Assembly: GCA_050952545.1 (NCBI GenBank)
Contig: JBMNLD010000003.1
Location: forward strand, 225,683 to 289,682
DNA length: 64,000 nt
Source: Christensenellales bacterium
GTDB lineage: Bacteria; Bacillota; Clostridia; Christensenellales; CAZKXV01
Direction: 5' to 3'
The translations under genes were made by a program, and so were the position numbers. Numbering within the stretch: position 1 is the stretch's first letter; every line of letters begins with the position of its first letter. Shown here piece by piece: positions 1-64,000 of this stretch. The notes below the pieces were generated by a model. That model saw only the letters and a list, made by a program, of their open reading frames with translations, ran no database searches and had not been told where the DNA came from.

Positions 1-33
1 GACAACAGAAAAGCCGTGTGATACTCTCATTCT

Positions 34-738
34 ATGGTTAAGATACATAATCTCGGCAACTTTATCGTCAATTGTTTTGTCATTGAACAAGATAAGGGAT
101 TAATAATAATCGACAGCGGCTATCCGGGCGGTTTCTCCTCTTTTATTAAGAAGTTTAATAAAAAAGGCTTTAAGAAAGAGGATATTAAATTCCTTTTCCT
201 CACTCATTGCCATGACGACCATGTCGGATTTTACAAGGAATTGACGGAATTTACCGATGCGCCGGTTATTCTGCATCCTATTGCAGCGAAAAGGCTGAAA
301 CTCGGACATAATCCGCATACGCACGGCGCGTCATATAAGTTAATGCAGAAAATCTGTATTATGCAGAAAGACAAAGAAAAGCGTTTTCCGCCCATTGAAC
401 TGCCCGACAGATATCTGCTATTCAACGGCGAACAATTCATATTAGATAGCGGTATGCAAGGCAAAATCGTAAATCTGCCCGGTCATACCGCGGATTCAAT
501 CGGAATAATGCTTCCCGACGGGCGCCTTATAGCGGGCGATACGGCAATGAACATCCTTCTTGCCGTAAAGTATCATCCCCTGGTGCTCGAAGACCTTGAG
601 GCGCTTTATAACAGTTGGGATTATATGATAAATAACGCGAGGTTAATTATCACCTCACACGGCAGACCCATAAAAACAGATAAACTTGTCAAATGCCGGC
701 ATTATATGGACGGCAAACAGATTCTGAAAATTTATTGA
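34..738 (+). CDS. MBL-fold metallo-hydrolase
   Basis: 234 aa ORF with HxHxDH zinc motif 'LTHCHDDHVG' and downstream 'LPGHTADS'. Confidence 0.8.
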   Translation: MVKIHNLGNFIVNCFVIEQDKGLIIIDSGYPGGFSSFIKKFNKKGFKKEDIKFLFLTHCHDDHVGFYKELTEFTDAPVILHPIAAKRLKLGHNPHTHGASYKLMQKICIMQKDKEKRFPPIELPDRYLLFNGEQFILDSGMQGKIVNLPGHTADSIGIMLPDGRLIAGDTAMNILLAVKYHPLVLEDLEALYNSWDYMINNARLIITSHGRPIKTDKLVKCRHYMDGKQILKIY

Positions 739-1610
739 TTTAATAAATTGATAAGATATTTATATATAGCGGCCTCATCAAAGGCGTATTTCTTTACATT
801 CTCGTATGTGAATTGAATACTTTCGGCATAAGACGCCATTTTATTGATATCGTAGCCGCCTTTTATCTTTATCGCGTTAGCAATGGCGCCGCCTATCGCT
901 TGCTCGGGGCAATTGTAGACGCATTTCATACACAGCGCGCAGCGCCAACCGAAAACCGGCGCGTTGTCTTTCATAATTATATTGTCCGCAGGACAATTTT
1001 CGGCGCAAAGAGCGCAGCCGGTGCATTTAGAGTCGGCTTTTAGCGTTTTGCCCGACACATTGGCAAATAGCTTAAACGGCTCTAATAAAGTCCTTAATAC
1101 GCTGTCAATAAGCCTCGGCGTCTTCTTAAGACTCTTTCCCGATATTAAATCCTTTGTTACATTTTCAAGTTTAACGCTTAGCGCTTTGATCAGCAGCGCG
1201 TTCAATTCGTCCGGATACGGAGTAACGAAATTATTGGGCATTATCAGCATATCCTCGTATACCGTCTTATAGCCCTTTTTTAATAATTTTCTGATTACCT
1301 TTGAACGGCAGGAGGTATTCGATATCGCCTCGCCTCCCGCCGAAACGGATAAAATAACGAGGTCTGTAAGCGGCACGGGCACGGAATCGAGCTTTTTAAT
1401 AAATTTATAAACGAGAGCGCTCGCATCGCCCGCGTGCACGGGATACATTAAAACCATTACATCGACAGGCGCTATTTTCCCTCCGTCAGAAATTGATTTT
1501 ATATATGTATCGACGCCCTTATCAATGAGTGTATCCGTAAGTATTTTCGCGGCATACTCCGTCGAGCCCGTACCCGAAAAATATATTACTCCCGCGGTAT
1601 TATAACGCAT
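732..1610 (-). CDS. Flavodoxin-like / 2x[4Fe-4S] ferredoxin fusion protein (EFR1-type)
   Basis: N-terminal 'VIYFSGTGSTEY' flavodoxin-like loop. Two CxxCxxCxxxCP motifs (CTGCALCAENCP, CALCMKCVYNCP). RBS AAGAGGA upstream of the ATG. Last gene of the GRE operon. Confidence 0.75.
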   Translation of the reverse strand: MRYNTAGVIYFSGTGSTEYAAKILTDTLIDKGVDTYIKSISDGGKIAPVDVMVLMYPVHAGDASALVYKFIKKLDSVPVPLTDLVILSVSAGGEAISNTSCRSKVIRKLLKKGYKTVYEDMLIMPNNFVTPYPDELNALLIKALSVKLENVTKDLISGKSLKKTPRLIDSVLRTLLEPFKLFANVSGKTLKADSKCTGCALCAENCPADNIIMKDNAPVFGWRCALCMKCVYNCPEQAIGGAIANAIKIKGGYDINKMASYAESIQFTYENVKKYAFDEAAIYKYLINLLNQ

Positions 1611-1634
1611 AATTTATCCTCTTTAGATATTATA

Positions 1635-2438
1635 TCATATAGATTTTACTGTGTCATAAATGTAATTCATCTTAGGGGGCATAGAGTTATATACCCTGTC
1701 AATTTTAACCGACGCGATACCTTTATCGAAGCCGCTGAAAACGCCCTTTACAAGCACATTTTCCATTTGAAGATTCAAGCCGAATACCGCGACCCGCGCG
1801 CCCTTATTAATTTTACTTAATTCACCAGCGTAAGGCTTGTCGGACAATACTATTGTATCGGGCGAGGACGCCTGCGCGGGAATTTGCGGAATTATCACGG
1901 GATATCCCTCTTGGTTTATGTAGCTTATAAAGGTAAGCGTGTCAATCTTCTTCATAAGATTATACGCCCACGGCTTCAGCGCCTGCGTATTCCCTTTAAC
2001 GCGGCATTTTCTTATCAGTACTTTCAGCGCGTTTATAATGATATCTTTCATATTGAGAACGCGCTTTTCGGACACATCGACAAGGTCCAGATAATGCACG
2101 GTATGTATGCCGAAATAAGAATTATATCTGTATTTAGGCTGCATATTATACATTATATAATCTTCGCCTTCGGTCTTAGAGTGCGTCCATTTCATCGTAC
2201 CCGTCCAGAATTCTTTCTGTAAATTCATTATGAGAAAGCCGGATTTGTTATTCTGCCTGATATATTCCTTGCTCAGTCCGGTAATGAATTCTCCGAACAT
2301 CATCTTGTCTTCGCTTTTAGCCATAATCGTCGAAAGAATGGTTATATGCGGATCGCCTATATCGTCTACGGTTGAGACTAATCCTACTTTAATAGTCTTT
2401 TCAAATTCTTTCATAGTTTCCGCGGATATCTTGTTCAT
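1635..2438 (-). CDS. Hypothetical protein, tandem PNPOx-like (split-barrel, FMN-binding-like) domains
   Basis: 267 aa. Both halves resemble the pyridoxamine-5'-phosphate-oxidase-like fold by eye. ATGA overlap with the activase stop. GGAGG RBS. Confidence 0.45.
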   Translation of the reverse strand: MNKISAETMKEFEKTIKVGLVSTVDDIGDPHITILSTIMAKSEDKMMFGEFITGLSKEYIRQNNKSGFLIMNLQKEFWTGTMKWTHSKTEGEDYIMYNMQPKYRYNSYFGIHTVHYLDLVDVSEKRVLNMKDIIINALKVLIRKCRVKGNTQALKPWAYNLMKKIDTLTFISYINQEGYPVIIPQIPAQASSPDTIVLSDKPYAGELSKINKGARVAVFGLNLQMENVLVKGVFSGFDKGIASVKIDRVYNSMPPKMNYIYDTVKSI

Positions 2439-3361
2439 ACTACCTCCTCATTGAGCTTTACGGCTCCCGTCCAGAATGTTTCTATACCTGACGATTTTGC
2501 CGCCTGAAGCAGCAAATCCATTTGCTCTCTCTCCATAAGCGGACTGTCGTAAAATTCCCATTTCATATTAAGCCTTGAATATTTATCCCTGCATAGATTA
2601 TTAAACGCGCACAGCTCCCACCTGTCCGCTCTGCCCGAGATAAGCTTCGCTATCGCCTCTATATTTTCGACTGTGTCCGTAGCGCCGGGAATTATCGGCG
2701 TTCTGATCCATATTTTAGCGCCCGTATCTTTGACTTTTTCAGCAAGATAATTAAAATTATCGAGTATTCTGCCGTTGGACTTGCCGGTAAATTCCTTATG
2801 CAGCCCGTCGTCCATCAGCTTGATATCATAAAGGAACAAATCCGTATACGGCAATACCTTGTCGATATCCTCTTTACCGCAATAGCCCGATGTGTCCACG
2901 GCGGTGTTTATACCCGCGCTTTTTAATTTTCTCAGAAGCTCAGCCGCCTCGCCGGCTTGCGACAGTATTTCGCCGCCCGATAGCGTAACGCCGCCGTCCG
3001 TTCCGAAATACGCGCGGTCTTTTATCAGTTCGTCGTACAATTCGTCCGCGCTCTTACTCTCACCTTTGACCTCGATAGCAAGCGTAGGGCACTCGCGCGC
3101 GCATTTAAGGCATAGCTTGCATTTATCCCTTTGTATCGTAATGCCCTCGCTCTCCGTTATCAGCGCGTTGTTCGGGCAGTTTTCAGCACATATCCCGCAC
3201 CCTATGCATCTGACTTTTATCCATTCGATCTGCTTATTAAAGGAAATGCTCTCTGGATTATGGCACCATTTGCAGGCAAGCGGGCAGCCTTTTACAAAAA
3301 GCGTAGTTCTGAGCCCCGGGCCGTCTTCGGTCGACATCCTCTGAATATTTAATATCAGCAT
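2435..3361 (-). CDS. Glycyl-radical enzyme activating enzyme (radical SAM)
   Basis: 'GCPLACKWCHNPE' CxxxCxxC radical-SAM motif. Two ferredoxin-type clusters (CIGCGICAENCP, CKLCLKCARECP). Shares 1 nt with the GRE stop codon. Confidence 0.9.
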   Translation of the reverse strand: MLILNIQRMSTEDGPGLRTTLFVKGCPLACKWCHNPESISFNKQIEWIKVRCIGCGICAENCPNNALITESEGITIQRDKCKLCLKCARECPTLAIEVKGESKSADELYDELIKDRAYFGTDGGVTLSGGEILSQAGEAAELLRKLKSAGINTAVDTSGYCGKEDIDKVLPYTDLFLYDIKLMDDGLHKEFTGKSNGRILDNFNYLAEKVKDTGAKIWIRTPIIPGATDTVENIEAIAKLISGRADRWELCAFNNLCRDKYSRLNMKWEFYDSPLMEREQMDLLLQAAKSSGIETFWTGAVKLNEEVV

Positions 3362-5853
3362 CAGAATCTCCCGTGGCTTTCTCTCGCGATAATTTCATCC
3401 TGTAATTCCCTGCCTATGCTCGTAAAGTACGCGTTATAGCCCGTTACTCTTACGAGCAGATGCCTGAATTCGGACGGATGTTTCTGCGCTTCTTTCAACA
3501 CTTTGGGGTCAAGGATGTTAATCTGGAGCGCCGTGCCGCCGTTCTCGATATAACCTTTTAAGAAAGACTTGAATTTCTGCTTATGGTCGCTTGATTTGAC
3601 GAGAGCGGTATTAAATGTGATCGTATGGCTTGCGCCGTTCGGTAGGTTGTTGAGATAATCGAGATAATCGCCTTTTTCGCTCTTGCCGCCGAGCACCGTA
3701 CCCACGGAATTGCTGTTAGCCGTCGGCCCGTTGATGTCCGCGCCGTTGGACGGGCAAATCGCGTTGGACAGGAACTGACCCTTGCATCTGCCGTTGGGGC
3801 TTGCGTTCAGGATATATCCCGAGCCGATCCAGTAATTCCAGCTGAGCATGCCCGGTCTGAACTGCCTGTCAGTGGATTGGGTCTTGTATTTCCATACCTC
3901 GGATGTCCATAAATCCATTACTTTCCTGCCCATCTCGTCCGCCTCTTTGTCGTCTCTGCCGTATTTCGGAGCGCGATTTAACGCCTTTGCCTGCAAGACC
4001 TCGTAGCCTTTCCAGTTCGCTTTTAACGCCTCGACGAGCTCGGTTAAAGTGCATTCCTTATTGTCATATACGAGATATTTTACCGCAAGCAGAGAATCCA
4101 CCGTAGTCGCGAATGTAACTCCCTCAATCGTCGTAAACGACAATTCCGCGCCGCCCTCGGTGATATCCGCGCATTTTTCGATACAGCCTTTGACAAGCAG
4201 CGACAGATACGGCGTAGGATTGTATTTCGCCCTGATAGCTTCGCTTAATTCGTAATTGTCGACGATTTTCTTAACGATGAATTTCATCTGTTCTGCAAAC
4301 GCTTGATAGAATTTGTCAAAAGTATCAAGTTCGCTAAGTTCGCCCGTAACTGGTCCCTCCTGCCTGATTTCGGACAGTTTGCCCGTCATCTCGTCTTCGT
4401 AGGGGAGCAAATCCTTACCGTTATTGAAAACGAGTTCGAGCGCCTTTAACAAATTAAGGTTATTGTCCACGGTGCCCGAGCGGTCATTGCCGACCATTGT
4501 ATTCTCAAGGCACCCTACGGACGCGTAATCGTGTACATTGTCGATATTTATCAGATGAGTAACATTAGCCTCTTTGGCTTCTCTTAGCATACCCGCCATA
4601 GAGCGTTCGTCGAAATTAAGCAGAAAGGGCGCGCCCTGGCTCACCGAAATCATATCCACGACCTTATCCAGCAGCTTGTCGGGGGAATTCCTGTGCAGCC
4701 TGACATTGGGCTTAGGCTCCAATATCGGGCTCATGTCGTTTATCACATCGAGCAGCAGATAAGTGAGATCGTTGGTCATATCCGCGCCGCCTTTGCCCAT
4801 GCCCGACAGATTAAAGAGCTGTCCGAATCCCGCCGTAATGCCCTGATTGCCGCCCACTCTGATTTGCGCGTCGTACGCCGTATTGCAGTGCACCCAGAAG
4901 CATCCGAGTATTTCTTTCATGAACTCCCTGCTCATCCCGTTTTTTACGGAAATTTCATAATAGGGGAACAGATACTGGTCAAGCCTGCCGAAAGATACGC
5001 CAGGACCGGGGTAATTCTCGTCCGCCATAACGAGCATATGAGTAAACCACAGCGACTGCACCGCCTGCCAGAAGTCCTTGGCGCCGCGCCACGGCACGGT
5101 CTCAAGATTGACGCTCATAGTAATAAGCTCTCTCTTGCGTACTTCGTCCTGTTCTTTCGCCGCCAGCTCTTTAAGCAATTCGGAATATTTCTCAGCGAGC
5201 TCCTTGGGCATTTCAGCCGCGGTCATCATAGCGCGTATGACCGAGCCCTTATGCCCCTTTTTCTCTTTATCCGTTAAGCTGTCGTAGCGCTTGGTAAGTT
5301 CGGCGTAAACGCCCTCGAAACCCTCTCTTAAAATCTTCGCGTAATCGGATATCAAGTGTCCGCTCGTTGCGCCGCTGTTGCCGTAACCGTGCTCGTAGAG
5401 GAATTTCATATTTTCCCGCGCTTTCTCGACGAGCTTCTTTCTCTTTCTCGCCTCGCTCTTGTTAAGGCACATCGACGCCTGCATATTGAAATTCGAGCCC
5501 GCGATTAAATCGCCCTTTAAGACATATTTCGGCAGATGATTAACAACCGTTTCTTTTATAAACAGCGCGCGCCTTTCAATCAGCGACTTCTTGAAGAAAT
5601 CCTCGCCCATATCGATATTTTCAGCCGCCTGAACGCAGGACGAGCCGAATGTGACTAGAAAGGAATACATCTCGGGCACTATGTAATACGATATCTCGTT
5701 AAACTGCGTATCCCAGGGCGTTCCCGTCGAATAAACGCTGTATTCGTTATTCCATTCTCTTTTTATGCCCTCGAAATAATAATCTCTTAAATATCTCACT
5801 CTTTCCGAGAGATTGCCGGGCTGCTTAATTGCTTCTTTAGGATTAACAGCCAT
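3361..5853 (-). CDS. Glycyl radical enzyme, PFL superfamily, eliminase/dehydratase-like, substrate unknown
   Basis: 830 aa. C-terminal glycyl radical motif 'VRVTGYNAYF'. Cys loop 'SVGCLENTMVG' (GCxE type). AGGAGG RBS. Confidence 0.9.
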   Translation of the reverse strand: MAVNPKEAIKQPGNLSERVRYLRDYYFEGIKREWNNEYSVYSTGTPWDTQFNEISYYIVPEMYSFLVTFGSSCVQAAENIDMGEDFFKKSLIERRALFIKETVVNHLPKYVLKGDLIAGSNFNMQASMCLNKSEARKRKKLVEKARENMKFLYEHGYGNSGATSGHLISDYAKILREGFEGVYAELTKRYDSLTDKEKKGHKGSVIRAMMTAAEMPKELAEKYSELLKELAAKEQDEVRKRELITMSVNLETVPWRGAKDFWQAVQSLWFTHMLVMADENYPGPGVSFGRLDQYLFPYYEISVKNGMSREFMKEILGCFWVHCNTAYDAQIRVGGNQGITAGFGQLFNLSGMGKGGADMTNDLTYLLLDVINDMSPILEPKPNVRLHRNSPDKLLDKVVDMISVSQGAPFLLNFDERSMAGMLREAKEANVTHLINIDNVHDYASVGCLENTMVGNDRSGTVDNNLNLLKALELVFNNGKDLLPYEDEMTGKLSEIRQEGPVTGELSELDTFDKFYQAFAEQMKFIVKKIVDNYELSEAIRAKYNPTPYLSLLVKGCIEKCADITEGGAELSFTTIEGVTFATTVDSLLAVKYLVYDNKECTLTELVEALKANWKGYEVLQAKALNRAPKYGRDDKEADEMGRKVMDLWTSEVWKYKTQSTDRQFRPGMLSWNYWIGSGYILNASPNGRCKGQFLSNAICPSNGADINGPTANSNSVGTVLGGKSEKGDYLDYLNNLPNGASHTITFNTALVKSSDHKQKFKSFLKGYIENGGTALQINILDPKVLKEAQKHPSEFRHLLVRVTGYNAYFTSIGRELQDEIIARESHGRF

Positions 5854-5854
5854 A

Positions 5855-6559
5855 CTATACCTCCTTTAATACCTTATTGACGACTTTTTCGCCGTGGACG
5901 AGAAGCTCCTGCATGATATTCTTAGCGGCGTCCGCGTCTTTTTCTTTGATTGCCTTATACAGCCTTAAATGATGGTTATACACGAATTGATAGACATCCT
6001 TTTCGCTGTAAAAGTCGTGTATGAGCTTGTATGTCGAATGCTCGAAAGATTTCAGCATCAGCGGATATACCATATTGCCGGACGCGACCGCTATTGTGTG
6101 ATGAAACATCAAGTCCGTTAACACGACTTCGTCTATCGTTCTGTCAGGTCTCTGTTCGCTCTGGATAATTTTCTTAAGTTTATAAAGGTCTTCATTAGTG
6201 CGGTTTGCTGCCGCCTTGTACGCGCATTCGCACTCAATGAGCATCCTCGAATCAAATATACTCTTAAGCAGCGTCTCGTCATAGATGCGGTATTCCATTA
6301 TGCCGTTAACGACTGCGAGCGTGCCCTCTCTGCGCCAGTTGTTGACCACCGTCCACTTTCTCGGAACGGTCTTCAAGTAGCCCTTGTTGATAAGCTCGAC
6401 AATCCCCGCGTTAATGACCGAACGGCTCAAATTCATGCTCGCGGCAAGCTCTCTCAGTGTCGGCACCCTCTGCCCTATTTCCCATTCGCCTTTGAGTATC
6501 TTCAACTCAACGGCCTTGACAAATTCCTGCGTAAGTGAGAGTTTACTGATAATAATCAC
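5855..6559 (-). CDS. GntR-family (FadR/FCD-type) transcriptional regulator
   Basis: N-terminal wHTH 'RVPTLRELAASMNLSRSVINAGIVELINKGYL' plus helical C-terminal domain. GTG start is uncertain. First gene of the GRE operon. Confidence 0.8.
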   Translation of the reverse strand: MIIISKLSLTQEFVKAVELKILKGEWEIGQRVPTLRELAASMNLSRSVINAGIVELINKGYLKTVPRKWTVVNNWRREGTLAVVNGIMEYRIYDETLLKSIFDSRMLIECECAYKAAANRTNEDLYKLKKIIQSEQRPDRTIDEVVLTDLMFHHTIAVASGNMVYPLMLKSFEHSTYKLIHDFYSEKDVYQFVYNHHLRLYKAIKEKDADAAKNIMQELLVHGEKVVNKVLKEV

Positions 6560-6572
6560 CGCCTTTTAATCG

Positions 6573-6589
6573 CTGTGGTATTACCACAG
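6573..6589. promoter_or_regulatory. Perfect 17 bp palindrome CTGTGGTA-T-TACCACAG, candidate GntR/FadR-type operator
   Basis: The TGGTA-N-TACCA core fits the classic GntR-family half-site logic. It lies directly downstream of the predicted -10 box. Confidence 0.5.
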
Positions 6590-6593
6590 AACC

Positions 6594-6622
6594 ATTATAA
6601 CACTATATTTTAATAAATGCAA
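6594..6622 (-). promoter_or_regulatory. Sigma-70-like promoter of the GntR-GRE operon
   Basis: Minus strand TTGCAT (6622-6617), 17 nt spacer, TATAAT (6599-6594). Confidence 0.5.
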
Positions 6623-6661
6623 TACTAAATTTTTAAGAATATTAATATTTATTAGGAAATG

Positions 6662-6688
6662 AAAAAGCGCCTGTATCCGGCGCTTTTT
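6662..6688. terminator. Bidirectional intrinsic terminator after purA
   Basis: AAAAAGCGCC-TGTATCC-GGCGCTTTTT hairpin directly after the purA stop codon. Confidence 0.7.
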
Positions 6689-6689
6689 A

Positions 6690-7961
6690 TTATCTTGCGA
6701 GTTGTTCTCTTTCGGGGCCTACCCCGACATATTTTACGGGCACTTTTACCGTATCTTCTATCAGTCTGATGTAGTTTAGGGCGTTTTCGGGCAGCTCGGA
6801 GATTTTTCGGATTTTAGTAGTGTCGCACAACCAGCCCGGGATAGTCTTATATACGCATTCCACACGCTCGAGCTCTCTTGTCGAGGGCATATAGTCTATC
6901 ACCTTGCCGTCCAGCTTATACGCGACACAGACTTTTAGTTCATTGAAGTTGTCGAGCTTGTCGATTTTCATCAGCGCAATGTCCGTAAAGCCGTTGATTG
7001 TCGCCGCGTATTTGACCGCGACTAAATCCGGCCATCCTAGCCTTCTCGCCCTGCCTGTTCTCGCGCCGTATTCGTCGTCCGCCTTCTCGCCCGTGCCGCG
7101 GAAGCGCTCCGCTTCGTCGTCTGGCATCTCGGTCGGAAACGGGCCTTTGCCCACCGCGCTCGAAAACGCTTTCATAACGCCCGTGATATCCGTAATCTTG
7201 TGGTGCGGGAATCCGCCGCCTACCGCCGCGTACGCCGCCACGGGATTAGAGGATGTGACATAGGGATAGGTGCCGAGGTCGAGGTCCTTCATCGCGCCGA
7301 GCTGACCCTCAAAGATGATATTTTTCCCTTGGTCAATCGCCTTGTTTACAAAGGACACAGGCTCGACTATCCGCATAGATAAAACCTCCGCCCACTTCGA
7401 TATTTTAGCTTTCAGCTCATCAATATCGCACTCCGCCGCGCCCTGGGCTACGAGTTCGCGGTTAATAGTGTCGAGGATGATACTCAGCCTGTCATATGCG
7501 TATTCAAGGTCAAGCAAGTCCTCGAATCTTAACGCGAGCCGCCTTGCCCTGTCCTGATACGCGTAAGCAATGCCTCTTTTCGTGCTGCCGATTGAGCCGG
7601 TGCCCGATTCTTTGATGTTGTCGAATGTTATATGATGGGGCATAAGGATTGTCGCCTTAGACGAAATCAGCACATTGTTCACATCCACCCCGGCGCCGCT
7701 TATCATTTCGAGTTCTTTAAGCAGTTCGTCCGGATTGATGACCATTCCGGTATTACAAAGGCATATGCAGCCTTTCTTGAATACGCCGCTCGGAATCAAA
7801 TGCGTCTTGAAAGTGCCGTATTCGTTAATCACGGTATGCCCCGCATTGTCTCCGCCCTGAAAGCGCACCACCATATCCGCGGTCTCGGCAAAATAATCCA
7901 CCATTTTGCCCTTTCCCTCATCGCCCCATTGCGCTCCGACAATAACTCTTACTGATGACAT
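6690..7961 (-). CDS. purA: Adenylosuccinate synthase
   Basis: 'GAQWGDEGKGK' P-loop. 423 aa. Confidence 0.95.
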   Translation of the reverse strand: MSSVRVIVGAQWGDEGKGKMVDYFAETADMVVRFQGGDNAGHTVINEYGTFKTHLIPSGVFKKGCICLCNTGMVINPDELLKELEMISGAGVDVNNVLISSKATILMPHHITFDNIKESGTGSIGSTKRGIAYAYQDRARRLALRFEDLLDLEYAYDRLSIILDTINRELVAQGAAECDIDELKAKISKWAEVLSMRIVEPVSFVNKAIDQGKNIIFEGQLGAMKDLDLGTYPYVTSSNPVAAYAAVGGGFPHHKITDITGVMKAFSSAVGKGPFPTEMPDDEAERFRGTGEKADDEYGARTGRARRLGWPDLVAVKYAATINGFTDIALMKIDKLDNFNELKVCVAYKLDGKVIDYMPSTRELERVECVYKTIPGWLCDTTKIRKISELPENALNYIRLIEDTVKVPVKYVGVGPEREQLAR

Positions 7962-7963
7962 TG

Positions 7964-9370
7964 TTATTCCATCCTTAATTTGTCTATTTTATTTATGCCG
8001 ACCTCGATCGGATATTTGCCTGAAAAGCAGCCAGTGCAAATGTCGAGATTTGCCCCGCCGCACATCTCGCGTAATTCCTCTATGCCTAGATACTCCACGC
8101 TGTCGCAGCCTAGGATGGCGGCAATCATCTCCTGGGTGTTTTTCGCGCCGATAAGCTCCCCCTCGTTCTGAATGTCTATTCCGAAATAGCAGGCGAACTT
8201 AACGGGAGGGGATGTAATGCGCATATGCACTTCTCTGGCGCCCGCCTCGTAAAGCAGGGATATAATATTCTTGCAGGTCGTGCCTCTGACGATAGAATCG
8301 TCAATAAGTATTATGCGCTTGCCCCGGACATTGTGCTTTATTGCCGCGAGCTTTATCTTGACCATATTTTCTCTCTCGGATTGCTGGGGCTGGATGAATG
8401 TCCTGCCTATATAGCGGTTTTTAGACAGCACCTCGGTAAAGGGTATGCCCGAATAATCTGCATACGCCTGGGCCGCAACCGCCGCAGTGTCCGGTACGGA
8501 CGAGACAATATCCGCTTCTACCGAATGGTTTTTAGCGAGCAACTCTCCCGCCTTTCTCCTTGCGTTATAGACCGCGAGTCCGTCAATTACCGAATCCGTT
8601 CTCGCAAAATATACGAATTCGAACGAGCAAAGCCCCTTTGGCCTTTCGCCGTCTATGTTGTATGAATGTATGCCCGTAATGTCGACAATCAGAATCTCGC
8701 CCGGTCTGATATCCCTTGTAAACGCCGCGCCTACGACATCAAGAGCGGGAGTCTCGCTCGCGATGACTACGGTGCCGTCGGGCTTTTCGCCCATGACGAG
8801 CGGTCTTATACCCGACTGGTCTCTGACAGCTATCAGGCGGTTTTTATCCATCATGGTGAAGGCGTAAGAACCTTTAAGGTCTTTCGCGGCGAAACTTATC
8901 GCCTTTACAATATCGCCGTCGTAATAGAGATTAATGAGCGCCGCGATAATCTCGGAATCAATTGTCGTCTGCAGGAGAATTTTCTTATCGGTAAGCCGTT
9001 CGCGCACCTCGCCGCTGTTAAAAATATTGCCGTTATGCCCGAGCGCGATTTCGCCGCTTCTGCCCGATATCAGCAGGGGCTGGGAATTGACTATATTCGA
9101 GCTTCCCGTAGTCGAATATCTGACATGGCCTATCGCGATGTTGCTTTTCGGAAAGCTTTTCAGGATATTATCGGACATCACCTGGGGCACCATACCCATA
9201 TTCTTGTAGCAGCTCACTCCGTCCGCGGTCGCGTACGCAAGCCCGGCGCTCTCCTCGCCTCTGTGTTGAAGCGCGAAAAGCCCTAACTGTACGTCATAGA
9301 CTATATCGTAAGGTGTCTTGCTGTAAATACCGAATACGCCGCAGGCTTCTTTGATTTTATCCGATGTCAT
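7964..9370 (-). CDS. purF: Amidophosphoribosyltransferase
   Basis: N-terminal 'ACGVFGI' Ntn-Cys. PRTase 'IILIDDSIVRGTT'. C-terminal Fe-S cysteines. Confidence 0.95.
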   Translation of the reverse strand: MTSDKIKEACGVFGIYSKTPYDIVYDVQLGLFALQHRGEESAGLAYATADGVSCYKNMGMVPQVMSDNILKSFPKSNIAIGHVRYSTTGSSNIVNSQPLLISGRSGEIALGHNGNIFNSGEVRERLTDKKILLQTTIDSEIIAALINLYYDGDIVKAISFAAKDLKGSYAFTMMDKNRLIAVRDQSGIRPLVMGEKPDGTVVIASETPALDVVGAAFTRDIRPGEILIVDITGIHSYNIDGERPKGLCSFEFVYFARTDSVIDGLAVYNARRKAGELLAKNHSVEADIVSSVPDTAAVAAQAYADYSGIPFTEVLSKNRYIGRTFIQPQQSERENMVKIKLAAIKHNVRGKRIILIDDSIVRGTTCKNIISLLYEAGAREVHMRITSPPVKFACYFGIDIQNEGELIGAKNTQEMIAAILGCDSVEYLGIEELREMCGGANLDICTGCFSGKYPIEVGINKIDKLRME

Positions 9371-9562
9371 ATATTATCCTCTTAACCGATTGCAAAAACA
9401 TTATAACAAATAAATGCTTAAAAGTCAGTTAAAAGTAATATGTTTTTTCGGTCGACTCCTCTTCCCTCGCGTATACCGCTCTGCTTATTTGTCTGTTATG
9501 CTGTTATAATAATTAATATATAATCAAGCGATTACGATAACAACTCTATTTGAAACGATAAA

Positions 9563-9850
9563 GTAGCTGTAACGAGCAGATTTTTCGATGATAGCGCCCC
9601 AATCTGGTTCCTTATAATATCTCCGGCGCCTCTTAATAGACTGACCCGGACAATAGTCCGACCAAATGCTACATAGTAGCATTTGCGACTGGTCTAAGAT
9701 AAGGAGCAAGCGTCTGATAATAAGAGATTAGGTGTTAACCTAATCTCGTAAAAGAAGCCGCATTGCGACAAGGGTTCTGAGTGGGGCGCCGGCGCGGAAA
9801 AGATGCCGCTTGAGCGATGACAACTTCCGCTGTCATTACGGACAGCGGAA
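9563..9850. ncRNA. Unclassified hairpin-rich RNA-like element, copy A (long form)
   Basis: Its 5' ~50 nt and 3' ~75 nt blocks are shared with 41014-41153. The extra core has perfect hairpins CGGAC-AATA-GTCCG, AAATGCTAC-ATA-GTAGCATTT and AGATTAGGT-GTTA-ACCTAATCT. Terminal hairpin is TTCCGCTGTC-ATTACG-GACAGCGGAA. Strand is unresolved. Confidence 0.4.
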
Positions 9851-11026
9851 TTATAATATTTTATCCATTCTATCTATGGATTCGAGGGTGTTTTCGTATG
9901 TGTTGAACGCAGTCAATCTGAAATAGCCCTCGCCCGCCTTGCCAAAACCCTCGCCGGGCGTGCCCGCGACATAGGCTTTTTCAAGCAGGTAATCAAAAAA
10001 CTGCCATGAATTCATTTTATCCGGACATTCGAGCCAGATATACGGTGAGTTCTTGCCGCCCGTATGGTAAATGCCTTTAGTATCAAAGAACTTTGAGAGC
10101 GCAAGCGCGTTCGTCATATAATAGTCGATATTTTTCCTGACCTCGACAAGCCCCTCAGGCGAAAACGCCGCTTCCGCGCCTCTTTGAATTACATAGGCTA
10201 CGCCGTTGAATTTGGTCGTCTGGCGTCTTAACCACATTTTATTTACGCTGACTCCGTCGTAATTCAGCTCATCGGGAATTACGGTATAAGAGCACCTTAC
10301 GCCCGTAAAGCCCGCTGTCTTTGAGAACGAGCACAGCTCTATAGCGCATTTTCTCGCGCCTTCTAGCTCGAATATCGACCGCGGCAACGCGGGGTCTTTA
10401 ATATACGCCTCGTAAGCGGCGTCGTACAGGATTATCGCGTTATTGGAAATTGCGTAATTTATCCATTTCTTCAGTTCGCCTTTAGTATACACCGCGCCGG
10501 TGGGATTGTTAGGCGAGCAAAGGTAAATTATATCCGCCCTACCGCTCAGACTGTCGGGCATCGCCTTGAAATCCCTGCCTCCCCGCGCGAAAATTATCTT
10601 CCTGTTAAGCATTAAATTGCTGTCTAGATATACGGGATATACGGGGTCCGAGATGCATATTACATTGTCGTCGGAGAAAATGTCCGTGATATTAGCCGAA
10701 TCGCTCTTCGCGCCTTCGCTTACGAACACCTCGTTGCTTTTTATCAAGACGCCGATTTCAGCGTAATAATTTCTAATCGCGTCTATTAAAAAGTCATATC
10801 CCTGATATGGGCCGTAACCGCGAAAACTCTCCTTTACGCCCATCTCGTCAGCAGCTTTTTTCATAGCCTCGACTACGGGTGCGACAATAGGCAAAGTTAC
10901 ATCGCCGATTCCCATTTTTATCACCTTTTTGTCGGGATTTAAGGCAATGAATTTCTCGATTCTCGACGCGGTTTCGGCAAATAAATAATTCTCTTTCAAT
11001 AAACTGTAATTAGCGTTTAGTTTCAT
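9851..11026 (-). CDS. dapL: LL-diaminopimelate aminotransferase
   Basis: 'MKLNANYSLLKENYLFAE...KMGIGDVTLP' N-terminus typical of DapL. Start moved to the ATG at 11026, which has an AGGAGA RBS. Confidence 0.8.
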   Translation of the reverse strand: MKLNANYSLLKENYLFAETASRIEKFIALNPDKKVIKMGIGDVTLPIVAPVVEAMKKAADEMGVKESFRGYGPYQGYDFLIDAIRNYYAEIGVLIKSNEVFVSEGAKSDSANITDIFSDDNVICISDPVYPVYLDSNLMLNRKIIFARGGRDFKAMPDSLSGRADIIYLCSPNNPTGAVYTKGELKKWINYAISNNAIILYDAAYEAYIKDPALPRSIFELEGARKCAIELCSFSKTAGFTGVRCSYTVIPDELNYDGVSVNKMWLRRQTTKFNGVAYVIQRGAEAAFSPEGLVEVRKNIDYYMTNALALSKFFDTKGIYHTGGKNSPYIWLECPDKMNSWQFFDYLLEKAYVAGTPGEGFGKAGEGYFRLTAFNTYENTLESIDRMDKIL

Positions 11027-11052
11027 TTTCCGTCTCCTTAGTTTTTCTGGGC

Positions 11053-14000
11053 TCATTTGCCTCCGTATTCATCCAGAGCAAGCGTTGTCAGGTCTTTATC
11101 GCTTCTCGTCATAATGAGCGCTCTGATAAGCGCCTGCGCAGTGTCTATAGAAGTCAGGCAGGGCACGCCGTTATCCGCGGCGAGCCGTCTTAGCTTAAAT
11201 CCGAATCTCTTGCTGTTACGACCCTTTGTAGGGGTGTTGATGATATATTGCACTTTATGGTTATCAATAAGATTTTTTACGCCCTCGTATGCGTCGATTA
11301 CGCGTTTTACGGGGATAACGCCTTCGATAAGGTATTTTTCCAGATACGCCGCCGTGCCCTCGGTCGCGTATATCGTAAAGCCGAATTTCTTAAACGCGAC
11401 GGCTACGGGCAGTATTTCCCATTTGAATTTCTCGGAAATCGATAAGAATACGCCGCCGCTGAAAGATATCTTCATATTGCTTCCGAACAAGCCCTTTAAC
11501 AGCGCTTCGCCGATATCGGAAGACACTCCGAGCACCTCGCCCGTGGATTTCATTTCGGGCGACAAAGAAAAATCCATTCCCGTAATTTTTTCGTTAGAAA
11601 ATACCGGCACCTTTACCGCGTATACTCCCGCCTTTCTGTATAGTCCGTCGCCGTAACCCATGGAAAGCAGTTTTTCGCCCATAGCGCACCTCGTCGCGAG
11701 CTCAACCATAGGCACGCCCGTAACCTTGCTGATGTAGGGCACCGTTCTGGACGACCTAGGATTGACCTCAATTACGAAAATCTCAGAATCCTTTAAGATG
11801 TATTGGATATTGACCAGTCCCACCGTATTCAGGTTCAAAGCGATATCTCTTGTAATTCTTATGATGTTTTCTTCGTCAGCCGGAGTAACATTTATCGGCG
11901 GATATACGGCGATTGAGTCTCCGCTGTGTATGCCCGTTCTTTCAATATGCTCCATGATGCCGGGAATAAGGATATTGCTGCCGTCTGAAATCGCGTCTAC
12001 CTCGAGCTCTCTGCCCATTATATACTTGTCGATTAATATCGGGTGCTCCTGTTCGTCCAGGTTTATCAATGACATATACATCTTAAGGTCGGTAACATCG
12101 TAGCAGATTTCCATTCCTTGCCCGCCGAGAACATACGAGGGACGCACGAGCACGGGAAAACCCAGCTTCTCGCTCGCCTTCACCGCGTCATAGACCGTAA
12201 AGACCGTCACGCCCTCGGGACGCGTAACGCCGATTCTCTCAAGCAGTTTATCAAAAAGCTCCCTGTCTTCCGCGGCGTCGATATCCTCTAAAGAAGTGCC
12301 CAGAATCTTATAGCCGTAATTCTTCACCGCCTGTGCGAGCTTAATCGCCGTCTGTCCTCCGAACTGGACAACCACCGCCTCGGGCTTCTCGATATCTAAT
12401 ACATTATACACATCTTCGGGCGTTAAAGGCTCGAAATACAGCCTGTCAGACACATCAAAATCCGTGCTGACCGTCTCGGGATTGTTGTTGATAATGACGG
12501 CGTCGTAGCCTTTTTTCTTAATCGCCCTGATGCAGTGAACGGAGCAATAATCGAATTCTATTCCCTGACCTATTCTGATTGGACCGCTGCCGAGTACGAG
12601 AATTGTCTTTCTCGGGCTTTTTATATGTTCGCTTTCCTTTCTGTAAGTCGAATAATAATACGGACTGACCGCGGTAAATTCCGCGGCGCAGGTATCGACC
12701 ATATTAAATGCCGGCAAGATTTTGTTATCCTTTCTCATGCGCCTGACGCTCATCATATCCGAGCCGGTAAACTTCGCTATCGCCTCGTCCGAGAAGCCGT
12801 ATTTCTTGGCTTTTTTAAGCGTTTCGGCGTCAATGCATTTGTCTGAAATTAATTTGCTCTCCAGCTCGACGATGTTTCTTATTCTCCTTAAGAACCATTT
12901 GTCTATCCGGGTTATATCATATATTGACTCGATATCCTTACCGCGGCGCATTAGCTCGGCAATTACAAATATTCTGTAATCATCAGCAGGCATAAGCCTT
13001 GTCAGCAGTTCATCGTCGGAAATTCCCTCAAGGGTATCGTCTTTAAGGCAATTTTTACCGATTTCTAGAGACCTGACCGCCTTCATCAACGCCTGCTCAA
13101 AATTCTCCGCTATGCTCATCACTTCGCCCGTCGCTTTCATTTTGGTGCCGAGCGTTCTGTTTGCCTGGGTGAACTTATCGAACGGCCACCTCGGGAATTT
13201 TGCGACGATATAATCAATCGCGGGCTCGTGCGCGGCGCAGGTCTTGCCCGTCACTTTGTTTTCAATCTCGTCAAGATTATAACCTATGGCAATCAGCGTA
13301 GCGACTTTGGCTATCGGATAACCCGTCGCCTTGGACGCGAGCGCGGACGAGCGGCTCACTCTTGGATTGACTTCAATCAAAGCGTATTCGGACGAATCCG
13401 TCTTGAGCGCGAATTGCACATTGCAGCCGCCTCTTACGCCGAGCGCCTTGATGATCTTAATAGCCGCGGACCTCAGCATATGGTTTTCCTTATCCGTTAA
13501 GGTCTGCACGGGCGCGACTACGATGCTGTCGCCCGTATGTATTCCCACGGGATCGACATTCTCCATGCTGCAAATCGTGATGCAATTGCCGAGATTGTCG
13601 CGCATCACCTCGTATTCAATCTCTTTCCATCCCTGAACGGATTTCTCGATTAAACATTGATGCACGCGGCTGACTTCAAGCCCTACGGTCGCGATTTCCT
13701 TTAACTCTTCCTTGTTATTGGCAAATCCGCCGCCCGTGCCTCCGAGAGTATATGCGGGTCTTACTATCAGCGGATAACCGACTTTTTTGCCAAATTCAAG
13801 CGCGGTCTTGACATCGTTTACGATAATGCTGTCAATTACGGGCTCGCCGATATCGAGCATTGTCTGCTTAAAGGTCTCGCGGTCTTCGGCGCGCTTAATT
13901 GTCTCCACGCTTGTGCCGAGCAGGCGCACTCCGAATTGGTCGAGAAAACCCGATTCCGCAAGCTCGGACGCAAGATTTAATCCCGTCTGTCCGCCCAGCG

Positions 14001-14265
14001 TCGGCAGTATGCTGTCCGGTCTTTCTTTAATGATGATATTCTTCAGCACTTCGATTGTAAGAGGCTCGATATAAATCTTGTCAGCCATCTCCCTATCCGT
14101 CATAATCGTCGCCGGATTGGAGTTTGCTAAAATGACATTGAGCCCCTCCGCTTTCAAAACCCTGCACGCCTGCGTGCCTGCGTAGTCAAATTCCGCCGCC
14201 TGACCTATGACTATCGGGCCGCTGCCTATAACAAGTACTTTTCTTATCGTCGTATCCTTGGGCAT
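11053..14265 (-). CDS. carB: Carbamoyl-phosphate synthase large subunit
   Basis: 1070 aa with duplicated ATP-grasp halves. N-terminus 'VLVIGSGPIVIGQAAEFDYAGTQA'. Confidence 0.95.
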   Translation of the reverse strand: MPKDTTIRKVLVIGSGPIVIGQAAEFDYAGTQACRVLKAEGLNVILANSNPATIMTDREMADKIYIEPLTIEVLKNIIIKERPDSILPTLGGQTGLNLASELAESGFLDQFGVRLLGTSVETIKRAEDRETFKQTMLDIGEPVIDSIIVNDVKTALEFGKKVGYPLIVRPAYTLGGTGGGFANNKEELKEIATVGLEVSRVHQCLIEKSVQGWKEIEYEVMRDNLGNCITICSMENVDPVGIHTGDSIVVAPVQTLTDKENHMLRSAAIKIIKALGVRGGCNVQFALKTDSSEYALIEVNPRVSRSSALASKATGYPIAKVATLIAIGYNLDEIENKVTGKTCAAHEPAIDYIVAKFPRWPFDKFTQANRTLGTKMKATGEVMSIAENFEQALMKAVRSLEIGKNCLKDDTLEGISDDELLTRLMPADDYRIFVIAELMRRGKDIESIYDITRIDKWFLRRIRNIVELESKLISDKCIDAETLKKAKKYGFSDEAIAKFTGSDMMSVRRMRKDNKILPAFNMVDTCAAEFTAVSPYYYSTYRKESEHIKSPRKTILVLGSGPIRIGQGIEFDYCSVHCIRAIKKKGYDAVIINNNPETVSTDFDVSDRLYFEPLTPEDVYNVLDIEKPEAVVVQFGGQTAIKLAQAVKNYGYKILGTSLEDIDAAEDRELFDKLLERIGVTRPEGVTVFTVYDAVKASEKLGFPVLVRPSYVLGGQGMEICYDVTDLKMYMSLINLDEQEHPILIDKYIMGRELEVDAISDGSNILIPGIMEHIERTGIHSGDSIAVYPPINVTPADEENIIRITRDIALNLNTVGLVNIQYILKDSEIFVIEVNPRSSRTVPYISKVTGVPMVELATRCAMGEKLLSMGYGDGLYRKAGVYAVKVPVFSNEKITGMDFSLSPEMKSTGEVLGVSSDIGEALLKGLFGSNMKISFSGGVFLSISEKFKWEILPVAVAFKKFGFTIYATEGTAAYLEKYLIEGVIPVKRVIDAYEGVKNLIDNHKVQYIINTPTKGRNSKRFGFKLRRLAADNGVPCLTSIDTAQALIRALIMTRSDKDLTTLALDEYGGK

Positions 14266-14268
14266 AGC

Positions 14269-15342
14269 TTATTGTCCTTTATATGAGTTTATCATTTGCT
14301 TAAAGCGCTCGTAGAGTATCTTGGAATCATTGGGGCCCGCGGCGGCTTCGGGATGAAACTGCACCGTAAAAACCGCTTTGTCCTGATAATCGATGCCTTC
14401 AAGCGTATTGTCGTTGAGGTTAATATATTTGACTCTGCCGCCTTGAATGCCCGTGTTATCCACGGCGTAGCCGTGATTCTGCGATGTAATGTATATCTCG
14501 CCCGTATCAAGGTCTTTTACGGGATGGTTGCCGCCTCTGTGGCCGTATTTCATCTTGTAGGTGTCGCCGCCGCAAGCGAGCGCTATCAGCTGGTGCCCCA
14601 TACATATGCCGAAAATCGGCAATTTCCCGAGAAGTTTTGTAATACTATCGATAACGACGCCGTTGTCTTTGGGGTCTCCGGGGCCGTTTGTCAGCACCAG
14701 ACCCTGATAATCCGATTTTAATATCTCTTCCGCGGGAGTGTCGTAAGGGTATAAGGTGAGGTCAAAGCCCTGTTCGAGCAGGCAGTTAATGATATTCCGC
14801 TTGACGCCGAGGTCAATGACGGCGACATTACCCTGCCCCGAGCCCTTAATTGTAATTACTTCGGTACTCGAGACCTCTTTGACGGGGTTTACGATCTTGT
14901 ATTCCTTAATGAGCTCGAAATCAGCCTTCTCAGGGGGTCTGTTCAATATCATTCCGTTCATCGTTCCCGTTTCTCTGGTCTTTCTCGTTATCGCCCTGAC
15001 ATCAACGCCAGTAAGCCCCGCTACTCTGTTTGAGACGAGAAAATCATTGAGAGCGCCCTCGCTTGACCAGTTGGACGGGTCGTCGGCAAGCTCGTTGACG
15101 ATAAAGCCCTTTACCCATGAACGGTCGGACTCGTTATAGAGCGCGTTCACTCCGTAATTTCCTATCAGCGGATATGTCAGCATTACTATCTGACCGAAAT
15201 ATGACGGGTCGGTCAGTATCTCCTGATAACCCGTCATACTAGTGTTAAAAACTACTTCTCCAACGCTGATTTCTTTTGTTCCGATTAAGACGCCTTCATA
15301 TACGCTGCCGTCGGAAAGCGCAAGATAACCCTTATCGCACAT
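14269..15342 (-). CDS. carA: Carbamoyl-phosphate synthase small (glutaminase) subunit
   Basis: 'GICMGHQL' GATase Cys and 'QFHPEA'. Start moved to the ATG at 15342 (GGAGAA RBS). 11 nt overlap with dapF. Confidence 0.9.
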   Translation of the reverse strand: MCDKGYLALSDGSVYEGVLIGTKEISVGEVVFNTSMTGYQEILTDPSYFGQIVMLTYPLIGNYGVNALYNESDRSWVKGFIVNELADDPSNWSSEGALNDFLVSNRVAGLTGVDVRAITRKTRETGTMNGMILNRPPEKADFELIKEYKIVNPVKEVSSTEVITIKGSGQGNVAVIDLGVKRNIINCLLEQGFDLTLYPYDTPAEEILKSDYQGLVLTNGPGDPKDNGVVIDSITKLLGKLPIFGICMGHQLIALACGGDTYKMKYGHRGGNHPVKDLDTGEIYITSQNHGYAVDNTGIQGGRVKYINLNDNTLEGIDYQDKAVFTVQFHPEAAAGPNDSKILYERFKQMINSYKGQ

Positions 15343-16165
15343 CAATTTCTCCTTCGAATACCGTAGTCGCGGGGCCTGACATATACACATCGCCGTCATT
15401 AGAAGCCCAGCTGATTTTTAGGTCTCCGCCTTTCAGCTTAACGGTCGCCTCTCTGTCGCTCCTGCCGTTCAATACCGCGGCGACCAGAGTGGCGGACGCG
15501 CCCGTGCCGCACGCGAGCGTCTCTGCGGCGCCTCTTTCCCATACTCTCATCCTAAGCGTTCGCCTGTCGATGACCTCTACGAATTCAACATTTGTGTAAT
15601 TTGGAAAAATCGGATGCTTTTCTAAAAATGCACCCGTTTTCTCAAACCCTTCAAAATCCACATTATCTACAAAAATTATACAATGGGGGTTGCCCATGGA
15701 CACCGGAGTTATCTCGAAATCGCCGAGTTCGGTCTTTAATAGGTACCCGGCCTTATATTCATCCAGCTTTACGGGAATCTTCACGGGATCGAGCACGGGC
15801 TTACCCATGTTGACGACCGCGCCCTCGCACACTCCGTTATTGATTATCAGATTAAGCGTTTTAATACCCGCTTTGGTCTCGATTGTAATTATTTCTTTAT
15901 TCGTCAGTTTCTTGTCGTAGACATATTTGCCTACGCACCTTATGCCGTTGCCGCACATCTCGGCTTCGCTGCCGTCGCTGTTGAATATCCTCATCATAAA
16001 ATCGGCTTTATCCGAACGGTCTATTAAAATCAATCCGTCCGAGCCGATAGAGAAGTGAAATCTTGATAATTCTTTGCTGAGACGGGACGGATCGTCAATT
16101 CTCTCTATCATAGCGTTGACATAGATATAATCGTTTCCCAGTCCGTGCATTTTAGTAAATTTCAT
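15332..16165 (-). CDS. dapF: Diaminopimelate epimerase
   Basis: 'MHGLGNDY' N-terminus. Catalytic Cys motifs 'MCGNGIRC' and 'ACGTGA'. Confidence 0.9.
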   Translation of the reverse strand: MKFTKMHGLGNDYIYVNAMIERIDDPSRLSKELSRFHFSIGSDGLILIDRSDKADFMMRIFNSDGSEAEMCGNGIRCVGKYVYDKKLTNKEIITIETKAGIKTLNLIINNGVCEGAVVNMGKPVLDPVKIPVKLDEYKAGYLLKTELGDFEITPVSMGNPHCIIFVDNVDFEGFEKTGAFLEKHPIFPNYTNVEFVEVIDRRTLRMRVWERGAAETLACGTGASATLVAAVLNGRSDREATVKLKGGDLKISWASNDGDVYMSGPATTVFEGEIDVR

Positions 16166-16185
16166 AGCGTTTTTTTCTCCGGCAA

Positions 16186-17196
16186 TTATAATAGCTTAAT
16201 TCCGTGCTCATTGCAAGCGTTAATCATATCGTCGGGCCATATCGACACCTGAACCTCGCCGATATGCATCTTTTCAAGCAGCAGCATACACAGCCTTGAC
16301 TGACCTATGCCGCCGCCTATTGTGAGCACCATTTCGTCGTCTAATATCATCTTGTGGAATTCGTACTTTCTTCTGTCGTCGTTACCCGATACGCTTAACT
16401 GATAATCGAGCGACTCAGCGTCTACCCTTATACCCATCGAGGATAATTCAAGCGCCGTGTCAATAAATTCGTCATAGAAAAAGATATCTCCGTTAAGCGT
16501 CCAATCGTCGTAGTCCGAGGCTCTGCCGTCGTGCTTTGCGCCGCTCCTTAATACGCCTCCGATTTGCATAATAAATACAGTCTTGTACTGTTTTACAATC
16601 TCATATTCCCTTTGTTTGGGCGTCTTATCGGGATAGAGGTCTTCAAGCTCCTGTGTCGTGATGAATTTGATGTCGTCTGATAATTTCAGAGTAATTACGG
16701 GATAATTCTTCTTGACTTGGTCGAGCGTTCCGATTACCGCGCCTACGATTTTTGTAACTATGCTTTTAAGAAAGTCGATATTTCTTTCCTGCTTGGTAAT
16801 TACTCTTTCCCAGTCCCATTGGTCTACATAAACAGAATGGAGCGAATCGATAAGGTCGTCGCACCTTATCGCGTTCATATTCGTATAAAGCCCTTCGCCG
16901 GGCTTGAAACCGTATTTATTAAGCGCGTATCTCTTCCATTTCGCAAGCGACTGGACGACCTCGCCCTTGATTCCTTTTATCTCTTTTATCGGGAATGTTA
17001 CTATTCTCTCAACGCCGTTAAGGTTGTCATTAAGACCGCTTTCGGCGGAAACGATTAAGGGAGCGGAAATTCTCTCCAGATTAAGCGCGTCGGACAAATT
17101 CTTCTCGAAAACCGTCTTGATAAGCTTTATCGCCTTTTCGGTCTCTCTGACGCCAAGCAACGGTTTGTAGCCTTTCTTAAGTATTAAGTTCTTCAT
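16186..17196 (-). CDS. asnA: Aspartate--ammonia ligase
   Basis: 336 aa, AsnA-type class II synthetase-like sequence. Confidence 0.85.
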   Translation of the reverse strand: MKNLILKKGYKPLLGVRETEKAIKLIKTVFEKNLSDALNLERISAPLIVSAESGLNDNLNGVERIVTFPIKEIKGIKGEVVQSLAKWKRYALNKYGFKPGEGLYTNMNAIRCDDLIDSLHSVYVDQWDWERVITKQERNIDFLKSIVTKIVGAVIGTLDQVKKNYPVITLKLSDDIKFITTQELEDLYPDKTPKQREYEIVKQYKTVFIMQIGGVLRSGAKHDGRASDYDDWTLNGDIFFYDEFIDTALELSSMGIRVDAESLDYQLSVSGNDDRRKYEFHKMILDDEMVLTIGGGIGQSRLCMLLLEKMHIGEVQVSIWPDDMINACNEHGIKLL

Positions 17197-17211
17197 AATC
17201 CTCCTAATCGC

Positions 17212-18540
17212 TTATGTTCTCGGAAGGTAATTATCTATCTCCCATTGACTTACTCTTGTCCTGTAATTATAACACTCGTCTTTTTTCGCAATCAGCATCT
17301 TCTCGAATATATGCCTGCCGAGCACTTCTTTTAACAAATCGCTTTTCTCTAAACACTCCACCGCCGCGTCAAGCGTTTCGGGGAAGTTATAGACGCCTTT
17401 GCTTATTCTCTCTTCTTCGCTCATTTCGTAGATGTTGGAATTCACGCTCGGAGGAGGAGTAAGCCCTTCCTCAATTCCCTTTAATCCCGCCGCGATAATT
17501 CCCGCGAACGCAAGGTACGGATTGCAGGACGGATCGGGGTTGCGAAGCTCAATTCTCGTCGAGCGGCCTTTGGACGCGGGTATTCTGATAAGCGGACTCC
17601 TGTTCTTGCAGCTCCACGCGATATATACGGGCGCCTCGTAACCGGGAACAAGTCTCTTATAGGAATTTATCAGCGGATTGGTTAGCACGGCGAGTTCTTT
17701 AACATATTTCAGCACGCCGGCAAGGAAGGAATACGCCGTCGCCGACAGCCCGTAAACATCCTTTTCGTCATAGAACGCGTTAACGCCGTCTCTGGATAAA
17801 GACATATTTACATGCATGCCCGAGCCGCAAACGCCGTACTTAGGTTTAGGCATAAAGGTCGCGAACAATCCGTGTCTTTTTGCGACGGACTTCGCCGCGA
17901 GCTTAAAGGTCATTATCTTATCCGCCGCGTCAAGCGCCTCGGAATATCTGAAATCTATCTCGTGTTGCGCGGGAGCGACCTCGTGATGACTCGCCTCGAT
18001 TTCAAAACCCATTTTCTCGAGCGAAAGGCATATGTCCCTTCTGCAGTTGCCGCCCTGGTCTACGGGCGATATATCGAAATATCCGCCTCTGTCGTACGAA
18101 TTCAAGGTCGGCGCGCCCGTCTCATCCAGGAAGAACAGGAAGAATTCCATTTCGGGCCCCGCGTTTACGGTATATCCCATATCGGCGGCTTTTTTAAGGA
18201 CTTTTTTCAATACATATCTAGGGTCTCCCTCAAAAGGCTTATCGTTAGTATCGTATACATCGCATATAAGCCTAGCGACCTTTCCCTCCTGCGGACGCCA
18301 GGGGAATATGACGAAAGTGTCTAAATCCGGCTTTAAGTACATATCGGATTCTTCTATTCTTACAAAGCCCTCAATGGACGAGCCGTCGAACATACATTTG
18401 CCGTCCAGCGCTTTTTCAAGCTGGGAGGCGGTTATGGCGACATTTTTCAACTGACCTAAGATGTCAGTGAATTGTAAACGGATGAATTTAACGTCTTCTT
18501 TTTTTACAAGGTCGATAATTTCCTGTTTATTGTATTTCAT
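17212..18540 (-). CDS. glnA: Glutamine synthetase, type I
   Basis: 442 aa with 'FDGSSIEG' and 'MHVNMSL' GS signatures. Confidence 0.9.
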   Translation of the reverse strand: MKYNKQEIIDLVKKEDVKFIRLQFTDILGQLKNVAITASQLEKALDGKCMFDGSSIEGFVRIEESDMYLKPDLDTFVIFPWRPQEGKVARLICDVYDTNDKPFEGDPRYVLKKVLKKAADMGYTVNAGPEMEFFLFFLDETGAPTLNSYDRGGYFDISPVDQGGNCRRDICLSLEKMGFEIEASHHEVAPAQHEIDFRYSEALDAADKIMTFKLAAKSVAKRHGLFATFMPKPKYGVCGSGMHVNMSLSRDGVNAFYDEKDVYGLSATAYSFLAGVLKYVKELAVLTNPLINSYKRLVPGYEAPVYIAWSCKNRSPLIRIPASKGRSTRIELRNPDPSCNPYLAFAGIIAAGLKGIEEGLTPPPSVNSNIYEMSEEERISKGVYNFPETLDAAVECLEKSDLLKEVLGRHIFEKMLIAKKDECYNYRTRVSQWEIDNYLPRT

Positions 18541-18584
18541 GTTTACCTCCCATATAAGGCTTTCTTCTTAAAAAGCGTTCAAGG

Positions 18585-18621
18585 TTTTGCTGTTAGGAAA
18601 ACTCTGAACGCCTTTATTCGT
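18585..18621 (-). terminator. Terminator-like hairpin inside the glnA 5' leader (possible attenuator)
   Basis: Minus strand GCGTTCAGAGTTTT...AAAACCTTGAACGC followed by TTTTT. It ends about 45 nt upstream of the glnA ATG and lies downstream of the predicted promoter. Confidence 0.4.
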
Positions 18622-18662
18622 AATTTATTAAGTTAAGGCACAAGCTACTTAACATTTAGAAT

Positions 18663-18691
18663 ATTATAATTACTCGGATTAAAATTGTCAA
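18663..18691 (-). promoter_or_regulatory. Sigma-70 consensus promoter for glnA
   Basis: Minus strand TTGACA (18691-18686), 17 nt spacer, TATAAT (18668-18663). Inverted repeat GTTAAG-N10-CTTAAC lies just downstream. Confidence 0.55.
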
Positions 18692-18776
18692 ATCATTTCT
18701 GCTAATAGCCTTAATATTTTTTTAGCGGCAGCTTTCCGCGCTTGATAAAAGCGCGTTGAATTGCTATAATCAAGAG

Positions 18777-19442
18777 ATGATTTTACAGAATTTACGCTTT
18801 AATAACGACTGGGACAAGACGCTTGAAGCGGAATTTGACAAGCCCTATTTCATTAGACTTTTGTCCCGCGTTAAAGAAGAATACGATCTGTACTCCGTAT
18901 ATCCCGATAAAGAGGATATATTCAACGCTTTTAAGCTGACGCCGTATAGTTCGGTTAAGGCTGTCCTCTTGGGGCAGGACCCGTATATTAATCCCGGGCA
19001 AGCCGAGGGGCTCGCTTTCTCCGTAAGAGAGGGTTGTCCGCCGCCGCCTTCTCTAAGGAATATTTTGAAAGAACTGGGGTCAGACCTTGAAATATCTGTT
19101 AAATCCAATAATCTGAGAGCCTGGGCGGAACGCGGCGTATTGCTGCTCAACAGCGTCCTGACCGTGCGATGCGGCGAGCCGGATTCCCATAAAGGGATAG
19201 GCTGGGAAATATTCACGGACAATGTCATTAGAGCGCTCTCTGACAGAAAAGAGCCACTCGTATTCATCTTGTGGGGGAAAAAAGCGAGGATGAAAAAACC
19301 GCTCATCGCTCCCCGCCATTGCATTATCGAATCCGCTCATCCGAGCCCGCTTTCGGCATCAAGAGGGTTTTTTAATTCAAGACCTTTCTCCAAAGCCAAT
19401 GAATTTCTCGGCTTAAACGCGATAGATTGGCGTCTGCCTTGA
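18777..19442 (+). CDS. ung: Uracil-DNA glycosylase
   Basis: 'LGQDPY' and 'HPSPLS' motifs. The ATG at 18777 sits 6 nt after a TATAAT box, so the mRNA may be leaderless. Confidence 0.9.
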   Translation: MILQNLRFNNDWDKTLEAEFDKPYFIRLLSRVKEEYDLYSVYPDKEDIFNAFKLTPYSSVKAVLLGQDPYINPGQAEGLAFSVREGCPPPPSLRNILKELGSDLEISVKSNNLRAWAERGVLLLNSVLTVRCGEPDSHKGIGWEIFTDNVIRALSDRKEPLVFILWGKKARMKKPLIAPRHCIIESAHPSPLSASRGFFNSRPFSKANEFLGLNAIDWRLP

Positions 19443-19466
19443 AAAAGCCTCACTTTCGGGAGGCTT
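19443..19466. terminator. Bidirectional hairpin terminator between ung and the M28 peptidase gene
   Basis: AAAGCCTC-ACTTTCGG-GAGGCTTT. Confidence 0.6.
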
Positions 19467-19470
19467 TATA

Positions 19471-20685
19471 TCAGTTTAATCCGTCCTTATCGAAAAGCGT
19501 TACCGCCTCGACTGCGACATCCAACGCAAGTCCCAGAGTTTCGGGGTCAAGATTATCGTAGCTGTCCCTTCTAGTATGATAGTAGGGTTTTAAGTTATGG
19601 TCCATTCCGCCGATGCATACAGCCTTAAAGCCCGCCTGCGTAAACGCCGCGGCATCCGTCGAGCCGAGTTCGACCACGGATGCGGGTAAATCCACGCCCG
19701 CGTTTTTAGCCGCTTTCTGAACAAAAGAGACAAGTTGTTCGTCCGCTTTAACGGTCATATTCAAATCTCTCCTGAATACGGATAAATGATCTTTTTCCCT
19801 GATAGTCTCGAACGGAATTATAATGGTCTCGATATCTTTTAATTCCTGATGCGCTGCGGCAAATCTCTTGGCTCCTCTGAGCCCCGCTTCTTCAGAGCCC
19901 GATAACACGACCATTAATTCGGTGTTTTCAAGCTCTACGCCCTCTTCCTTTAACGACTTTGCGGCCGCCATAGGCACATAGCATCCCGTAAGATTGTCGT
20001 TAGCGCCGTCTACGATCGTCTTCTCGTCGCTGAACCATATAAGCGCAATCCAGAAAGGCATAAAAATCAGTCCCGAAAGACCTAAAATCAGAAATACCGT
20101 TCCCGGAATATCCATAACAAGACCCTCGGCAATAATAGAAATAACCGCAATTGTAAGATAATACAGCACTCCCGCCACAGCTCCCAAAAATACCGCCTTG
20201 AAAGCGTTGAAGCCGTATTTATAGAGTATTGTCCATTCCCAGGTCGCGTCCGCGTGTCCGTTAAGAATTATCCTCCTCTTTACTTCGCCTTTAGGCTTTC
20301 TTACCGCGACTACATTTACTGAAGTCTTCTTGGGCCACAGGGGGTCGAATACTTCTTTATAGAGTATCAGTTGCGTAACCATGGGCACTATTGCAAGCGC
20401 GATAAATATTACGGTCATCAACCTGTTGAACCAGAAAGACGCAAACGAAAGCAGCAGACACGCTACGGTTATGTAAATCCAGCCCATAAAAGCCCCCGGA
20501 TGCAGGCTGAATTCTTCAGTCCACACCTTATCCATATACTTTTCAAGCTCGGACGCCATATAGTTCTGGGCGTCTTTCTCTCCCTTGCTGCCCGGAGGGC
20601 GTTTCTCGAATGTCTTGATTATATGGGTGATACCGTCTACCATATAATTAACATTCTCTTGTCTGGTCTTGTTTTTTAACTTCAT
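19471..20685 (-). CDS. M28-family metallopeptidase with inserted transmembrane segments
   Basis: 'NGHADA', 'GANDNLTG', 'SGSEEAGLRGA' and 'YHTRRD' metal-ligand motifs. Several hydrophobic helices between aa ~65 and 215. Confidence 0.75.
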   Translation of the reverse strand: MKLKNKTRQENVNYMVDGITHIIKTFEKRPPGSKGEKDAQNYMASELEKYMDKVWTEEFSLHPGAFMGWIYITVACLLLSFASFWFNRLMTVIFIALAIVPMVTQLILYKEVFDPLWPKKTSVNVVAVRKPKGEVKRRIILNGHADATWEWTILYKYGFNAFKAVFLGAVAGVLYYLTIAVISIIAEGLVMDIPGTVFLILGLSGLIFMPFWIALIWFSDEKTIVDGANDNLTGCYVPMAAAKSLKEEGVELENTELMVVLSGSEEAGLRGAKRFAAAHQELKDIETIIIPFETIREKDHLSVFRRDLNMTVKADEQLVSFVQKAAKNAGVDLPASVVELGSTDAAAFTQAGFKAVCIGGMDHNLKPYYHTRRDSYDNLDPETLGLALDVAVEAVTLFDKDGLN

Positions 20686-20698
20686 TCATTATTCCTCC

Positions 20699-21895
20699 TT
20701 ATTTATTATAAACTAATTTCTTAACTATTTTAATGAATGTCTTATAAAAAGGCAATTCAAATTCCTTTCTCACTTTGATAAGTTCGCTCCTTATATCTAT
20801 TCCCTGCGGACATCTGGTCTCGCACATTCCGCATTTGGTGCATTGCGACGCATGCCCCGGCTTGTCCGACAACACGGCGAGGTCGGAGATATATTTAATA
20901 CGGCTTTTTCTTGCCTTTAAGCTGTGCTTGTTGTTATATACCTTAAAGCAACTCGGAATATCGACGCCCGAGGCGCAGGGCATACAATATCCGCAGCCCG
21001 TGCATGGAATGGCTTTGGTGTTGTCGATGATTTCCTTAGCCTTTTCAAAGTATTTTAGTTCGCGCTCGCTCAAGCTGTCCGGGTAAGCGTCCTCGACTAT
21101 AGCGCAATTTTCTCTGATTTGCTCTTCGGTGTTCATTCCAGAGAGCAGCAGCGTCACTTCCTTATGGTTAAGCACCCACCTGAGCCCCCAATCGGCAATA
21201 GACCTCTTAGGCTCCGCTTTAGACCACATCTCCACAGCCTTAGGCGGCTGGTTATTGACTATCATTCCGCCCCGCAAAGGCTCCATAACAAATACGGGCA
21301 CGCCCGCGCTGTAAGCCGCCTTTAACCCCTCTGTGCCCGCCTGATATTCCGTATCCAAGAAATTATATTGTATCTGTGTGAAATCCCAATCGTAATCGTG
21401 TAAAATCAATAAAAATTCTTCTAATTTGCCGTGAAAAGAAAAGCCCGCGTTTATTATCTCCCCTTTATCTTTCTTGGTCTGAAGCCATTCGATAATCCCC
21501 AAGGATTTCATCTTCTCCCACTGGCGGTAATCTATCATGCTGTGCATAAGGTAATAATCGAAGTAACCTGTGCCGACGCGCCGTAAAGATATGTTAAATA
21601 ACCTTTCGATATCCGGGCTCTTTCTCACATAAAAAAGCGGCAGCTTATCGGCGATTTTTATCTTGTCGCGAAACGGCGCTACCGCCTCGCCCAAAATTTT
21701 TTCGCTTTCGCCGCCCATATATAAATAAGCGGTGTCGTAATAATTAATCCCAAGCTCGTAAGCGAGCTTGACAAGATTAACTGATTTTTCCCTGTCAGGC
21801 CTCGGCTTAACGCCCGCGGTTGTAGGAAGACGCATAAATCCGAAACCCAACGCCGACAATTTATCTTGGTTTTTGCCGTTAACTCTGTACTGCAT
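20699..21895 (-). CDS. Aldo/keto reductase with C-terminal Fe-S (ferredoxin-like) domain
   Basis: AKR N-terminal sequence 'LGFGFMRLP'. C-terminal 'CTGCGYCMPC' and 'CTKCGMCETRCP'. Confidence 0.8.
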   Translation of the reverse strand: MQYRVNGKNQDKLSALGFGFMRLPTTAGVKPRPDREKSVNLVKLAYELGINYYDTAYLYMGGESEKILGEAVAPFRDKIKIADKLPLFYVRKSPDIERLFNISLRRVGTGYFDYYLMHSMIDYRQWEKMKSLGIIEWLQTKKDKGEIINAGFSFHGKLEEFLLILHDYDWDFTQIQYNFLDTEYQAGTEGLKAAYSAGVPVFVMEPLRGGMIVNNQPPKAVEMWSKAEPKRSIADWGLRWVLNHKEVTLLLSGMNTEEQIRENCAIVEDAYPDSLSERELKYFEKAKEIIDNTKAIPCTGCGYCMPCASGVDIPSCFKVYNNKHSLKARKSRIKYISDLAVLSDKPGHASQCTKCGMCETRCPQGIDIRSELIKVRKEFELPFYKTFIKIVKKLVYNK

Positions 21896-22055
21896 AAAAA
21901 ATTACCATTAAATATTGTACCATTAATTAAAATAATATTCAAGTATAAATTTTGTGGCGCCTTTTCTAAAGCCCGGTTATTAGTTTAAGCAAAATCTTCA
22001 TATTTTTGCGCGAATTGAAAAACATAAGTACTGCATACTAATTCGGGAGGGCAAT

Positions 22056-23351
22056 ATGAAATTCTTAGCAAACAAAACAGATAAACTTTCGGGTACAATT
22101 ACGATACCCGGCAATAAATCAGGAACGGCGAGAGCGCTGCTGCTCGGCGCTTTGGGCGACGGTGTAACTACTATAAACAATCCGCTTACGAATATCGACA
22201 GCTATTCGATAATCAAGATGCTTAAACTGCTCGGTATTGAAATTGATTATTCGGACAACAGTAAATGGATTGTATACGGCAAAGGCGGCAGATTAGACCA
22301 GCCCTCAAATGTTCTCGACGCCGAGAATTCGGGCACGGGTTATTATATTATAACCGCGCTCGCATGCCTTATCGAGGCCAAATCCGTTATATCCGGCGAT
22401 TATCAGATATGCTACCGTCCGGCGGGACCGCTTGTAAACGCGTTGAACGACCTCGGTGCAAAGTGCTTTTCGACGAGAAATAACGGCCTTGCGCCACTTG
22501 TTACGGAGGGCAAATTAAAGGGCGGCAAGACCTCTCTTCCCCACAACAATTCCCAGTGGCTTACGCCTGTTCTTATAGCGAGTGCGCTTGCGGAAAACGA
22601 TACCGAAATCACGATATCGGGCGGCGAAATGATGGAACAGCCCTATATTAATATGACTATCGGAATGCTCAAGCAATGCGGCGTCACAATAGAGCATGAC
22701 AACCATCAGAAATATTATGTCAAGGGAAGACAGCATTTTAAGGCGACTGAATTTACCATTCCGTCCGATTGGGGTACTTCGGGTTATCCGCTTGTAGCTA
22801 CGGCAATTACAGGCTCGTCCGCAACTTTTCTAGGTCTTAACCGCAACGATTATGCGGGAGAAAGAGCGTATTTCGATATATTAAAAGCCGCGGGTTGCGA
22901 CATCGAGGAAATTCCCGGCGGCGTAAGGATAAACGGCTTAAAACAAGAACTCATAGGTCAGACCGTGGACTGCTCGGGCACCCCCGACGCCGTACCGGCG
23001 CTTGCAGTGCTCGGTTGTAACAGCAAAGGCAAGACCGTCTTGAAAAATGTCGGCGCGTCGAGAATGAAAGAAACGGACAGGACGGCGATTATCAAGAAAG
23101 AACTTGAAAAAATGGGCGGCAAATTCGAGGAGACACCGGACACATTGACGATATATCCGTCCAAATTACACGGCGCGTTTATAGACGGTCATCATGACCA
23201 CAGGATTGTAATGGCGACTTCGGTTGCGGCATTAAACGCCGACGGGCCAAGCGTTATCGATAACGCTGAATACGCGGGTGTCTCTTATCCGAACTTTTAT
23301 GAAAGTCTAAAAAGCCTAGGGGCTAATATAGAAAGGTTAGATATTAAATAA
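22056..23351 (+). CDS. aroA: 3-phosphoshikimate 1-carboxyvinyltransferase (EPSP synthase)
   Basis: 431 aa. 'TIPGNKSGTARALLLGAL' N-terminal motif. Confidence 0.9.
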   Translation: MKFLANKTDKLSGTITIPGNKSGTARALLLGALGDGVTTINNPLTNIDSYSIIKMLKLLGIEIDYSDNSKWIVYGKGGRLDQPSNVLDAENSGTGYYIITALACLIEAKSVISGDYQICYRPAGPLVNALNDLGAKCFSTRNNGLAPLVTEGKLKGGKTSLPHNNSQWLTPVLIASALAENDTEITISGGEMMEQPYINMTIGMLKQCGVTIEHDNHQKYYVKGRQHFKATEFTIPSDWGTSGYPLVATAITGSSATFLGLNRNDYAGERAYFDILKAAGCDIEEIPGGVRINGLKQELIGQTVDCSGTPDAVPALAVLGCNSKGKTVLKNVGASRMKETDRTAIIKKELEKMGGKFEETPDTLTIYPSKLHGAFIDGHHDHRIVMATSVAALNADGPSVIDNAEYAGVSYPNFYESLKSLGANIERLDIK

Positions 23352-23364
23352 AAAGGAGAATGGT

Positions 23365-24357
23365 ATGAAAAAGATATTGAGAACAGGTATCATAATAATC
23401 GTTATCTTGGCTCTCTTCACATTAATCGGTTGTGAAAAGGATCCGAATATCAAACGATTTACTATCGGTACTGCAGGAACGGCCGGCGCTCTTTATCCGA
23501 TGGGCGTGGCAATGGCAGAATGTATCACTAAGAGAGCAGAGGGCTTTTCGGCAACGGGAGAAGCTACCGCGGCATCCGTCGAGAATCTCAGAAACCTGCA
23601 TAACGGCACTATGGGCTGGGGAATTTCTCAGACCGAGGTCGCGTCTCTCGCGTATAACGGCAGAGGTGATTATGAGGATAACGCGTATACGGATATAAGG
23701 GCGTTATTTTCGACAATCAACAATTACCTGCAAATCTTCGTCAGAGCGGACAGCGATATAACATCCGTTGCGGATTTTAACGGCAAAACGATAGGTGTCG
23801 GAGCGTCGGGCAGCGGCGGCGAAATGGCCGCAAGAATACTTCTTGAGGGCTTCGATATGGATTACGACGACATCAATCCGCAATTCTTACCCGAAACCGA
23901 AGCGGTATCCGCGCTTAAAGACGGAACCATCGACGGCTTTATAGCGACACATCCCTTAAAGTCCGCGGCAATGGTCGACCTTACGACATCTATTGAAGCA
24001 AGACTTCTTCCCGCAAATGACAGATTCTACGAATTAAATCCCGCTTATTCGAAGTATACGGTACCCGTCGGCACTTACAACAATATCGACGAGGAAGTGG
24101 AAATCCCCAAATCCAGAATCATTATGTGCACCTCTACCAATGCAGGCTTTACCGACGATGAAATTTACAGATTGGTTAAGGCAATCTGGGAATACCGCGA
24201 CGACTGGGCGAATACCAATGCAACTATTCAGTCTCAGGTTGTACTCGAGACCGCTCTTGATGAAATTGATATACCTCTTCATCCCGGCGCAGTAAGGTAT
24301 TTCGAAGAGAAAGGAATGACAATCCCCGACGCCTTGCGTCCCCCTCAAGGCACTTAA
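23365..24357 (+). CDS. TAXI-family TRAP transporter solute-binding lipoprotein
   Basis: Lipobox 'LIGC'. 'FTIGTAGTAGALYPMG' TAXI signature. Confidence 0.8.
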   Translation: MKKILRTGIIIIVILALFTLIGCEKDPNIKRFTIGTAGTAGALYPMGVAMAECITKRAEGFSATGEATAASVENLRNLHNGTMGWGISQTEVASLAYNGRGDYEDNAYTDIRALFSTINNYLQIFVRADSDITSVADFNGKTIGVGASGSGGEMAARILLEGFDMDYDDINPQFLPETEAVSALKDGTIDGFIATHPLKSAAMVDLTTSIEARLLPANDRFYELNPAYSKYTVPVGTYNNIDEEVEIPKSRIIMCTSTNAGFTDDEIYRLVKAIWEYRDDWANTNATIQSQVVLETALDEIDIPLHPGAVRYFEEKGMTIPDALRPPQGT

Positions 24358-24388
24358 TAAGTGCCTTTTACATAATAAGAGGTAAAAT

Positions 24389-26314
24389 ATGGAAGAAAAA
24401 GTTATGAAATCCAAGTCCGTGCGTTCGGTCTTAATCGCTCTAAATGTTATTATCGGCATATTATCCGTCGTATCGGCGGCATTTCATATTTTTATTACTT
24501 ACAATAAAAGTATCAGCATAATCCAGCAAAGAGTGTTTCATGTCTTTCTGTTTATCTTTCTGTTTTATCTGTATTCGGTAAAGAATAAAATCAAAGAAGG
24601 CAAGACGCTCTTTCTTATTATTAACCTGATACTGATGGTAACCGCGCTTGTTACGGGCATTCATTATCTGACGCATACCGACCTCGAGGGAATGCGACAA
24701 ATCGGCATTCACGGTATAAACGCGACGCAGGTTGTATTCGGAGTTATCTTAATGCTTATGATACTCGATATTACCAGACGCACAATAGGCTCCGCTCTTG
24801 CGATAATAGCGATTGTATTCGTCATATATTCTATGCTCGGGCCGTTTATGCCCGAAGTGATTGCTCACCGCGGCTACAAAATACCGTATATGACGAGCTA
24901 TGTCGCATGGACGCTCGAGGGCGTATTCGGCACGCCTATCGGCGCGTCCGTGTCCTTTGTCGCGCTATATATAATTTTCGGGGAATTGCTTGACAAATTC
25001 GGCGCGGGAAAATTCTTTATCGATATAGCTTACGCGTTAACGGGTAGGATGAAAGGCGGTCCCGCCGAGGCGGCGGTACTGTCCAGCGCGCTTATGGGCT
25101 CGATTAACGGCAGCGCGGTCGCCAATGTCGTTACAACGGGCACTTTTACAATACCGCTAATGAAGAACGTCGGATACTCACCGACCTTTGCCGGCGCGGT
25201 TGAAGCAGTCGCGTCTACGGGAGGGCAAATTCTGCCGCCCGTAATGGGCGCCGCCGCGTTCGTAATGGCGGACATGACGGGAATTTCTTATTCCAACATT
25301 ATCATAGCCGCGTTCGTACCGGGTCTGTTATATTATATCGCTCTCGCTATATCCGTATATCTTGAGGCGGATAGGCTGGGCATTAAGCCGGAGCCTAAGG
25401 AAAAATTACCCCAGGTGCTTAAAGTACTGAAAAGGGGCTGGTACTATCTGATACCGCTTATTGTGCTTATACTTGCGCTGCTGGCGTTTAAGCTGTCCGC
25501 GAATTTATCCGCGATATACGCGATTGTCAGTCTTTTTATCATAGGCATTGTAAAGGTGATAGTCGAAGAAAAACGCTTTCCTATTAAGGAATTATACGAA
25601 TCGGCGGTCAGCGCCGCAAGGACGACTATTCCTGTAGCAATCGCCTGTGCCGCGGCGGGAATTGTTATCGGTATCGTCTCTATGACGGGTATAGGCGTTA
25701 AATTCACGCGTATTGTATTCGATTTGGCAGGCGGCAGAATTTTCTGGATGCTCTCGTTTATAATGATTGCGTGTATCGTGCTCGGAATGGGTCTGCCTTC
25801 GACGGCGGCTTATGTAATAGCCGCGACTATCGGAGTACCGCCGCTTGTCGCAGCGGGCGTTCCGCTGTTGTCCGCGAATATGTTCGTGTTCTATTTCGCG
25901 ATAATATCCTTTATCACTCCGCCCGTTGCGATAGCGGCGTACGCGGCGGCGGGATTATCCGGGGCAAACGCGATGAAAACGGGGCTTAAGGCTTTTATGC
26001 TCGGATTGTCGGGATTTATAATACCTTTCGTGTATTCATATAATCCCGCGCTCTTGATAATAGATTCGTCCCCATGGCAGATAATTTATATAATTTTAAT
26101 CACTTTATTCTCGATATTCCTGCTAACGGTGGCGATCAACGGCTGGTTTATGGGCAAGATTCATCCTGCTCTGAGAGTATTATTAATAGCGTCTTCCGTG
26201 CTGATTTTTGTTCCCGGGTACAGGACGGATATCATAGGTATTATCGCCGGCGCGATATTAATAGCGCTTATTATATTCATTAACCGTAAGAAGCCTGCAA
26301 AGGAAAATGCCTAA
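24389..26314 (+). CDS. TRAP transporter fused permease (TAXI-associated)
   Basis: 641 aa polytopic membrane protein immediately after the TAXI receptor. Confidence 0.8.
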   Translation: MEEKVMKSKSVRSVLIALNVIIGILSVVSAAFHIFITYNKSISIIQQRVFHVFLFIFLFYLYSVKNKIKEGKTLFLIINLILMVTALVTGIHYLTHTDLEGMRQIGIHGINATQVVFGVILMLMILDITRRTIGSALAIIAIVFVIYSMLGPFMPEVIAHRGYKIPYMTSYVAWTLEGVFGTPIGASVSFVALYIIFGELLDKFGAGKFFIDIAYALTGRMKGGPAEAAVLSSALMGSINGSAVANVVTTGTFTIPLMKNVGYSPTFAGAVEAVASTGGQILPPVMGAAAFVMADMTGISYSNIIIAAFVPGLLYYIALAISVYLEADRLGIKPEPKEKLPQVLKVLKRGWYYLIPLIVLILALLAFKLSANLSAIYAIVSLFIIGIVKVIVEEKRFPIKELYESAVSAARTTIPVAIACAAAGIVIGIVSMTGIGVKFTRIVFDLAGGRIFWMLSFIMIACIVLGMGLPSTAAYVIAATIGVPPLVAAGVPLLSANMFVFYFAIISFITPPVAIAAYAAAGLSGANAMKTGLKAFMLGLSGFIIPFVYSYNPALLIIDSSPWQIIYIILITLFSIFLLTVAINGWFMGKIHPALRVLLIASSVLIFVPGYRTDIIGIIAGAILIALIIFINRKKPAKENA

Positions 26315-26993
26315 GGGTATAATAATCAACAGCCTGTCTATTTTTATAGGCGGGCTTCTCGGATTGCCGCTCAAGAAATTAGTATCCGAGGACTTAAAAA
26401 AAATCTTTATTACAATTTTGGGTTTCGGCGCGTTTGTAATAGCGATTCCCTCAATAATTAAGCTCGACAGCATTCCTATTGTAGTGCTGTCCTTGATATT
26501 AGGCACGGTAACCGGTGAGCTGATAAGACTTGATACAAGACTCAGAAATTCTCTCGCAACTCTACTCAACAAAACGGCGATTGGTAAGGATAAGGTTAAA
26601 GAAAACCATTTAATAACGCTTATTACGATTTTTTGTTTCAGCGGCGCGGGATTATTCGGCGTGTTCTCCGAAGGCTTTACTGGCGACAGCTCCGTTCTTA
26701 TCGCAAAGTCCGTACTGGATTTTGCGACCGCGCTGATATTCTCGTCTTCAATAGGATTTATGGCTTCGTTAATTGCCGCGCCGCAATTTATAATATTTAT
26801 TATTCTTTATCTATTGTCCTCGTATCTCGGACACCGTATTTCAGACGCGGCCGTAAGCAATTTCATATCGATCGGCGGCGTAATCACGCTGATGATAGGC
26901 TTTAATCTGACGGGAATAAAAGAAATGAGGGTGTTAAACGCAATACCCTCTTTCGTCTATGTTATATTGTTCACTGAATTATTGCCGGTATAA
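26307..26993 (+). CDS. DUF554-like membrane protein
   Basis: 228 aa, polytopic. N-terminus 'GIIINSLSIFIGGLLG'. 8 nt overlap with the permease gene. Confidence 0.55.
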   Translation: MPKGIIINSLSIFIGGLLGLPLKKLVSEDLKKIFITILGFGAFVIAIPSIIKLDSIPIVVLSLILGTVTGELIRLDTRLRNSLATLLNKTAIGKDKVKENHLITLITIFCFSGAGLFGVFSEGFTGDSSVLIAKSVLDFATALIFSSSIGFMASLIAAPQFIIFIILYLLSSYLGHRISDAAVSNFISIGGVITLMIGFNLTGIKEMRVLNAIPSFVYVILFTELLPV

Positions 26994-27824
26994 GCCCAAA
27001 TCCAATATTTTAAGAAAGCCTTCCATATTGTCGCTTTCACTGACGGTAACGCCGTCTAGACCTATATACTCCGCAATTGATTTGAGTAGCAATACTCCGC
27101 CCGTAATTACCGTTCTTCTCATAATGGGCAGCCCTTTTATCTTGGATAAATCTTTGGTATTGACGAGTAAATCCAGCACCTTTTCGATATCGTTAAGGGT
27201 AAGACGGAAATTATCGACTAGTTTTCTCTCATAGCCGCCGAGCAATATCGCCGCAACCGTGCTAGCCGTGCCACCTATTGATACGGCGTAGTCGGGAACG
27301 GGCACACTGCCGAATTCTACTAGCTTATTGGATATATATTTGGCAAGCATCGGGATATCTTGCCCGCAAAGGTCTCTTAACCGCACAATTCCTATATCCA
27401 CGCTTTTGGAATATTTTATCGAATAATTCTCTCCGACAATAATTTCGGTGCTCGCACCGCCTATATCGATTACGGCGGTATTTCCGCCCGTATACGCGCC
27501 GTAAAATCCCGCTTTTGCCTCGATGTCGCCGCTTAGAACCTCCGCCTCAATGTCGTACTTGTTAAGGTAGTTTATAAAGTCCTCGCCGTTAATAGCGTTT
27601 CTGACCGCGCCCGTTGCGAACACATAAATTTTATCGACATACGCCTGTGCCCTTGAATAAAAATCTATGACCGTGTCCGCGGTTCTCTTTATCGCGTCAT
27701 CGTTAAGCCTGCCCGTTAGCGAAAGCCCCTCCGCAAGCTGCGTGGTATTTATTAATTTGTCTTTATTATGTTCTATCATAAGGCGCACCGAGTTGCTGCC
27801 TATGTCTATTACCGCTCTTTTCAT
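26979..27824 (-). CDS. Ppx/GppA-family phosphatase (short form)
   Basis: 'AVIDIGSNSVRL' ASKHA N-terminal motif. 281 aa. Start abuts the stop of the upstream 957 aa gene. Confidence 0.8.
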   Translation of the reverse strand: MKRAVIDIGSNSVRLMIEHNKDKLINTTQLAEGLSLTGRLNDDAIKRTADTVIDFYSRAQAYVDKIYVFATGAVRNAINGEDFINYLNKYDIEAEVLSGDIEAKAGFYGAYTGGNTAVIDIGGASTEIIVGENYSIKYSKSVDIGIVRLRDLCGQDIPMLAKYISNKLVEFGSVPVPDYAVSIGGTASTVAAILLGGYERKLVDNFRLTLNDIEKVLDLLVNTKDLSKIKGLPIMRRTVITGGVLLLKSIAEYIGLDGVTVSESDNMEGFLKILDLGLYRQ

Positions 27825-30698
27825 TTATTCGCCCCTGCCCATTAAGCGCAGTATGTTCTTGCGTTTTGCCTCATATCCGCCCGGGGTCTCGTCATAAAAA
27901 TTTAATTTAATCGCTGTTTCCGTAAGCTGCAGCGCCGCCTCGAAATTTTCTTTCTTGATATAAATTGATATCAGCCGCTTTATTACGGGAACGGTCTTTA
28001 ATAAATCTTTTTTCATCATCAGCTTGATTTCTTTGATACACACTTCCTCCGCGATATCCGCTATGCTTGAATTCACACTCTCTCTGACCTTGGCGGCATC
28101 AAGCAGCTTTCTATTGCATTCGGATATAAACGCCTTGTCCGCGGCATATAGCTTTACCACATATTCGTACAGTATCAGCGTAAGCTCGAAACTTACGGAT
28201 TTGCCCATAATATCTATGTATTTAATGACATTCTTAAAGAATTCCGTATTATCACCGTTAAGAACATATTGCGGAAATCTCGATATGCTCACTCCCACGG
28301 GATTCATAAATAATTCCTGAAATTCCTGTCTTAATTTATAGGGCAGGGTGTTATAGAAATCGTCAGCTATGACGGATATCCTCTCTTCAGGCTCGATATC
28401 GCCGCCGCTTAGCTTTTCTTCAAACTCGTTATTTATAACCTCTCTATTAGCGTGATTGGTTTTGCTGACATAAGCGATAATTTCCTCGTCTTCGCCTTTT
28501 TCTAGCATTTCAAGCATTTTTTTGTAGGATATAGCCGCTTGGTGTTGAGCGGGTTCCCGCTCTTTTTTTGCTGCGTTTTCGCCGATTATTTCGTCTCCCG
28601 TTATGAATTCCCCTTTATTCTCATCGTCTGAGGTTACTCCGATATACCCGTCCGTTATTACATTATTTCCGTCTGCAATTTCATAAGTAATACCGTATTC
28701 GCTCGGGATATATTCATCTGCCGATTCATCGGCTATTTCATCCGTTACTTCTTGAATAACCTCGCTTGATTCTTGAATTTCATCCGTTTCATCGCTATTA
28801 TCGTCCTCGTTATCTTTAATTTCCTCCATCTCGTCCGATACTGCGATAATATCTTCGGTAATTTCATCGGTAACTTCGTCTGCTTTTTCAATCCCCTCGC
28901 TCTCATCGGCGGGCGCTTGGGTATTGCCGATTACGATATTAATGTTTTCATTTTCGTACGGCTGCTCGTCATAATCGGGAATATTTGCCTCGCGTTCAAC
29001 GGGTATTTTATCCGTTTCTCCGGATATCGATTCATTTACGCCTGTTAACTCTTCATCCGAACTTGCTTTCAGAAATTCTTTCAGATCATAATCTTCATCT
29101 TCAGAGCCGCTGCCGCCGTCCCCGTCTTGAGCCGTTATATCAGTCTCATAGTCTGCCGCCTCATTCTCTTCCGAGCCGATATCGACGCCTTGGATTTCAT
29201 CGTCTCCGGCTTGAATTGTGTCTATATCGTCTTTCTCTCGATCGCTTTTATTATCGTCCCCGGCTTCATAATATTCTTCATCGTCGCGGTCTTCATCGTC
29301 TTCGTCGTCGTCATCGTAATAAGCGGTACTTGTATTAAGTTTAACTATCGACTCGCTGACAACCGCAACCTCGGCTGCTTTGTCTAATTCGTCAATTCCG
29401 ATAAGCGCTAATTCCTCTTCTTCAAGAAATTCCTCGTCTATTTCCAGCGTATCGCCTTTTTTATAAATGATTTTTATCTCATCCTCAACCGAGGGCTCGT
29501 CGTCCTCCTGTATCAGATAAGACCTCTCGAATTCCATTCTGAAATTGCTGGGTTTAGGTTGAGGGACGAATATTTCCTTGTTTTCTTCTTCCTGTTTTAT
29601 TTCCGCGCTTTTCTCTGCCGGCGCGCTTTCGTTCTTTATAATGACGATATCCGATTCGTCTATTGATAAATCTTTATAGAGATTGCCGATAAACCTTGAT
29701 TCCTCGTCATAATATTTATCGTCATCGTCATTCATTATCTCTTCGTTAAGCGAGCTGTAAACCTTGCGCTTTAACAATGCGTACGCGGCGAGCGTATAGA
29801 CAAGCAGCAGGAAATACATTGAAGTTAAGGCAATAATGCCCGCGGAGCCCCCGGGAGAAGAGCCTACCGACATGATGCAATAAATAGCGTAAAACGCCGA
29901 ATACCCCGTACTTATAATGTACTTGCTTAGGTTAAAGCGCCTGAAACTGTTATTCGCTATTACTAAAATCAAATTGGTAACAAGATTAAATACAAACAGC
30001 GCAAAAAACAACTGCGACAGTGCCGCGTATACGCCGTCAGAGCCTATCAGATTTACCAGCGGTCCGTAATTTAAGCCGGGGATATTCGGAAAATACACTG
30101 AATTTACGCCGCTGATTCTGATGCCTCCTACAGACAGAAAATCCAGCATCCACAGGAATATGCCGCTTACCATAAGCACCGCGCTTATAGCCTTGTAATT
30201 GATTATCGCGACCCTGTCGCTTACGCCGTAATAGAGATTTAATGTGAATGAGAACAGATAAATAATAAGGTTTATGCCGAGCGCGCCCGTTACGGTCTCT
30301 TCTAATAGCACCTGTCCGTCCGAGGACGCGACAGAGAGATAAATCATTATTAGAATTATTAACCCCGATATGGTAAACCTTAGAGAATTGACGAGTTTCA
30401 TCACTCTCGCGTTGGTGTAACCCGCCTGCCACAGGCTCATGCAGATATTGATTACCGCAAGGGACAGCGCCGTAATAACCGTGCTCTTTAACAGTATATA
30501 CTCAGGCGAATGCATTACGGAAGACGCGTCTCTGTCGAGGAGCTGATATGCGTATATCCTGACGGTTTCACCGAAATAGTCGTGTATCGTATACACCCTG
30601 AACACAAATGAAATAAGCGCGAGCGCCGAGCATGCAAAAAGCGCCCACATCAGCGGATAATAATTAATTTTTTTGATTTTAGTAAAATTGTTAATCAT
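27825..30698 (-). CDS. Large membrane protein with hyper-acidic disordered linker, function unknown
   Basis: 957 aa. About 9-10 hydrophobic helices in the first ~310 aa. A D/E-rich stretch of ~380 aa follows (e.g. 'YYDDDDEDDEDRDDEEYYEAGDD'). The C-terminal domain is helical. Confidence 0.8.
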   Translation of the reverse strand: MINNFTKIKKINYYPLMWALFACSALALISFVFRVYTIHDYFGETVRIYAYQLLDRDASSVMHSPEYILLKSTVITALSLAVINICMSLWQAGYTNARVMKLVNSLRFTISGLIILIMIYLSVASSDGQVLLEETVTGALGINLIIYLFSFTLNLYYGVSDRVAIINYKAISAVLMVSGIFLWMLDFLSVGGIRISGVNSVYFPNIPGLNYGPLVNLIGSDGVYAALSQLFFALFVFNLVTNLILVIANNSFRRFNLSKYIISTGYSAFYAIYCIMSVGSSPGGSAGIIALTSMYFLLLVYTLAAYALLKRKVYSSLNEEIMNDDDDKYYDEESRFIGNLYKDLSIDESDIVIIKNESAPAEKSAEIKQEEENKEIFVPQPKPSNFRMEFERSYLIQEDDEPSVEDEIKIIYKKGDTLEIDEEFLEEEELALIGIDELDKAAEVAVVSESIVKLNTSTAYYDDDDEDDEDRDDEEYYEAGDDNKSDREKDDIDTIQAGDDEIQGVDIGSEENEAADYETDITAQDGDGGSGSEDEDYDLKEFLKASSDEELTGVNESISGETDKIPVEREANIPDYDEQPYENENINIVIGNTQAPADESEGIEKADEVTDEITEDIIAVSDEMEEIKDNEDDNSDETDEIQESSEVIQEVTDEIADESADEYIPSEYGITYEIADGNNVITDGYIGVTSDDENKGEFITGDEIIGENAAKKEREPAQHQAAISYKKMLEMLEKGEDEEIIAYVSKTNHANREVINNEFEEKLSGGDIEPEERISVIADDFYNTLPYKLRQEFQELFMNPVGVSISRFPQYVLNGDNTEFFKNVIKYIDIMGKSVSFELTLILYEYVVKLYAADKAFISECNRKLLDAAKVRESVNSSIADIAEEVCIKEIKLMMKKDLLKTVPVIKRLISIYIKKENFEAALQLTETAIKLNFYDETPGGYEAKRKNILRLMGRGE

Positions 30699-30776
30699 AA
30701 TCTTTACTATTAGCGCAGATTAATATTATACATTAACTTTACGGATAAAGTCAATCGGGAATAAAATTATTAAGGC

Positions 30777-31064
30777 TTATTTTACGCCCTTTACAAATAG
30801 CTTTCTTAACATTAAATAGCCCGAATAAAGACCGAGCAGAAAAGTTATCAGGGTGTATATCCGCATCTCGCCGCTGTTTATAATAAACACAATTGAAAAA
30901 TACGCCGCGGCGCCGGTAACCGAGATAAAAAAGTACAGGATATCAGTAAGCGTTTTGTTTAATTTTACGGTTCGCGCGGCAAAACAAACAACGGAATACG
31001 CCATTCCGCCGAGAAAGAGGCATAACGCTACAAAAGGCTGCGAACCCGTGTTGATGATTGTCAT
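30777..31064 (-). CDS. yabQ: Small membrane protein, YabQ-like (spore cortex biosynthesis)
   Basis: 95 aa with 3 TM segments. 4 nt overlap with yabP. The call rests on the conserved yabP-yabQ gene order. Confidence 0.55.
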   Translation of the reverse strand: MTIINTGSQPFVALCLFLGGMAYSVVCFAARTVKLNKTLTDILYFFISVTGAAAYFSIVFIINSGEMRIYTLITFLLGLYSGYLMLRKLFVKGVK

Positions 31065-31321
31065 TTAATCAATTTCTTAAGAAAACTTATTTTCTCTCTG
31101 GTCTTGGAGTATTTTATTTCATTTACCTCGCCCGTAACGGTTAAGTTGCCCTCCTCAATGGAGAAATTGTCGATATTGAAATTATTGCCGTTAATTGTAA
31201 GAAGATTATCGCTGAGCTCCAGCATAACGCATTTATCGTCAAAGCTCTCGACATTAATCACGCCCGTTACGGTGATTTTCTTGGAAATATTCAGAGTATG
31301 TATTCTCTTTAACTCGCTCAT
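31061..31321 (-). CDS. yabP: Sporulation protein YabP
   Basis: 86 aa. 'HTLNISKKITVTGVINVESFDDKCVMLEL...LTVTGEVNEIKY' matches the YabP pattern. Confidence 0.75.
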   Translation of the reverse strand: MSELKRIHTLNISKKITVTGVINVESFDDKCVMLELSDNLLTINGNNFNIDNFSIEEGNLTVTGEVNEIKYSKTREKISFLKKLIK

Positions 31322-31404
31322 TACTCACCTCTTATATTATCTATATCCATAAAAATTATGAATTATTATCTATCTATTATAAATACTAAATAAGAGGTAG
31401 AATT

Positions 31405-32025
31405 ATGAATCAGGAAAACAATCATATTGACCAGGACAAGAAAGATAATTTCTCGGCGACCCTTATATCGAACGGCGGCGAACATACCGTTAAAAAAACG
31501 GATGTCAATATCGATATCGACAAGGATAATCCGAGCGCTAGAAAAATCATTATCGAAAAGCAAGTCAATGTAGTCCACAAAAGCGCGGAATCCCTTTCAA
31601 GATGCGAGTTAAAGCTTCTCGACGAGACTTACAGGATAGTTGCTACGGCAATAAGGTCAATCGAATATCTTGACAAGGATTTGAGCCGCGATATCAGAAA
31701 AGAACTGGACATTCAAATGAGCGCGTTCAAGGGGATATATTCGAGAGCGGTGGATTTTATGATGGAACAGGGCATCGAGCCCGCAAAAATCAACCCGATA
31801 AAAAAGGCGTTCAGATGGTCTCAGATTAAGATGTCCACGCTTAGGAAAAAAAGCGACTCGGATATCGCCGATATGATGATAAAGGGCTTGACTATGGGCG
31901 TAACCGAGATTATTGCCGCATTAAATCATTGCTCGCAAGACCGGACTAAAGAACCCAAAGCTATTGCTGTCGAACTGCTCGAAATATTGAGATCTTCCAT
32001 AAAGAGTATGGAGAGGTATTTATAA
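31405..32025 (+). CDS. Hypothetical protein
   Basis: 206 aa with AAGAGGT RBS. Polar N-terminus and helical C-terminus. No motif recognised. Confidence 0.5.
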   Translation: MNQENNHIDQDKKDNFSATLISNGGEHTVKKTDVNIDIDKDNPSARKIIIEKQVNVVHKSAESLSRCELKLLDETYRIVATAIRSIEYLDKDLSRDIRKELDIQMSAFKGIYSRAVDFMMEQGIEPAKINPIKKAFRWSQIKMSTLRKKSDSDIADMMIKGLTMGVTEIIAALNHCSQDRTKEPKAIAVELLEILRSSIKSMERYL

Positions 32026-33396
32026 TTTTTTGAGCGTATAGCCCTCTTTGGAATCTTGGATTATATAACCTTTTTCTTTGATAAGCTCTCTTAACGCGTC
32101 GGATCTTTTATAATCCTTATCTGACTTTGCCGAGAACCTTTCTTCGGCAAGTTCTCTTATTTCTTCGGGAATCTCGTCCGACTGCTTTATCTCTCGACTT
32201 AGAGACAGACCGAATACAGAGTCCATATCGAGCGCTTCGCGGTAAATATCAACGGACGGCTGTTCTTTCAGCATCTTCCACAGCGCGCCGAGGGCGAGCG
32301 GCACATTGAGATCGTCCGAGACGGCGTCAATAAATTCCGTACGGTATTTATTAATTACCTCTTCACTAGTCTTTAATGAAGAATTCTTATGCTCATCAAG
32401 TAATGCCCTCAATCTCTTTAAGGCGCTTTTGGCGCCGTCAAGCCCGTCAAAGGTGAAATTGAGTTTCTTCCTGTAATGCGCGTTCAGGCAGAAATACCTG
32501 AAATCCAAAGGCTCGTAACCCATATTAATAAGGTCGTCAAGATTGTAGGTGTTTTTCAGGCTCTTGCTCATTTTGCCGTTATCCACGAGCATAAATTCGC
32601 CGTGTATCCAGAAATTAACGCATTTACTTCCCGTCAGCGCCTCGTTCTGGGCGATCTCGTTCTCGTGGTGAATGGGTATATGGTCAACTCCGCCCGTATG
32701 AATGTCAAAGTATTCGCCGAGATATTTCCTGCTCATCGCAGAGCACTCTATATGCCAGCCGGGATAGCCCATACCCCAAGGGCTCTCCCATTGCATAATG
32801 TGGTTTTTTTCCGCTTTTTTCCATAGCGCGAAATCAGCGGGGTGCTTCTTGTCCTCGTTTACATCCACGCGGCTTCCCGCAATCTGGTCTTCAAGTTTTA
32901 TACCCGACAGCTTGCCGTATTCGGGAAATTTCGAGATATCGTAATATATTCCGTCTCCGGTCTCGTACGCGTAACCTTTATCAACAAGCGCCTTGACGTA
33001 TCCTATCATTTCCCCGATATGGTCGGTGGCCTTTACTATTAATTCGGGCTTGCCGATATTAAGGCGCGCCAAATCTTTCATAAACGCGCCGGTATAAAAT
33101 TCAGCTATCTCGTAAGGGCTTTTTTTCTGTTCGCGGCTAGCGAGCACCATTTTGTCTTCGCCCTCGTCTTGGTCGGATAAAAGATGTCCCACATCCGTGA
33201 TATTCATTACTCCCAGGATTTCAAATCCCTCGAGAATCAGCGCGCGGCGCAGGATATCCATAAAAATATATGTGCGCATATTGCCTATATGCGCGTAATT
33301 ATATACCGTAGGTCCGCAGGAATACATCCTGACACGGTTGTCGTCAAGCGCTATGAAATCTTCTTTTCTTCTCGTTAAGGTATTGTATAATTTCAT
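32020..33396 (-). CDS. cysS: Cysteine--tRNA ligase
   Basis: 'HIGN' and 'KMSKS' class I motifs. 458 aa. Confidence 0.95.
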
Positions 33397-34079
33397 TGAT
33401 TTTCCTCTTCTTCGGGACTGTTCTCAATGCTGTTTACAATAGAGTACTTGCATGTGTGGATTTCGCATTTTTCTTCTAAGACGTTGATACGCCTGTTTAT
33501 TCTCATAAATTCCTCCAGTATCGGGTCGGGCAGCTTGATCTGGTCCATATCCGCGATACGCTTTTCGTATTGCTTTACTATCCTGCCCGGCACGCCGACG
33601 ACAGTCGAATAAGGAGGCACTTCTTTAAGGATGACGGAACCCGCGCCGATTTTACTGCCTTTGCCCACCTTGAAAGGACCGAGGATTTTCGCGCCCGCGC
33701 TTATCATCACATCGTCTTCAATCGTAGGATGGCGCTTGCCCGTGTCTTTTCCCGTTCCGCCTAAAGTTACGCCCTGATATATTACTACATTGTCGCCGAC
33801 TTCCGCGGTCTCGCCTATGACTACCCCCGCGCCGTGGTCAATGAATACGCGCCTGCCGATTTTCGCCGCCGGATGAATTTCAATGCCAGTAAGCCTTTTG
33901 GTGCGTTGCGATATCAACCTTGCTATAAACTTCATATTGTGCTTATAAAACCATTGCGCCCTTCTATGCCGCCATAGCGCTCTTACACCCGAATAGGTCA
34001 GGAGCACCTCAAGAAAGCTCCTTGCGGCGGGGTCCTTTTCAAGCACTACTTTAATATCTTCTCTTAATCTATTGAACAT
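33393..34079 (-). CDS. cysE: Serine O-acetyltransferase
   Basis: Hexapeptide-repeat region '[41 protein letters not shown]'. Confidence 0.9.
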
Positions 34080-34677
34080 TCTTTTCCTTCTCGTCGAGTT
34101 TACTTACATATTCGGCTATATCAATGCCGAATATCACTGCTCCCGCAATTTTCCTTACTTTATGAAAGCCTATTTTGTTATAAAAGTTCACGCCTTTTAT
34201 ATTTTGAGCCGAACAGCCTAAATGCAGCCTTGATACCCCGATTTCGTTTAAGTGCCGCATCAGCTTATTAATCAGTTTATGCCCGAGTCCCATTCTCTGA
34301 TAATCGTCCAGGATGTCTATATGTAAATGCGCGGGGTATTTATTGCCGATTCTCTTCATATACATAAATTCCAGCCGCCTTATTATCGCTTCTTTAAGCG
34401 ATAGCTTCCTGATTTTAGGCTGTTTATATTTAATGAATTTCTTCACGAATTCGGAATAATCAGGCGCGCATATGATATAGCCGACGGCGTTATCGTCTTT
34501 ATCCGCTACTACGAAACAATGTTCGCTCTCATGCTCGATATAATACTCCACGAAAAGAGCGGCGGTGATTTCTTTGTTCTTGGTGTAGGCGCCCGTTGCC
34601 GTACGAAAACACACTTCTCTTAAATTCTCATAATCATTTTCTTTATACTCTCTTATTGTCGCTGTTTTCATAATCAC
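34069..34677 (-). CDS. GNAT-family N-acetyltransferase
   Basis: 202 aa. '[14 protein letters not shown]' acetyl-CoA binding motif (Q/RxxGxG/A). Overlaps both neighbouring genes. Confidence 0.8.
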
Positions 34678-36452
34678 TCCTCAAGAACGGCTTTTATTCT
34701 TCTCACTCCCGCGGAAGAACTCTGTTCTTTTATTATCTTGAATTTTTTTAATTCGCCCGTGCGTTTTACATGCGGGCCGCCGCAAATTTCTTTGGAAAAG
34801 TCGCCTATTGTATACACCTTGACTCTTTCGCCGTATCTGCTCTGAAACACGCCGACCGCGCCTTCGTTCAGCGCCTCGTCCACGCTTTTTTCGGAGCAGG
34901 CGACCTCGATATCCTCCCGAATTGCTTTATTTACGAGCTCCTCTACCTCCGTTATTTCCCCGTCCGTCATAGCGCGGCTGAATTCGAAGTCGAATCTAAG
35001 CCTTTCGGCGGTAATATTGCTTCCTCTTTGCTTTACCTCTCTGCCCAATACTTTCATTAGCGCGGCGTGCATGAGGTGCGTCGCCGTGTGCAGCCTTGTC
35101 GTCATATAGGAGTTGTCTATAAGCCCGCCCTTAAATTTCTGGTCGGCGCCCGCCTGCGACTTCTTCTGGTGCTCGGAAAAAGCCTTTTCGTAGCCCTCTA
35201 TATCCACGCTGAAACCCTTTTCGCTGGCAAGCTCGATTGTAATCTCTATCGGGAATCCGAAAGTATCATAGAGTCTGAACGCCGTCTTGCCGTTCAACTC
35301 GCCTCCCTTTGTATAGAATATAACTTTCTCGAATTCCTTTATTCCCTGCTCGAGCGTCTTCATAAAGCGCCTGATTTCCGTAAGAATTTCCTCGATGATT
35401 TTATTATAATAGTCCGCTAATTCGGGATATACGCTCTTGTAACGCCCGATGAACACTTCCGCGATTTCTGTCAAAGATTCGGCGTTTACGGATAACACTC
35501 TGGAGAATCTGACCGAGCGGCGTATAAGGCGCCTTAACACATACCCCTGATCGACATTTGAGGGCGTAACGCCGTCAGAGAGTATAAACACCGCCGTTCT
35601 GATATGGTCAGCGATAATTCTCATCGCCTTGGTTATCTCGCCGTCCGAATTATAAGCCCTGCCCGACAACCGCTCCAGCGCCTTGATTGAATCTATAAAT
35701 ACATCGCTCTCGTACACGCCCGGTATTGAGTTAAGCACGCATATAGTGCGCTCTAATCCCATTCCCGTATCCACATTCTTTTGCGCAAGCGGCGTATATG
35801 TGCCGTCTTCATGCTTGAAATACTGCATGAACACATTATTCCATATTTCGAGATATTTGCCGCAATTACACGAGGGCTTGCACCCGGCGCCGCAAGGCTC
35901 TCTGCCGTCGTCGTAAAAAATCTCCGTGTCCGGTCCGCAGGGCCCGGTTGCGCCCGCGGGTCCCCACCAGTTATCCTTTTTCGACAGATAGAATATCCTG
36001 TCCTTGCTTATTCCGACGCTTTCCCAGATATTCGCGCTCTCGGTGTCGCGTTCGGCGTCTTTGTCGCCTTCAAATACCGTGACGGCAAGCTTCTCCCGGG
36101 GAATTTCAAGCACTTTTGTCAGGAACTCATAACTCATCTCAATAGATTCTTTCTTGAAATAATCGCCCAAAGACCAGTTGCCGAGCATCTCGAAGAATGT
36201 GCAATGCGAGCTGTCGCCAACGGAATCGATATCGCCCGTTCTCACGCATTTCTGGCAATTGGTAAGCCTTGTGCCCTCGGGATGCGTCTCTCCCGTAAGA
36301 TATGGCACGAGCGGATGCATTCCCGCGGTCGTAAACAGTACCGTAGGGTCGTTTACGGGTATTAAAGAGGCGGAGGGTATGACCTTATGCCCCTTTGATA
36401 CAAAATAATCAATATAAACCTGTCTTAATTCGTCCGATGATAGCCGTCTCAT
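34674..36452 (-). CDS. alaS: Alanine--tRNA ligase, short form lacking the C-Ala domain
   Basis: Catalytic N-terminus 'DELRQVYIDYFVSKGHKVIPSASLIP...FTTAGM'. Editing motifs 'HTATHLMH' and 'CGGPHV'. Ends ~40 aa after the editing domain. ATG at 36452 preferred (GAGGTG RBS overlapping the LysR stop); GTG at 36458 is possible. Confidence 0.85.
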   Translation of the reverse strand: MRRLSSDELRQVYIDYFVSKGHKVIPSASLIPVNDPTVLFTTAGMHPLVPYLTGETHPEGTRLTNCQKCVRTGDIDSVGDSSHCTFFEMLGNWSLGDYFKKESIEMSYEFLTKVLEIPREKLAVTVFEGDKDAERDTESANIWESVGISKDRIFYLSKKDNWWGPAGATGPCGPDTEIFYDDGREPCGAGCKPSCNCGKYLEIWNNVFMQYFKHEDGTYTPLAQKNVDTGMGLERTICVLNSIPGVYESDVFIDSIKALERLSGRAYNSDGEITKAMRIIADHIRTAVFILSDGVTPSNVDQGYVLRRLIRRSVRFSRVLSVNAESLTEIAEVFIGRYKSVYPELADYYNKIIEEILTEIRRFMKTLEQGIKEFEKVIFYTKGGELNGKTAFRLYDTFGFPIEITIELASEKGFSVDIEGYEKAFSEHQKKSQAGADQKFKGGLIDNSYMTTRLHTATHLMHAALMKVLGREVKQRGSNITAERLRFDFEFSRAMTDGEITEVEELVNKAIREDIEVACSEKSVDEALNEGAVGVFQSRYGERVKVYTIGDFSKEICGGPHVKRTGELKKFKIIKEQSSSAGVRRIKAVLEE

Positions 36453-36459
36453 TGTCACC

Positions 36460-37344
36460 TCAGGATTTCATTATTAAATCTACGAATTTCATTGACGCGA
36501 AATTCAAGGGCGCGCCTTTCATTGTGATAAGCCCTAACGAGCGCCTAGGCAGTTCGAAAGTTACGGGCACCTCGTAAATCTCGCCTTTATTCAAGTCCTT
36601 CTCGACATATTCTCTCGTAATACAGCCTAACCCCACACCCTTTAGCACGGCGTCGATAATAAGATCTATGCTGCAAAGCTCCAGTACGGGATTGAATTTT
36701 AGGTTATATGAAAGGAATTCCGCGTTGACGAAATGTCTGGACTTGGTCTTGTTCTCAAGCATTACGAGCGGATATTTTATCAGTTCCGCGGGCGTTAAGG
36801 GGCCTTTTATCTTGCCGTAATACTCTTTATTGCAGATAAAACAATCCACGATTTCTTTTACGGGCGTAATCTCGACATTAGAGGTGTCAATAGGAAGATT
36901 TACAAAGCCCATATCGATTTTACCTTGCTTTAATAGCAGCAGCGTCTTGTCCGAAGTGCGATTTTTTACATTAATCTTTATATCCGGATATTTTTTTAAG
37001 AACTTGACTATATAGTCCATAAGAAAATATTTGGATATCGAATCGCCCGCTCCTATGTTAATCTCGCCTATAGCGAGCTCTTTTAACTGAGTGAATTTAT
37101 TCTCCGCAATTTCAAGCAGCAGCAGCGCCTGCTTGACATATTCGTACATTATCTTGCCCTCGTAAGTTAAAGTCATTCCTTTGGACGAGCGCACGAAAAG
37201 CCTTCCGCCTAACTGTTCTTCAAGCTGCTTGATGGATTGAGAGAGCGCAGGCTGGGATATAAACAAATTTTTTGCCGCTTTTGTCAGCGATCCGCAATTT
37301 GCAGCGACATAAAAAACATTATATAATTCAAAGTTTACAGCCAT
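36460..37344 (-). CDS. LysR-family transcriptional regulator
   Basis: 'SLTKAAKNLFISQPALSQSIKQLE' HTH. Start moved to the ATG at 37344 (AGGAGA RBS). Confidence 0.85.
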   Translation of the reverse strand: MAVNFELYNVFYVAANCGSLTKAAKNLFISQPALSQSIKQLEEQLGGRLFVRSSKGMTLTYEGKIMYEYVKQALLLLEIAENKFTQLKELAIGEINIGAGDSISKYFLMDYIVKFLKKYPDIKINVKNRTSDKTLLLLKQGKIDMGFVNLPIDTSNVEITPVKEIVDCFICNKEYYGKIKGPLTPAELIKYPLVMLENKTKSRHFVNAEFLSYNLKFNPVLELCSIDLIIDAVLKGVGLGCITREYVEKDLNKGEIYEVPVTFELPRRSLGLITMKGAPLNFASMKFVDLIMKS

Positions 37345-37364
37345 AAATCTCCTTAATTTCAATT

Positions 37365-37393
37365 ATTATAGCAGTATATATTCCTAAAATCAA
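37365..37393 (-). promoter_or_regulatory. Sigma-70-like promoter for the LysR-alaS-GNAT-cysE-cysS unit
   Basis: Minus strand TTGATT, 17 nt spacer, TATAAT. Confidence 0.45.
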
Positions 37394-37464
37394 TTATTCT
37401 TAAAAGTTTATGATATAGCGCTATTAGATTTTTGCAGATAAAAGCTGATATTATAACCCGACGG

Positions 37465-37950
37465 TCATCGGCGCTTATAAGTGTTGAATGTGAAATTCAG
37501 ACCGTTTTCATTGATTACGGCGCCGGTAAAATCAAGATAAAAGCCTTTGTGTTCGTCGATATTTTTTATAAAGACATCCGCGCCGCCGTCTGCGTCCACT
37601 TTGGTTATATATAATTTGTCGCAATAGTCAAGCAACGCGTTATAGACTTTCGCGCCGCCTATTACGAACACATCTTCGGAATTTATGTCGACGGTCCGAA
37701 AAAGCTCCTCGACCGAGCCAACGCATATTAAATTCCCGTCTTCGGGAATTTGTCCGCTTGTAAGCACAATATTCCTCCGCCCTTTCAGCGGCTTCCCCCC
37801 GGGCAGCGATTCAAGCGTCTTTCTGCCCATAATCACGGTTTTACCCAGAGTTTTTTCCCTGAAAAATTTCATATCCGACGGCAGGTTAAAAAGCAAACCT
37901 CCGTCTTTACCGATACCCCATTTATTGTCGACAAGGCAGATGAGTTTCAT
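37465..37950 (-). CDS. folA: Dihydrofolate reductase
   Basis: 161 aa. 'WGIGKDGGLLFNLPSDMKFFREKT' and 'VIMGRKT' motifs. 4 nt overlap with thyA. Confidence 0.9.
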   Translation of the reverse strand: MKLICLVDNKWGIGKDGGLLFNLPSDMKFFREKTLGKTVIMGRKTLESLPGGKPLKGRRNIVLTSGQIPEDGNLICVGSVEELFRTVDINSEDVFVIGGAKVYNALLDYCDKLYITKVDADGGADVFIKNIDEHKGFYLDFTGAVINENGLNFTFNTYKRR

Positions 37951-38780
37951 TCGGCTACGGGCAGCCTCAAGCCGAGTTCGTTATAGCGGTAATCCGTTAA
38001 TTTAACGCTGTCTACCGTAAAATCGTAAAAATCCTTAACGCCTGTGTCGATTTCAAATTTCGGCGCGTCGTACTGAGGGTTATTTATTATTTTCTTCACT
38101 GTGTCGATATGGCGGTCGTAAATATGCGCGTCCGCGATTACATGGACGAGCTCGCCCGCGACAAGACCGCTGACCTGCGCGAACATATGCATAAGCGCCG
38201 CGTACTGGACTACATTCCAGTTATTTGCAACGAGCATATCCTGGGAGCGCTGATTTAATATAGCGTTTAGTACATTGCCGCTTACATTGAATGTCATGGA
38301 ATATGCGCACGGATATAAATTCATTTCATTCAAATCGCTGTGGTTGTATATATTGCTTATTATCCTTCTGCTGTAAGGATTATGTTTCAAATCGTAAAGG
38401 ATTCTGTCCACCTGGTCGAACATTCCCTCGCGGTATTTATGCTTAATGCCGAGCTGATAGCCGTACGCCTTGCCGATCGAGCCGTTCTCGTCCGCCCACG
38501 CGTCCCAGATTCTTGAATTTAACTCCCTTACATTATTGGACTTTTTCTGCCATATCCAGAGCAGTTCGTCTACCGCCGCCTTAAAATTCGTCTTTCTTAT
38601 CGTAATTATCGGGAATTCTTTACTAAGGTCGTAACGGTTGACAATGCAGAATTTCTTGACGGTATGCGCGGGCGAATTGTCGTCCGCCCAGCGCGGACGC
38701 ACTTCGCGGTCAGTGTCCCACACGCCGTTATTCATTATATCCGTTACATTTTCAATAAAAATCTTATCGGCTATACTCAT
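37947..38780 (-). CDS. thyA: Thymidylate synthase (ThyA)
   Basis: ThyA-like sequence throughout. Start moved to the ATG at 38780, which forms an ATGA overlap with the upstream lipoprotein stop. Confidence 0.9.
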   Translation of the reverse strand: MSIADKIFIENVTDIMNNGVWDTDREVRPRWADDNSPAHTVKKFCIVNRYDLSKEFPIITIRKTNFKAAVDELLWIWQKKSNNVRELNSRIWDAWADENGSIGKAYGYQLGIKHKYREGMFDQVDRILYDLKHNPYSRRIISNIYNHSDLNEMNLYPCAYSMTFNVSGNVLNAILNQRSQDMLVANNWNVVQYAALMHMFAQVSGLVAGELVHVIADAHIYDRHIDTVKKIINNPQYDAPKFEIDTGVKDFYDFTVDSVKLTDYRYNELGLRLPVAE

Positions 38781-40234
38781 TGCTCTTCCTCGTCGAACAT
38801 TCCTTCGGTATACGCTCTTAGTTCGGGATATCCTCCGTTTGCATCTTCGGATATAGACCATACTTTCTCAAAATCCCATTCGTTATAACTGCTCTGCTGT
38901 TTCATCAGCTCGGTTATAAGCGAGGTAATACCGTCGCGGTTAGAGGGCGTGGTGCCCGAGTCCTGATTCTGTTCAAGCCCCGCCGCTTCGTAATCGTAAT
39001 AATTATCTTGAAATACCACTACCGTGGTGCCCGAAACAAGCCCTAAAAAGCCTTTTTTCAGCGAGCTCTGATTGATGTTCTCAACCTTACCCGCCGCGTA
39101 TGAATTGTATATCTTGCAGTTATAGGCATAGGCGATAAACGCGCCGATATTGATATTGTTGGTGCAATCTATCGAGACTTCGGTCAGCGTATAGCAGTTT
39201 CTCATTACCGCTCTGGTGCCCGAAGCGTAGCCTATGAATCCCCCGCCCGATACGGAATTCGTGTTCTTGGCGCTGACGGTGCCCTTTGAGGAACACATTA
39301 CTATCTCGCAGTCTTTATTGTAGCCGATAAGACCGCCGACATACGCGGAATTTGACTGAACGGTAATCGAGCCTTCCGCAGAACAGCCGTGAATTCTATT
39401 GATTTCTTCGCTTTTATACCTCTCGAGATAGCCTATCAACTGCCCTACATACTGCGTATTGGAATCCGTAGTCTTTAAGTTTATTGAGCCGCTCACGGTA
39501 CAATTAAAGATATTCGAATCCGTTACCTTGCCCGCAAGACCGCCGATATTGTATCTGCCGTTCACCTTTATATCAATCGTATAATCTTTAAGATTGAGGT
39601 TTCTTATCGAGCCGTTCAGCACGCCCTTGAAAAAGCCGTGCTCGCCGCCGTCCGGTACGGTTATCTTGTAATTGCTTATCGTATATCCCCTGCCGTCAAA
39701 ATGACCCTGAAATCTATTAGCGCTTGTGCCTATCGGCTTGAATTCCTCGCCGTTTAGGTTAATATCTTGATTTAGGACATAATACAGCGGAACGGTTACA
39801 TCCTTGCCGTCTTCACGGATAACTTTGGCGCCCATCTTGATATTACTTAATTCATAGCCTGAATAAATTATTATAGGGTCGTCTTCAGAGCCCGTTCCGA
39901 GATGATAGACTGCGGGTCCCGCCGGCTCCGAGTCCTTAAAATCGCCCTCGTTGTTTCTCGCCTTTACGCTTACCGAATAATCGCCGGGCTCGTTTATAGA
40001 CACCTCAAATGTAGTCTCCTCCGTGGAGACGGTATAAGAGCTTTTATTAAAATGCACGCTGACGATGTATTTATCGGCGTTCTCGACTTCGTCCCATATA
40101 AGCGTTACTCCTTCAAATCTTATATTGCTAGGAGTGTCTAATTTGGGTTTAGAGAAGATGTTATCGTCCTTGCAGGCTGTCAGCGTGGCGATAATTATAA
40201 TTAAACCTAATATGATAAGCAGAAATTTCTTCAT
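38777..40234 (-). CDS. Surface lipoprotein with FN3-like module and GLUG-type repeats
   Basis: Lipobox 'LTAC' after 'MKKFLLIILGLIIIIAT'. Repeated 'IGGLAG / VGGLIGY / GGGFIGY' motifs. C-terminal 'WDFEKVWSI...GGYPEL'. GAGGA RBS for the ATG at 40234. Confidence 0.7.
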   Translation of the reverse strand: MKKFLLIILGLIIIIATLTACKDDNIFSKPKLDTPSNIRFEGVTLIWDEVENADKYIVSVHFNKSSYTVSTEETTFEVSINEPGDYSVSVKARNNEGDFKDSEPAGPAVYHLGTGSEDDPIIIYSGYELSNIKMGAKVIREDGKDVTVPLYYVLNQDINLNGEEFKPIGTSANRFQGHFDGRGYTISNYKITVPDGGEHGFFKGVLNGSIRNLNLKDYTIDIKVNGRYNIGGLAGKVTDSNIFNCTVSGSINLKTTDSNTQYVGQLIGYLERYKSEEINRIHGCSAEGSITVQSNSAYVGGLIGYNKDCEIVMCSSKGTVSAKNTNSVSGGGFIGYASGTRAVMRNCYTLTEVSIDCTNNINIGAFIAYAYNCKIYNSYAAGKVENINQSSLKKGFLGLVSGTTVVVFQDNYYDYEAAGLEQNQDSGTTPSNRDGITSLITELMKQQSSYNEWDFEKVWSISEDANGGYPELRAYTEGMFDEEEQ

Positions 40235-40258
40235 CAAGCAATCCTCATAAACACTGAC

Positions 40259-40287
40259 ATTATACATTTTATCTATTTTATAGTCAA
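40259..40287 (-). promoter_or_regulatory. Sigma-70-like promoter for the lipoprotein-thyA-folA operon
   Basis: Minus strand TTGACT, 17 nt spacer, TATAAT. It lies inside the ORF-track N-terminal extension, which supports the shorter start. Confidence 0.5.
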
Positions 40288-40355
40288 TATATTTATAATG
40301 CGGTAAAACGCCTTATCGTTTGACAAAAAACCGGACTGATGATATTCTTACTCTT

Positions 40356-40919
40356 ATGGCTGCACCTAAAAAAATCGATACCAGACAACTTATCTTGGAT
40401 ACAACCGAGCAACTGATTGAAGAAAGACAAGTCGAGGCGGTCTCGCTTCAGGACATTGCGGCGAAAGCGGGCATAAGCAAGGGCACTTTGTATTACTATT
40501 ACACCTCAAAGCAACTCGTGCTGCTTGACCTCGTCGAAAGATATATCAAAAACCTCGCCAACGATTATATAAAATGGATTGAGGACAAAGAAAAAGACAC
40601 TTCCATAAAGCGTCTTATTTATTATGTGCTCGAGCGCGGAGCGAGGAGCAAGCGCGCGAAACTCCATATCTATCTTATCAATCATGCGCTTAGGGACGAC
40701 CGCAACGAAGTGCGCGGCAAGTTCAAGGAATTATACCGCAATTGGTCGGATATGCTGAGAAAATCCATTGAGGAGCGAATTGACAGCGAGGACGCGGCAA
40801 TGGTCGCGGATGTCCTGTTAATGATGATAGACGGGATATTAATCCGCGAAATGATGGACGACAAGCGCTACGATTTGATGAAAATTTCAGAACTGTTAAT
40901 TAATAAAATCAATAAATAA
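40356..40919 (+). CDS. TetR/AcrR-family transcriptional regulator
   Basis: HTH 'SLQDIAAKAGISKGTLYYYY'. The ORF-track TTG start coincides with a TTGACA -35 box. The ATG at 40356 has no SD, so the mRNA may be leaderless. Confidence 0.75.
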   Translation: MAAPKKIDTRQLILDTTEQLIEERQVEAVSLQDIAAKAGISKGTLYYYYTSKQLVLLDLVERYIKNLANDYIKWIEDKEKDTSIKRLIYYVLERGARSKRAKLHIYLINHALRDDRNEVRGKFKELYRNWSDMLRKSIEERIDSEDAAMVADVLLMMIDGILIREMMDDKRYDLMKISELLINKINK

Positions 40920-41013
40920 AAAAGCAATAAGAAATAATATTCTATTATAAATGTTTTTACTTTTCCTATTATAAATAAACCTATAAAATTATAGCGTTTA
41001 TAAGTATACTATG

Positions 41014-41153
41014 GTAGCTATAACATATGGATTTTTCGATAATAGCACCACAATCAGGTTCTCCATAGTATTATTACATGGAGGTTCCGATGGGGCGCTG
41101 GCGCGGAAAAGACACCGTTAGAGCGGATAAACTTCCGCCAGAAGACGGCGGAA
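41014..41153. ncRNA. Unclassified hairpin-rich RNA-like element, copy B (short form)
   Basis: Shares the 5' block (GTAGCT.TAAC...ATTTTTCGAT.ATAGC.CC.CAATC.GGTTC) and the 3' block (TGGGGCGC.GGCGCGGAAAAGA..CCG.T.GAGCG...AACTTCCGC) with 9563-9850. A small CTCCAT...ATGGAG hairpin replaces the ~190 nt core of copy A. Confidence 0.4.
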
Positions 41154-41181
41154 AAAAAGGCAATCTTCATTGATTGCCTTT
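41152..41181 (-). terminator. Intrinsic terminator of the 1204 aa phosphoesterase gene
   Basis: Minus strand AAAGGCAATC-AATGAA-GATTGCCTTT followed by TTTTT. Confidence 0.7.
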
Positions 41182-41209
41182 ATTGTTATCCTAATCCGAT
41201 AATGGAATA

Positions 41210-44200
41210 TTAAGCCGCTCTTTTCTTTTTGAGATGTATTACAGTTATCGCGATGCCCCCTGACAGCACTGCCGAGGAGCCGACGACTACAGCTATAATC
41301 GCGATAATATTGTTTTTAGGCTTTAATTCATTGATTTCGCCCGTCTCGAGATCATATTCGTACGCTTCGTAATAGAGCTCTTCTCCGTCGTAATAGAGCC
41401 TGCCGAATACGGGTCTTGAAAGCGTCGGAGCGTGGAGTTCTTCGCCGTAACGCACGGGAATATCGGGATTGTCTTGCCAGTTATAGAACTTATCGCCTAT
41501 TGTGCCCAGCGTAACAAATAATATGCCTTTGTCGCCTATCTTGGATTTATAGGCGCCTTTTCTGGCTATTTCGCCCTCGCCGTCGAGGTAGTAGGTCGTA
41601 GAATATGTATGGTCGTGTCCGCCCAGTACGAGATGCACGCCGTTATTATAAAAAATCGGGGTTAATTGCTTTCTCATCTCGATGACATCGATATCAAAGG
41701 AATGCGAGCCCGAAGAATAAAGGCTCTTGTGCATAATAACGACTTTATGCGCTTTGTCGGTATTTGCTAAATCTTCTTCAAGCCACCGGACCTGCGCCGC
41801 GCTCAACTTGTTATTCTCGAGGTCGTTTGTGTTTAATACCGTGAAATGCACGCCCGAATAATCAAAAGAATAATACAATCCCGTCGCCGCGTTCTGCTCC
41901 GGCGCGGACACATTGTAATACAGCAGACTGTTGTTATACGGCGTAATCACGACATCGGCAGATGAGGGATTAAAGCTGTCGTCTACGACAAATGAGCTGG
42001 ATTCATGATTGCCTGTGGCGGTTACAAAAGTCGTATTCGCGAAAAATTCCGGACAGGTATTGAGTAAATAACGGTAATGCGCCATATTCTTGGAATTGTC
42101 CACATTGTCGCCCATGCTAATCACAAAATCGTAACCGTTAATAAACACGCTCTCTATATTATTTAATACCTCGAACACCTCGTCGTACGAGCTCTGCGTA
42201 TAGCCCTGCGGGTCGGCAAAGAGAAGGATATCGAATTCCTTGTTGTCGTCGGGCGCGGTTGCCGTGGAATATACGGGGCTCCAGTAGCCGCCCATACCGA
42301 ATCCGCTTGCGCCGACCTGATAATAATATTCGGTGCCGGGCTTTAAGTTCTTTAATTCAACGCTGTGCCTGCCTATCTCGCCCGTGCCGTATGTCGCGAA
42401 TACGCCGACATCGATCTGCGCGTATGTATGCGCGTATACGGCGAATTCGCCCGAAACCGTTACGGCGCCCGTCATATCCTCCTTCTCACTGTATCTTATC
42501 TCGGTAGCGTTTACGCGCTTATCCGTAAACCATACGAAATTCTTATCCGTTCTGGGGTCTTCGCCGAAAGACACTGTTATCATAGAGGGTAATTTGCCGT
42601 TGGCAACAGTCGGATTGTCTTCTCTTGCTATATCAATAAATGTGAACTCGTCTCCGGCGCTTAAAGTAATCGGTATCGGGTCATCATAACTGACATTAGG
42701 GCTTTCGTCAATTGCGAAAGCGAGCAGGGCGTTAGCTGCGATTTGTCCGAGACCAGTCGAAAAACTCTTGGTCAAATAGCTATTCAGCATTGTGTCGACG
42801 AAATCCAGCGCCGTTCCCGTGCCTATATCCAGTCCTATATCGAGAAAACTCAACGCGGCGCGGACGAGTTTGTCCAAGTTTACGCTCGCGACATTAAAAT
42901 TCTCTATTCCGAGGACTCCCCCCAGGCTGTTAAGCAGGTTCATGTCATTAGCGCTTAAACCCTCCGATAAATTCATTTCCCGGGTCAATAATCCGGCAAG
43001 TATTTTATATACGCCTTTGTCTTTATCGAGAAGAATTTCAAGCAGGGATTCTACGACGCTGCCGTTTCTTAAATTGTCGATTCCCTCCCGTATATGAGAC
43101 GGCAATTGATCAATGCTTGTGTACAGCGCGCCGTCGATGTGCGCAAATAAACAGAAGAAAAATACTTCGATTATACTATCGTCCCGCGAGGTTATCGATA
43201 ATCCCCTTACTTCCCCTACGAGTTCTTCTAAAAATCCGAAAAGTTTATTCTCGCCGTTCGCGCAAATCGGATTGTCTCCGCCGTAAGTGTAATCGTCAAG
43301 CACTTTAGTTTCTATCTCGGAGATTAGATTGTCTACTATAATGTCAATGCTGTTTTTGATGCTGCCTAAGGGTAAGCCCATTACTTTGTCCGGGATATAG
43401 CCCTTGACCATACTTAGGAGCTCGGGCACAATTTCGGGCGAGAGGTATTTGACCATATAGTTGTCGATGGCATTTTCATAAATCCTGATTTTCGCGTATT
43501 CGCTGATGTCCGTACATTTCTTGCCCTCGATTAAATGGTCTACGCGGTTTTCTGTAAAGAATTCATCGTCAAGGTACTCGTTGTCGATAATGTAGCCGAA
43601 ATCAACTTCCTTGGTAAGCTCCAGCATCGTCGTCAATTTCTCGGCGTAAGTATCGCCGATGTAGCCGTAGGAGATATCGGAGTATCTAACGCCTCCCGCA
43701 TAGGACGAGGACGAGCCCGTTTCGATATCCGTTATCTGATTGTTATTAAAGCTGATATGGTGCGAAATGCTGTTGGCGTGCATATGACCCGAGAATGAAT
43801 ATCTGACGCCCAGGTCGGCAAAAAAGTCCGCGACCGTTACCCAGTCTTCAACCGTAAATCCCGCCATCATCGTATCCTCTAAAGGATGTTGCGGCACAAT
43901 ATTGTGGTGGAGAACGATGATTTTCGTATAATTGTCGTCGCTATCCGCGCAATCGGCGAAAAAGTCAAAAATATTAGCGGTAAAAGTCGCCGACAATAAA
44001 TGTCCGTCTTCGGCGTTAGAGTCCTCCTCGTCAATCATCATAAATGATACGCCTTTATCCGATGTCACATAATAGCTTAATTCGCCGTGACCGTAATCTT
44101 TTAACGAGTTGTAATTTTCTTTTCTTGCATAGAGCCATTCTATATCGAGGTTAGCGGCATTATTGGAATGTATGTACGCGTCGTCGTCCTTATCGTAGGG

Positions 44201-44824
44201 AACAAGCGTTAAATTCAATTCCTCGTCGGTGTAAAATTCAAGCGCGTCCGCTTCGTCCATATCGGGATACCCTAGTCCCGAGTAAATTTTCGACAGCTCT
44301 TTTCGAGTAACATTAGGGGCGGGCTTGCGCATTCCGTCACCCGAATATTCGTATGTCGCGTCGTTATATATATCGTGGTTTCCGAATATCACAAGCACCT
44401 GAAAATCCGGGTTTCCGTCCGCTCTTATATCGTTCTGCAGCTTTCTCAAGGCGTTTGCGATATCAATATGGCTTGCCCTCTCTCCGTCTTTAGCTAAATC
44501 TCCGGACAGCACAAGGTAATCCAGATCTTGCCCTTTCTCCCTGATACCTTCTAGAACTTTGATAAATATTGCGCTGTTTTCGATAAGTAATCTTGACTCC
44601 GCCCTCATATCCACGAGAAAATCCGCTTCGGGGTCAGTGCCGTTATAGCAATATCTTAAAGGGTAATAGTGCATATCCGTAATATGCGCGATACGTATCA
44701 CTCCTTCCTCTTCGTATTCGTCTTCGGCGCTTGTAATCAGGTTATTCGTCGCGGCAAATAAAGTAATTATCGAACACATTAAAACAATCGTGATAATCAA
44801 AAATCGGTTGAGTTTCTTCGCCAT
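41210..44824 (-). CDS. Cell-surface double metallophosphoesterase (calcineurin-like x2, purple-acid-phosphatase-type N-domain), C-terminal TM anchor
   Basis: Signal peptide 'MAKKLNRFLIITIVLMCSIITLFA'. Domain 1 motifs 'ITDMHY', 'SGDLAKDG', 'GNHD', 'GHMH'. Domain 2 motifs 'FADPQG', 'MGDNVD', 'TGNHE', 'GGHDH'. C-terminal hydrophobic helix followed by KKKR. Confidence 0.8.
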   Translation of the reverse strand: MAKKLNRFLIITIVLMCSIITLFAATNNLITSAEDEYEEEGVIRIAHITDMHYYPLRYCYNGTDPEADFLVDMRAESRLLIENSAIFIKVLEGIREKGQDLDYLVLSGDLAKDGERASHIDIANALRKLQNDIRADGNPDFQVLVIFGNHDIYNDATYEYSGDGMRKPAPNVTRKELSKIYSGLGYPDMDEADALEFYTDEELNLTLVPYDKDDDAYIHSNNAANLDIEWLYARKENYNSLKDYGHGELSYYVTSDKGVSFMMIDEEDSNAEDGHLLSATFTANIFDFFADCADSDDNYTKIIVLHHNIVPQHPLEDTMMAGFTVEDWVTVADFFADLGVRYSFSGHMHANSISHHISFNNNQITDIETGSSSSYAGGVRYSDISYGYIGDTYAEKLTTMLELTKEVDFGYIIDNEYLDDEFFTENRVDHLIEGKKCTDISEYAKIRIYENAIDNYMVKYLSPEIVPELLSMVKGYIPDKVMGLPLGSIKNSIDIIVDNLISEIETKVLDDYTYGGDNPICANGENKLFGFLEELVGEVRGLSITSRDDSIIEVFFFCLFAHIDGALYTSIDQLPSHIREGIDNLRNGSVVESLLEILLDKDKGVYKILAGLLTREMNLSEGLSANDMNLLNSLGGVLGIENFNVASVNLDKLVRAALSFLDIGLDIGTGTALDFVDTMLNSYLTKSFSTGLGQIAANALLAFAIDESPNVSYDDPIPITLSAGDEFTFIDIAREDNPTVANGKLPSMITVSFGEDPRTDKNFVWFTDKRVNATEIRYSEKEDMTGAVTVSGEFAVYAHTYAQIDVGVFATYGTGEIGRHSVELKNLKPGTEYYYQVGASGFGMGGYWSPVYSTATAPDDNKEFDILLFADPQGYTQSSYDEVFEVLNNIESVFINGYDFVISMGDNVDNSKNMAHYRYLLNTCPEFFANTTFVTATGNHESSSFVVDDSFNPSSADVVITPYNNSLLYYNVSAPEQNAATGLYYSFDYSGVHFTVLNTNDLENNKLSAAQVRWLEEDLANTDKAHKVVIMHKSLYSSGSHSFDIDVIEMRKQLTPIFYNNGVHLVLGGHDHTYSTTYYLDGEGEIARKGAYKSKIGDKGILFVTLGTIGDKFYNWQDNPDIPVRYGEELHAPTLSRPVFGRLYYDGEELYYEAYEYDLETGEINELKPKNNIIAIIAVVVGSSAVLSGGIAITVIHLKKKRAA

Positions 44825-44855
44825 TGTTCACCTCAAAATATAAAAGTACTCTTAA

Positions 44856-44884
44856 ATTATACATTAAAAAAGGGGCGATTTCAA
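44856..44884 (-). promoter_or_regulatory. Sigma-70-like promoter of the phosphoesterase gene
   Basis: Minus strand TTGAAA, 17 nt spacer, TATAAT. GAGGTG RBS before the ATG at 44824. Confidence 0.5.
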
Positions 44885-44889
44885 GCCCC
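44866..44889 (-). terminator. Intrinsic terminator ending the ECF-aroK transcription unit
   Basis: Minus strand GGGGC-TTGAAATC-GCCCC followed by TTTTTT. A second weaker hairpin lies at ~44913-44936. Confidence 0.65.
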
Positions 44890-45065
44890 AATTCGGAAAA
44901 ACTTCCGAAAAGAGTCCGCCGTTTATATACGGACTTTTGCAAGAATCCCCCTATTCGGCGCGATTTACCTATCGATAAAAATAATAAAAGCCTGTTAATG
45001 ATGCTATTAATTCGAAACAGTACAAAAAACGCAATGACAGCGCCGAAATCAGATTCTAGAAAGCA

Positions 45066-45509
45066 TCAACGGAAAATTATTATCTCGTCAGCGATTTTAC
45101 GGTATATGGGCAATCTTTCAAGATACAGCCGGTATAAATCGTCTTTGGATTTATCTTTTACCAGCGGTCTTGTCGTGTCTTCTACCAATCTATTCCATAT
45201 TATCTCGAAGTCCGTATCTACAAAAATTACGCGGCTGCTTGATTTTATCAGCTCGTAATTATATACGGGCGCGCCGCCGCCCAGATCCACTATTAAATTG
45301 TCTCCTTTATAAATTTTACGGAGCGTATCAGTCTCCGCCTTTCTGAAATACTCTTCGCCGTAAATTGCGAAAATCTCATTTATTGTAAGCTTCAGCGCTT
45401 TCTCGATTTCGGCGTCCGAGCTGACGAATTTTACTTTTAACTCGGTAGCTTTAGCTCTTGCAAGCGTGGATTTGCCCGATGCCATAAAGCCCGTGTAGGA
45501 AATATTCAT
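45066..45509 (-). CDS. aroK: Shikimate kinase
   Basis: 'GFMASGKST' P-loop, 'GEEYFRKAE', 'LGGGAP' and 'RPL' motifs. 147 aa. Confidence 0.75.
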   Translation of the reverse strand: MNISYTGFMASGKSTLARAKATELKVKFVSSDAEIEKALKLTINEIFAIYGEEYFRKAETDTLRKIYKGDNLIVDLGGGAPVYNYELIKSSSRVIFVDTDFEIIWNRLVEDTTRPLVKDKSKDDLYRLYLERLPIYRKIADEIIIFR

Positions 45510-45530
45510 ACGGGTATTATAGCATATATG

Positions 45531-46148
45531 TTATAAATCCCGCAATAATTTGTCATACAGCGCGCGGTATTCGTTAAGTCCCGCGCCGCGTCTTACGATT
45601 AATCTTTTAAGCGCGTTATTAAGTCTTGTCCCGTTAATACCCGTCTTGATGATTTCCCGAGCGTATATAAGCTTTACGCTTTCTTTTACGCCTTTATATG
45701 TTAAGGCGAATAAAATGTTATCCGAAAGGCTGTCACGATAATCGTATTCGTCCGAGGTTAGACGCATTTCGTCGTAATCTATTCCGTAAACGCTGTCCTT
45801 TACGATATAATTAGTGAAATTGTTATCGGTCTGAACATAACCCGCGGAAGATAAATTCAAAGTGTAATCGATAAGCATTCGCGCAAGGATTAACGCGCCC
45901 TCTTCGTCCGCTTTCAGAAATTTGTCCATATACGAGGCGCCTTTAATGTATTCCATATAGACAGTATCGTCCCTGATGCCGTACGCCTTGGCGACGGGCG
46001 CGTAAGGGTAAACGGCTGTCATCACCCCGTAGGCGTATTGCGCGGATTGCCCGCTCGGATAACATTTTATTACCGTATCCGACGCCGCATCGAGGTATAC
46101 GCGGTTTTTACCGTTTAATCGGATAAGATCAGCGTGATTTTCGGGCAT
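45531..46148 (-). CDS. Hypothetical small protein-kinase-like (PKL-fold) protein
   Basis: 205 aa. Catalytic-loop-like 'QTDNNFTNYIV' (DxxxxN) followed by 'YGIDYDE'. 34 nt overlap with the MobB-like gene. Confidence 0.4.
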   Translation of the reverse strand: MPENHADLIRLNGKNRVYLDAASDTVIKCYPSGQSAQYAYGVMTAVYPYAPVAKAYGIRDDTVYMEYIKGASYMDKFLKADEEGALILARMLIDYTLNLSSAGYVQTDNNFTNYIVKDSVYGIDYDEMRLTSDEYDYRDSLSDNILFALTYKGVKESVKLIYAREIIKTGINGTRLNNALKRLIVRRGAGLNEYRALYDKLLRDL

Positions 46149-46858
46149 TTGCGGTAACCCCTCAATTCGCGGGCAATTCCGTCTATTGTATTGAACAGCA
46201 CTTTGTCTACAAAGGGCGCGATTTCTATTTCTTTGCCGTCAATAATCAGCTTAACGCTGTTTTGCTCTAAAACGCAACGGCTTATATCCGCCTTGCCTTT
46301 GAGATACTCGCTCAGCAGCTGCCTGCAGCTCATTCCGCATTCGCCGCAACATTTTACGTCTATATCAGGCATTAATTCGGGCACCTTGGCTATGACCAGA
46401 TCCGCAAGCCTTGATATATCCTCAATTGCCGATATCAGCGGCAGTCCATCAATTTCGCCGCTTAGAGTGTTGGTTATCACGCCGCTTACGGCGAAAGTCA
46501 AATCGTTAATTATAAGCTCGTTGCGCTCTTTCGCTACGGCTATTCCCGGCGCGTTGATATAATTCACGCCCTCCAATATGACATAGTCTTCAGTGTAATG
46601 GCTTAATAGTCTGCGGATATCCATTTTGTAATTATACATTACATCTGTCTCGTAATATCCGAGCGCCGTGACCGTGTCCGCGCCCGCCTGTCTGTGGCGG
46701 TAGGTATTCTTGCCAGGCGTGTCCATCTTAAACTGCTTGTTATGAATTTCTTTAACGGTTCCCACGCTGAAGCCGCGCCGCTTCAATTCCGCGATAAGAC
46801 GCTCGATTGTCGTCGTTTTGCCCGAGCCCGTTCCGCCTGTTACCGTGAATACTTTCAT
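46115..46858 (-). CDS. MobB-like P-loop protein with Cys-rich C-terminal extension
   Basis: 'TGGTGSGKTT' Walker A and 'DTPGKNTYRHRQAGA' resemble MobB. The C-terminal half carries 'DVKCCGECGMSC'. Confidence 0.7.
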   Translation of the reverse strand: MKVFTVTGGTGSGKTTTIERLIAELKRRGFSVGTVKEIHNKQFKMDTPGKNTYRHRQAGADTVTALGYYETDVMYNYKMDIRRLLSHYTEDYVILEGVNYINAPGIAVAKERNELIINDLTFAVSGVITNTLSGEIDGLPLISAIEDISRLADLVIAKVPELMPDIDVKCCGECGMSCRQLLSEYLKGKADISRCVLEQNSVKLIIDGKEIEIAPFVDKVLFNTIDGIARELRGYRKCPKITLILSD

Positions 46859-46869
46859 AAATTTCTCCT

Positions 46870-47598
46870 TTAACTTGTATACATTACCATTAAAAACGCA
46901 ATTGAGAATATCAGAGTCGACATCATTATTATATAGTCAATAAATCTCAAATGCAATTGTCTTAGCATTGTCCGGTCCGGATACGCCCTGAAGCTTCTGG
47001 ATTCTATGGATTCGGACAGTTTTCTGCTCTTTATTATGCTTCCCGACAGCGCTGGCGAGAGAATATATGAGTATAGTTTAAGTTTATTCGTGAATTTCAA
47101 TTTCTTAATGTTTATGCCTCTCATTGAAATCGCGTTTAATCTGTTTCTTAACTCTTCGATAAATTGCGGGATAAATCTAAGCGCTACGGTGGTCATAAAA
47201 GCGATTTCATAAGGCACTCTTAATTTAATAAGCGCGTCCGTCATTTCTCTTCCCTTATTAGTCGAGGTAATCAAAGCGGCGAATATAATTACCAGCATTC
47301 TTAACGCAAATTCCGCGCCCGATATCAGTCCGCCCGTCGTAATCAGATAGAATGAGCCGATTTTTACCAGCGCGTAACCGCCCTTGACTACAAGGCTTTG
47401 CATAATTGATATAAATATTATCAAGGACATCAGTCCCTTGATTTTTATAAACGCCCTGACTATATTTACTTTCAGCAAGATATTTATGAGCATACTTGCC
47501 GCGGCAACAACGAGAAGATAAACATAACTTACGGACAATACCGACAGCGTGGACAGGAGGACTATTATTGTAAGCTTTGTTCTCGGGTCAAGTCTCAA
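46870..47598 (-). CDS. ECF transporter T component (EcfT/CbiQ family)
   Basis: 242 aa, 5-6 TM. Cytoplasmic helix region 'ALRFIPQFIEELRNRLNAISMRG'. Overlaps the upstream ATPase gene. Confidence 0.8.
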   Translation of the reverse strand: MRLDPRTKLTIIVLLSTLSVLSVSYVYLLVVAAASMLINILLKVNIVRAFIKIKGLMSLIIFISIMQSLVVKGGYALVKIGSFYLITTGGLISGAEFALRMLVIIFAALITSTNKGREMTDALIKLRVPYEIAFMTTVALRFIPQFIEELRNRLNAISMRGINIKKLKFTNKLKLYSYILSPALSGSIIKSRKLSESIESRSFRAYPDRTMLRQLHLRFIDYIIMMSTLIFSIAFLMVMYTS

Positions 47599-48241
47599 TT
47601 CTTCCGCCCTCCATATTAAGTCTTACTGCACAATTCAAATCCCCGATATTTTCTAAATCGTGGGTAATAATAAGCGCGCCGCCTCCCGCTGAAACAAATT
47701 CGTTCAATAACGCAGATAAAAACGCCCTGCCCTCTTTGTCAATAGCGGAATACGGCTCATCAAGCACCAGAAAGCGTATATCCCTGATAAAAAGCGTAGC
47801 AAGCGCTAACTTCTGCTTCTCGCCGCCGCTCAAAGTCAGCGGAAATCTGTTCTCTAACGGCTTTAAGTTGAATTTCTCTATAACTTCATCAATTTTTTTA
47901 TCGATTATATTATCGAGCGTACCCGTAATTTCGTACGGAAACGTTAATTCCTCTCTTACCGTTCCCGCAAAGAGCTGATGGTCGGGATTCTGAAACAGAT
48001 ATCCAATGAAAGACGAGATATCCGAAAGGGATTTTTTCTTGATGTCTTCGCCGCCCATTATTATTTGCCCCGAATCGGGTCTTATTATCCCGGCAATCAG
48101 CTTGGTAAGCGTGGTCTTGCCCGAGCCGTTTGCTCCCGTAAGCACATAATTAGCGCCGGAGTTAAAAGTATAATTTAATTCCCTTATTACCGGAGTTTTC
48201 TTGTTATATGAAAAGCTCACATTATCAAGCGCTATATTCAT
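47588..48241 (-). CDS. ECF transporter ATPase (EcfA-type, short)
   Basis: Walker A 'GANGSGKTT', signature 'LSGGEKQ', Walker B 'LVLDEP'. Confidence 0.85.
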   Translation of the reverse strand: MNIALDNVSFSYNKKTPVIRELNYTFNSGANYVLTGANGSGKTTLTKLIAGIIRPDSGQIIMGGEDIKKKSLSDISSFIGYLFQNPDHQLFAGTVREELTFPYEITGTLDNIIDKKIDEVIEKFNLKPLENRFPLTLSGGEKQKLALATLFIRDIRFLVLDEPYSAIDKEGRAFLSALLNEFVSAGGGALIITHDLENIGDLNCAVRLNMEGGRIET

Positions 48242-48885
48242 ACTGCTACTCCGTCAAGATTTATAAGTTTTGTCGCGATTTTAAGCTCTTCTGCGGCGTG
48301 CGTGACCATAATTACGGTATTCCCCTCCGCCGCATATTCTTTAAGAAAATTTATGACTCTCCCCTTTGCCCCCTTATCAAGACCGGAAGTGATCTCGTCC
48401 GCGATAAGAATTGCCGGCTTAGTGACAAGCGCTGCCGCAATGCCTATAAGCTGCTTTTCGCCGCCCGACAAGGATTGCGTGCCGCGCTCAAGCAGATGCA
48501 TTATATTCAGCTTATCCGCGACATGATTTATTCTTTCAATAATATTATCCCTTGAAAATCTCAGATTTTCAGGCGCGAACGCAAGCTCGTCCATTACATC
48601 CGCGGAGAAAATCCTGTTGTCCGAATCCTGAAATATTATTCCGATTTTTTCACATCTGTCTCTGACGGAAAGCATCGTGATATCCTCTCCGTCGATATAT
48701 ACGGCGCCGCTACAGACGGCACCGTCGGGAAATATTCCCGCGAGCGCAAGACACAGCGAGCTCTTGCCGCTGCCGTTTCTGCCGGTTACCGCGATTATTT
48801 CCCCGCTGTCCGCTTCAAATGAAAGCCCGGAAAACACTGTCGTTTCGCCGTAAGATATAGCAAGATTATCCGCGCTTATTCTCAT
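48238..48885 (-). CDS. ECF transporter ATPase (EcfA-type, short)
   Basis: Walker A 'GRNGSGKSS', signature 'LSGGEKQ', Walker B 'LIADEI'. Confidence 0.85.
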   Translation of the reverse strand: MRISADNLAISYGETTVFSGLSFEADSGEIIAVTGRNGSGKSSLCLALAGIFPDGAVCSGAVYIDGEDITMLSVRDRCEKIGIIFQDSDNRIFSADVMDELAFAPENLRFSRDNIIERINHVADKLNIMHLLERGTQSLSGGEKQLIGIAAALVTKPAILIADEITSGLDKGAKGRVINFLKEYAAEGNTVIMVTHAAEELKIATKLINLDGVAV

Positions 48886-49442
48886 GACAAAGCTATTTCG
48901 ACAAGCATCTTGACTCTGTTCTGACTGACGGAATCCAGCGCCTTGATTACGACAAAAGGTCCTCCGTCTTCTTCGGGCTTATTGTAAGCGAGGGCGTCTA
49001 TTCCTTTATTGAAAGGCTTGCCTTGAACAAGATACGCGATAAATACATTGTCCTCCGCCGTAATATCGCTTATCTGATACATCTTAACCATACCGTCTGA
49101 CGCGGTAAACTGCGCCGTTTCGTACAAAGACAAGTCAATGCCCATATTTGCCAGCAGGTCTTTAAGGTATATGCCCGTATAAGTCCTTTGTATCGGTGTC
49201 CTGCCGCTGGGCTTGTATACCGCATTAAATTCCACGGCGGGGCAATACTCCAATAATTCGTTGAGATTATATTCGCCGATTACGCTTTCGCCCGCCTTGA
49301 TTCTGATTATCTCGTTCTCGTAGATATCGCGGTTTTGTTCATTGTTATTAATAAATAGGATCAGCAATACGATAAAAGCTATCGTAAGCAGCGCAAAAAC
49401 GGATATAGCAATAATAGTTTTCTTATTTATCGGCGTTTTCAT
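48882..49442 (-). CDS. Signal-anchored exported protein with one molybdopterin-oxidoreductase-like (Oxidored_molyb-like) domain
   Basis: N-terminal TM 'IIAISVFALLTIAFIVLLILF'. Domain pattern 'YTGIYLKDLL...FTASDG...FIAYLVQGKPF...GGPFVVI...VKMLVEIAL'. Confidence 0.55.
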   Translation of the reverse strand: MKTPINKKTIIAISVFALLTIAFIVLLILFINNNEQNRDIYENEIIRIKAGESVIGEYNLNELLEYCPAVEFNAVYKPSGRTPIQRTYTGIYLKDLLANMGIDLSLYETAQFTASDGMVKMYQISDITAEDNVFIAYLVQGKPFNKGIDALAYNKPEEDGGPFVVIKALDSVSQNRVKMLVEIALS

Positions 49443-50869
49443 TTGGCAATAACATAGTAGGGCACATACATATCGCCCGTTTCGAATACGCCGTGTCTGC
49501 CCGTAAGAGTATCGCCTTGGACTGTTACGGAGCCGTGATCGGGGACAATGATTATCTTGCCGTCGAAATTCTCCATAAGCGTCTTGGTATATTGCTCTAT
49601 CTCAAGTATTTTATCAAGCGCCTGATCGGATAGAGGCGAGTAATCGTGATTAGCGTCGTCAATACCGTGAAAATGCACGAAAATAAAATCGGGATTATTA
49701 TTCAATTCGTCCATAGCGCTTTGAAAAACATTTCCATCCGTATAGCCGTCAGAGTCCGGGGCATTATATTCAGGAATAATATTCGTGAGGATTAAATTGC
49801 TGTTTCCCTCTATATAACTGACGCTTTTGCCTTTTTCAACCGCATAGTCGAATATATCCTGACTGGCGGGTCTATTGACACCGCGTTTGGTAATCTCGGT
49901 ATAGCGCGGCGATTTGCCCGTGACAATTGCGGCAAGGGCGACATTGGATATCGCGGGATTTACGCTCGCAGCCTTAATGTAGCCGCTCTTAAAGAGAGTT
50001 AATTGGTCGTTAAAATGCTCCGCCTGCCCGTATGAAAAGCCGTCTGGCAGGATAACCATCACTCTTTCGCCTGAATCCACCGCCTGCTTTATATCGTAAT
50101 ACGCGTCCAATATCAGCGTATCCGTGCCGGTTACGATTCCCGTAAGGGATTCGTATATTTTACCGTCTTCCTTATAAGCCAATCTGCCCCCGCTCCATAT
50201 CAGGTTGCCGCCGCCCTCTACGATAATATCGTAATTGTGAAAGTATAAGATGTTCTCGTCTTCGCCGGTGAACTCTTTGACTGAAACGGCTTTAGGCATA
50301 TGCTTATATACGGGTACTCCTTTTAATGTGCTTTGGGCGACCTCCTCGAATAATACGCTCTTGACATTGCCATAAGACATCACGCTGTGCCCGTCTTCTT
50401 TGACTATCTTCAGCCCCTGATTGATTTCGCTCTCGGATATTACGCTGATATCCAAGATATCCTTAATTCCCGCGGCAGGCGGATGCGAGGGCGCTTTCAG
50501 GTCGGCTTTGCCGTCGTTTATTATGATATAACAAAGCGACGCGTCGGTAAAGTTAATCCTTGCGCTGACTCCGTCCGACGCCGTTATCATCAGGTAATTC
50601 TCGTCGGACAATAAAATCGCGGGATCGATTACTTCATCAAGACGGTAACCTTCGGTGTTAACTTCCGTTCCCTCCTTATCGGTATAAGTAAACGCGCGTT
50701 TTTGTAATTTAAGCAAATCGATTTCACGGTAATACGACTCGATATCGCCCGACAAAATTATTAAAAATTCTTCATTTTTTTCGGGCGGCGTCTTGTCGCA
50801 CGCTATTAGTGACAGCGTTAAGATTATCAACAATACCGCAATAAATGATTTTTTATTCATCTTTATCAT
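49439..50869 (-). CDS. Lipoprotein: N-terminal Oxidored_molyb-like domain(s) plus alkaline-phosphatase-superfamily (nucleotide pyrophosphatase/phosphodiesterase-type) domain
   Basis: Lipobox 'LIAC'. 'ILPDGFSY', 'NPAISNVALAAIVTGKSP', 'HFHGIDDANHDYSP' and 'VPDHG...GRHG' resemble the NPP/AlkP metal and nucleophile motifs. An alternative start is the ATG at 50860. Confidence 0.6.
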   Translation of the reverse strand: MIKMNKKSFIAVLLIILTLSLIACDKTPPEKNEEFLIILSGDIESYYREIDLLKLQKRAFTYTDKEGTEVNTEGYRLDEVIDPAILLSDENYLMITASDGVSARINFTDASLCYIIINDGKADLKAPSHPPAAGIKDILDISVISESEINQGLKIVKEDGHSVMSYGNVKSVLFEEVAQSTLKGVPVYKHMPKAVSVKEFTGEDENILYFHNYDIIVEGGGNLIWSGGRLAYKEDGKIYESLTGIVTGTDTLILDAYYDIKQAVDSGERVMVILPDGFSYGQAEHFNDQLTLFKSGYIKAASVNPAISNVALAAIVTGKSPRYTEITKRGVNRPASQDIFDYAVEKGKSVSYIEGNSNLILTNIIPEYNAPDSDGYTDGNVFQSAMDELNNNPDFIFVHFHGIDDANHDYSPLSDQALDKILEIEQYTKTLMENFDGKIIIVPDHGSVTVQGDTLTGRHGVFETGDMYVPYYVIAK

Positions 50870-51431
50870 CGCCTTTTATATTTTTTCTGAAAAGTCCGGT
50901 ATTTATCACCTTAGTATAAGTCAGGTAACCGATAAAGCCGCCGATTACTCCGGAAAACGCTGCGGATGTCAGCGTGAAGAGAAGCGGCAGCCAGGACATT
51001 CTGAAAAACAATAAATTGCTGCCGTAAGTGCCGAGCATATTGGCGAGCATCACGGAGAATATGAAATGCAGCACATTTACGCCTTTAACGCGGATAAAAA
51101 ATACCACCTCCACGACAATTGCGGGAGTGAGATATGTAAGGAAAGTCCATACTCCGTGAGTGCCGGGCGTATTAGTGATTAAGAGCACTACGGACTGCAC
51201 CAGAGATACTAAAAACGCCGCTCCGCGCTTGTCGATAATCGCAATACCGAGAGCCATCCACAGCATATAGAATCCGCCCGCCAGGGCTCCTCCGGGAATG
51301 CCGAGGGAGCCCGTCAGCAGCCGCACCAGAACGCCCGCGATTACCTTAACGGCAATTGTTATAGCGGACAGCATCGCAATAAGAATCAAGTCGTATGCGG
51401 TAAATTTCTGCAAAAACTTTCTCGATGCCAT
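50853..51431 (-). CDS. ECF S-component-like integral membrane protein
   Basis: 192 aa, about 6 TM. N-terminus 'FTAYDLILIAMLSAITIAVKV' is typical of ECF substrate-capture subunits. Confidence 0.55.
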   Translation of the reverse strand: MASRKFLQKFTAYDLILIAMLSAITIAVKVIAGVLVRLLTGSLGIPGGALAGGFYMLWMALGIAIIDKRGAAFLVSLVQSVVLLITNTPGTHGVWTFLTYLTPAIVVEVVFFIRVKGVNVLHFIFSVMLANMLGTYGSNLLFFRMSWLPLLFTLTSAAFSGVIGGFIGYLTYTKVINTGLFRKNIKGDDKDE

Positions 51432-51450
51432 CCGCGTAAATCCTTCAAAT

Positions 51451-52371
51451 TCACCTGTTTACGGTAATCGTAGCAACCTGTCTGATAGATTTGGACTCCG
51501 AGTCCGGCGTTAAATCGTAAGCCCTTATCGGCCCGTCTTCATCGTCAAGAGCCTCGTACTCCTCTCCGTCGGCAGAAATCTCTATCGCTAAATACGATTG
51601 TTCAAGATTTGCTTTCAAATACGGCGATGTCTTGGTTATATCCTCGCCGTAGCCGTCTCTGCCTACAATCTTAAGGCTTACAACGCTCTCCGTGTCAAAA
51701 TCCGAAAGGCTTTCGAGTAAATCCGCGATCACATAGCCCTTATAGTATTCTGTCTCATTATTTTTTTTGATAACGGAGAACTCCTCAAGCTCTAAGCTCT
51801 CGAGCTCGCTGAGACCTATCTTGTATGTGTCGTCGCCGTCGTTAATTACGAAAAGCTCTCTGTTGACATCGGCATAGTCAATTTGGCTTATCGACTTAAC
51901 TCCCGATCCTGCCGTCGCGTCATAAAGCCTTGCGGGTCCGTCATCAGTCAGCGCCGTGTACTCTCCGTCCTCGGTCGCAGAGGATAATATCACTATATAA
52001 GCGTTCGCGAAATTCTCTCTCGGCAGTGCGGGCTTATCGGAGCCGAAGCCGTCAGTACCCACAAAACGCAGGCTGTCGATATTGTCCTTATCAGTTAGAT
52101 TCGCTATCTTTCCGAGCATATCCGAGACCTTAAAGCCTTTATAGTAAACGGTTTCGCCGCTCTTCTTCTGGGTCGAATACGGATGTAAAGCGATACCATT
52201 CATAAGCTCGTCCGTAACTTCTATCTCGCTTTCGCCGTCATTAAGGGTGAAGGAAAAATCGGGAAGTGTATCGGTAGTCTTATCAGCGGGCTTCTCGCAC
52301 GCGGTAAGCGCCATGACTGATAACGCGAAGATTATCAGTATCAGCGTTTTTAAGTTAAACAGTTTTTTCAT
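51451..52371 (-). CDS. Lipoprotein with two tandem Oxidored_molyb-like domains
   Basis: Lipobox 'LTAC'. Internal repeat 'YYKGFKVSDML...VGTDGFG...DGPARLYD' and 'YYKGYVIADLL...VGRDGYG...DGPIRAYD'. Confidence 0.55.
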   Translation of the reverse strand: MKKLFNLKTLILIIFALSVMALTACEKPADKTTDTLPDFSFTLNDGESEIEVTDELMNGIALHPYSTQKKSGETVYYKGFKVSDMLGKIANLTDKDNIDSLRFVGTDGFGSDKPALPRENFANAYIVILSSATEDGEYTALTDDGPARLYDATAGSGVKSISQIDYADVNRELFVINDGDDTYKIGLSELESLELEEFSVIKKNNETEYYKGYVIADLLESLSDFDTESVVSLKIVGRDGYGEDITKTSPYLKANLEQSYLAIEISADGEEYEALDDEDGPIRAYDLTPDSESKSIRQVATITVNR

Positions 52372-52385
52372 TTTTCTCTCCTTTG

Positions 52386-53609
52386 TTATTTTATTTCTAT
52401 AGATTTTAAGTTAAGGGTATTGTCGCCGTATTTAAGCACATAATTTGCGCCGCTCTTTTCAAGAGTCGAGTTTTTTAGAACCGCGCCCGTTATTTGATAT
52501 TCGGTGCCGTTTGTGTCAAATACGGCGTAAGTTTCGTCATCGGGCAGATTTACCTGTGTAAGAATGTCGCCAAAGCTTATTTTATCGTCCGAATTTTCGT
52601 CAAATTTCTCATAGGCTACCTGAAGAGACATAAGCGCGGTCTTGCCTACGGAGACAGAAAGCGTGTTCTTTACGCTCATTCCGTCTAATATATTCTCGCC
52701 CGTAAACAGCGGAGCCCTCTCGTAGTCTAGCATCTCGCCTTCGCCTTCTTGGTACCTGAAAGCTAAGAAAGCATTGCTGTAATGATCATAGATTTTCAAA
52801 TTCTTGTATTCGCGGTAAAATCCCGTCGTGCCGTTAGTCACATAATCCCACGCGCTGATAAACATTTTATCCGAGGTCTCACCCTGCAATATTTCCGCGT
52901 CTAATAATTTCTCAAGACTTATACCGTAATATGTAACCGCTACGGTATTGCCGCCGATGTTCTTTTCCTTAACGACGCTGTCGTAGTATTGCTCGCCTAT
53001 AAACTCCATAAATATCAGTTTTTCGGTATCGGGAGGCGTTAATTCGTCAAAGCCTAAAGTAACTTTCTTTAATTTCTTTACCCATGCGCCGTTGTTCTGA
53101 TTGGGAATAACCGCCCTTAACGAGCCGCTTTTTTGAGTTTGGTCTAATACATGGCCGTCATACTCATATGCGATAATAACTTTGTTTCCGCCGTCATCTT
53201 CATTGAAAACATCGTTGGTAACAAGCGTCCAATAACCGTCTTCCGCCTCCAGGGTTATTGAATAAAAGGAGGCGGACAGAATGCCGTCGGCGTATTCGTC
53301 CAATATATCGTCGAGATAAACGCCCTTTAAGGTATGCGGTATTAAATTTCCGTCGTCGTCCGTTTTGTCCGAAGCGTAACAGGGATTGTCGTCGGTGTAT
53401 TCAACGGCTTTGGTCTCGCCGAGCGCCTTTATCTGCGCCTTTGTTACGGTAATTACATCCGTTGTTATTCCGTATATCTCCAATGTGTACTCTTCATCGG
53501 ATTGCGTCTCGCCGGGCGTCGGGGTCTCTGGCGCTTCATCGGGAGTGCAGGCGCAAAGCAGCGTTAAAGCAACTAATGCAAGAATTAATATGTACGAAAG
53601 TTTCTTCAT
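52386..53609 (-). CDS. Lipoprotein with Oxidored_molyb-like domain(s) plus extra C-terminal domain
   Basis: Start moved to the ATG at 53609 (GGAGGA RBS; 'MKKLSYILILALVALTLLCAC' lipobox). 'LKGVYLDDIL...EAEDGYW...IIAYEYDGHVL...GSLRAVIPNQNNGAWVKKLKKVTL' follows the sulfite-oxidase/YedY-type domain pattern. Confidence 0.55.
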   Translation of the reverse strand: MKKLSYILILALVALTLLCACTPDEAPETPTPGETQSDEEYTLEIYGITTDVITVTKAQIKALGETKAVEYTDDNPCYASDKTDDDGNLIPHTLKGVYLDDILDEYADGILSASFYSITLEAEDGYWTLVTNDVFNEDDGGNKVIIAYEYDGHVLDQTQKSGSLRAVIPNQNNGAWVKKLKKVTLGFDELTPPDTEKLIFMEFIGEQYYDSVVKEKNIGGNTVAVTYYGISLEKLLDAEILQGETSDKMFISAWDYVTNGTTGFYREYKNLKIYDHYSNAFLAFRYQEGEGEMLDYERAPLFTGENILDGMSVKNTLSVSVGKTALMSLQVAYEKFDENSDDKISFGDILTQVNLPDDETYAVFDTNGTEYQITGAVLKNSTLEKSGANYVLKYGDNTLNLKSIEIK

Positions 53610-53620
53610 AAGTTTCCTCC

Positions 53621-53656
53621 AAAAAAAATGCTCTTTTTCAATGCGAAAAAGAGCAT
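53621..53656 (-). terminator. Leader intrinsic terminator (attenuator) immediately upstream of the ECF operon RBS
   Basis: Minus strand ATGCTCTTTTTC-GCATT-GAAAAAGAGCAT followed by 7 T. The competing hairpin GCGAAAAGG...CTTTTTCGC shares its 5' arm. Confidence 0.75.
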
Positions 53657-53749
53657 ATCCTTTTCGCAATGGAAGGTATATAGATTTCTCTTTATGCCCT
53701 GTCGTTCCTGCCTCCGTAGCGTTGCCTTAGGACGGCGGAATTCGGATAT
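53657..53749 (-). promoter_or_regulatory. Candidate riboswitch/leader sensor region, class not identified
   Basis: About 90 nt lie between the predicted TSS and the terminator. The region contains CCGCCGU...ACGGAGG pairing and GGAACGACAGGGCAUAAAG. Its position fits a cis-regulatory RNA. Confidence 0.35.
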
Positions 53750-53755
53750 AAAAAT

Positions 53756-53785
53756 ATTATATCATTAAATTACGGCTGCGGTCAA
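53756..53785 (-). promoter_or_regulatory. Sigma-70-like promoter of the ECF operon
   Basis: Minus strand TTGACC (53785-53780), 18 nt spacer, TATAAT (53761-53756). Confidence 0.6.
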
Positions 53786-53808
53786 TAATTAATCCCGACT
53801 GAAAAAAA

Positions 53809-54300
53809 TTACTTATTATACCAGTCGACAATCGTATTTACGGCGTTAATCACAGCCTTGCAGGAATATGTCGCGCCAGTTACATAGAGAATGTCTACGC
53901 CCTCGATAGGCTTTGCGCCGCCGGCAAATTTATCTAATCCCGAGATGTTTTTATCGACAAATTGATTTAAGAAACTATCCTTAAAAGCCTTCTCTCCACG
54001 TCCCTTTTCCGTTATATCGTAACCCGAAACGGCTAAAATTACGCCGTTTTCAATAAGCGCGACGATTTTAACATCACCGTTATAGCCGCCCGTTCCGAGC
54101 GCGGAGACTATAATTCTGTCCTCTTTTACAAATACTTTTAATATCGAGCCGTCATCGGTATCAAAAGGCTCGAAACTCTCTTCGGCATATCCTTCCGGAT
54201 TATCCACAAGTGAGACGATATCCTCAGTATCTTCTTTACATGCGGACAGCGGCAGAGCAATCGTTAATAATAAAATTATTAAGATAATTATCTTTCTCAT
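53809..54300 (-). CDS. FMN-binding-domain lipoprotein (RnfG/NqrC-like, flavinylation motif present)
   Basis: Lipobox 'LSAC'. C-terminal 'GVDILYVTGATYSCKAVINAV' matches the FMN_bind [S/T]GA[S/T] covalent flavinylation motif. Confidence 0.8.
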   Translation of the reverse strand: MRKIIILIILLLTIALPLSACKEDTEDIVSLVDNPEGYAEESFEPFDTDDGSILKVFVKEDRIIVSALGTGGYNGDVKIVALIENGVILAVSGYDITEKGRGEKAFKDSFLNQFVDKNISGLDKFAGGAKPIEGVDILYVTGATYSCKAVINAVNTIVDWYNK

Positions 54301-54899
54301 AATTTCACCTTAGTAAAGGTAAGACTATTCAGGTCAATCAACAACAGTTCGCGCCTGAGCGAGGGGGCGCCGGTCAGCGTTTTCAGCGCTTCCGAGGCTT
54401 CAAGGGCGGCAACCAACGCCGGAACATATGACATAGTCTTAGAAACACTTATTTCGCGGTCTTTATAAATATATTTTAAGGTATAATCCCCCGGCATTAT
54501 TGTAGTAACCTGTCCGAAAGCGCCGTTAATCGCGCCATGCACAAGCGGTATACCGCGATTTGCGGCGTATTCTTCGAGCAGAAGTCTGTCTTTTACATTG
54601 TCAAGGCAATCGACAATTATATCCGCATTGATACCGTCGATGATATCATTAGGGAAAAACTCATTAACGGCGAAAGCGTCAGTCCTCGAGATTTTCTTAA
54701 TTCTTTCAGCGGCTGCTTGCGCCTTAAATTTCCCGAGATTTTCATAGGCGCTATAAAGCTGACGGTCCAGATTACTCTCGTCAAAGACATCGCCGTCCAT
54801 GATTACGAGCTTTGCGATATTCAGTCTCGCGAGGTACTCGACGACATAACCGCCGAGCCCGCCCGCTCCGATAATAATTGCCGTCTTGTCAAGAAGCAT
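54297..54899 (-). CDS. ThiF/MoeB/HesA-family E1-like adenylyltransferase (short, 200 aa)
   Basis: Rossmann 'IIGAGGLGGYVVEYLARLNIAKLVIMDGDVFDESNLDRQ'. No C-terminal CxxC or rhodanese part. Confidence 0.75.
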   Translation of the reverse strand: MLLDKTAIIIGAGGLGGYVVEYLARLNIAKLVIMDGDVFDESNLDRQLYSAYENLGKFKAQAAAERIKKISRTDAFAVNEFFPNDIIDGINADIIVDCLDNVKDRLLLEEYAANRGIPLVHGAINGAFGQVTTIMPGDYTLKYIYKDREISVSKTMSYVPALVAALEASEALKTLTGAPSLRRELLLIDLNSLTFTKVKL

Positions 54900-54900
54900 A

Positions 54901-55149
54901 TCAGCCTCCGCCCGACGGAGACATCATAAGCACCCTGTCACCGTCGTTTAATCTTACTCTGCTCTTGAAAAGCCCCTTTACCGCTTTATCGTTAATGAAA
55001 AAGACCGCGTTAGCAATTTCCTCTTTTTCAAGACAGGAAAACCTCTTGGAAATCTCGTTTATAAGTTCTTTGAGGTTATCAGCTTCAATTAAGATTTCCG
55101 CGGTCTTAAACGCCATTCTGTAATTTCCGAAAAATTCAACCTTAATCAT
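54901..55149 (-). CDS. MoaD/ThiS-family small sulfur-carrier-like protein
   Basis: 82 aa ending '...SPSGGG' (C-terminal Gly-Gly). Overlaps the AOR stop by 8 nt. Confidence 0.65.
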   Translation of the reverse strand: MIKVEFFGNYRMAFKTAEILIEADNLKELINEISKRFSCLEKEEIANAVFFINDKAVKGLFKSRVRLNDGDRVLMMSPSGGG

Positions 55150-57052
55150 TGAATATTTTATCTAGTTTTAATGCCTTTAACTTGGACTTTTTAACCATGC
55201 CCATGCTGTCCCAGCCTCTTATATGGTAATAGGATTTGACCATTTTGTTAATAGGCACTCTGGACTTTTTATCGTCGGGGTCTTGTAATTCTTCCGTGGC
55301 TCTTTTAGGCAAGGTGTCGTCCGCTCTGCTTACGCCGAGCTTGGTGTTGATGAGCCTTTCAAGATTATAGCCTCTCTCTCCTATGGACATAAGCCTGCCG
55401 AAATTTAATTTCATGCCCGTAGCCGCGGATATTGCCAGCGGATGCGGCAGCATAGCGGAGAGGTTTATTTGCAGCAGCCATGGCATTTTGTTGACAAACC
55501 ATACGAACGGCCCCGTATACGGCAACACTTTATTGACAATCCTAGACACTACGGAATTGCGTTTATTAATCAGGAAATACGGGAAGAAAGCGTATGTCGT
55601 GAACAGACAGCTGCCGCCCGCGGATACCGCCTCCATAAGATTCTGAAACATTATTGCCAGATTAGCCTTGCCCGCTCTCGTACGCTGATTTATCGTAAGC
55701 CCTAGGCCCTCCAATACCACCATATAGCCCGCGTTAAGGTGACAGCCGCCCCTGTTGGATGTCGCGTACCCAAGACCCTGTCCGTAAGCGCCTCTCGGCT
55801 CATACGCGGCAAGCTCCATGCCCTTGGCTTGCATCGCGAATTCCTCGCCGCCGTACTTATACGACAACCATCTTGAACCGTTGGCGAGCTCGTCGCCGAT
55901 TCCCTTTCTCAAAGCAATATCTTCAAAGACCTTGCTTATATTATCCGTCTTTCCGAATGAAAGTTCGGACTTTAGCAAGCCCTTTTCGTTTAATTCCATA
56001 GCAAAGGATATTGTACCCGCCGCGGAGATTGTATCTATTCCGAGTTCGTCGAGTTCGTAATTCCACTTGAATATCAATTCGATGTTATTATTCAAGATAT
56101 TCGGGCCGAGAAGTCCGAGCGTCTCGAGTTCGGGGCCTTTTACTTCCTTGTCCCCGACGCGCACTACCCTTGCGCATTGTATCGGGCAGCTTACGCAGCC
56201 TTTATTCCTGATTAAATGATTTTCGGCAAGTTCCTCGCCCGAAACCATTTTGTAATCGTCGAATTTGCCCGCCGAGAAATTTTTGGTCGACAAGAGATTT
56301 CTTTGCTGCATCATAGAGACCAGCCCCGCCGTGCCGAGTTGCGGGAGCTGCTTGCCCGTCAGCGGATGCGTCTGAAGCCTATTAATCCATTTCTTGTTGA
56401 TCTTATCGAGTTTTTCCTTATCGTATGCCACGGGCGCCTTAACGCCGTACGCTACGACGGCTTTTATGTTCTTGCTCCCGAATACTGCACCGACGCCGCC
56501 CCTTCCCGACACTCTCTCCTGCGAGACAAGGCAGGAATAATACACTTTATTTTCGCCAGCGGGGCCTATTACTAGCTTGCCGCTCTTACCTCCCAGAGCC
56601 TCTTGGGCATCTCCTGTCTTCATTCCCCAGAGGTTATCTGCGGATTTGAATTCCACGCCGTCCTCGGTTATTTCGAGATAAATCCTGTCTCTGCTCTTAC
56701 CCGTAATTATAACCGCGTCATAGCCTGCCCGCTTTAAGTGAATTCCGAAATTGCCGCCCGAATTGCTCGAGGTCAGAAGATTGGTAAGCGGCGATATCGT
56801 AGACACATTAAACCTTGAAGAGCTGGGGCAGTTCATGGCGTTAAGCGGCCCCGTGGAAATGACGATGACATTTTGTTCGGACAGAGGGTCAATGGGCCCC
56901 TTGATAAAATCCGAGATGATTTTCGCCGCCATAATTTTGCCGCCGAGGTACAACTGCCTGTAGCGGTCCGAAAAAGGGTATTCCTTTACTTCCTTGGAAG
57001 ATAAGTCGATTAGTATTACTTTACCCGTATAACCTTTATATTTTGTAGCCAT
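55142..57052 (-). CDS. aor: Aldehyde:ferredoxin oxidoreductase (AOR family, tungsto/molybdo-pyranopterin enzyme)
   Basis: 636 aa. N-terminus 'GYTGKVILIDLS'. [4Fe-4S] motif 'GCVSCPIQC' and 'GGCHLNAGY'. Confidence 0.9.
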   Translation of the reverse strand: MATKYKGYTGKVILIDLSSKEVKEYPFSDRYRQLYLGGKIMAAKIISDFIKGPIDPLSEQNVIVISTGPLNAMNCPSSSRFNVSTISPLTNLLTSSNSGGNFGIHLKRAGYDAVIITGKSRDRIYLEITEDGVEFKSADNLWGMKTGDAQEALGGKSGKLVIGPAGENKVYYSCLVSQERVSGRGGVGAVFGSKNIKAVVAYGVKAPVAYDKEKLDKINKKWINRLQTHPLTGKQLPQLGTAGLVSMMQQRNLLSTKNFSAGKFDDYKMVSGEELAENHLIRNKGCVSCPIQCARVVRVGDKEVKGPELETLGLLGPNILNNNIELIFKWNYELDELGIDTISAAGTISFAMELNEKGLLKSELSFGKTDNISKVFEDIALRKGIGDELANGSRWLSYKYGGEEFAMQAKGMELAAYEPRGAYGQGLGYATSNRGGCHLNAGYMVVLEGLGLTINQRTRAGKANLAIMFQNLMEAVSAGGSCLFTTYAFFPYFLINKRNSVVSRIVNKVLPYTGPFVWFVNKMPWLLQINLSAMLPHPLAISAATGMKLNFGRLMSIGERGYNLERLINTKLGVSRADDTLPKRATEELQDPDDKKSRVPINKMVKSYYHIRGWDSMGMVKKSKLKALKLDKIFND

Positions 57053-57062
57053 TTTTTATTCC

Positions 57063-58244
57063 TTAATACGCTTTATTGAGTAGCTCCAGAACATCCTCAT
57101 AAGACATCGGGCGCGGATTTACGACCATTGCGCCGTCGTTCATCGCTTTTTTCGCCACAATGCCGAAATCTTCTTTTTCCGCTCTGGTTTCGCTGATTTT
57201 AATAGGCAGTCCGCTCTTTTTGTTAAGATATTCGAGCAAATCCCTGATTACCTGTATGGATGCTTCCGCTCTGTCTTTTTTCGGAGTAGTCGCGTAAATA
57301 TCCGCGCCGCCGAGAGGCAATAACAATTCGGCGTACAAATCCCGCACCGCGTCGAGATTGTATTCCATACAGTGCGGCAGCAATATGCTCATAGCGTCGC
57401 CGTGCGGCACCTTGCATACGCCGCCTAACGCGTGCCCTATCGCATGTACATTGCCGACCATTGAATTAGAAAACGCTATTCCGGCGAGCAGCGCGCCGTT
57501 AGCGAGCGCAAGCCTGGCTTCCTTATTCGTGCCGTTTTCTACGCCCTCTTTGATATTGCCCATGATGAGCTTAACGGAAGCGAACGCCATAGCGGAGGAG
57601 ACGGGATTGCGCTGAATACAGCTATACGCCTCAATCGCGTGGCAGAGAGCGTCCATTGCCGTGCTCGCAGTAACCTTTGCCGGCATCGTCTCGGTCATTC
57701 TGACATCGATAACGGCAAGGTCGGGGAGCAATTCGGGCGCGACGAATTCCATCTTGATATTCTTGTCCGGATTGGCGATTACCGCAATCTGCGTAGCTTC
57801 GCTGCCGGTGCCGCTCGTAGTGGGCACGGCAATCAGAGGTATATGCCTGCTCTTTTTCAGCGCGTTGACGCCCATGAGATCGGTAATGTCCTCAACCTCC
57901 TGCGAAAGCACCAGCCTTACGCCTTTAGCGGTGTCGATTACGGAGCCGCCTCCGACGGCGATTATGCTGTCGCAACCGTCCGAAATAAATTTCTTCGCGA
58001 TCTCCGAGACAATCCTGACTGAAGAATCCGCGGGGATATCCGTATAAATGCTCGTCAGCTCCACGGCGCCTTTAGGAAAAGCGTTGATGACTTTTCTTAC
58101 GGTACCGATTTCAAGCAGCACCTTATCGGACAAAATCATAGGCTTGAAAGCGCCTCTTTTTTCTAGCTCGAAAGGGATATTTTCAAGCGCTTTAAGCCCC
58201 GAAATGATTTTAGTCGTATTAATAAATTCAAAATATGTAGCCAT
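57063..58244 (-). CDS. Iron-containing alcohol dehydrogenase
   Basis: 393 aa. 'AVGGGSVIDTAKG', 'PTTSGTGSE' and His-rich 'HAIGHALGG...HG'. Confidence 0.9.
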   Translation of the reverse strand: MATYFEFINTTKIISGLKALENIPFELEKRGAFKPMILSDKVLLEIGTVRKVINAFPKGAVELTSIYTDIPADSSVRIVSEIAKKFISDGCDSIIAVGGGSVIDTAKGVRLVLSQEVEDITDLMGVNALKKSRHIPLIAVPTTSGTGSEATQIAVIANPDKNIKMEFVAPELLPDLAVIDVRMTETMPAKVTASTAMDALCHAIEAYSCIQRNPVSSAMAFASVKLIMGNIKEGVENGTNKEARLALANGALLAGIAFSNSMVGNVHAIGHALGGVCKVPHGDAMSILLPHCMEYNLDAVRDLYAELLLPLGGADIYATTPKKDRAEASIQVIRDLLEYLNKKSGLPIKISETRAEKEDFGIVAKKAMNDGAMVVNPRPMSYEDVLELLNKAY

Positions 58245-58253
58245 ATTTTCTCC

Positions 58254-58760
58254 TTATATACCGAAAATCGTCGCAAGATATATGCGAATTACGCTCCTTT
58301 TCCTTGACGGAGCGTAGCCGTTCATCAGATAAGACGCCCAGATTCTGGGAAAAAGATACGCCTCGACGATATTTATTATTCTTACGAAAGCGGCGCCGAG
58401 CGACAGATCGCCGTAAATTATAAAGCGCTGCTCGGCAAAGCAACGGCTGACGCTTTTCTCGGCGCTTAACGCAAGCAGCGCGCTTTCGATATTCTTGAAA
58501 GCAATTTCGATAGATGGTTTTACGGATATTTCTTTCAAAGTTATTATTTCGTCCTGCTCTTTTTTGATAATCAGAGCGGGCCCCGACGGGAGAACGGAGA
58601 GTTTAAGCACGGTGCCTTGCGGCATTTCGTCAAATTCACCCTTTACCCTGTCGTCAAGTCTATAGCACGCTTTTATCGCCCTTGAAAGCAAAGCGAACAT
58701 CGTCGAGCAGATAAGGCGTTTAAGCCTTTTAGCGCGCGGTTTTAATGATTTAGACGCCAT
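58254..58760 (-). CDS. Hypothetical protein (first gene of the ADH-AOR operon)
   Basis: Start moved to the ATG at 58760 (GGAGG RBS); the promoter lies within the ORF-track extension. No confident motif; faint resemblance to SCP2-like lipid-binding proteins. Confidence 0.4.
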   Translation of the reverse strand: MASKSLKPRAKRLKRLICSTMFALLSRAIKACYRLDDRVKGEFDEMPQGTVLKLSVLPSGPALIIKKEQDEIITLKEISVKPSIEIAFKNIESALLALSAEKSVSRCFAEQRFIIYGDLSLGAAFVRIINIVEAYLFPRIWASYLMNGYAPSRKRSVIRIYLATIFGI

Positions 58761-58786
58761 AAAACCTCCAATATTAAGTATATACA

Positions 58787-58816
58787 ATTATAGACTATTA
58801 ACCTTATCAAAGTCAA
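58787..58816 (-). promoter_or_regulatory. Sigma-70-like promoter of the ADH-AOR operon
   Basis: Minus strand TTGACT, 18 nt spacer, TATAAT. Confidence 0.5.
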
Positions 58817-58864
58817 TAGCAAATAGATATGACTATTACGGTATAATATATTATACGCTACGCC

Positions 58865-58894
58865 TTGACTTCAAAAATATATAGAGTTTATAAT
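58865..58894 (+). promoter_or_regulatory. Sigma-70-like promoter of the small divergent ORF
   Basis: TTGACT (58865-58870), 18 nt spacer, TATAAT (58889-58894). Confidence 0.5.
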
Positions 58895-58909
58895 AGCCTG
58901 GAGGCAGAT

Positions 58910-59134
58910 ATGGGTAAATTTAATGAAAACAGCAAATTAAAGGAAATACTCGCGGACAATAGGGCGCTGGTTATAATAGAGAAATACCTCCCCGGAATAC
59001 TCGATAATTCCGGCGTAAAAATGGCTAAATTTCTCAATCCCAGCGTAAAGCAGGCAATGAGGTACAGAGAGCATGTCAATATGAGCGAGGAAACAATGCA
59101 AAAATTTCTAGGTGAATTATTCGCGTTGGATTAA
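58910..59134 (+). CDS. Small hypothetical protein (74 aa)
   Basis: GGAGG RBS before the ATG at 58910. No recognised motif. Confidence 0.4.
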   Translation: MGKFNENSKLKEILADNRALVIIEKYLPGILDNSGVKMAKFLNPSVKQAMRYREHVNMSEETMQKFLGELFALD

Positions 59135-60457
59135 TTAATTGTTTGCTTGGCCTTTAGGGCAGAGTTTAAGGTAGACGGTGAATATGGCGCCGCCTTTAAT
59201 GTTGTCGGACACTTCAATATTAAAGCCGTGCAAATCCAGGATTTTCTTTACGATTGAAAGCCCCAGACCGTTACCCGATGTATTTCTCGACGGGTCGCAT
59301 TTGTAAAACTTTTCGAATATTTTATCTTTTTCTTCGGGATCAATCCCCCTGCCGCTGTCGCTTACGCTGAAAACGGCGAATTCTTCGCTCTTTTTTAACG
59401 AGATATCTATTCTGCCGCCGTCCGGCGTAAATTTTATCGCGTTATCGAGTATGTTGATGACGACCTGGACGATCATATCCTGCTTGGCGAGAATTATGGT
59501 TTTGTCCAACTCGATATTCAATTGGATATTTTTCTTAGACCATTTGCTTTCCAGAATTAAAATACATTGCCTTATCTGCTCGTCAAAACTGAAGCATTGC
59601 AGCTCGCCGAGGTCAATCATCTGATTTAATCCGTTTATCGTTAATATATTGGCGCTCAATGTCGATAATCTCTCTGTCTCGAGAATTATCCTGTCCAGGT
59701 ATTCCTTATGCTCTTTGTTGCCCGTTTCTTCCTTAATCAGTCTCGCGTAACCGTGCACGGTCTGGATAGGCGTCTTGAATTCGTGTGAAATGCTGGAGAC
59801 AAAGTCCTTTCTCATCAATTCCGTCTCGGAGAGTTTTTTGCACATATAATTGAAGTCGTCAATCAATTGTCCTAACGCGTCTTTGTTTTTTCTCTCCTCC
59901 AGACGCACGCCGTAATCGCCCTGAGCGACTTTTCTTGCCGCCGTCGACATCTTGATAACGGGCTTCATGATGGAGCCTATTCCCATAAAAATTATCAGCA
60001 CCGCAACCGAGACCGTAATTATTATCGATATAATTATCGCCATTCTCATCGAGAAAACGCCGCTGCTTTCCGCCGCCTTGATTACGCATATCTCCTGCCC
60101 CGCGTAAAATATCATATAGCCCTCGCCTTTGGTGATAAAAACCTTGCCGTCTTTATTAAGCTGCTCGATGTGGGAATCTTTAATTACGCCTTTATGCGCG
60201 TCCTTCGCCGAGGATAAATCCTGATGGAAATCCAGGCTTATCCTGTCACTCGAAGCGGTGTTAATAATCGTCTCTTTATCGATGTTAAGCTCATAGAGTC
60301 GGATGACGATATCCGAGGACATCGTAAGATAATTTTCGTTATTTATATCGTCAGCGCTGCTCGCGGAAAAAATCAATATCAAAACCATCATCGAATTGCT
60401 GACGAAAAAAATTATCAGAAAGAATATTATGGATTTAACATAAATGGAATTCTTCAT
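59135..60457 (-). CDS. Sensor histidine kinase (2 TM, HAMP, HisKA, HATPase_c)
   Basis: H-box 'SISHEFKTP', N-box 'NILDNAIKF', G-boxes 'DSGRGI' and 'GNGLGLSI'. Confidence 0.85.
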   Translation of the reverse strand: MKNSIYVKSIIFFLIIFFVSNSMMVLILIFSASSADDINNENYLTMSSDIVIRLYELNIDKETIINTASSDRISLDFHQDLSSAKDAHKGVIKDSHIEQLNKDGKVFITKGEGYMIFYAGQEICVIKAAESSGVFSMRMAIIISIIITVSVAVLIIFMGIGSIMKPVIKMSTAARKVAQGDYGVRLEERKNKDALGQLIDDFNYMCKKLSETELMRKDFVSSISHEFKTPIQTVHGYARLIKEETGNKEHKEYLDRIILETERLSTLSANILTINGLNQMIDLGELQCFSFDEQIRQCILILESKWSKKNIQLNIELDKTIILAKQDMIVQVVINILDNAIKFTPDGGRIDISLKKSEEFAVFSVSDSGRGIDPEEKDKIFEKFYKCDPSRNTSGNGLGLSIVKKILDLHGFNIEVSDNIKGGAIFTVYLKLCPKGQANN

Positions 60458-61128
60458 TTATACTTTTCCGCCTTGTACCCAAGACCGCGCACGGTGAGGA
60501 TTTTGAATTCAGTAAGGTGGTCGAATTTATCTCTTAATCTTTTGATATGGACATCGACGGTGCGGTCGTCGACAAAAGCGTCTAACCCCCACACCTCGTC
60601 GAGAAGCTGTTGTCTTGTGAATGTTTTGCCGGGATAACTTAACAGCTTTAAGAGCAGGAAGAATTCTTTTTTCGGCAGGCTGTAAGTCTTATCGGGAGTC
60701 TTGACTTGCACGGATTCTCTGTCTATTACCACGCCGCCGATGACGATTTTGCTGTCCGAGTATATTTTCGCGCGCCTGAGCAGCGCCTGCACTCTTAATC
60801 TCAATTCGTCAAAATTTATGGGCTTGACCATATAGTCGTCCGCGCCGACGCCGAAGCCTTTGCTCTTATCCAGATAGCTTTCTTTGGCGGTGACTAATAT
60901 TATCGGGATATCCTTATCCGTGTCCCTTATGTTCCGTATTAATTCATAACCGTCCATTACGGGCATCATAATATCGGCTACAACGAGGTCGATTCTTACC
61001 GATTTCATAATCTTTAACGCTTCTTCGCCGTTCTCGGCAAAATGATTTCTGTAACCGTCTTTTTTTAAGTGAATATCTATAAGTTTGCGGATATTCTCAT
61101 TATCGTCAACAATTAATATATTAATCAT
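60454..61128 (-). CDS. OmpR-family response regulator
   Basis: 'ILIVDDNENI...DLVVADIMMP' receiver plus winged-helix C-terminus 'VDVHIKRLRDK...TVRGLGYK'. Start moved to the ATG at 61128. Confidence 0.9.
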   Translation of the reverse strand: MINILIVDDNENIRKLIDIHLKKDGYRNHFAENGEEALKIMKSVRIDLVVADIMMPVMDGYELIRNIRDTDKDIPIILVTAKESYLDKSKGFGVGADDYMVKPINFDELRLRVQALLRRAKIYSDSKIVIGGVVIDRESVQVKTPDKTYSLPKKEFFLLLKLLSYPGKTFTRQQLLDEVWGLDAFVDDRTVDVHIKRLRDKFDHLTEFKILTVRGLGYKAEKYK

Positions 61129-61284
61129 ATCGCCCTCTAAATGTAATACTGTAACACCGCTGATAAGTATACCATAATAAATTGCTAAATACAATAATTA
61201 CTCCGACAACTTTTATGTCGGTCGTCCGCTTATAATTAATTGACTTTTATAACTGATTAACAATATAATTTCAGTGAGGTATTT

Positions 61285-61554
61285 ATGAAAGCGATTGTAA
61301 CAGTGAACGGCGTAGACAGAGTGGGCATAATAGCGGCGGTAAGCGCAAAGCTTGCCGGGCTGAATATCAATATTGACGATATCAAGCAGACGACGCTGCA
61401 AGACCAGTTCAATATGATTATGATGGTGGACATCTCTAATTGCGAAATATCCTTTATGGATATCATTAAAGAGCTGAATTTGCTTAGCGAAGAAATCGGC
61501 ATGGATATAAGGATGCGCAGAAAGGATATTTTTGACGCGATGCAGAATATATGA
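61285..61554 (+). CDS. ACT-domain protein (UPF0237-type)
   Basis: 89 aa. '[31 protein letters not shown]'. Overlaps the downstream DUF711 gene by 4 nt. Confidence 0.8.
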
Positions 61555-62903
61555 TAGACGACATTAAAATTACCGAAACGCTGAATATGATATCCTCGGA
61601 GAATCTGGATGTCAGAACTATCACGATGGGCGTATCACTTTTCGATTGCATAAGCTCAAATAAGTCCGAGTGCGCCGATAAAGTTTACGAAAAGGTCGTA
61701 ACTTTCGCCAAAGACCTCGTAAAAATCGGCGAAGATATCGCAAGCGAATACGGTATATCGGTAGTTAACAAAAGAGTTTCCGTAACCCCGGTATCAATGA
61801 TTGCCGCAAGCAGCGGCGGGCACCTTGAAATAGCAAAAGCTCTCGACAAGGCGGCTAATGAAATCGGCATTGATTATATAGGCGGCTATACCGCTCTTGT
61901 CCATAAGAAAATGACTGAGTACGAAAAGCAATTCATACTCTCTATTCCCCAAGCGCTGAGCCAGACCGGTAAATTGTGTTCAAGCGTAAATGTCGCGACG
62001 ACCAGAGCGGGAATAAACATGGACGCCGTAAGCGAAATGGGCAGAGTCATAAAGCGCACCGCATACCTTACCGCGGACAGCGATAGCAGAGGTTGCGCCA
62101 AGCTCGTCGTATTCGCCAATGCCGTTGAGGATAATCCGTTTATGGCGGGCGCGTTTAACGGCACGGGCGAGGGCGACAAGGTCATTAATGTCGGCGTCAG
62201 CGGCCCCGGAGTAATTTATGCGGCGCTGAATAAACTTAAAGGCAGGGATATCACGGAAGTTGCAGAGACAATCAAGAAAACCGCGTTTAAGATAACGCGA
62301 CTGGGTCAGCTTGTCGCCAAAGAAGCGAGCTCAAGACTTAAAGCAAGCTACGGGATAGTGGATTTATCGCTTGCGCCTACTCCCAAAGTCGGCGACAGCG
62401 TCGCTAAAATCCTTGAGGCGATAGGCCTTGAAAGCGTAGGAGCTTGCGGCACTACCGCGGCTCTGGCGTTGCTTAACGATGCCGTAAAGAAAGGCGGTAT
62501 CATGGCAAGCTCGCATGTAGGCGGACTGTCGGGCGCGTTTATTCCCGTATCCGAGGATATCGGAATGATAGAAGCGGTTCAAAGAGGCGCGTTAAATATC
62601 GAAAAGCTGGAAGCGATGACGTCGGTGTGCTCGGTGGGGCTCGATATGATAGCGATTCCGGGAGACACTCCCGAGGAGGTAATATCCGCGATAATAGCGG
62701 ACGAGATAGCGATAGGCGTCATCAATAACAAAACCACCGCCGTAAGAATTATTCCCGTATATAATAAACGCGTCGGCGACAGCGTGGATTACGGCGGACT
62801 GCTCGGAAAGGCGCCGATAATGAAAGTCAGCGCTTACTCTCCGCTCGAATTTATCAAGCGTGGCGGCAGAATTCCCGCGCCCGTTCACAGCAATAGAAAT
62901 TAA
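61551..62903 (+). CDS. PFL-like/DUF711 family protein (UPF0210-type)
   Basis: 450 aa. N-terminus '[24 protein letters not shown]' is typical of UPF0210. It forms the conserved pair with the small ACT protein. Confidence 0.75.
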
Positions 62904-62918
62904 AGCGGTTTTAAGCCT

Positions 62919-62958
62919 CCCGACCAAACGCAAATGCCGCAAGCGGCATTTGGTCGGA
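62919..62958 (+). terminator. Hairpin after the DUF711 gene (weak terminator)
   Basis: CCGACC...AAATGCC-GCAAGC-GGCATTT-GGTCGG. The U-tract is poor. Confidence 0.35.
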
Positions 62959-63061
62959 CTTTGAGGGGACAATATCAGTCGCTACGCTTTGTGATATTTT
63001 CCCTCTTTTTCTAAAGAAAAATTCACCCCTTTTTTTCTCGTTGCATTGAGCGAGTAAGGAA

Positions 63062-63086
63062 AAAAGTCAGGGAAACCCTGACTTTT
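63062..63086. terminator. Bidirectional intrinsic terminator
   Basis: AAAAGTCAGGG-AAA-CCCTGACTTTT between convergent genes. Confidence 0.7.
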
Positions 63087-63114
63087 CATTTAACCATTGT
63101 GTTATCAATAATTG

Positions 63115-64000
63115 TTAAGCTACAGATATATGCATCGTGTCGCTCTTTTCGGAATCGATATAACCGGCGGCGGAAGCTATGACATAATATTCGCCTTCCC
63201 CGGTGTAATCGAATGTAAATGTAAGTTCCGAGCCGCTATCAATCAGTTCATCGGTCTCGCCTACCTTGTAAAGTTCATACACTGCGGCGTTCTCCACTTG
63301 CGTAACGCTGATTGTAACCACGCCTTCAGATACCGTGAAACTGGCTGAGGGCTGGGACAGCTGACCGTTGATAGTCTTGGCGGCGCTTATGCCGGGTCTG
63401 AAGTATTCCGCGATTGCCTGAACGGTATATTCCCCCGCCGCCGCTACGGTATGCGCGGCGGTGTAGCTTAATTCAGTCACGGGGTCGCCGACTTTTACAT
63501 CATTAAGATATACCTGATACGCCTCGGCGTTTTCGACCGCGTTCCAGCTTATTGAAATATTGCCGTTAGATACCGCCGCGTTTATTACGGGCGCTTCCAG
63601 CGTATCGTATTCGTATGTTACGCTTGCGGGCACCGAATCCAGATAATATCCGTGAGCTTTCGTAATTACTTTGAATTCGGTGTTGTCGCCGTACATACCC
63701 AGCGTAAACGCGTAGGATGTGTTCTTGGTCGTAGCCAATAAATCGTCGCCGGCATACACCATATAATATATTGCATTATCCGCGGCATCCCAGTCAATCG
63801 TCAAATCCGTACCGTCGCGGACAATTGTTATCGCGCCGCCGTCCTTGGTTACAGCGTCAAGCGATTTGTTGATAATAACGGATTTAACAGCGGTCTCGGA
63901 GGGCTTATAAGCTTCTTCGTTCTCTCCGTACGCCTTGACTTTAATCACATATACGCCCGCATCGGAGAGCTTATCCGTAATGTCAATCTCTACGCTTTCG
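63115..64000 (-). CDS. Surface protein with repeated FN3-like modules (partial; N-terminus beyond window edge)
   Basis: The frame stays open upstream of the GTG at 63948 to the window end. Three ~85 aa modules carry 'I(S/D)W..(V/A).NA..Y.VY'. Confidence 0.7.
   Translation of the reverse strand, partial: ESVEIDITDKLSDAGVYVIKVKAYGENEEAYKPSETAVKSVIINKSLDAVTKDGGAITIVRDGTDLTIDWDAADNAIYYMVYAGDDLLATTKNTSYAFTLGMYGDNTEFKVITKAHGYYLDSVPASVTYEYDTLEAPVINAAVSNGNISISWNAVENAEAYQVYLNDVKVGDPVTELSYTAAHTVAAAGEYTVQAIAEYFRPGISAAKTINGQLSQPSASFTVSEGVVTISVTQVENAAVYELYKVGETDELIDSGSELTFTFDYTGEGEYYVIASAAGYIDSEKSDTMHISVA

Follow-up and report, generated by a model that had tools for sequence, protein, structure and literature searches.

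The window analysed here comprises 64,000 nucleotides of a Christensenellales bacterium, in which the minus-strand genes dapL and purF are separated by an intergenic gap of 480 nt (9371-9850). By Pfam, the dapL product is an aminotransferase of class I/II (named LL-DAP aminotransferase in the sources) and the purF product carries GATase and PRTase domains. A preliminary description of this DNA had called the gap non-coding and its sole open reading frame (9524-9709) spurious. This frame, which lies on the minus strand and begins with TTG, is the only one of at least 50 aa; the small open reading frames lack conservation in R1 and are frameshifted in a strain variant, L032. The gap contains element L (9563-9850, plus strand), a non-coding stretch of 288 nt consisting of a rod, an apical multi-hairpin insert and a 3′ hairpin, with arms homologous to those of two further copies, S and R1. 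The family core measures ~150 nt and the elements range from 140 to 290 nt.

Read on the plus strand, L is antisense to carB-dapL-purF. Its terminal 10-bp hairpin (9825-9850) was correctly described as abutting the dapL stop codon (9851-9853, minus strand), the distance being 0 nt, and is followed by the U-rich tail UUAUAAUAUUUUAU. A candidate promoter on the plus strand, the perfect extended -10 box TGTTATAAT at 9502-9510, was predicted 53 nt upstream of L; its surroundings are AT-rich, so that it may occur by chance, and it is conserved in the strain variant L032. On the minus strand, a purF promoter-like site (CTGACT-17-TATAAT with TG) was predicted at 9400-9428, downstream of L, which would place L outside a short purF 5′UTR. 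Moreover, dapL and purF are separated in a relative, L055, by a 149-nt gap without the element. Judged on these predicted sites and gene orders, the element is not a purF riboswitch or leader. It resembles the ykkC, purine and ZTP riboswitches in its intergenic position next to purF and differs from them in lying upstream of the purF promoter and in having copies, S and R1, that are not adjacent to pur genes. A small RNA, a UTR element and a MITE-like repeat had been offered as options earlier; only the purF 5′UTR version is excluded.

Both flanks of L had been reported to recur at 41014-41153, and they do so as arms of 76% identity (41014-41071) and 86% identity (41091-41125), with nhmmer E-values of 4.7e-4 and 1.9e-5. 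Within the window, a 20-nt core is present at two places, compared with an expectation of 0.01. This second copy, element S (41014-41153, plus strand), is a short form with the same rod, a 20-nt apical hairpin and a 3′ hairpin at 41133-41153, and was scored by the covariance model at 143.6 bits on the plus strand versus 26.2 on the minus strand. A third copy, R1, was found on a contig of a related Christensenellales bacterium (L063:3949-4097), at a locus unrelated to those of L and S (nhmmer of S versus R1, E = 1.5e-6). The three copies therefore stem from two related uncultured gut-type Christensenellales bacteria, L and S being dispersed within ~80 kb of one genome. The earlier reading of L as the long form of a recurring RNA-like module is supported: L amounts to the core of S enlarged at its apex by ~140 nt, and R1, from another species, carries compensatory base-pair changes.

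Searches of ~820 kb with nhmmer, blastn and the covariance model returned only L, S, R1 and strain duplicates, and blastn against plasmids and phages gave zero matches. A segment at L024:3015-3140 (minus strand, 19.9 bits) contains the GAUUUUUCG/GGCGGAAAA pairing and has neither GGUUC nor the 3′ hairpin; it was treated as unproven. Genome, metagenome and viral contigs were scanned with the L/S 3′ core, GGGGCGCNGGCGCGGAAAAG(A), a query that was too species-specific and was used before the cross-species motifs were known, and yielded only GC-rich coding chance matches of the 'GAGAEK' type. Scanning of viral contigs with GATTTTTCGAT...GGCGCGGAAAAG, GTTAGAGCGG...AACTTCCG and TAGCTATAAC...GGTTC...GGTTC did not reveal a true homologue.

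At the other two loci, the copies likewise lie at the ends of convergent genes. S adjoins the terminator U-tract of a convergent gene encoding a 1204-aa phosphoesterase; the terminator, predicted as bidirectional and intrinsic (41156-41181), lies between S and that gene, belongs to the context and not to the family core, and is the only part kept by relatives at the S site. R1 lies 3 nt from the stop codon of its convergent gene, the adjoining minus-strand gene being SpoIIE. Signals of a small RNA gene differ between the copies: L has the -10 box and a hairpin with a U-rich tail, S is followed by the predicted terminator, and for R1 zero promoters or terminators were predicted. A U-tail directly after the 3′ hairpin is absent in S and R1.

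L, S and R1 follow a common plan of a long rod, an apical stem flanked by GGUUC, a variable apical end and a 3′ hairpin. From base to tip, the rod is built of P1, P2, a GA/GA loop, P3 (UUUUUYG/CGRAAAA), P4, GGUUC/GGUUC and the apical stem, and it is closed by P1 (UAGCUAUAAC/GUUAGAGC) together with P3 (UUUUUCG/CGGAAAA). In L, the P1 5′ strand GCUGUAAC (9566-9573) pairs with the 3′ strand GCUUGAGC (9808-9815; GUUAGAGC in S and R1), corresponding to columns 7-14 with 108-115 of alignment A3. Its GCU/AGC part is invariant in all three copies; both S and R1 keep UAAC/GUUA in full, and L has a weakened version. P2 (9576-9578 with 9804-9806) shows two-sided changes, pair 18-105 being C-G in L and U-A in S and R1, and pair 19-104 being A-U in L and G-C in S and R1. 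Next to P2 lies the 2x2 GA/GA loop (9579-9580 with 9802-9803), followed by P3, in which UUUUUCG (9581-9587) pairs with CGGAAAA (9795-9801). The seven pairs of P3 are kept in all members, and two of them vary via wobbles (U.G to U-A and C-G to U.G). The P3 3′ strand overlaps an arm of the GCGG...CCGC hairpin (9794-9809) listed in the preliminary description; this local hairpin is present in L but not conserved, being absent in R1, and the nucleotides of its 3′ arm pair over long range with UUUUUCG in all three copies.

P4 pairs 9594-9605 with 9778-9789, strands that include GCGCCCCA and UGGGGCGC, respectively. Six of its 12 pairs remain paired through two-sided changes, the helix in R1 being AAGAAUA/UAUUCUU. 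The complementarity between GCGCCCCA (9594-9601) and TGGGGCGC (9782-9789) had been thought to close the whole domain; the two strands are indeed complementary, but they form a mid-rod helix, which has two mismatches in S and a wholly different yet paired sequence in R1, and the true closure by P1 lies further out. P4 is followed by the two GGUUC motifs at 9606-9610 and 9773-9777, on the 5′ and 3′ sides of the apical stem, which are invariant in L, S and R1 and face each other as G-C, G.U, UxU, U.G and C-G.

The apical end of S and R1 measures ~20 nt, whereas that of L has four hairpins and measures ~140 nt. The homology of L to the two other copies runs up to 9620 and is taken up again at ~9759, delimiting an L-specific insertion (9621-9758) predicted to form a 3- or 4-way junction. 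The hairpins named earlier in this part were all recovered: CGGAC-AATA-GTCCG at 9647-9660, AAATGCTAC-ATA-GTAGCATTT at 9664-9684 and (G)AGATTAGGT-GTTA-ACCTAATCT(C) at 9724-9747. Folding of the L apical domain (9611-9772) gave z = -5.9 on the plus strand and -4.5 on the minus strand. Since L accommodates 140 additional nucleotides in its apical loop, the functional part is likely to be the conserved base together with the mid-rod. Outside the rod and touching the convergent gene end lies the separate 3′ hairpin (AAC-UUCCG...CGGAA), which in L is UUCCGCUGUC-AUUACG-GACAGCGGAA (9825-9850). Its base UUCCG/CGGAA is invariant and its distal pairs covary (columns 131-148, 132-147 and 135-144).

Compared with shuffled sequences, folding was significant for L (z = -7.2), for S with its terminator (-6.6) and for R1 (-9.4). 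Covariation was assessed in alignment A3, which was hand-tuned and contains N placeholders, so that the resulting statistics are optimistic: 14 of 48 consensus pairs were altered on both sides and still paired, and 0 of 500 shuffles reached the observed values, for three members and one strain variant and with a structure derived from the same sequences. Standard pairs occupied 90.7% of the pair cells versus 41-53% with the partners slid. RNAalifold alone predicted the same fold, with 15 compensatory pairs. Compensatory changes backing one consensus fold, the general mark of a structured RNA, are thus present in this family. On the evidence of the aligned sequences, selection acts on the fold, since helix sequences change yet pair and the wobble and mismatch motifs are invariant.

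Minimum free energies on the plus and minus strands were -113.7 and -105.3 kcal/mol for L, -49.0 and -45.8 for S, and -66.6 and -44.5 for R1, S folding near-equally on either strand. The RNAalifold energy was -51.3 on the plus strand versus -46.6 on the minus strand, and variable positions comprised 9 G.U cells versus 6 A.C cells. The plus strand was read from these folding models as probably the active one, a weak call: in every copy it has the more stable fold, with R1 showing the largest difference, and GGUUC/GGUUC pairs only on this strand.

With the strand read the other way, the functional RNA would be the reverse complement, forming at the 3′ end of two mRNAs, dapL for L and SpoIIE for R1, a structure that stabilizes or terminates them. 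This is improbable. It does fit the start of the hairpin 0-3 nt after the minus-strand gene stop in L and R1, the significant folding of the minus-strand rod (z = -5.7 for L, -4.8 for S and -6.4 for R1), the two terminator-like hairpins inside the L insert on that strand (0.5 expected), and the six A.C mismatch cells of the plus-strand fold, which the minus strand would show as G.U pairs. Against it, the convergent gene at S has a strong terminator of its own, past which the element is situated; the minus-strand fold of R1 is less stable by 22 kcal/mol; GGUUC/GGUUC turns into an unpaired loop, GAACC/GAACC; and a U-tract after the minus-strand hairpin is absent in all copies.

Known RNA families were searched with Rfam 15, including the ykkC subtypes, purine, ZTP, T-box, 6S, SRP, Y-RNA-like, raiA, OLE, ROOL and GOLLD. 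At gathering thresholds, the only match in the window was a Moco riboswitch at 53641-53759. At E ≤ 10, the region 9300-9950 gave only CssrB, at 14.6 bits compared with a gathering score of 76, and the region 40920-41215 only miRNA and terminator fragments of at most 17 bits, all of which are noise. The element had been said to belong to no RNA family known to its describer, which these results support; the resemblance to ykkC, doubted already when it was raised, is not supported, Rfam giving no match on either strand. A clear Rfam match, a want of covariation and bounding target-site duplications had been named as grounds for abandoning the reading as an RNA; Rfam gave no match, covariation was present and target-site duplications were absent.

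A coding origin was considered, as most differences between L and S fall on every third base, and was rejected: the frames differ between the arms, starts are missing, S has stops in frame, the R1 sequence is unrelated there and L032 is frameshifted. The peptides that would be conserved are ...IAPQSGS* and WGAGAEK.PLER on the plus strand and YY.EPD.GAIIEKS on the minus strand, and a search of 5.8 billion proteins with a six-frame 'protein' query returned nothing at E ≤ 10. Similarity to tRNA was also rejected, ARAGORN finding neither tRNA nor tmRNA in the window. The motifs UAGCU...AGAGCG and GGUUC recall D and T arms; they are short and come without acceptor and anticodon arms. REP/REPIN elements are palindromes of 20-40 bp with a conserved 5′ GTAG tag and high copy number, mobilized by RAYT (PMC3733652). 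This assignment was set aside, as L and S have the GTAG tag but R1 has ATAG and L032 has GCAG, the element measures 140-290 nt and no RAYT was seen in the sequence examined.

The main rival explanation is a non-autonomous mobile DNA repeat of the ERIC or MITE kind, colonizing intergenic DNA at gene 3′ ends; we consider it a serious if rather unlikely alternative. Two dispersed copies in ~80 kb and a third at an unrelated locus of a relative speak for such a repeat. All three occupied sites are empty in other lineages, and in several samples contigs break off within the element or right at it: past dapL by 56, 90 (in three cases) or 160 nt, at S after 3 nt, and at the apex of S. Three independent Logan assemblies end at 9760/9761. 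Every copy abuts a convergent stop codon (L and R1) or a terminator U-tract (S), and the minus-strand rod also folds, as described above. An internal insertion separates the long and short forms, and ERIC likewise has long and short forms differing by internal insertions; EFAR is another bacterial MITE-like repeat. With a core of ~150 nt and a long form of 288 nt, the family consists of small, non-coding elements with a long 5′-3′ stem-loop. ERIC/IRU, Correia/NEMIS and RUP are small non-coding intergenic elements whose 5′ and 3′ parts pair into one long stem-loop (PMC2229807; PMC3733652). Such elements are covered in the review by Delihas (PMC2229807); ERIC/MITE-like repeats vary in presence between lineages, with reported roles in mRNA stability (PMC2229807; PMC3733652). 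A repeat of this type might be co-transcribed with its neighbours in either orientation, the stem-loop acting as a cis transcript-end barrier or insulator. At L, the element would then sit between carB-dapL and purF-purA, the insert supplying the U-tailed hairpins of the minus strand.

MITEs carry terminal inverted repeats at both ends and a flanking target-site duplication, often TA (PMC2229807). Here, terminal inverted repeats are absent: comparison of the first 25 nt with the reverse complement of the last 25 gave 7/25, 7/25 and 2/25 identities, the inverted repeat being internal, as the rod, with the 3′ hairpin outside it. In a direct repeat search of L, S and R1, the two boundaries of a copy were in no case bordered by a common word; each copy starts with TA, and the 3′ junctions differ (TTATAA, AAAAAG and TAGCTA). 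Transposase, integrase and reverse transcriptase were not found in the window or flanks, including by Pfam, and the copy number in the sequence examined is low (two in ~80 kb). The compensatory replacement of whole helices, next to invariant wobble and mismatch motifs, is unlike decaying copies of a master element. The relatives with empty sites are distant (59-75% protein identity) and too diverged for base-by-base alignment, so that absence of the element is weak evidence of mobility. The family thus resembles ERIC/MITE-like repeats in being a small non-coding intergenic element by gene ends with a single long stem-loop, and departs from them in the absence of terminal inverted repeats and target-site duplications, in the extra 3′ hairpin outside the rod, in the strong compensatory replacement, in the invariant non-Watson-Crick motifs, in having zero sequence similarity to them and in its host, which belongs to Christensenellales and not to Proteobacteria or Bacilli. 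CIR repeats of Caulobacter and Brucella, which 'only partially resemble MITE characteristics' (PMC2229807), are alike in being repeat units with a phylogenetically conserved RNA secondary structure. They are made of two linked arms and expose a GANTC methylation motif, whereas the present element has one rod and a small 3′ hairpin and is free of GANTC.

A folded single-stranded DNA recombination site, attC-like or HUH-type and recognized by a recombinase encoded elsewhere in the genome, is very improbable. The attC R″/R′ consensus is RYYYAAC/GTTRRRY, and the outer helix of S and R1 (...CTATAAC/GTTAGAG...) comes near this AAC...GTT box, being three positions off; L has CTGTAAC/GCTTGAG, with CTT for GTT. 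Further likenesses to integron attC sites are the imperfect, mismatched hairpin, the terminal structure of very variable size, the strand asymmetry of the fold and the position directly behind a gene stop codon. The interior of the element is far more conserved in sequence than that of attC, conservation extending well past the R box to P3, both GGUUC motifs and the 3′ hairpin. The neighbours are core biosynthetic genes, and neither an integrase nor a cassette array was found in the window or flanks. For a HUH/REP-type site, the 5′ GTAG tag is not kept.

Our preferred reading, held tentatively and at somewhat less than even confidence, is that L and S are paralogous copies of a lineage-restricted structured-RNA family of ~150 nt that is absent from Rfam 15, with R1 as a third member. 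Counting against this structured RNA are the small number of members (three and one strain variant), the weak strand call, the lack of a U-tail directly after the 3′ hairpin in R1 and S, and five uncompensated changes in the 5′ arm of L032; the empty sites and the assembly breaks inside the element fit a mobile DNA repeat equally well. As a structured RNA, the element would be a putative stand-alone small RNA or ribonucleoprotein scaffold, the conserved rod binding a protein partner. New copies may arise by duplication or mobilization into the 3′ ends of convergent transcription units, and the family is possibly mobile or duplicative.

The architecture has an analogue in the Y RNA/YrlA type, in which a conserved basal stem with internal motifs carries a variable distal module and paralogous copies occur. 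The likeness is one of architecture only, a basal stem of 5′ and 3′ parts with sequence-specific motifs and a variable distal module; in contrast to Y RNA/YrlA, the element has no Rfam Y-RNA-like match, the window lacks an rsr/Ro gene, and ARAGORN detected no tRNA-like module. A bolder and unlikely reading sees in the family a Christensenellales small RNA of a new class, either part of a ribonucleoprotein or mobile. The rod, by its tandem G.A loop, U/A helix, symmetric GGUUC/GGUUC wobble motif and UUCCG/CGGAA hairpin, would be the platform for a dedicated protein encoded elsewhere, the apical loop would be permissive for RNA modules, the four-hairpin insert of L being an example, and an RNA or single-stranded DNA form would copy itself to convergent gene 3′ ends without terminal inverted repeats or target-site duplications.

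Taken alone, a family of three members is one more orphan motif of the kind that comparative screens yield by the hundreds. If it is confirmed, Christensenellales, an abundant, nearly uncultured order that is unexplored with respect to RNA, would gain a family of structured non-coding RNAs or of repeats. Its modularity is unusual, combining an invariant non-Watson-Crick GGUUC/GGUUC motif, covarying helices and an apical site that takes a 140-nt insert, and for this reason the element is a candidate scaffold for protein binding. From its strict placement at convergent gene 3′ ends one could also learn how compact bacterial genomes come to harbour small elements.

The gap between purF (7964-9370) and the LL-diaminopimelate-type (dapL-like) aminotransferase gene (9851-11056) was confirmed to span 480 nt. 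Both genes belong to a minus-strand run with purA (6690-7961) and carB (11053-14265), and the only ORF of at least 50 aa in the gap runs from 9524 to 9709 (minus strand, TTG start). All hairpins of the preliminary description, and the GCGCCCCA/TGGGGCGC complementarity, were recovered with offsets of at most 1-2 bases. The 10-bp hairpin (9825-9850) indeed adjoins the aminotransferase stop codon (9851-9853). The arms of this long form (L, 9563-9850) recur in the short form (S, 41014-41153) at 41014-41071 (76% identity; nhmmer E 4.7e-4) and 41091-41125 (86%; E 1.9e-5), and a 20-mer common to both occurs twice against 0.01 expected. L folds far better than shuffled sequences (z -7.2), as does S together with its terminator (z -6.6). 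L is a real, non-coding, strongly structured element.

The flanking proteins have identical counterparts in an uncultured Christensenellales MAG and in several contigs of JGI and Logan metagenomes, and related genomes were reached through them. Searching genome and metagenome contig collections with the 3′ core specific to L and S gave chance coding matches only. A third copy, R1, homologous to S over its full length, lies at another locus in the related contig L063 (3949-4097; nhmmer E 1.5e-6), whose TetR protein is 69% identical to the focal one. A weak covariance-model match (19.9 bits) came from a termite-gut Oscillospiraceae MAG (L024:3015-3140, minus strand). Its rod shows the family's GAUUUUUCG/GGCGGAAAA pairing and bears GCAUUGCG as an apical word, but GGUUC and the 3′ hairpin are both absent, and tandem GGGTTTTGCGGACGGGTGTG repeats come next; the match may reflect distant relatedness or chance.

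L (apical insert removed), S and R1 were aligned over 160 columns, with two gap positions fixed by hand using N placeholders, and the consensus comprised 48 pairs. The rod begins with P1 (in L, 9566-9568 with 9813-9815 and 9570-9573 with 9808-9811; UAGCUAUAAC/GUUAGAGC in S and R1) and P2 (9576-9578 with 9804-9806). A GA/GA 2x2 purine loop separates P2 from P3 (9581-9587 with 9795-9801; UUUUUYG/CGRAAAA), and an internal loop separates P3 from P4 (9594-9605 with 9778-9789). Then follow an invariant GGUUC/GGUUC motif (9606-9610 against 9773-9777; G-C, G.U, UxU, U.G, C-G) and an apical stem. The 3′ hairpin (9825-9850), with invariant base UUCCG/CGGAA, stands after a 9-10-nt linker ending in AAC. 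A small apical hairpin, AUAGYAUURUURCAU, is common to S and R1. Its loop is split in L by an insert of about 140 nt (9621-9758), which forms the hairpins described earlier. The L domain 9611-9772 alone gave z -5.9. The local GCGG/CCGC hairpin of the preliminary description is unconserved and in competition with P3.

With the statistics computed on three sequences and a structure derived from the same three, standard pairs filled 90.7% of pair cells, against 41-53% when 3′ partners were slid by 1-3 columns; 14 of the 48 pairs were changed on both sides, and none of 500 shuffles reached any of five measures. RNAalifold returned the same fold from the alignment alone, with 15 compensatory pairs. 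P4 is the clearest case (GCGCCCCAAUC/GAGUGGGGCGC in L, AAGAAUA/UAUUCUU in R1), and pairs are also swapped in P2, the apical stem and the distal 3′ hairpin. This pattern of evolution, helix replacement combined with invariant non-canonical motifs, is that of a fold under constraint and not of copies in decay.

Peptide coding was considered as well. Between 9585-9620 and 9782-9817 of L and 41036-41071 and 41091-41126 of S, substitutions show a marked three-base periodicity, being nearly confined to every third base (element positions 7, 16, 28, 34, 37, 43, 49 and 55) and would be synonymous in the short frames IAPQSGS and WGAGAEK.PLER. This reading was rejected: the two arms would use different frames, start codons are missing, in-frame stops interrupt S, the R1 sequence at that site is unrelated, and the strain variant L032 is frameshifted, with both candidate frames broken. 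A six-frame protein search of the element found nothing.

L032 (JGI Ga0591960_0028410, equivalent to 9471-9870) encodes the same aminotransferase protein and is identical to the window from that gene to 9686; beyond, it is about 10% diverged, purF upstream region included. In its 5′ arm, positions 9599 and 9605 are A and the apical stem has CCUGAU, all of them S/R1-like states, and one nucleotide is deleted and another inserted. The 3′ arm is of L type and compensates for none of these changes, which looks like a recombination junction within the element. The long form is thereby present in a second lineage. GTAGC words at 9563-9567 and 9676-9680 read GCAGC in L032, and the ATA loop of the hairpin 9664-9684 reads TAT.

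The lack of a family assignment stood. Rfam 15 at gathering thresholds gave one match in the window, a Moco (molybdenum cofactor) riboswitch elsewhere (53641-53759, minus strand, 49.1 bits, E 1.1e-8), upstream of a cluster with MobB, ThiF/ThiS-like, aldehyde ferredoxin oxidoreductase and ABC/ECF-type transporter genes; permissive scans (E<=10) of L and S on both strands gave noise only. A minus-strand promoter-like site (9400-9428; CTGACT-17-TATAAT after TG) separates the element from the start of purF. The order carA-carB-aminotransferase-purF-purA is shared by the relative L055 (aminotransferase identity 70%), whose 149-nt aminotransferase-purF gap has no element. Given this site, the empty gap and the Rfam noise, the ykkC, purine and ZTP readings were dropped; the element is not a riboswitch. 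6S, SRP, Y-RNA, tRNA-like and REP-GTAG readings each lacked a defining feature.

Minimum free energies (plus/minus strand, kcal/mol) were -113.7/-105.3 for L, -49.0/-45.8 for S, -66.6/-44.5 for R1 and -51.3/-46.6 for the RNAalifold consensus. GGUUC/GGUUC pairs on the plus strand only, but at variable positions G.U cells barely exceed A.C cells (9 against 6), S being neutral. With modest confidence, the plus strand is favoured as the read strand. Structure in a minus-strand 3′ UTR, to which the position of L at the aminotransferase stop would be suited, is unlikely. Read from the plus strand, L would run antisense to the biosynthetic operon and depend on a promoter of its own, for which a perfect extended -10 box (TGTTATAAT, 9502-9510), 53 nt upstream and conserved in L032, is a candidate. 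The 3′ hairpin of L is followed by UUAUAAUAUUUUAU and S by a predicted terminator; R1 has neither a predicted promoter nor a predicted terminator.

Mobility is suggested by dispersed copies and by all three occupied sites being empty in other lineages, although the relatives are so distant (59-75% protein identity) that non-synteny counts only as weak evidence. In L059 and L060 the TetR/phosphoesterase gap, where S sits in the focal genome, has only a terminator, joined in one of the two by unrelated small repeats, and no element lies in the 83-nt gap downstream of the focal SpoIIE orthologue (59% identity). Each copy adjoins the 3′ end of a convergent unit, with the stop codon at 0 nt, at 3 nt (SpoIIE, beyond the R1 hairpin) or a terminator U-tract. 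Contigs of many samples end within the element, 56, 90 (three times) and 160 nt beyond the aminotransferase gene, and also 3 nt into S and in its apex. Three independent Logan assemblies, L033, L035 and L058 (SRR23983917, SRR11702759, SRR31066337), stop at the identical point, about 9760/9761, 90 nt past that gene and 2-3 nt from where the L-specific insert ends on its right side. Either a short-form allele co-existing with L or a second copy with a common 3′ arm is suggested by this.

Against a classical MITE, terminal inverted repeats and flanking duplications were not found at the termini, no transposase, integrase or reverse transcriptase was present in the window plus about 15 kb of flanks, only two copies occur in about 80 kb, and the evolutionary pattern fits a constrained fold. 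ATAGCTA occurs at the R1 5′ end (L063:3949-3956) and directly past its 3′ hairpin (4097-4103), and the words can pair because TAGCTA is palindromic; as the pair is absent from L and S, it may be coincidence rather than target duplication. In relatives, a different hairpin repeat, small, GC-rich and with CCCTACAA at its end (e.g. GGCGGGAGCAGAGCCCCCGCCCTACAA), occupies similar intergenic gaps, the TetR/phosphoesterase gap included (L059:3607-3634; L063:3726-3752 and 3785-3812), and is not in the window; in L059 that gap also holds tandem arrays, (TTTTTAG)x4 then (TAATTTG)x4 (3635-3690). Among described elements, the most similar are MITE-like hairpin repeats, those of ERIC type included, together with the CIR elements, known as 'partial MITE' (PMC2229807; PMC3733652). 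An ERIC-like transcribed repeat, consistent with the dispersal and at odds with the missing terminal repeats, is possible but doubtful; a single-stranded DNA recombination site is highly improbable, and the attC reading was rejected for want of a defining feature.

The copies form a small, covariation-supported family absent from Rfam, of which L, as proposed, is the long form. Our preferred reading, held tentatively, is a lineage-restricted structured RNA, probably transcribed from the plus strand, in which a conserved, putatively protein-binding-type rod is combined with a permissive apical site; it would spread into the 3′ ends of genes through duplication or mobilisation.

Follow-up and report, generated by a model that had tools for sequence, protein, structure and literature searches.

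Some ECF importers of nickel and cobalt carry extra extracytoplasmic components, and capture and relay of cofactors at the cell surface is known from the Isd NEAT-domain heme relay and from B12 capture by BtuG/BtuH. The operon described here, from a window (the whole 64,000-nucleotide stretch of Christensenellales DNA that was analyzed), may be viewed by analogy with both, in that repeated binding domains on the surface would pass their ligand to an importer in the membrane, and this ECF importer appears to be equipped with extracytoplasmic accessory parts; the analogy is functional only, the folds and substrates being unrelated and a pterin-type domain being absent from those systems. The operon looks like the first system in bacteria to scavenge the molybdopterin cofactor rather than make it. 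We found no published description of it and, in the literature searched, no bacterial counterpart of dietary Moco acquisition by C. elegans, which is a precedent for Moco of one organism being taken up and used by another, albeit in an animal system whose transporter is not known (PMC7849362).

Among ECF systems, the closest is the thiamine/HMP transporter YkoEDC, which likewise has an S component, a T component, and two ATPases in one riboswitch-controlled operon; the window S component falls in the same Pfam family (PF09819), and its AF2 model (pLDDT 85) superposes best, among PDB entries, on 5EDL (TM 0.75). The differences are nonetheless considerable: the window riboswitch is of the Moco/Tuco class and not TPP, the two S components share only 17% identity, the window ATPases are short (about 215 aa), and the cluster adds exported binding domains, a phosphodiesterase, a MobB-FeS protein, and a kinase, sometimes fused to S. 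The exported domains most resemble PruR (7KOS, 7KOU, 7KOM), a small exported SUOX-fold domain without the Mo-ligating Cys. In sequence-profile comparison PruR proteins match the OxM5-type domains best, in structural comparison they rank among the closest, and the Tyr of the OxM5-family DGY motif aligns with the Tyr of LNDY in PruR. PruR is a precedent for exported Cys-less SUOX folds that bind pterins; it binds small tetrahydropterins, and, as reported, its shortened pocket probably cannot hold full Moco (PMC13259868). Whereas PruR is a signaling protein of Proteobacteria with DcpA or sensor-kinase partners and a Trp at the Cys position, the domains here belong to a Gram-positive transporter operon, are present as several copies or as arrays, form fusions with NPP, FMN_bind, SLH, or S modules, and carry Thr, Ser, or Pro at that position. 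They share the Moco-binding-domain fold (PF00174) of SorA, chicken SO, and YedY/MsrP but lack the catalytic Cys, active-site loop, and dimerization domain of those enzymes, and are exported by Sec or lipoprotein signals, not by Tat. Finally, the ABC importers TupABC, ModABC, WtpABC, and type II MolBCA belong to the same riboswitch regulon, are neighbors of the cluster in some loci, and presumably also supply W/Mo enzymes, but they have a periplasmic-binding-protein architecture and an inorganic substrate, and come without kinase, phosphodiesterase, or pterin-fold domains.

Organization of the operon and its leader

Eleven tightly packed minus-strand ORFs (53609-45066) form one operon with its own promoter, leader, and terminator. 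The host is a Clostridia genome of gut type. The features of the region are as follows.

54297..57052, minus strand: operon of AOR (tungsten-type aldehyde:ferredoxin oxidoreductase), MoaD/ThiS-like, and ThiF/MoeB-like proteins (AFOR_N; AFOR_C, 1.8e-112; ThiS; ThiF)
53809..54300, minus strand: lipoprotein of the FMN_bind type, immediately upstream of the promoter (PF04205, E = 1.8e-7; motif VTGATYS)
53756..53785, minus strand: sigma-70-type promoter, TTGACC-18-TATAAT with TG extension (11/12 consensus matches)
53641..53759, minus strand: Moco/Tuco riboswitch aptamer RF01055, P3-stem-less variant (49.1 bits; gathering score, 36; E = 1e-8)
53620..53667, minus strand: expression platform, antiterminator versus terminator
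52386..53609, minus strand: LP1, lipoprotein with N-terminal SUOX-fold (Oxidored_molyb) domain (PF00174, E = 1.4e-8, above the Pfam cutoff)
51451..52371, minus strand: LP2, lipoprotein with two diverged SUOX-fold domains (iterated domain HMM; lipobox LTAC)
50853..51431, minus strand: ECF S component, six TM helices, YkoE-type fold, distinct subfamily (PF09819, E = 1.2e-11)
49439..50869, minus strand: PDE, lipoprotein with N-terminal SUOX-fold domain and C-terminal NPP-type phosphodiesterase/pyrophosphatase (PF01663, E = 2.4e-10)
48882..49442, minus strand: OxM5, signal-anchored single SUOX-fold PruR-like domain (AF2 pLDDT 91 and Foldseek)
48238..48885, minus strand: EcfA, short ECF ATPase, 215 aa (ABC_tran 8e-26; TIGR04520 ECF_ATPase_1 1e-46)
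47588..48241, minus strand: EcfA', short ECF ATPase, 217 aa (ABC_tran 7.5e-31; TIGR04520 1.9e-46)
46870..47598, minus strand: EcfT, ECF T component (CbiQ/EcfT; PF02361, E = 1e-26)
46115..46858, minus strand: MobB-FeS, MobB-type P-loop NTPase with Cys-rich Fe-S motif and conserved C-terminal domain (PF03205, 1.8e-24)
45531..46148, minus strand: small protein-kinase-like (APH/RIO/Bud32-type) phosphotransferase (catalytic residues and PDB profile matches)
45066..45509, minus strand: aroK, shikimate kinase (SKI, E = 2.7e-34)
44872..44889, minus strand: operon-closing second intrinsic terminator (GGGGC...GCCCC, then a T run)

Neighboring genes are separated by gaps of 14 nt (LP1/LP2), 19 nt (LP2/S), 11 nt (EcfT/MobB-FeS), and 21 nt (kinase/aroK), or overlap by 17 nt (S/PDE), 11 nt (EcfA'/EcfT), 34 nt (MobB-FeS/kinase), and, at three ATGA junctions, 4 nt (PDE/OxM5, OxM5/EcfA, and EcfA/EcfA'). 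All eleven co-directional ORFs of the initial annotation were recovered, as was its promoter (53785-53756), the top-scoring site of the region scanned. The attenuator that it proposed was confirmed and proved to be more than a terminator/antiterminator leader: a check for a B12, TPP, or FMN riboswitch gave RF01055 instead, and no TPP, THF, or other riboswitch besides RF01055 is present in the leader. The inclusion of aroK in the system did not hold up, as none of 87 related loci has a homolog; the gene is co-transcribed in this window only and is not a conserved member.

The RF01055 alignment of the window leader has P3 deleted, which corresponds to the "tungsten" type of this riboswitch. An antiterminator in which 53667-53658 pairs with 53652-53643 (GCGAAAAGGA/UCUUUUUCGC; folding energy, -13 kcal/mol) competes with an intrinsic terminator whose hairpin (53656-53628), followed by a T8 run, appears in the MFE fold. 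Because the antiterminator uses the 3' strands of both P5 and P1 of the aptamer, ligand binding should favor termination; the riboswitch is wired as a transcriptional OFF switch, and the operon genes would therefore be made when the cofactor is scarce. Covariation over 61 related copies (91.7% of cells paired; compensatory changes at 23 of 25 pairs) accompanies this architecture, terminator-like hairpins lie 3' of 53 of these copies, and at least 54 of 82 loci have a P3-less riboswitch upstream on the same strand. The operon is thus a member of the P3-less Moco/Tuco riboswitch regulon, which ties it to Mo/W-cofactor homeostasis more firmly than its AOR neighbor did. We know of no demonstration of direct ligand binding for this class. 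Its assignment rests on genetic and correlative evidence (Regulski et al.).

Exported domains, importer, and cytoplasmic proteins

The exported domains, initially described as molybdopterin-oxidoreductase-like, do have the SUOX Moco-domain fold. OxM5, the most conserved extracytoplasmic component of the cluster, falls below the Pfam cutoff for Oxidored_molyb (E = 7e-4), but its AF2 model confirms the fold, with Foldseek matches to SorA (4e-7), PruR 7KOM (7e-7; TMt, 0.67), and YedY. LP1 (lipobox LLCAC, no twin-arginine motif), in which an Asp-rich loop is invariant and the C-terminal half has no assigned fold, aligns with the OxM5 family at an hhalign probability of 98.3%, and the N-terminal domain of PDE aligns with OxM5 at 94.7%; the iterated HMM places the two LP2 domains at residues 34 to 166 (8e-10) and 172 to 305 (4e-15). 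With one domain each in LP1, PDE, and OxM5 and two in LP2, five copies are demonstrable rather than the six repeat domains first reported; related loci have a median of 4 SUOX-type domains, with up to 10 in a single protein. The domains are short (about 130 to 150 aa), and their active-site loop is deleted. None of 49 OxM5-type sequences, and a single one of 305 domain copies, has a Cys in the Mo-ligand column. The export signals lack a twin-arginine motif and are of the Sec or lipoprotein type. We consider them non-catalytic and PruR-like, and do not expect them to be enzymes of the sulfite oxidase family. The OxM5 protein of the window has M118 and R176 in place of the family-consensus Tyr and Trp.

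The operon encodes a dedicated (group I) ECF-type ABC importer with a vitamin-type S component. Both ATPases are of the ECF type and contain LSGGEKQ, the EcfA match to TIGR04520 covering model positions 1 to 210 of 269 at a score below the equivalog cutoff, and EcfT belongs to the CbiQ family, so these subunits were correctly recognized at the outset. The S component does not fall within a characterized vitamin family, although Pfam places it in the YkoE-type family, to which its relation is remote. Among the matches listed, its model is closest to thiamine-type 5EDL and then to ThiT and RibU, with no CbiM or NikM chains; a sequence-profile search with the S family found no solved structure. 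The family comprises only 389 clusters among 1.84 billion representatives, with relatives in genomes of 367 species.

The three remaining proteins also bear out their initial descriptions. PDE, which additionally matches PglZ, has seven invariant residues (D276, H399, D404, H408, D444, H445, and H459), and its best solved relative is an NPP from Xanthomonas (2GSN), and the nucleophile Thr aligns between the two; this exported protein joins a complete NPP catalytic set to a SUOX domain. MobB-FeS matches TIGR00176 (78.9 bits; cutoff, 76.2) in addition to PF03205, has an invariant Walker A motif and invariant C170, C171, C174, C178, and C195 in its Cys-rich tail, and was detected in 73 locus ORFs. 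The kinase-like protein retains an intact APH/RIO-like catalytic core (D108, N113, and D124 invariant; K28 and E39 near-invariant); its PDB profile matches at 1e-6 are small kinases, RIO2, Bud32, and amicoumacin kinase, and Pfam APH recognizes 29 of the 47 members of the family. The gene is present in 66 of 87 loci, nearly always directly 3' of MobB-FeS.

Conservation and genomic context

The conserved core consists of S, the membrane-anchored SUOX-fold domain, EcfA, EcfA', EcfT, the MobB-Fe-S NTPase, and the APH/RIO-type kinase, and this order recurs in 80 independent fetched loci from Clostridia and some Actinomycetota, a recurrence beyond chance. Frequent accessories are SUOX-domain lipoproteins and surface arrays, the SUOX-fused NPP phosphodiesterase, and flavin-binding surface proteins, while minimal clusters (L001-L003) have no exported protein at all and keep S, both ATPases, EcfT, MobB-FeS, the kinase, and the riboswitch. 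In natural fusions, S is joined to PDE (P0083, P0087, P0091), to SUOX domains (P0084, P0093, P0094, P0137), or to both a MobA-like and a SUOX domain (P0208), the last represented by one divergent protein from a 2.6-kb metagenomic contig, with best NCBIfam matches that are all MobA.

Of 82 related loci, 32 encode exported FMN_bind-type proteins, and in several of these (e.g., L024 and L045) the gene follows the riboswitch and precedes the LP1-like gene; one locus (L036) has an FMN_bind+SUOX-domain fusion, and NapH-like Fer4_5+FMN_bind membrane proteins and ApbE are found in many. The FMN_bind lipoprotein of the window is likely an accessory extracytoplasmic flavoprotein. AOR adjacency, emphasized in the initial annotation, holds for the window but is seen in only 4 of 82 fetched loci (L016, L026, L037, and L060), with the full trio of AOR, MoaD/ThiS-like, and ThiF/MoeB-like genes in L037. 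FmdE is also among the neighbors, and a TupABC-like operon (L080) or MolBCA-like operons (L004, L045) with the same riboswitch type lie beside the ECF cluster; such separate metal transporters under the same riboswitch argue against simple redundancy with it.

Proposed function and alternatives

We think it somewhat probable that the operon salvages a pyranopterin cofactor (MPT, Moco/Wco, or MGD), a ligand that we infer solely from folds, fusions, and regulation; the earlier reading as a cofactor scavenging system is in this respect partly supported. The PruR-like architecture without the Mo-ligand Cys, together with the S+PDE, S+SUOX, and MobA-like+S+SUOX fusions, favors a pterin-type organic substrate, and the intact NPP set fused to a SUOX domain and the conserved APH-type kinase favor a phosphorylated one. 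A redox-active ligand is suggested by the FMN_bind proteins and their fusion to SUOX. The substrate would be the cofactor or a fragment of it (MPT, Moco/Wco, or MGD-type dinucleotides) released by other cells. Sec-exported, cofactor-free SUOX-fold domains would capture and relay it at the cell surface, the NPP enzyme would remove a nucleotide or phosphate, surface flavoproteins, where present, might keep the pterin reduced, and S, powered by EcfAA'T, would import the product. The cytoplasmic kinase may then re-phosphorylate or otherwise activate it, and MobB-Fe-S may deliver it to the machinery of metal insertion or guanylylation, from which it would reach enzymes such as the neighboring AOR. 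Several points weigh against this reading. Outside proteins, Moco and MPT are chemically unstable. The kinase is incompletely accounted for, since MPT would still be phosphorylated after cleavage of MGD by NPP. The OxM5 protein of the window lacks the consensus Tyr and Trp, and the MobA-like fusion is a single protein. The domains here are truncated like PruR, and the actual ligand may therefore be a smaller pterin or a fragment of the cofactor.

The main rival is tungstate uptake, in which a high-affinity ECF importer of tungstate or molybdate would use the SUOX-fold domains to bind the oxyanion, S to import it, and MobB-Fe-S as a cytoplasmic metal chaperone towards MoeA. We regard it as rather unlikely, although repression by the riboswitch is as expected for metal uptake and fits it equally well. 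The TupABC-like and MolBCA-like operons with the same riboswitch type, the tungsten requirement of the neighboring AORs, the invariant Asp-rich loop of LP1, and the fact that MobB, like the G3E metallochaperones, is a P-loop NTPase point the same way. An oxyanion has no need, however, of a conserved APH-type small-molecule kinase or of an NPP phosphodiesterase fused to a binding domain or to S; the S fold is nearest to vitamin-type proteins, with no metal-type CbiM/NikM among the matches listed; canonical tungstate transporters already adjoin the cluster; the FMN_bind+SUOX fusions suggest a redox-active ligand; and fusion of S to a MobA-like domain suggests that the ligand is a substrate of MobA.

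It is improbable, and slightly more so, that the system imports another organic nutrient, such as a non-molybdenum pterin (neopterin-, monapterin-, or biopterin-like) or a phosphorylated vitamin precursor, with the riboswitch sensing it or cross-regulating. The reportedly small pocket of PruR and the similar shortness of the domains here would suit such a ligand, as would an S component in the YkoE Pfam family beside an APH-family kinase, the family to which thiamine kinase belongs, and a riboswitch class whose ligand is assigned by genetics and correlation. The leader nevertheless contains only RF01055, MobB is conserved in the operon, a MobA-like fusion exists, and the AOR, TupABC-like, MolBCA-like, and FmdE neighbors all point to Mo/W-cofactor metabolism. 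Least probable, and very unlikely in our judgment, is that the SUOX-fold proteins are extracytoplasmic redox enzymes fed by FMN proteins, with the ECF module exporting or loading their cofactor outside. FMN_bind lipoproteins, Fer4_5+FMN_bind membrane proteins, ApbE, and the FMN_bind+SUOX fusions are compatible with this, and FAD export by RibU/FmnA in Listeria (PMC9973259) offers a precedent for an ECF system moving a cofactor outward. Yet the Mo-ligating Cys and active-site loop are absent from essentially all copies, an OFF switch triggered by plentiful cofactor runs contrary to what an enzyme consuming that cofactor would need, the minimal clusters keep the importer core without any exported protein, and phosphodiesterase and kinase would have no role.

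As for the extent of pyranopterin salvage, the window itself encodes MoaD-like and MoeB-like proteins, and the genus Syntrophomonas, in which S. wolfei has MPT-synthesis genes (Regulski et al.), is represented among the loci; salvage would thus supplement synthesis in at least some carriers and not replace it.

Riboswitch leader and operon structure

An ORF listing reproduced the eleven co-directional minus-strand genes (53609 to 45066) reported in the initial annotation, joined by overlaps of 4 to 34 nt or gaps of 21 nt or less and including three confirmed ATGA junctions. In order, they encode two lipoproteins with domains of the sulfite-oxidase Moco-domain (SUOX) fold (LP1 and LP2), an ECF S component (S), a lipoprotein with a SUOX-type and an NPP-type domain (PDE), a signal-anchored single SUOX-fold domain (OxM5), two ECF ATPases (A and A'), EcfT (T), a MobB-like protein with a cysteine-rich Fe-S motif (MobB-FeS), an APH/RIO-type kinase-like protein (Kin), and the shikimate kinase AroK. 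The TTGACC-18-TATAAT promoter that had been proposed for the block was recovered at 53785-53756 as the best-scoring one in the region by a consensus scan, which also placed two terminators:

53656-53628, minus strand, leader terminator
44889-44872, minus strand, second terminator, after aroK, closing the operon

LP1 starts at the ATG at 53609, which is preceded by GGAGG; a longer TTG ORF for this first gene extends into the leader.

The leader had been described as a terminator/antiterminator region, which it is, and it can itself be identified as a Moco/Tuco riboswitch: RF01055 matches positions 53641-53759 with 49.1 bits (gathering score, 36) and is the sole Rfam match across the 64-kb window. 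The P3 stem is deleted in the cmscan alignment, an architecture previously correlated with tungsten-cofactor metabolism and genes (Regulski et al. 2008; PMC2408646). The 5' terminator arm (UCUUUUUCGC) has an alternative partner in the 3' strands of P5 and P1 (GCGAAAAGGA), with a pairing energy of -13 kcal/mol, so that a ligand-stabilized aptamer should free the terminator, and the element is predicted to be an OFF switch. A covariance model built from four riboswitch copies and run against 84 sources recovered 61 copies, all of them free of inserts where P3 would be; 91.7% of cells in these related copies are paired, compensatory changes occur in 23 of 25 pairs, and a terminator-like hairpin lies 3' of 53 copies. 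Of 82 distinct loci, at least 54 have the riboswitch upstream of the cluster and on its strand, and most of the others are truncated upstream. Tandem P3-less riboswitches precede the cluster in two loci (L087, 3435-3552 and 3599-3713; L079, 530-650 and 767-887) and recall the triple arrangement in Syntrophomonas wolfei described by Regulski et al. (PMC2408646).

ECF transporter

The transporter genes were assigned by both profile and fold. S matches PF09819 (E = 1.2e-11), T matches PF02361 (CbiQ; 1e-26), and the two ATPases match ABC_tran (8e-26 and 7.5e-31), with ECF_ATPase_1 as the best NCBIfam match (∼1e-46), although both score under the equivalog cutoffs and have nothing matching the C-terminal third of that model. 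The AlphaFold2 (AF2) model of S, which like our other AF2 models rests on homologues from a protein search, has six helices (pLDDT 85); its best superposition is with 5EDL, a thiamine-type S component (TM 0.75, 17% identity), with ThiT, RibU, and PanT as further best PDB matches and no metal-type S component among the matches listed. The link to YkoE (5EDL) came from this fold comparison only, as the S-family sequence profile had no match in the PDB at E ≤ 1. The hallmarks of group I ECF transporters are present, namely a six-helix S fold and EcfT and two ABC ATPases encoded in one operon with S. On sequence grounds, we consider it established that the operon encodes a dedicated ECF importer belonging to a Mo/W-cofactor regulon.

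The YkoE thiamine/HMP transporter is under TPP-riboswitch control, whereas RF01055 is the only riboswitch found for the window operon. We considered a thiamine reading, combining the YkoE family with the APH-type kinase, and rejected it: the riboswitch class, the presence of MobB, and the Mo/W neighbors speak against it.

The two ATPases (47588-48885, minus strand) are ∼215 aa long and match just positions 1 to 200-210 of the 269-position EcfA model; their short length is conserved across related loci.

Exported SUOX-fold domains

LP1 matches Oxidored_molyb at 1.4e-8 and OxM5 does so weakly (7e-4). The AF2 model of OxM5 (pLDDT 91) retrieved SorA (4e-7), chicken sulfite oxidase, and YedY Moco domains with Foldseek, together with the PruR structures 7KOM, 7KOU, and 7KOS (TM normalized to PruR, 0.65 to 0.67); the closest solved relatives by sequence profile are two PruR-type proteins. 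The domains share the SUOX fold with molybdoenzymes of the sulfite-oxidase family but lack the Mo-ligand Cys, the active-site loop, and the Tat signal of those enzymes. In an HMM alignment to sulfite oxidase 6Y0K, the position of the Mo-ligating Cys holds Thr, Ser, or Pro, and the 17-residue loop that follows is deleted. Across the family this column is occupied by T, S, P, N, or D; none of the 49 OxM5-type sequences has Cys there, and a single one of the 305 domain copies does. None of the four exported proteins carries a twin-arginine motif, their N-termini being MKKLSYIL..LLCAC, MKKLFNL..LTAC, MIKMNKK..LIAC, and a plain signal anchor, and from these Sec-type N-termini they are predicted to cross the membrane in an unfolded, cofactor-free state.

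A precedent is PruR, an exported SUOX-fold protein that has no Mo-ligating Cys and binds reduced pterins (PMC13259868). OxM5-type domains are likewise small and exported and lack the Mo-ligand Cys, but PruR has Trp in place of the Cys and the gene for a DcpA/DTB regulator as its partner. The OxM5 family lacks this Trp, and no GGDEF/EAL or DTB partner gene is present in the operon; the OxM5-type domains are therefore relatives of PruR and not orthologues. The Tyr of the DGY motif of the OxM5 family aligns with a PruR Tyr (LNDY), which is only suggestive of pterin binding, and the window OxM5 has Met at this position. To align LP1 with the C-terminal Trp of PruR, its domain was compared directly with PDB sequences by phmmer, which returned only noise. 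Among close LP1 homologues, residues 79-96 form a near-invariant acidic loop (ASDKTDDDGNxIPHTxKG) that sits where SUOX enzymes have their Mo-ligand loop and could bind a metal ion or ligand.

The initial annotation counted six repeat domains. Repeated SUOX-type domains are indeed present, but five can be demonstrated: LP2 has two, and LP1, OxM5, and the N-terminus of PDE have one each; the C-terminal half of LP1 gave no further SUOX domain with hhalign. The median for related loci is four. Giant exported proteins (∼2,500 to 2,700 aa) in Syntrophomonas-type loci contain 9 or 10 Cys-less SUOX-fold domains in tandem and are encoded upstream of the ECF genes:

L055 341-8380, giant SUOX-array protein
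L030 849-8342, giant SUOX-array protein
L041 968-8512, giant SUOX-array protein
L047 494-8428, giant SUOX-array protein, behind a riboswitch

P3-less riboswitches before "sulfite oxidase" genes in S. wolfei were noted as an anomaly by Regulski et al. 2008 (PMC2408646), and the SUOX-array proteins behind the riboswitch in Syntrophomonas probably explain it. Array versions in Sedimentibacter and Tissierellaceae carry four domains, and a neighboring SUOX-domain protein in Sedimentibacter (L036, 788-1957) has SLH cell-wall anchors.

Phosphodiesterase, kinase, and MobB-like protein

Three enzymatic assignments of the initial annotation were borne out by profile matches and catalytic residues. The alkaline-phosphatase/nucleotide-pyrophosphatase-type domain of PDE, which follows an N-terminal SUOX-type domain, matches PF01663 (41 bits; cutoff, 23) and also PglZ. 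In alignment with the Xanthomonas NPP 2GSN, its PVT motif falls on the nucleophile motif, residues D276, H399, D404, H408, D444, H445, and H459 are invariant, and the family keeps the whole NPP-type catalytic set, including the Thr nucleophile and the metal ligands. The MobB-like P-loop protein matches PF03205 (1.8e-24) and TIGR00176 (78.9; cutoff, 76.2), with an invariant GxxGxGKT Walker A motif and five invariant cysteines, and scores under the cutoffs of the MobB/FeS equivalog models (PRK14494).

The kinase-like protein of the window, taken alone, has weak similarity to Bud32 and no Pfam family match, and a homologue search with it returned only itself; we therefore characterized the family from locus-derived alignments. 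Its catalytic residues are intact, with K28 and E39 (the Lys-Glu pair) near-invariant and D108, N113 (the DxxxxN loop), and D124 (the metal-binding Asp) invariant. PF01636 (APH, small-molecule phosphotransferases) is matched by 29 of 47 members, and the family profile matches small kinases, RIO2, Bud32, and amicoumacin kinase.

Conservation, fusions, and neighbors

Just 56 clusters at 90% identity contain the S component among 5.8 billion sequences, whereas an exhaustive profile search placed the family in 389 clusters at 50% identity and a scan of genomes identified 367 species with relatives. We examined 80 loci out of these, from Christensenellaceae, Syntrophomonas, Tissierellaceae, Sedimentibacter, Alkaliphilus, Anaerovirgula, "Ca. 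Formimonas," Desulfoscipio, and some Actinomycetota, and the operon structure of S, T, and two ATPases is conserved across these 80. BLAST synteny gave a stable order in which the SUOX-domain lipoproteins, PDE, and Kin are optional: [lipoproteins], S, [PDE], OxM5, A, A', T, MobB-FeS, [Kin]. The fast-evolving Kin was found by iterated HMM search in 66 of 87 loci, nearly always directly 3' of MobB-FeS. A minimal form (L001 to L003) retains the riboswitch and has only S, A, A', T, MobB-FeS, and Kin. An OxM5 copy with 100% identity is annotated from a Christensenellales MAG. The same comparison gave no place in the system to aroK, which had been counted as a member: among the loci compared it occurs in the window only, and we reject it.

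Natural fusions account for the long members of the S family:

P0083, P0087, P0091: S fused to an NPP phosphodiesterase
P0084, P0093, P0094, P0137: S fused to a SUOX domain via an extra transmembrane helix
P0208 (L092 153-1790, a 545-aa ORF on a 2.6-kb contig): MobA-like domain, S, and SUOX domain

The N-terminal domain of P0208 matches MobA models only, all under their cutoffs, its S part is divergent, and an NTPase_1 (THEP1-like) P-loop gene lies 3' of it.

Upstream of the window operon lie genes for an FMN_bind lipoprotein, ThiF-like and ThiS/MoaD-like proteins, and a full AOR. The FMN_bind lipoprotein (53809-54300, minus strand), which has a VTGATYS motif of the ApbE-flavinylated kind, ends the AOR-MoaD-ThiF operon in the window, and its homologues in several other loci lie between the riboswitch and the LP1-like gene. 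Exported FMN_bind proteins occur in 32 of 82 loci, FMN_bind-SUOX fusions exist, and NapH-like Fer4_5-FMN_bind membrane proteins and ApbE are present in 9 and 4 loci, respectively. No moa, moe, or mog genes were found in the scanned 17 to 64 kb of the window or among the called genes of the rest of its 78-kb contig, and neither a recurrent moa or moe family nor a MobA-like gene was found within 10 kb of the cluster in related loci.

Separate metal transporters under the same riboswitch type adjoin the cluster. In Anaerovirgula multivorans (L080, 16161-18793, minus strand), a riboswitch-controlled TupABC-like operon (PBP_like_2, BPD_transp_1, and an ABC ATPase) lies directly beside the ECF cluster, so that the two transporters occur together, each under this type of riboswitch. 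In L004, a type II ABC importer (FecCD permease, ATPase, and Peripla_BP_2), possibly a MolBCA-like W/Mo system, is under the control of a second P3-less Moco/Tuco riboswitch (16946-17062). Such operons also occur in L045, L056, L069, L072, and L087, often accompanied by DUF364/DUF4213 "heavy-metal chelation" proteins and a TiaS-TCKD-like protein; L045 and L069 also have an FmdE-like protein, and in some loci the type II importer is merged into the ECF-cluster operon.

Substrate and proposed mechanism

We lean toward a salvaged pyranopterin cofactor, or a fragment of one, as the substrate, because the system has features resembling vitamin salvage that an oxyanion importer would not need. Judged from sequence and fold, these comprise a vitamin-type S fold, apparently noncatalytic pterin-type domains exported cofactor-free, flavin partners, an NPP enzyme fused to a pterin-type domain or to S, a conserved small-molecule-type kinase, and a MobA fusion. 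We regard uptake of tungstate or molybdate as unlikely; were tungstate the substrate instead, this would still be the first ECF-type oxyanion importer. The pyranopterin reading has weak points of its own: the MobA fusion is a single case, the kinase would go unexplained if the NPP enzyme left molybdopterin (MPT) phosphorylated, and the binding pocket of the SUOX-type domains is truncated, PruR itself being probably unable to hold full Moco (PMC13259868). Transport of another pterin or vitamin is somewhat less probable still than oxyanion uptake, and a role in extracytoplasmic enzyme maturation seems very improbable.

For pyranopterin salvage, arrays of Cys-less SUOX-fold domains would capture the cofactor at the cell surface, the NPP enzyme and flavoproteins would process it, the dedicated ECF transporter would import the product, and the candidate pterin kinase, which would be new, and the MobB-Fe-S protein would re-activate it. 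The operon should be repressed when cofactor is plentiful. We tentatively propose that this sequence of capture, processing, import, and re-activation could be the first system known in bacteria for taking up the molybdopterin/tungsten cofactor, either as such or in a dinucleotide or dephospho form.

Moco/Wco is usually seen as made by every bacterium for itself, being too labile to share. Full-text searches of the literature returned neither an ECF system described as controlled by a Moco riboswitch nor a bacterial Moco/MPT transporter, the sole uptake precedent there being in nematodes. A comparative study of riboswitch regulons has coenzyme-uptake categories for B12, thiamin, riboflavin, queuosine, and folate and none for Moco (PMC3766115), and a survey of flavinylation does not mention molybdenum or ECF (PMC8238504). 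The operon would encode an ECF vitamin importer with a presumed new substrate class and unprecedented extracytoplasmic and cytoplasmic partners. If the proposal is correct, anaerobes could share Moco/Wco as a community "vitamin," Mo/W-pterin would be a tradable micronutrient like B12 or thiamine, and the calling of Moco auxotrophy from genomes would change. The putative stable pterin-binding domains, candidate pterin kinase, and transporter could serve as reagents for Moco-deficiency research, and the poorly understood MobB gains a conserved set of genomic partners.

Other features of the window

Immediately downstream of the operon, with its own promoter-like site, lies a gene (41210-44824, minus strand) for a 1204-aa exported protein with a C-terminal anchor, a purple-acid-phosphatase N-domain, and two calcineurin-like phosphoesterase matches. 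Homologues occur near the cluster in L005/L071 and L050; the protein is a possible extracellular phosphatase partner, although the association is weak. A thymidylate synthase-DHFR pair (37465-38861, minus strand) and EPSP synthase (aroA; 22056-23351, plus strand) share the window with the operon-embedded aroK, with no functional link to the ECF cluster evident. The window also encodes a glycyl-radical enzyme (PFL-like, 830 aa) with a radical-SAM activase and a GntR regulator (2435-5853, minus strand), seen via L090, an annotated copy of the contig.
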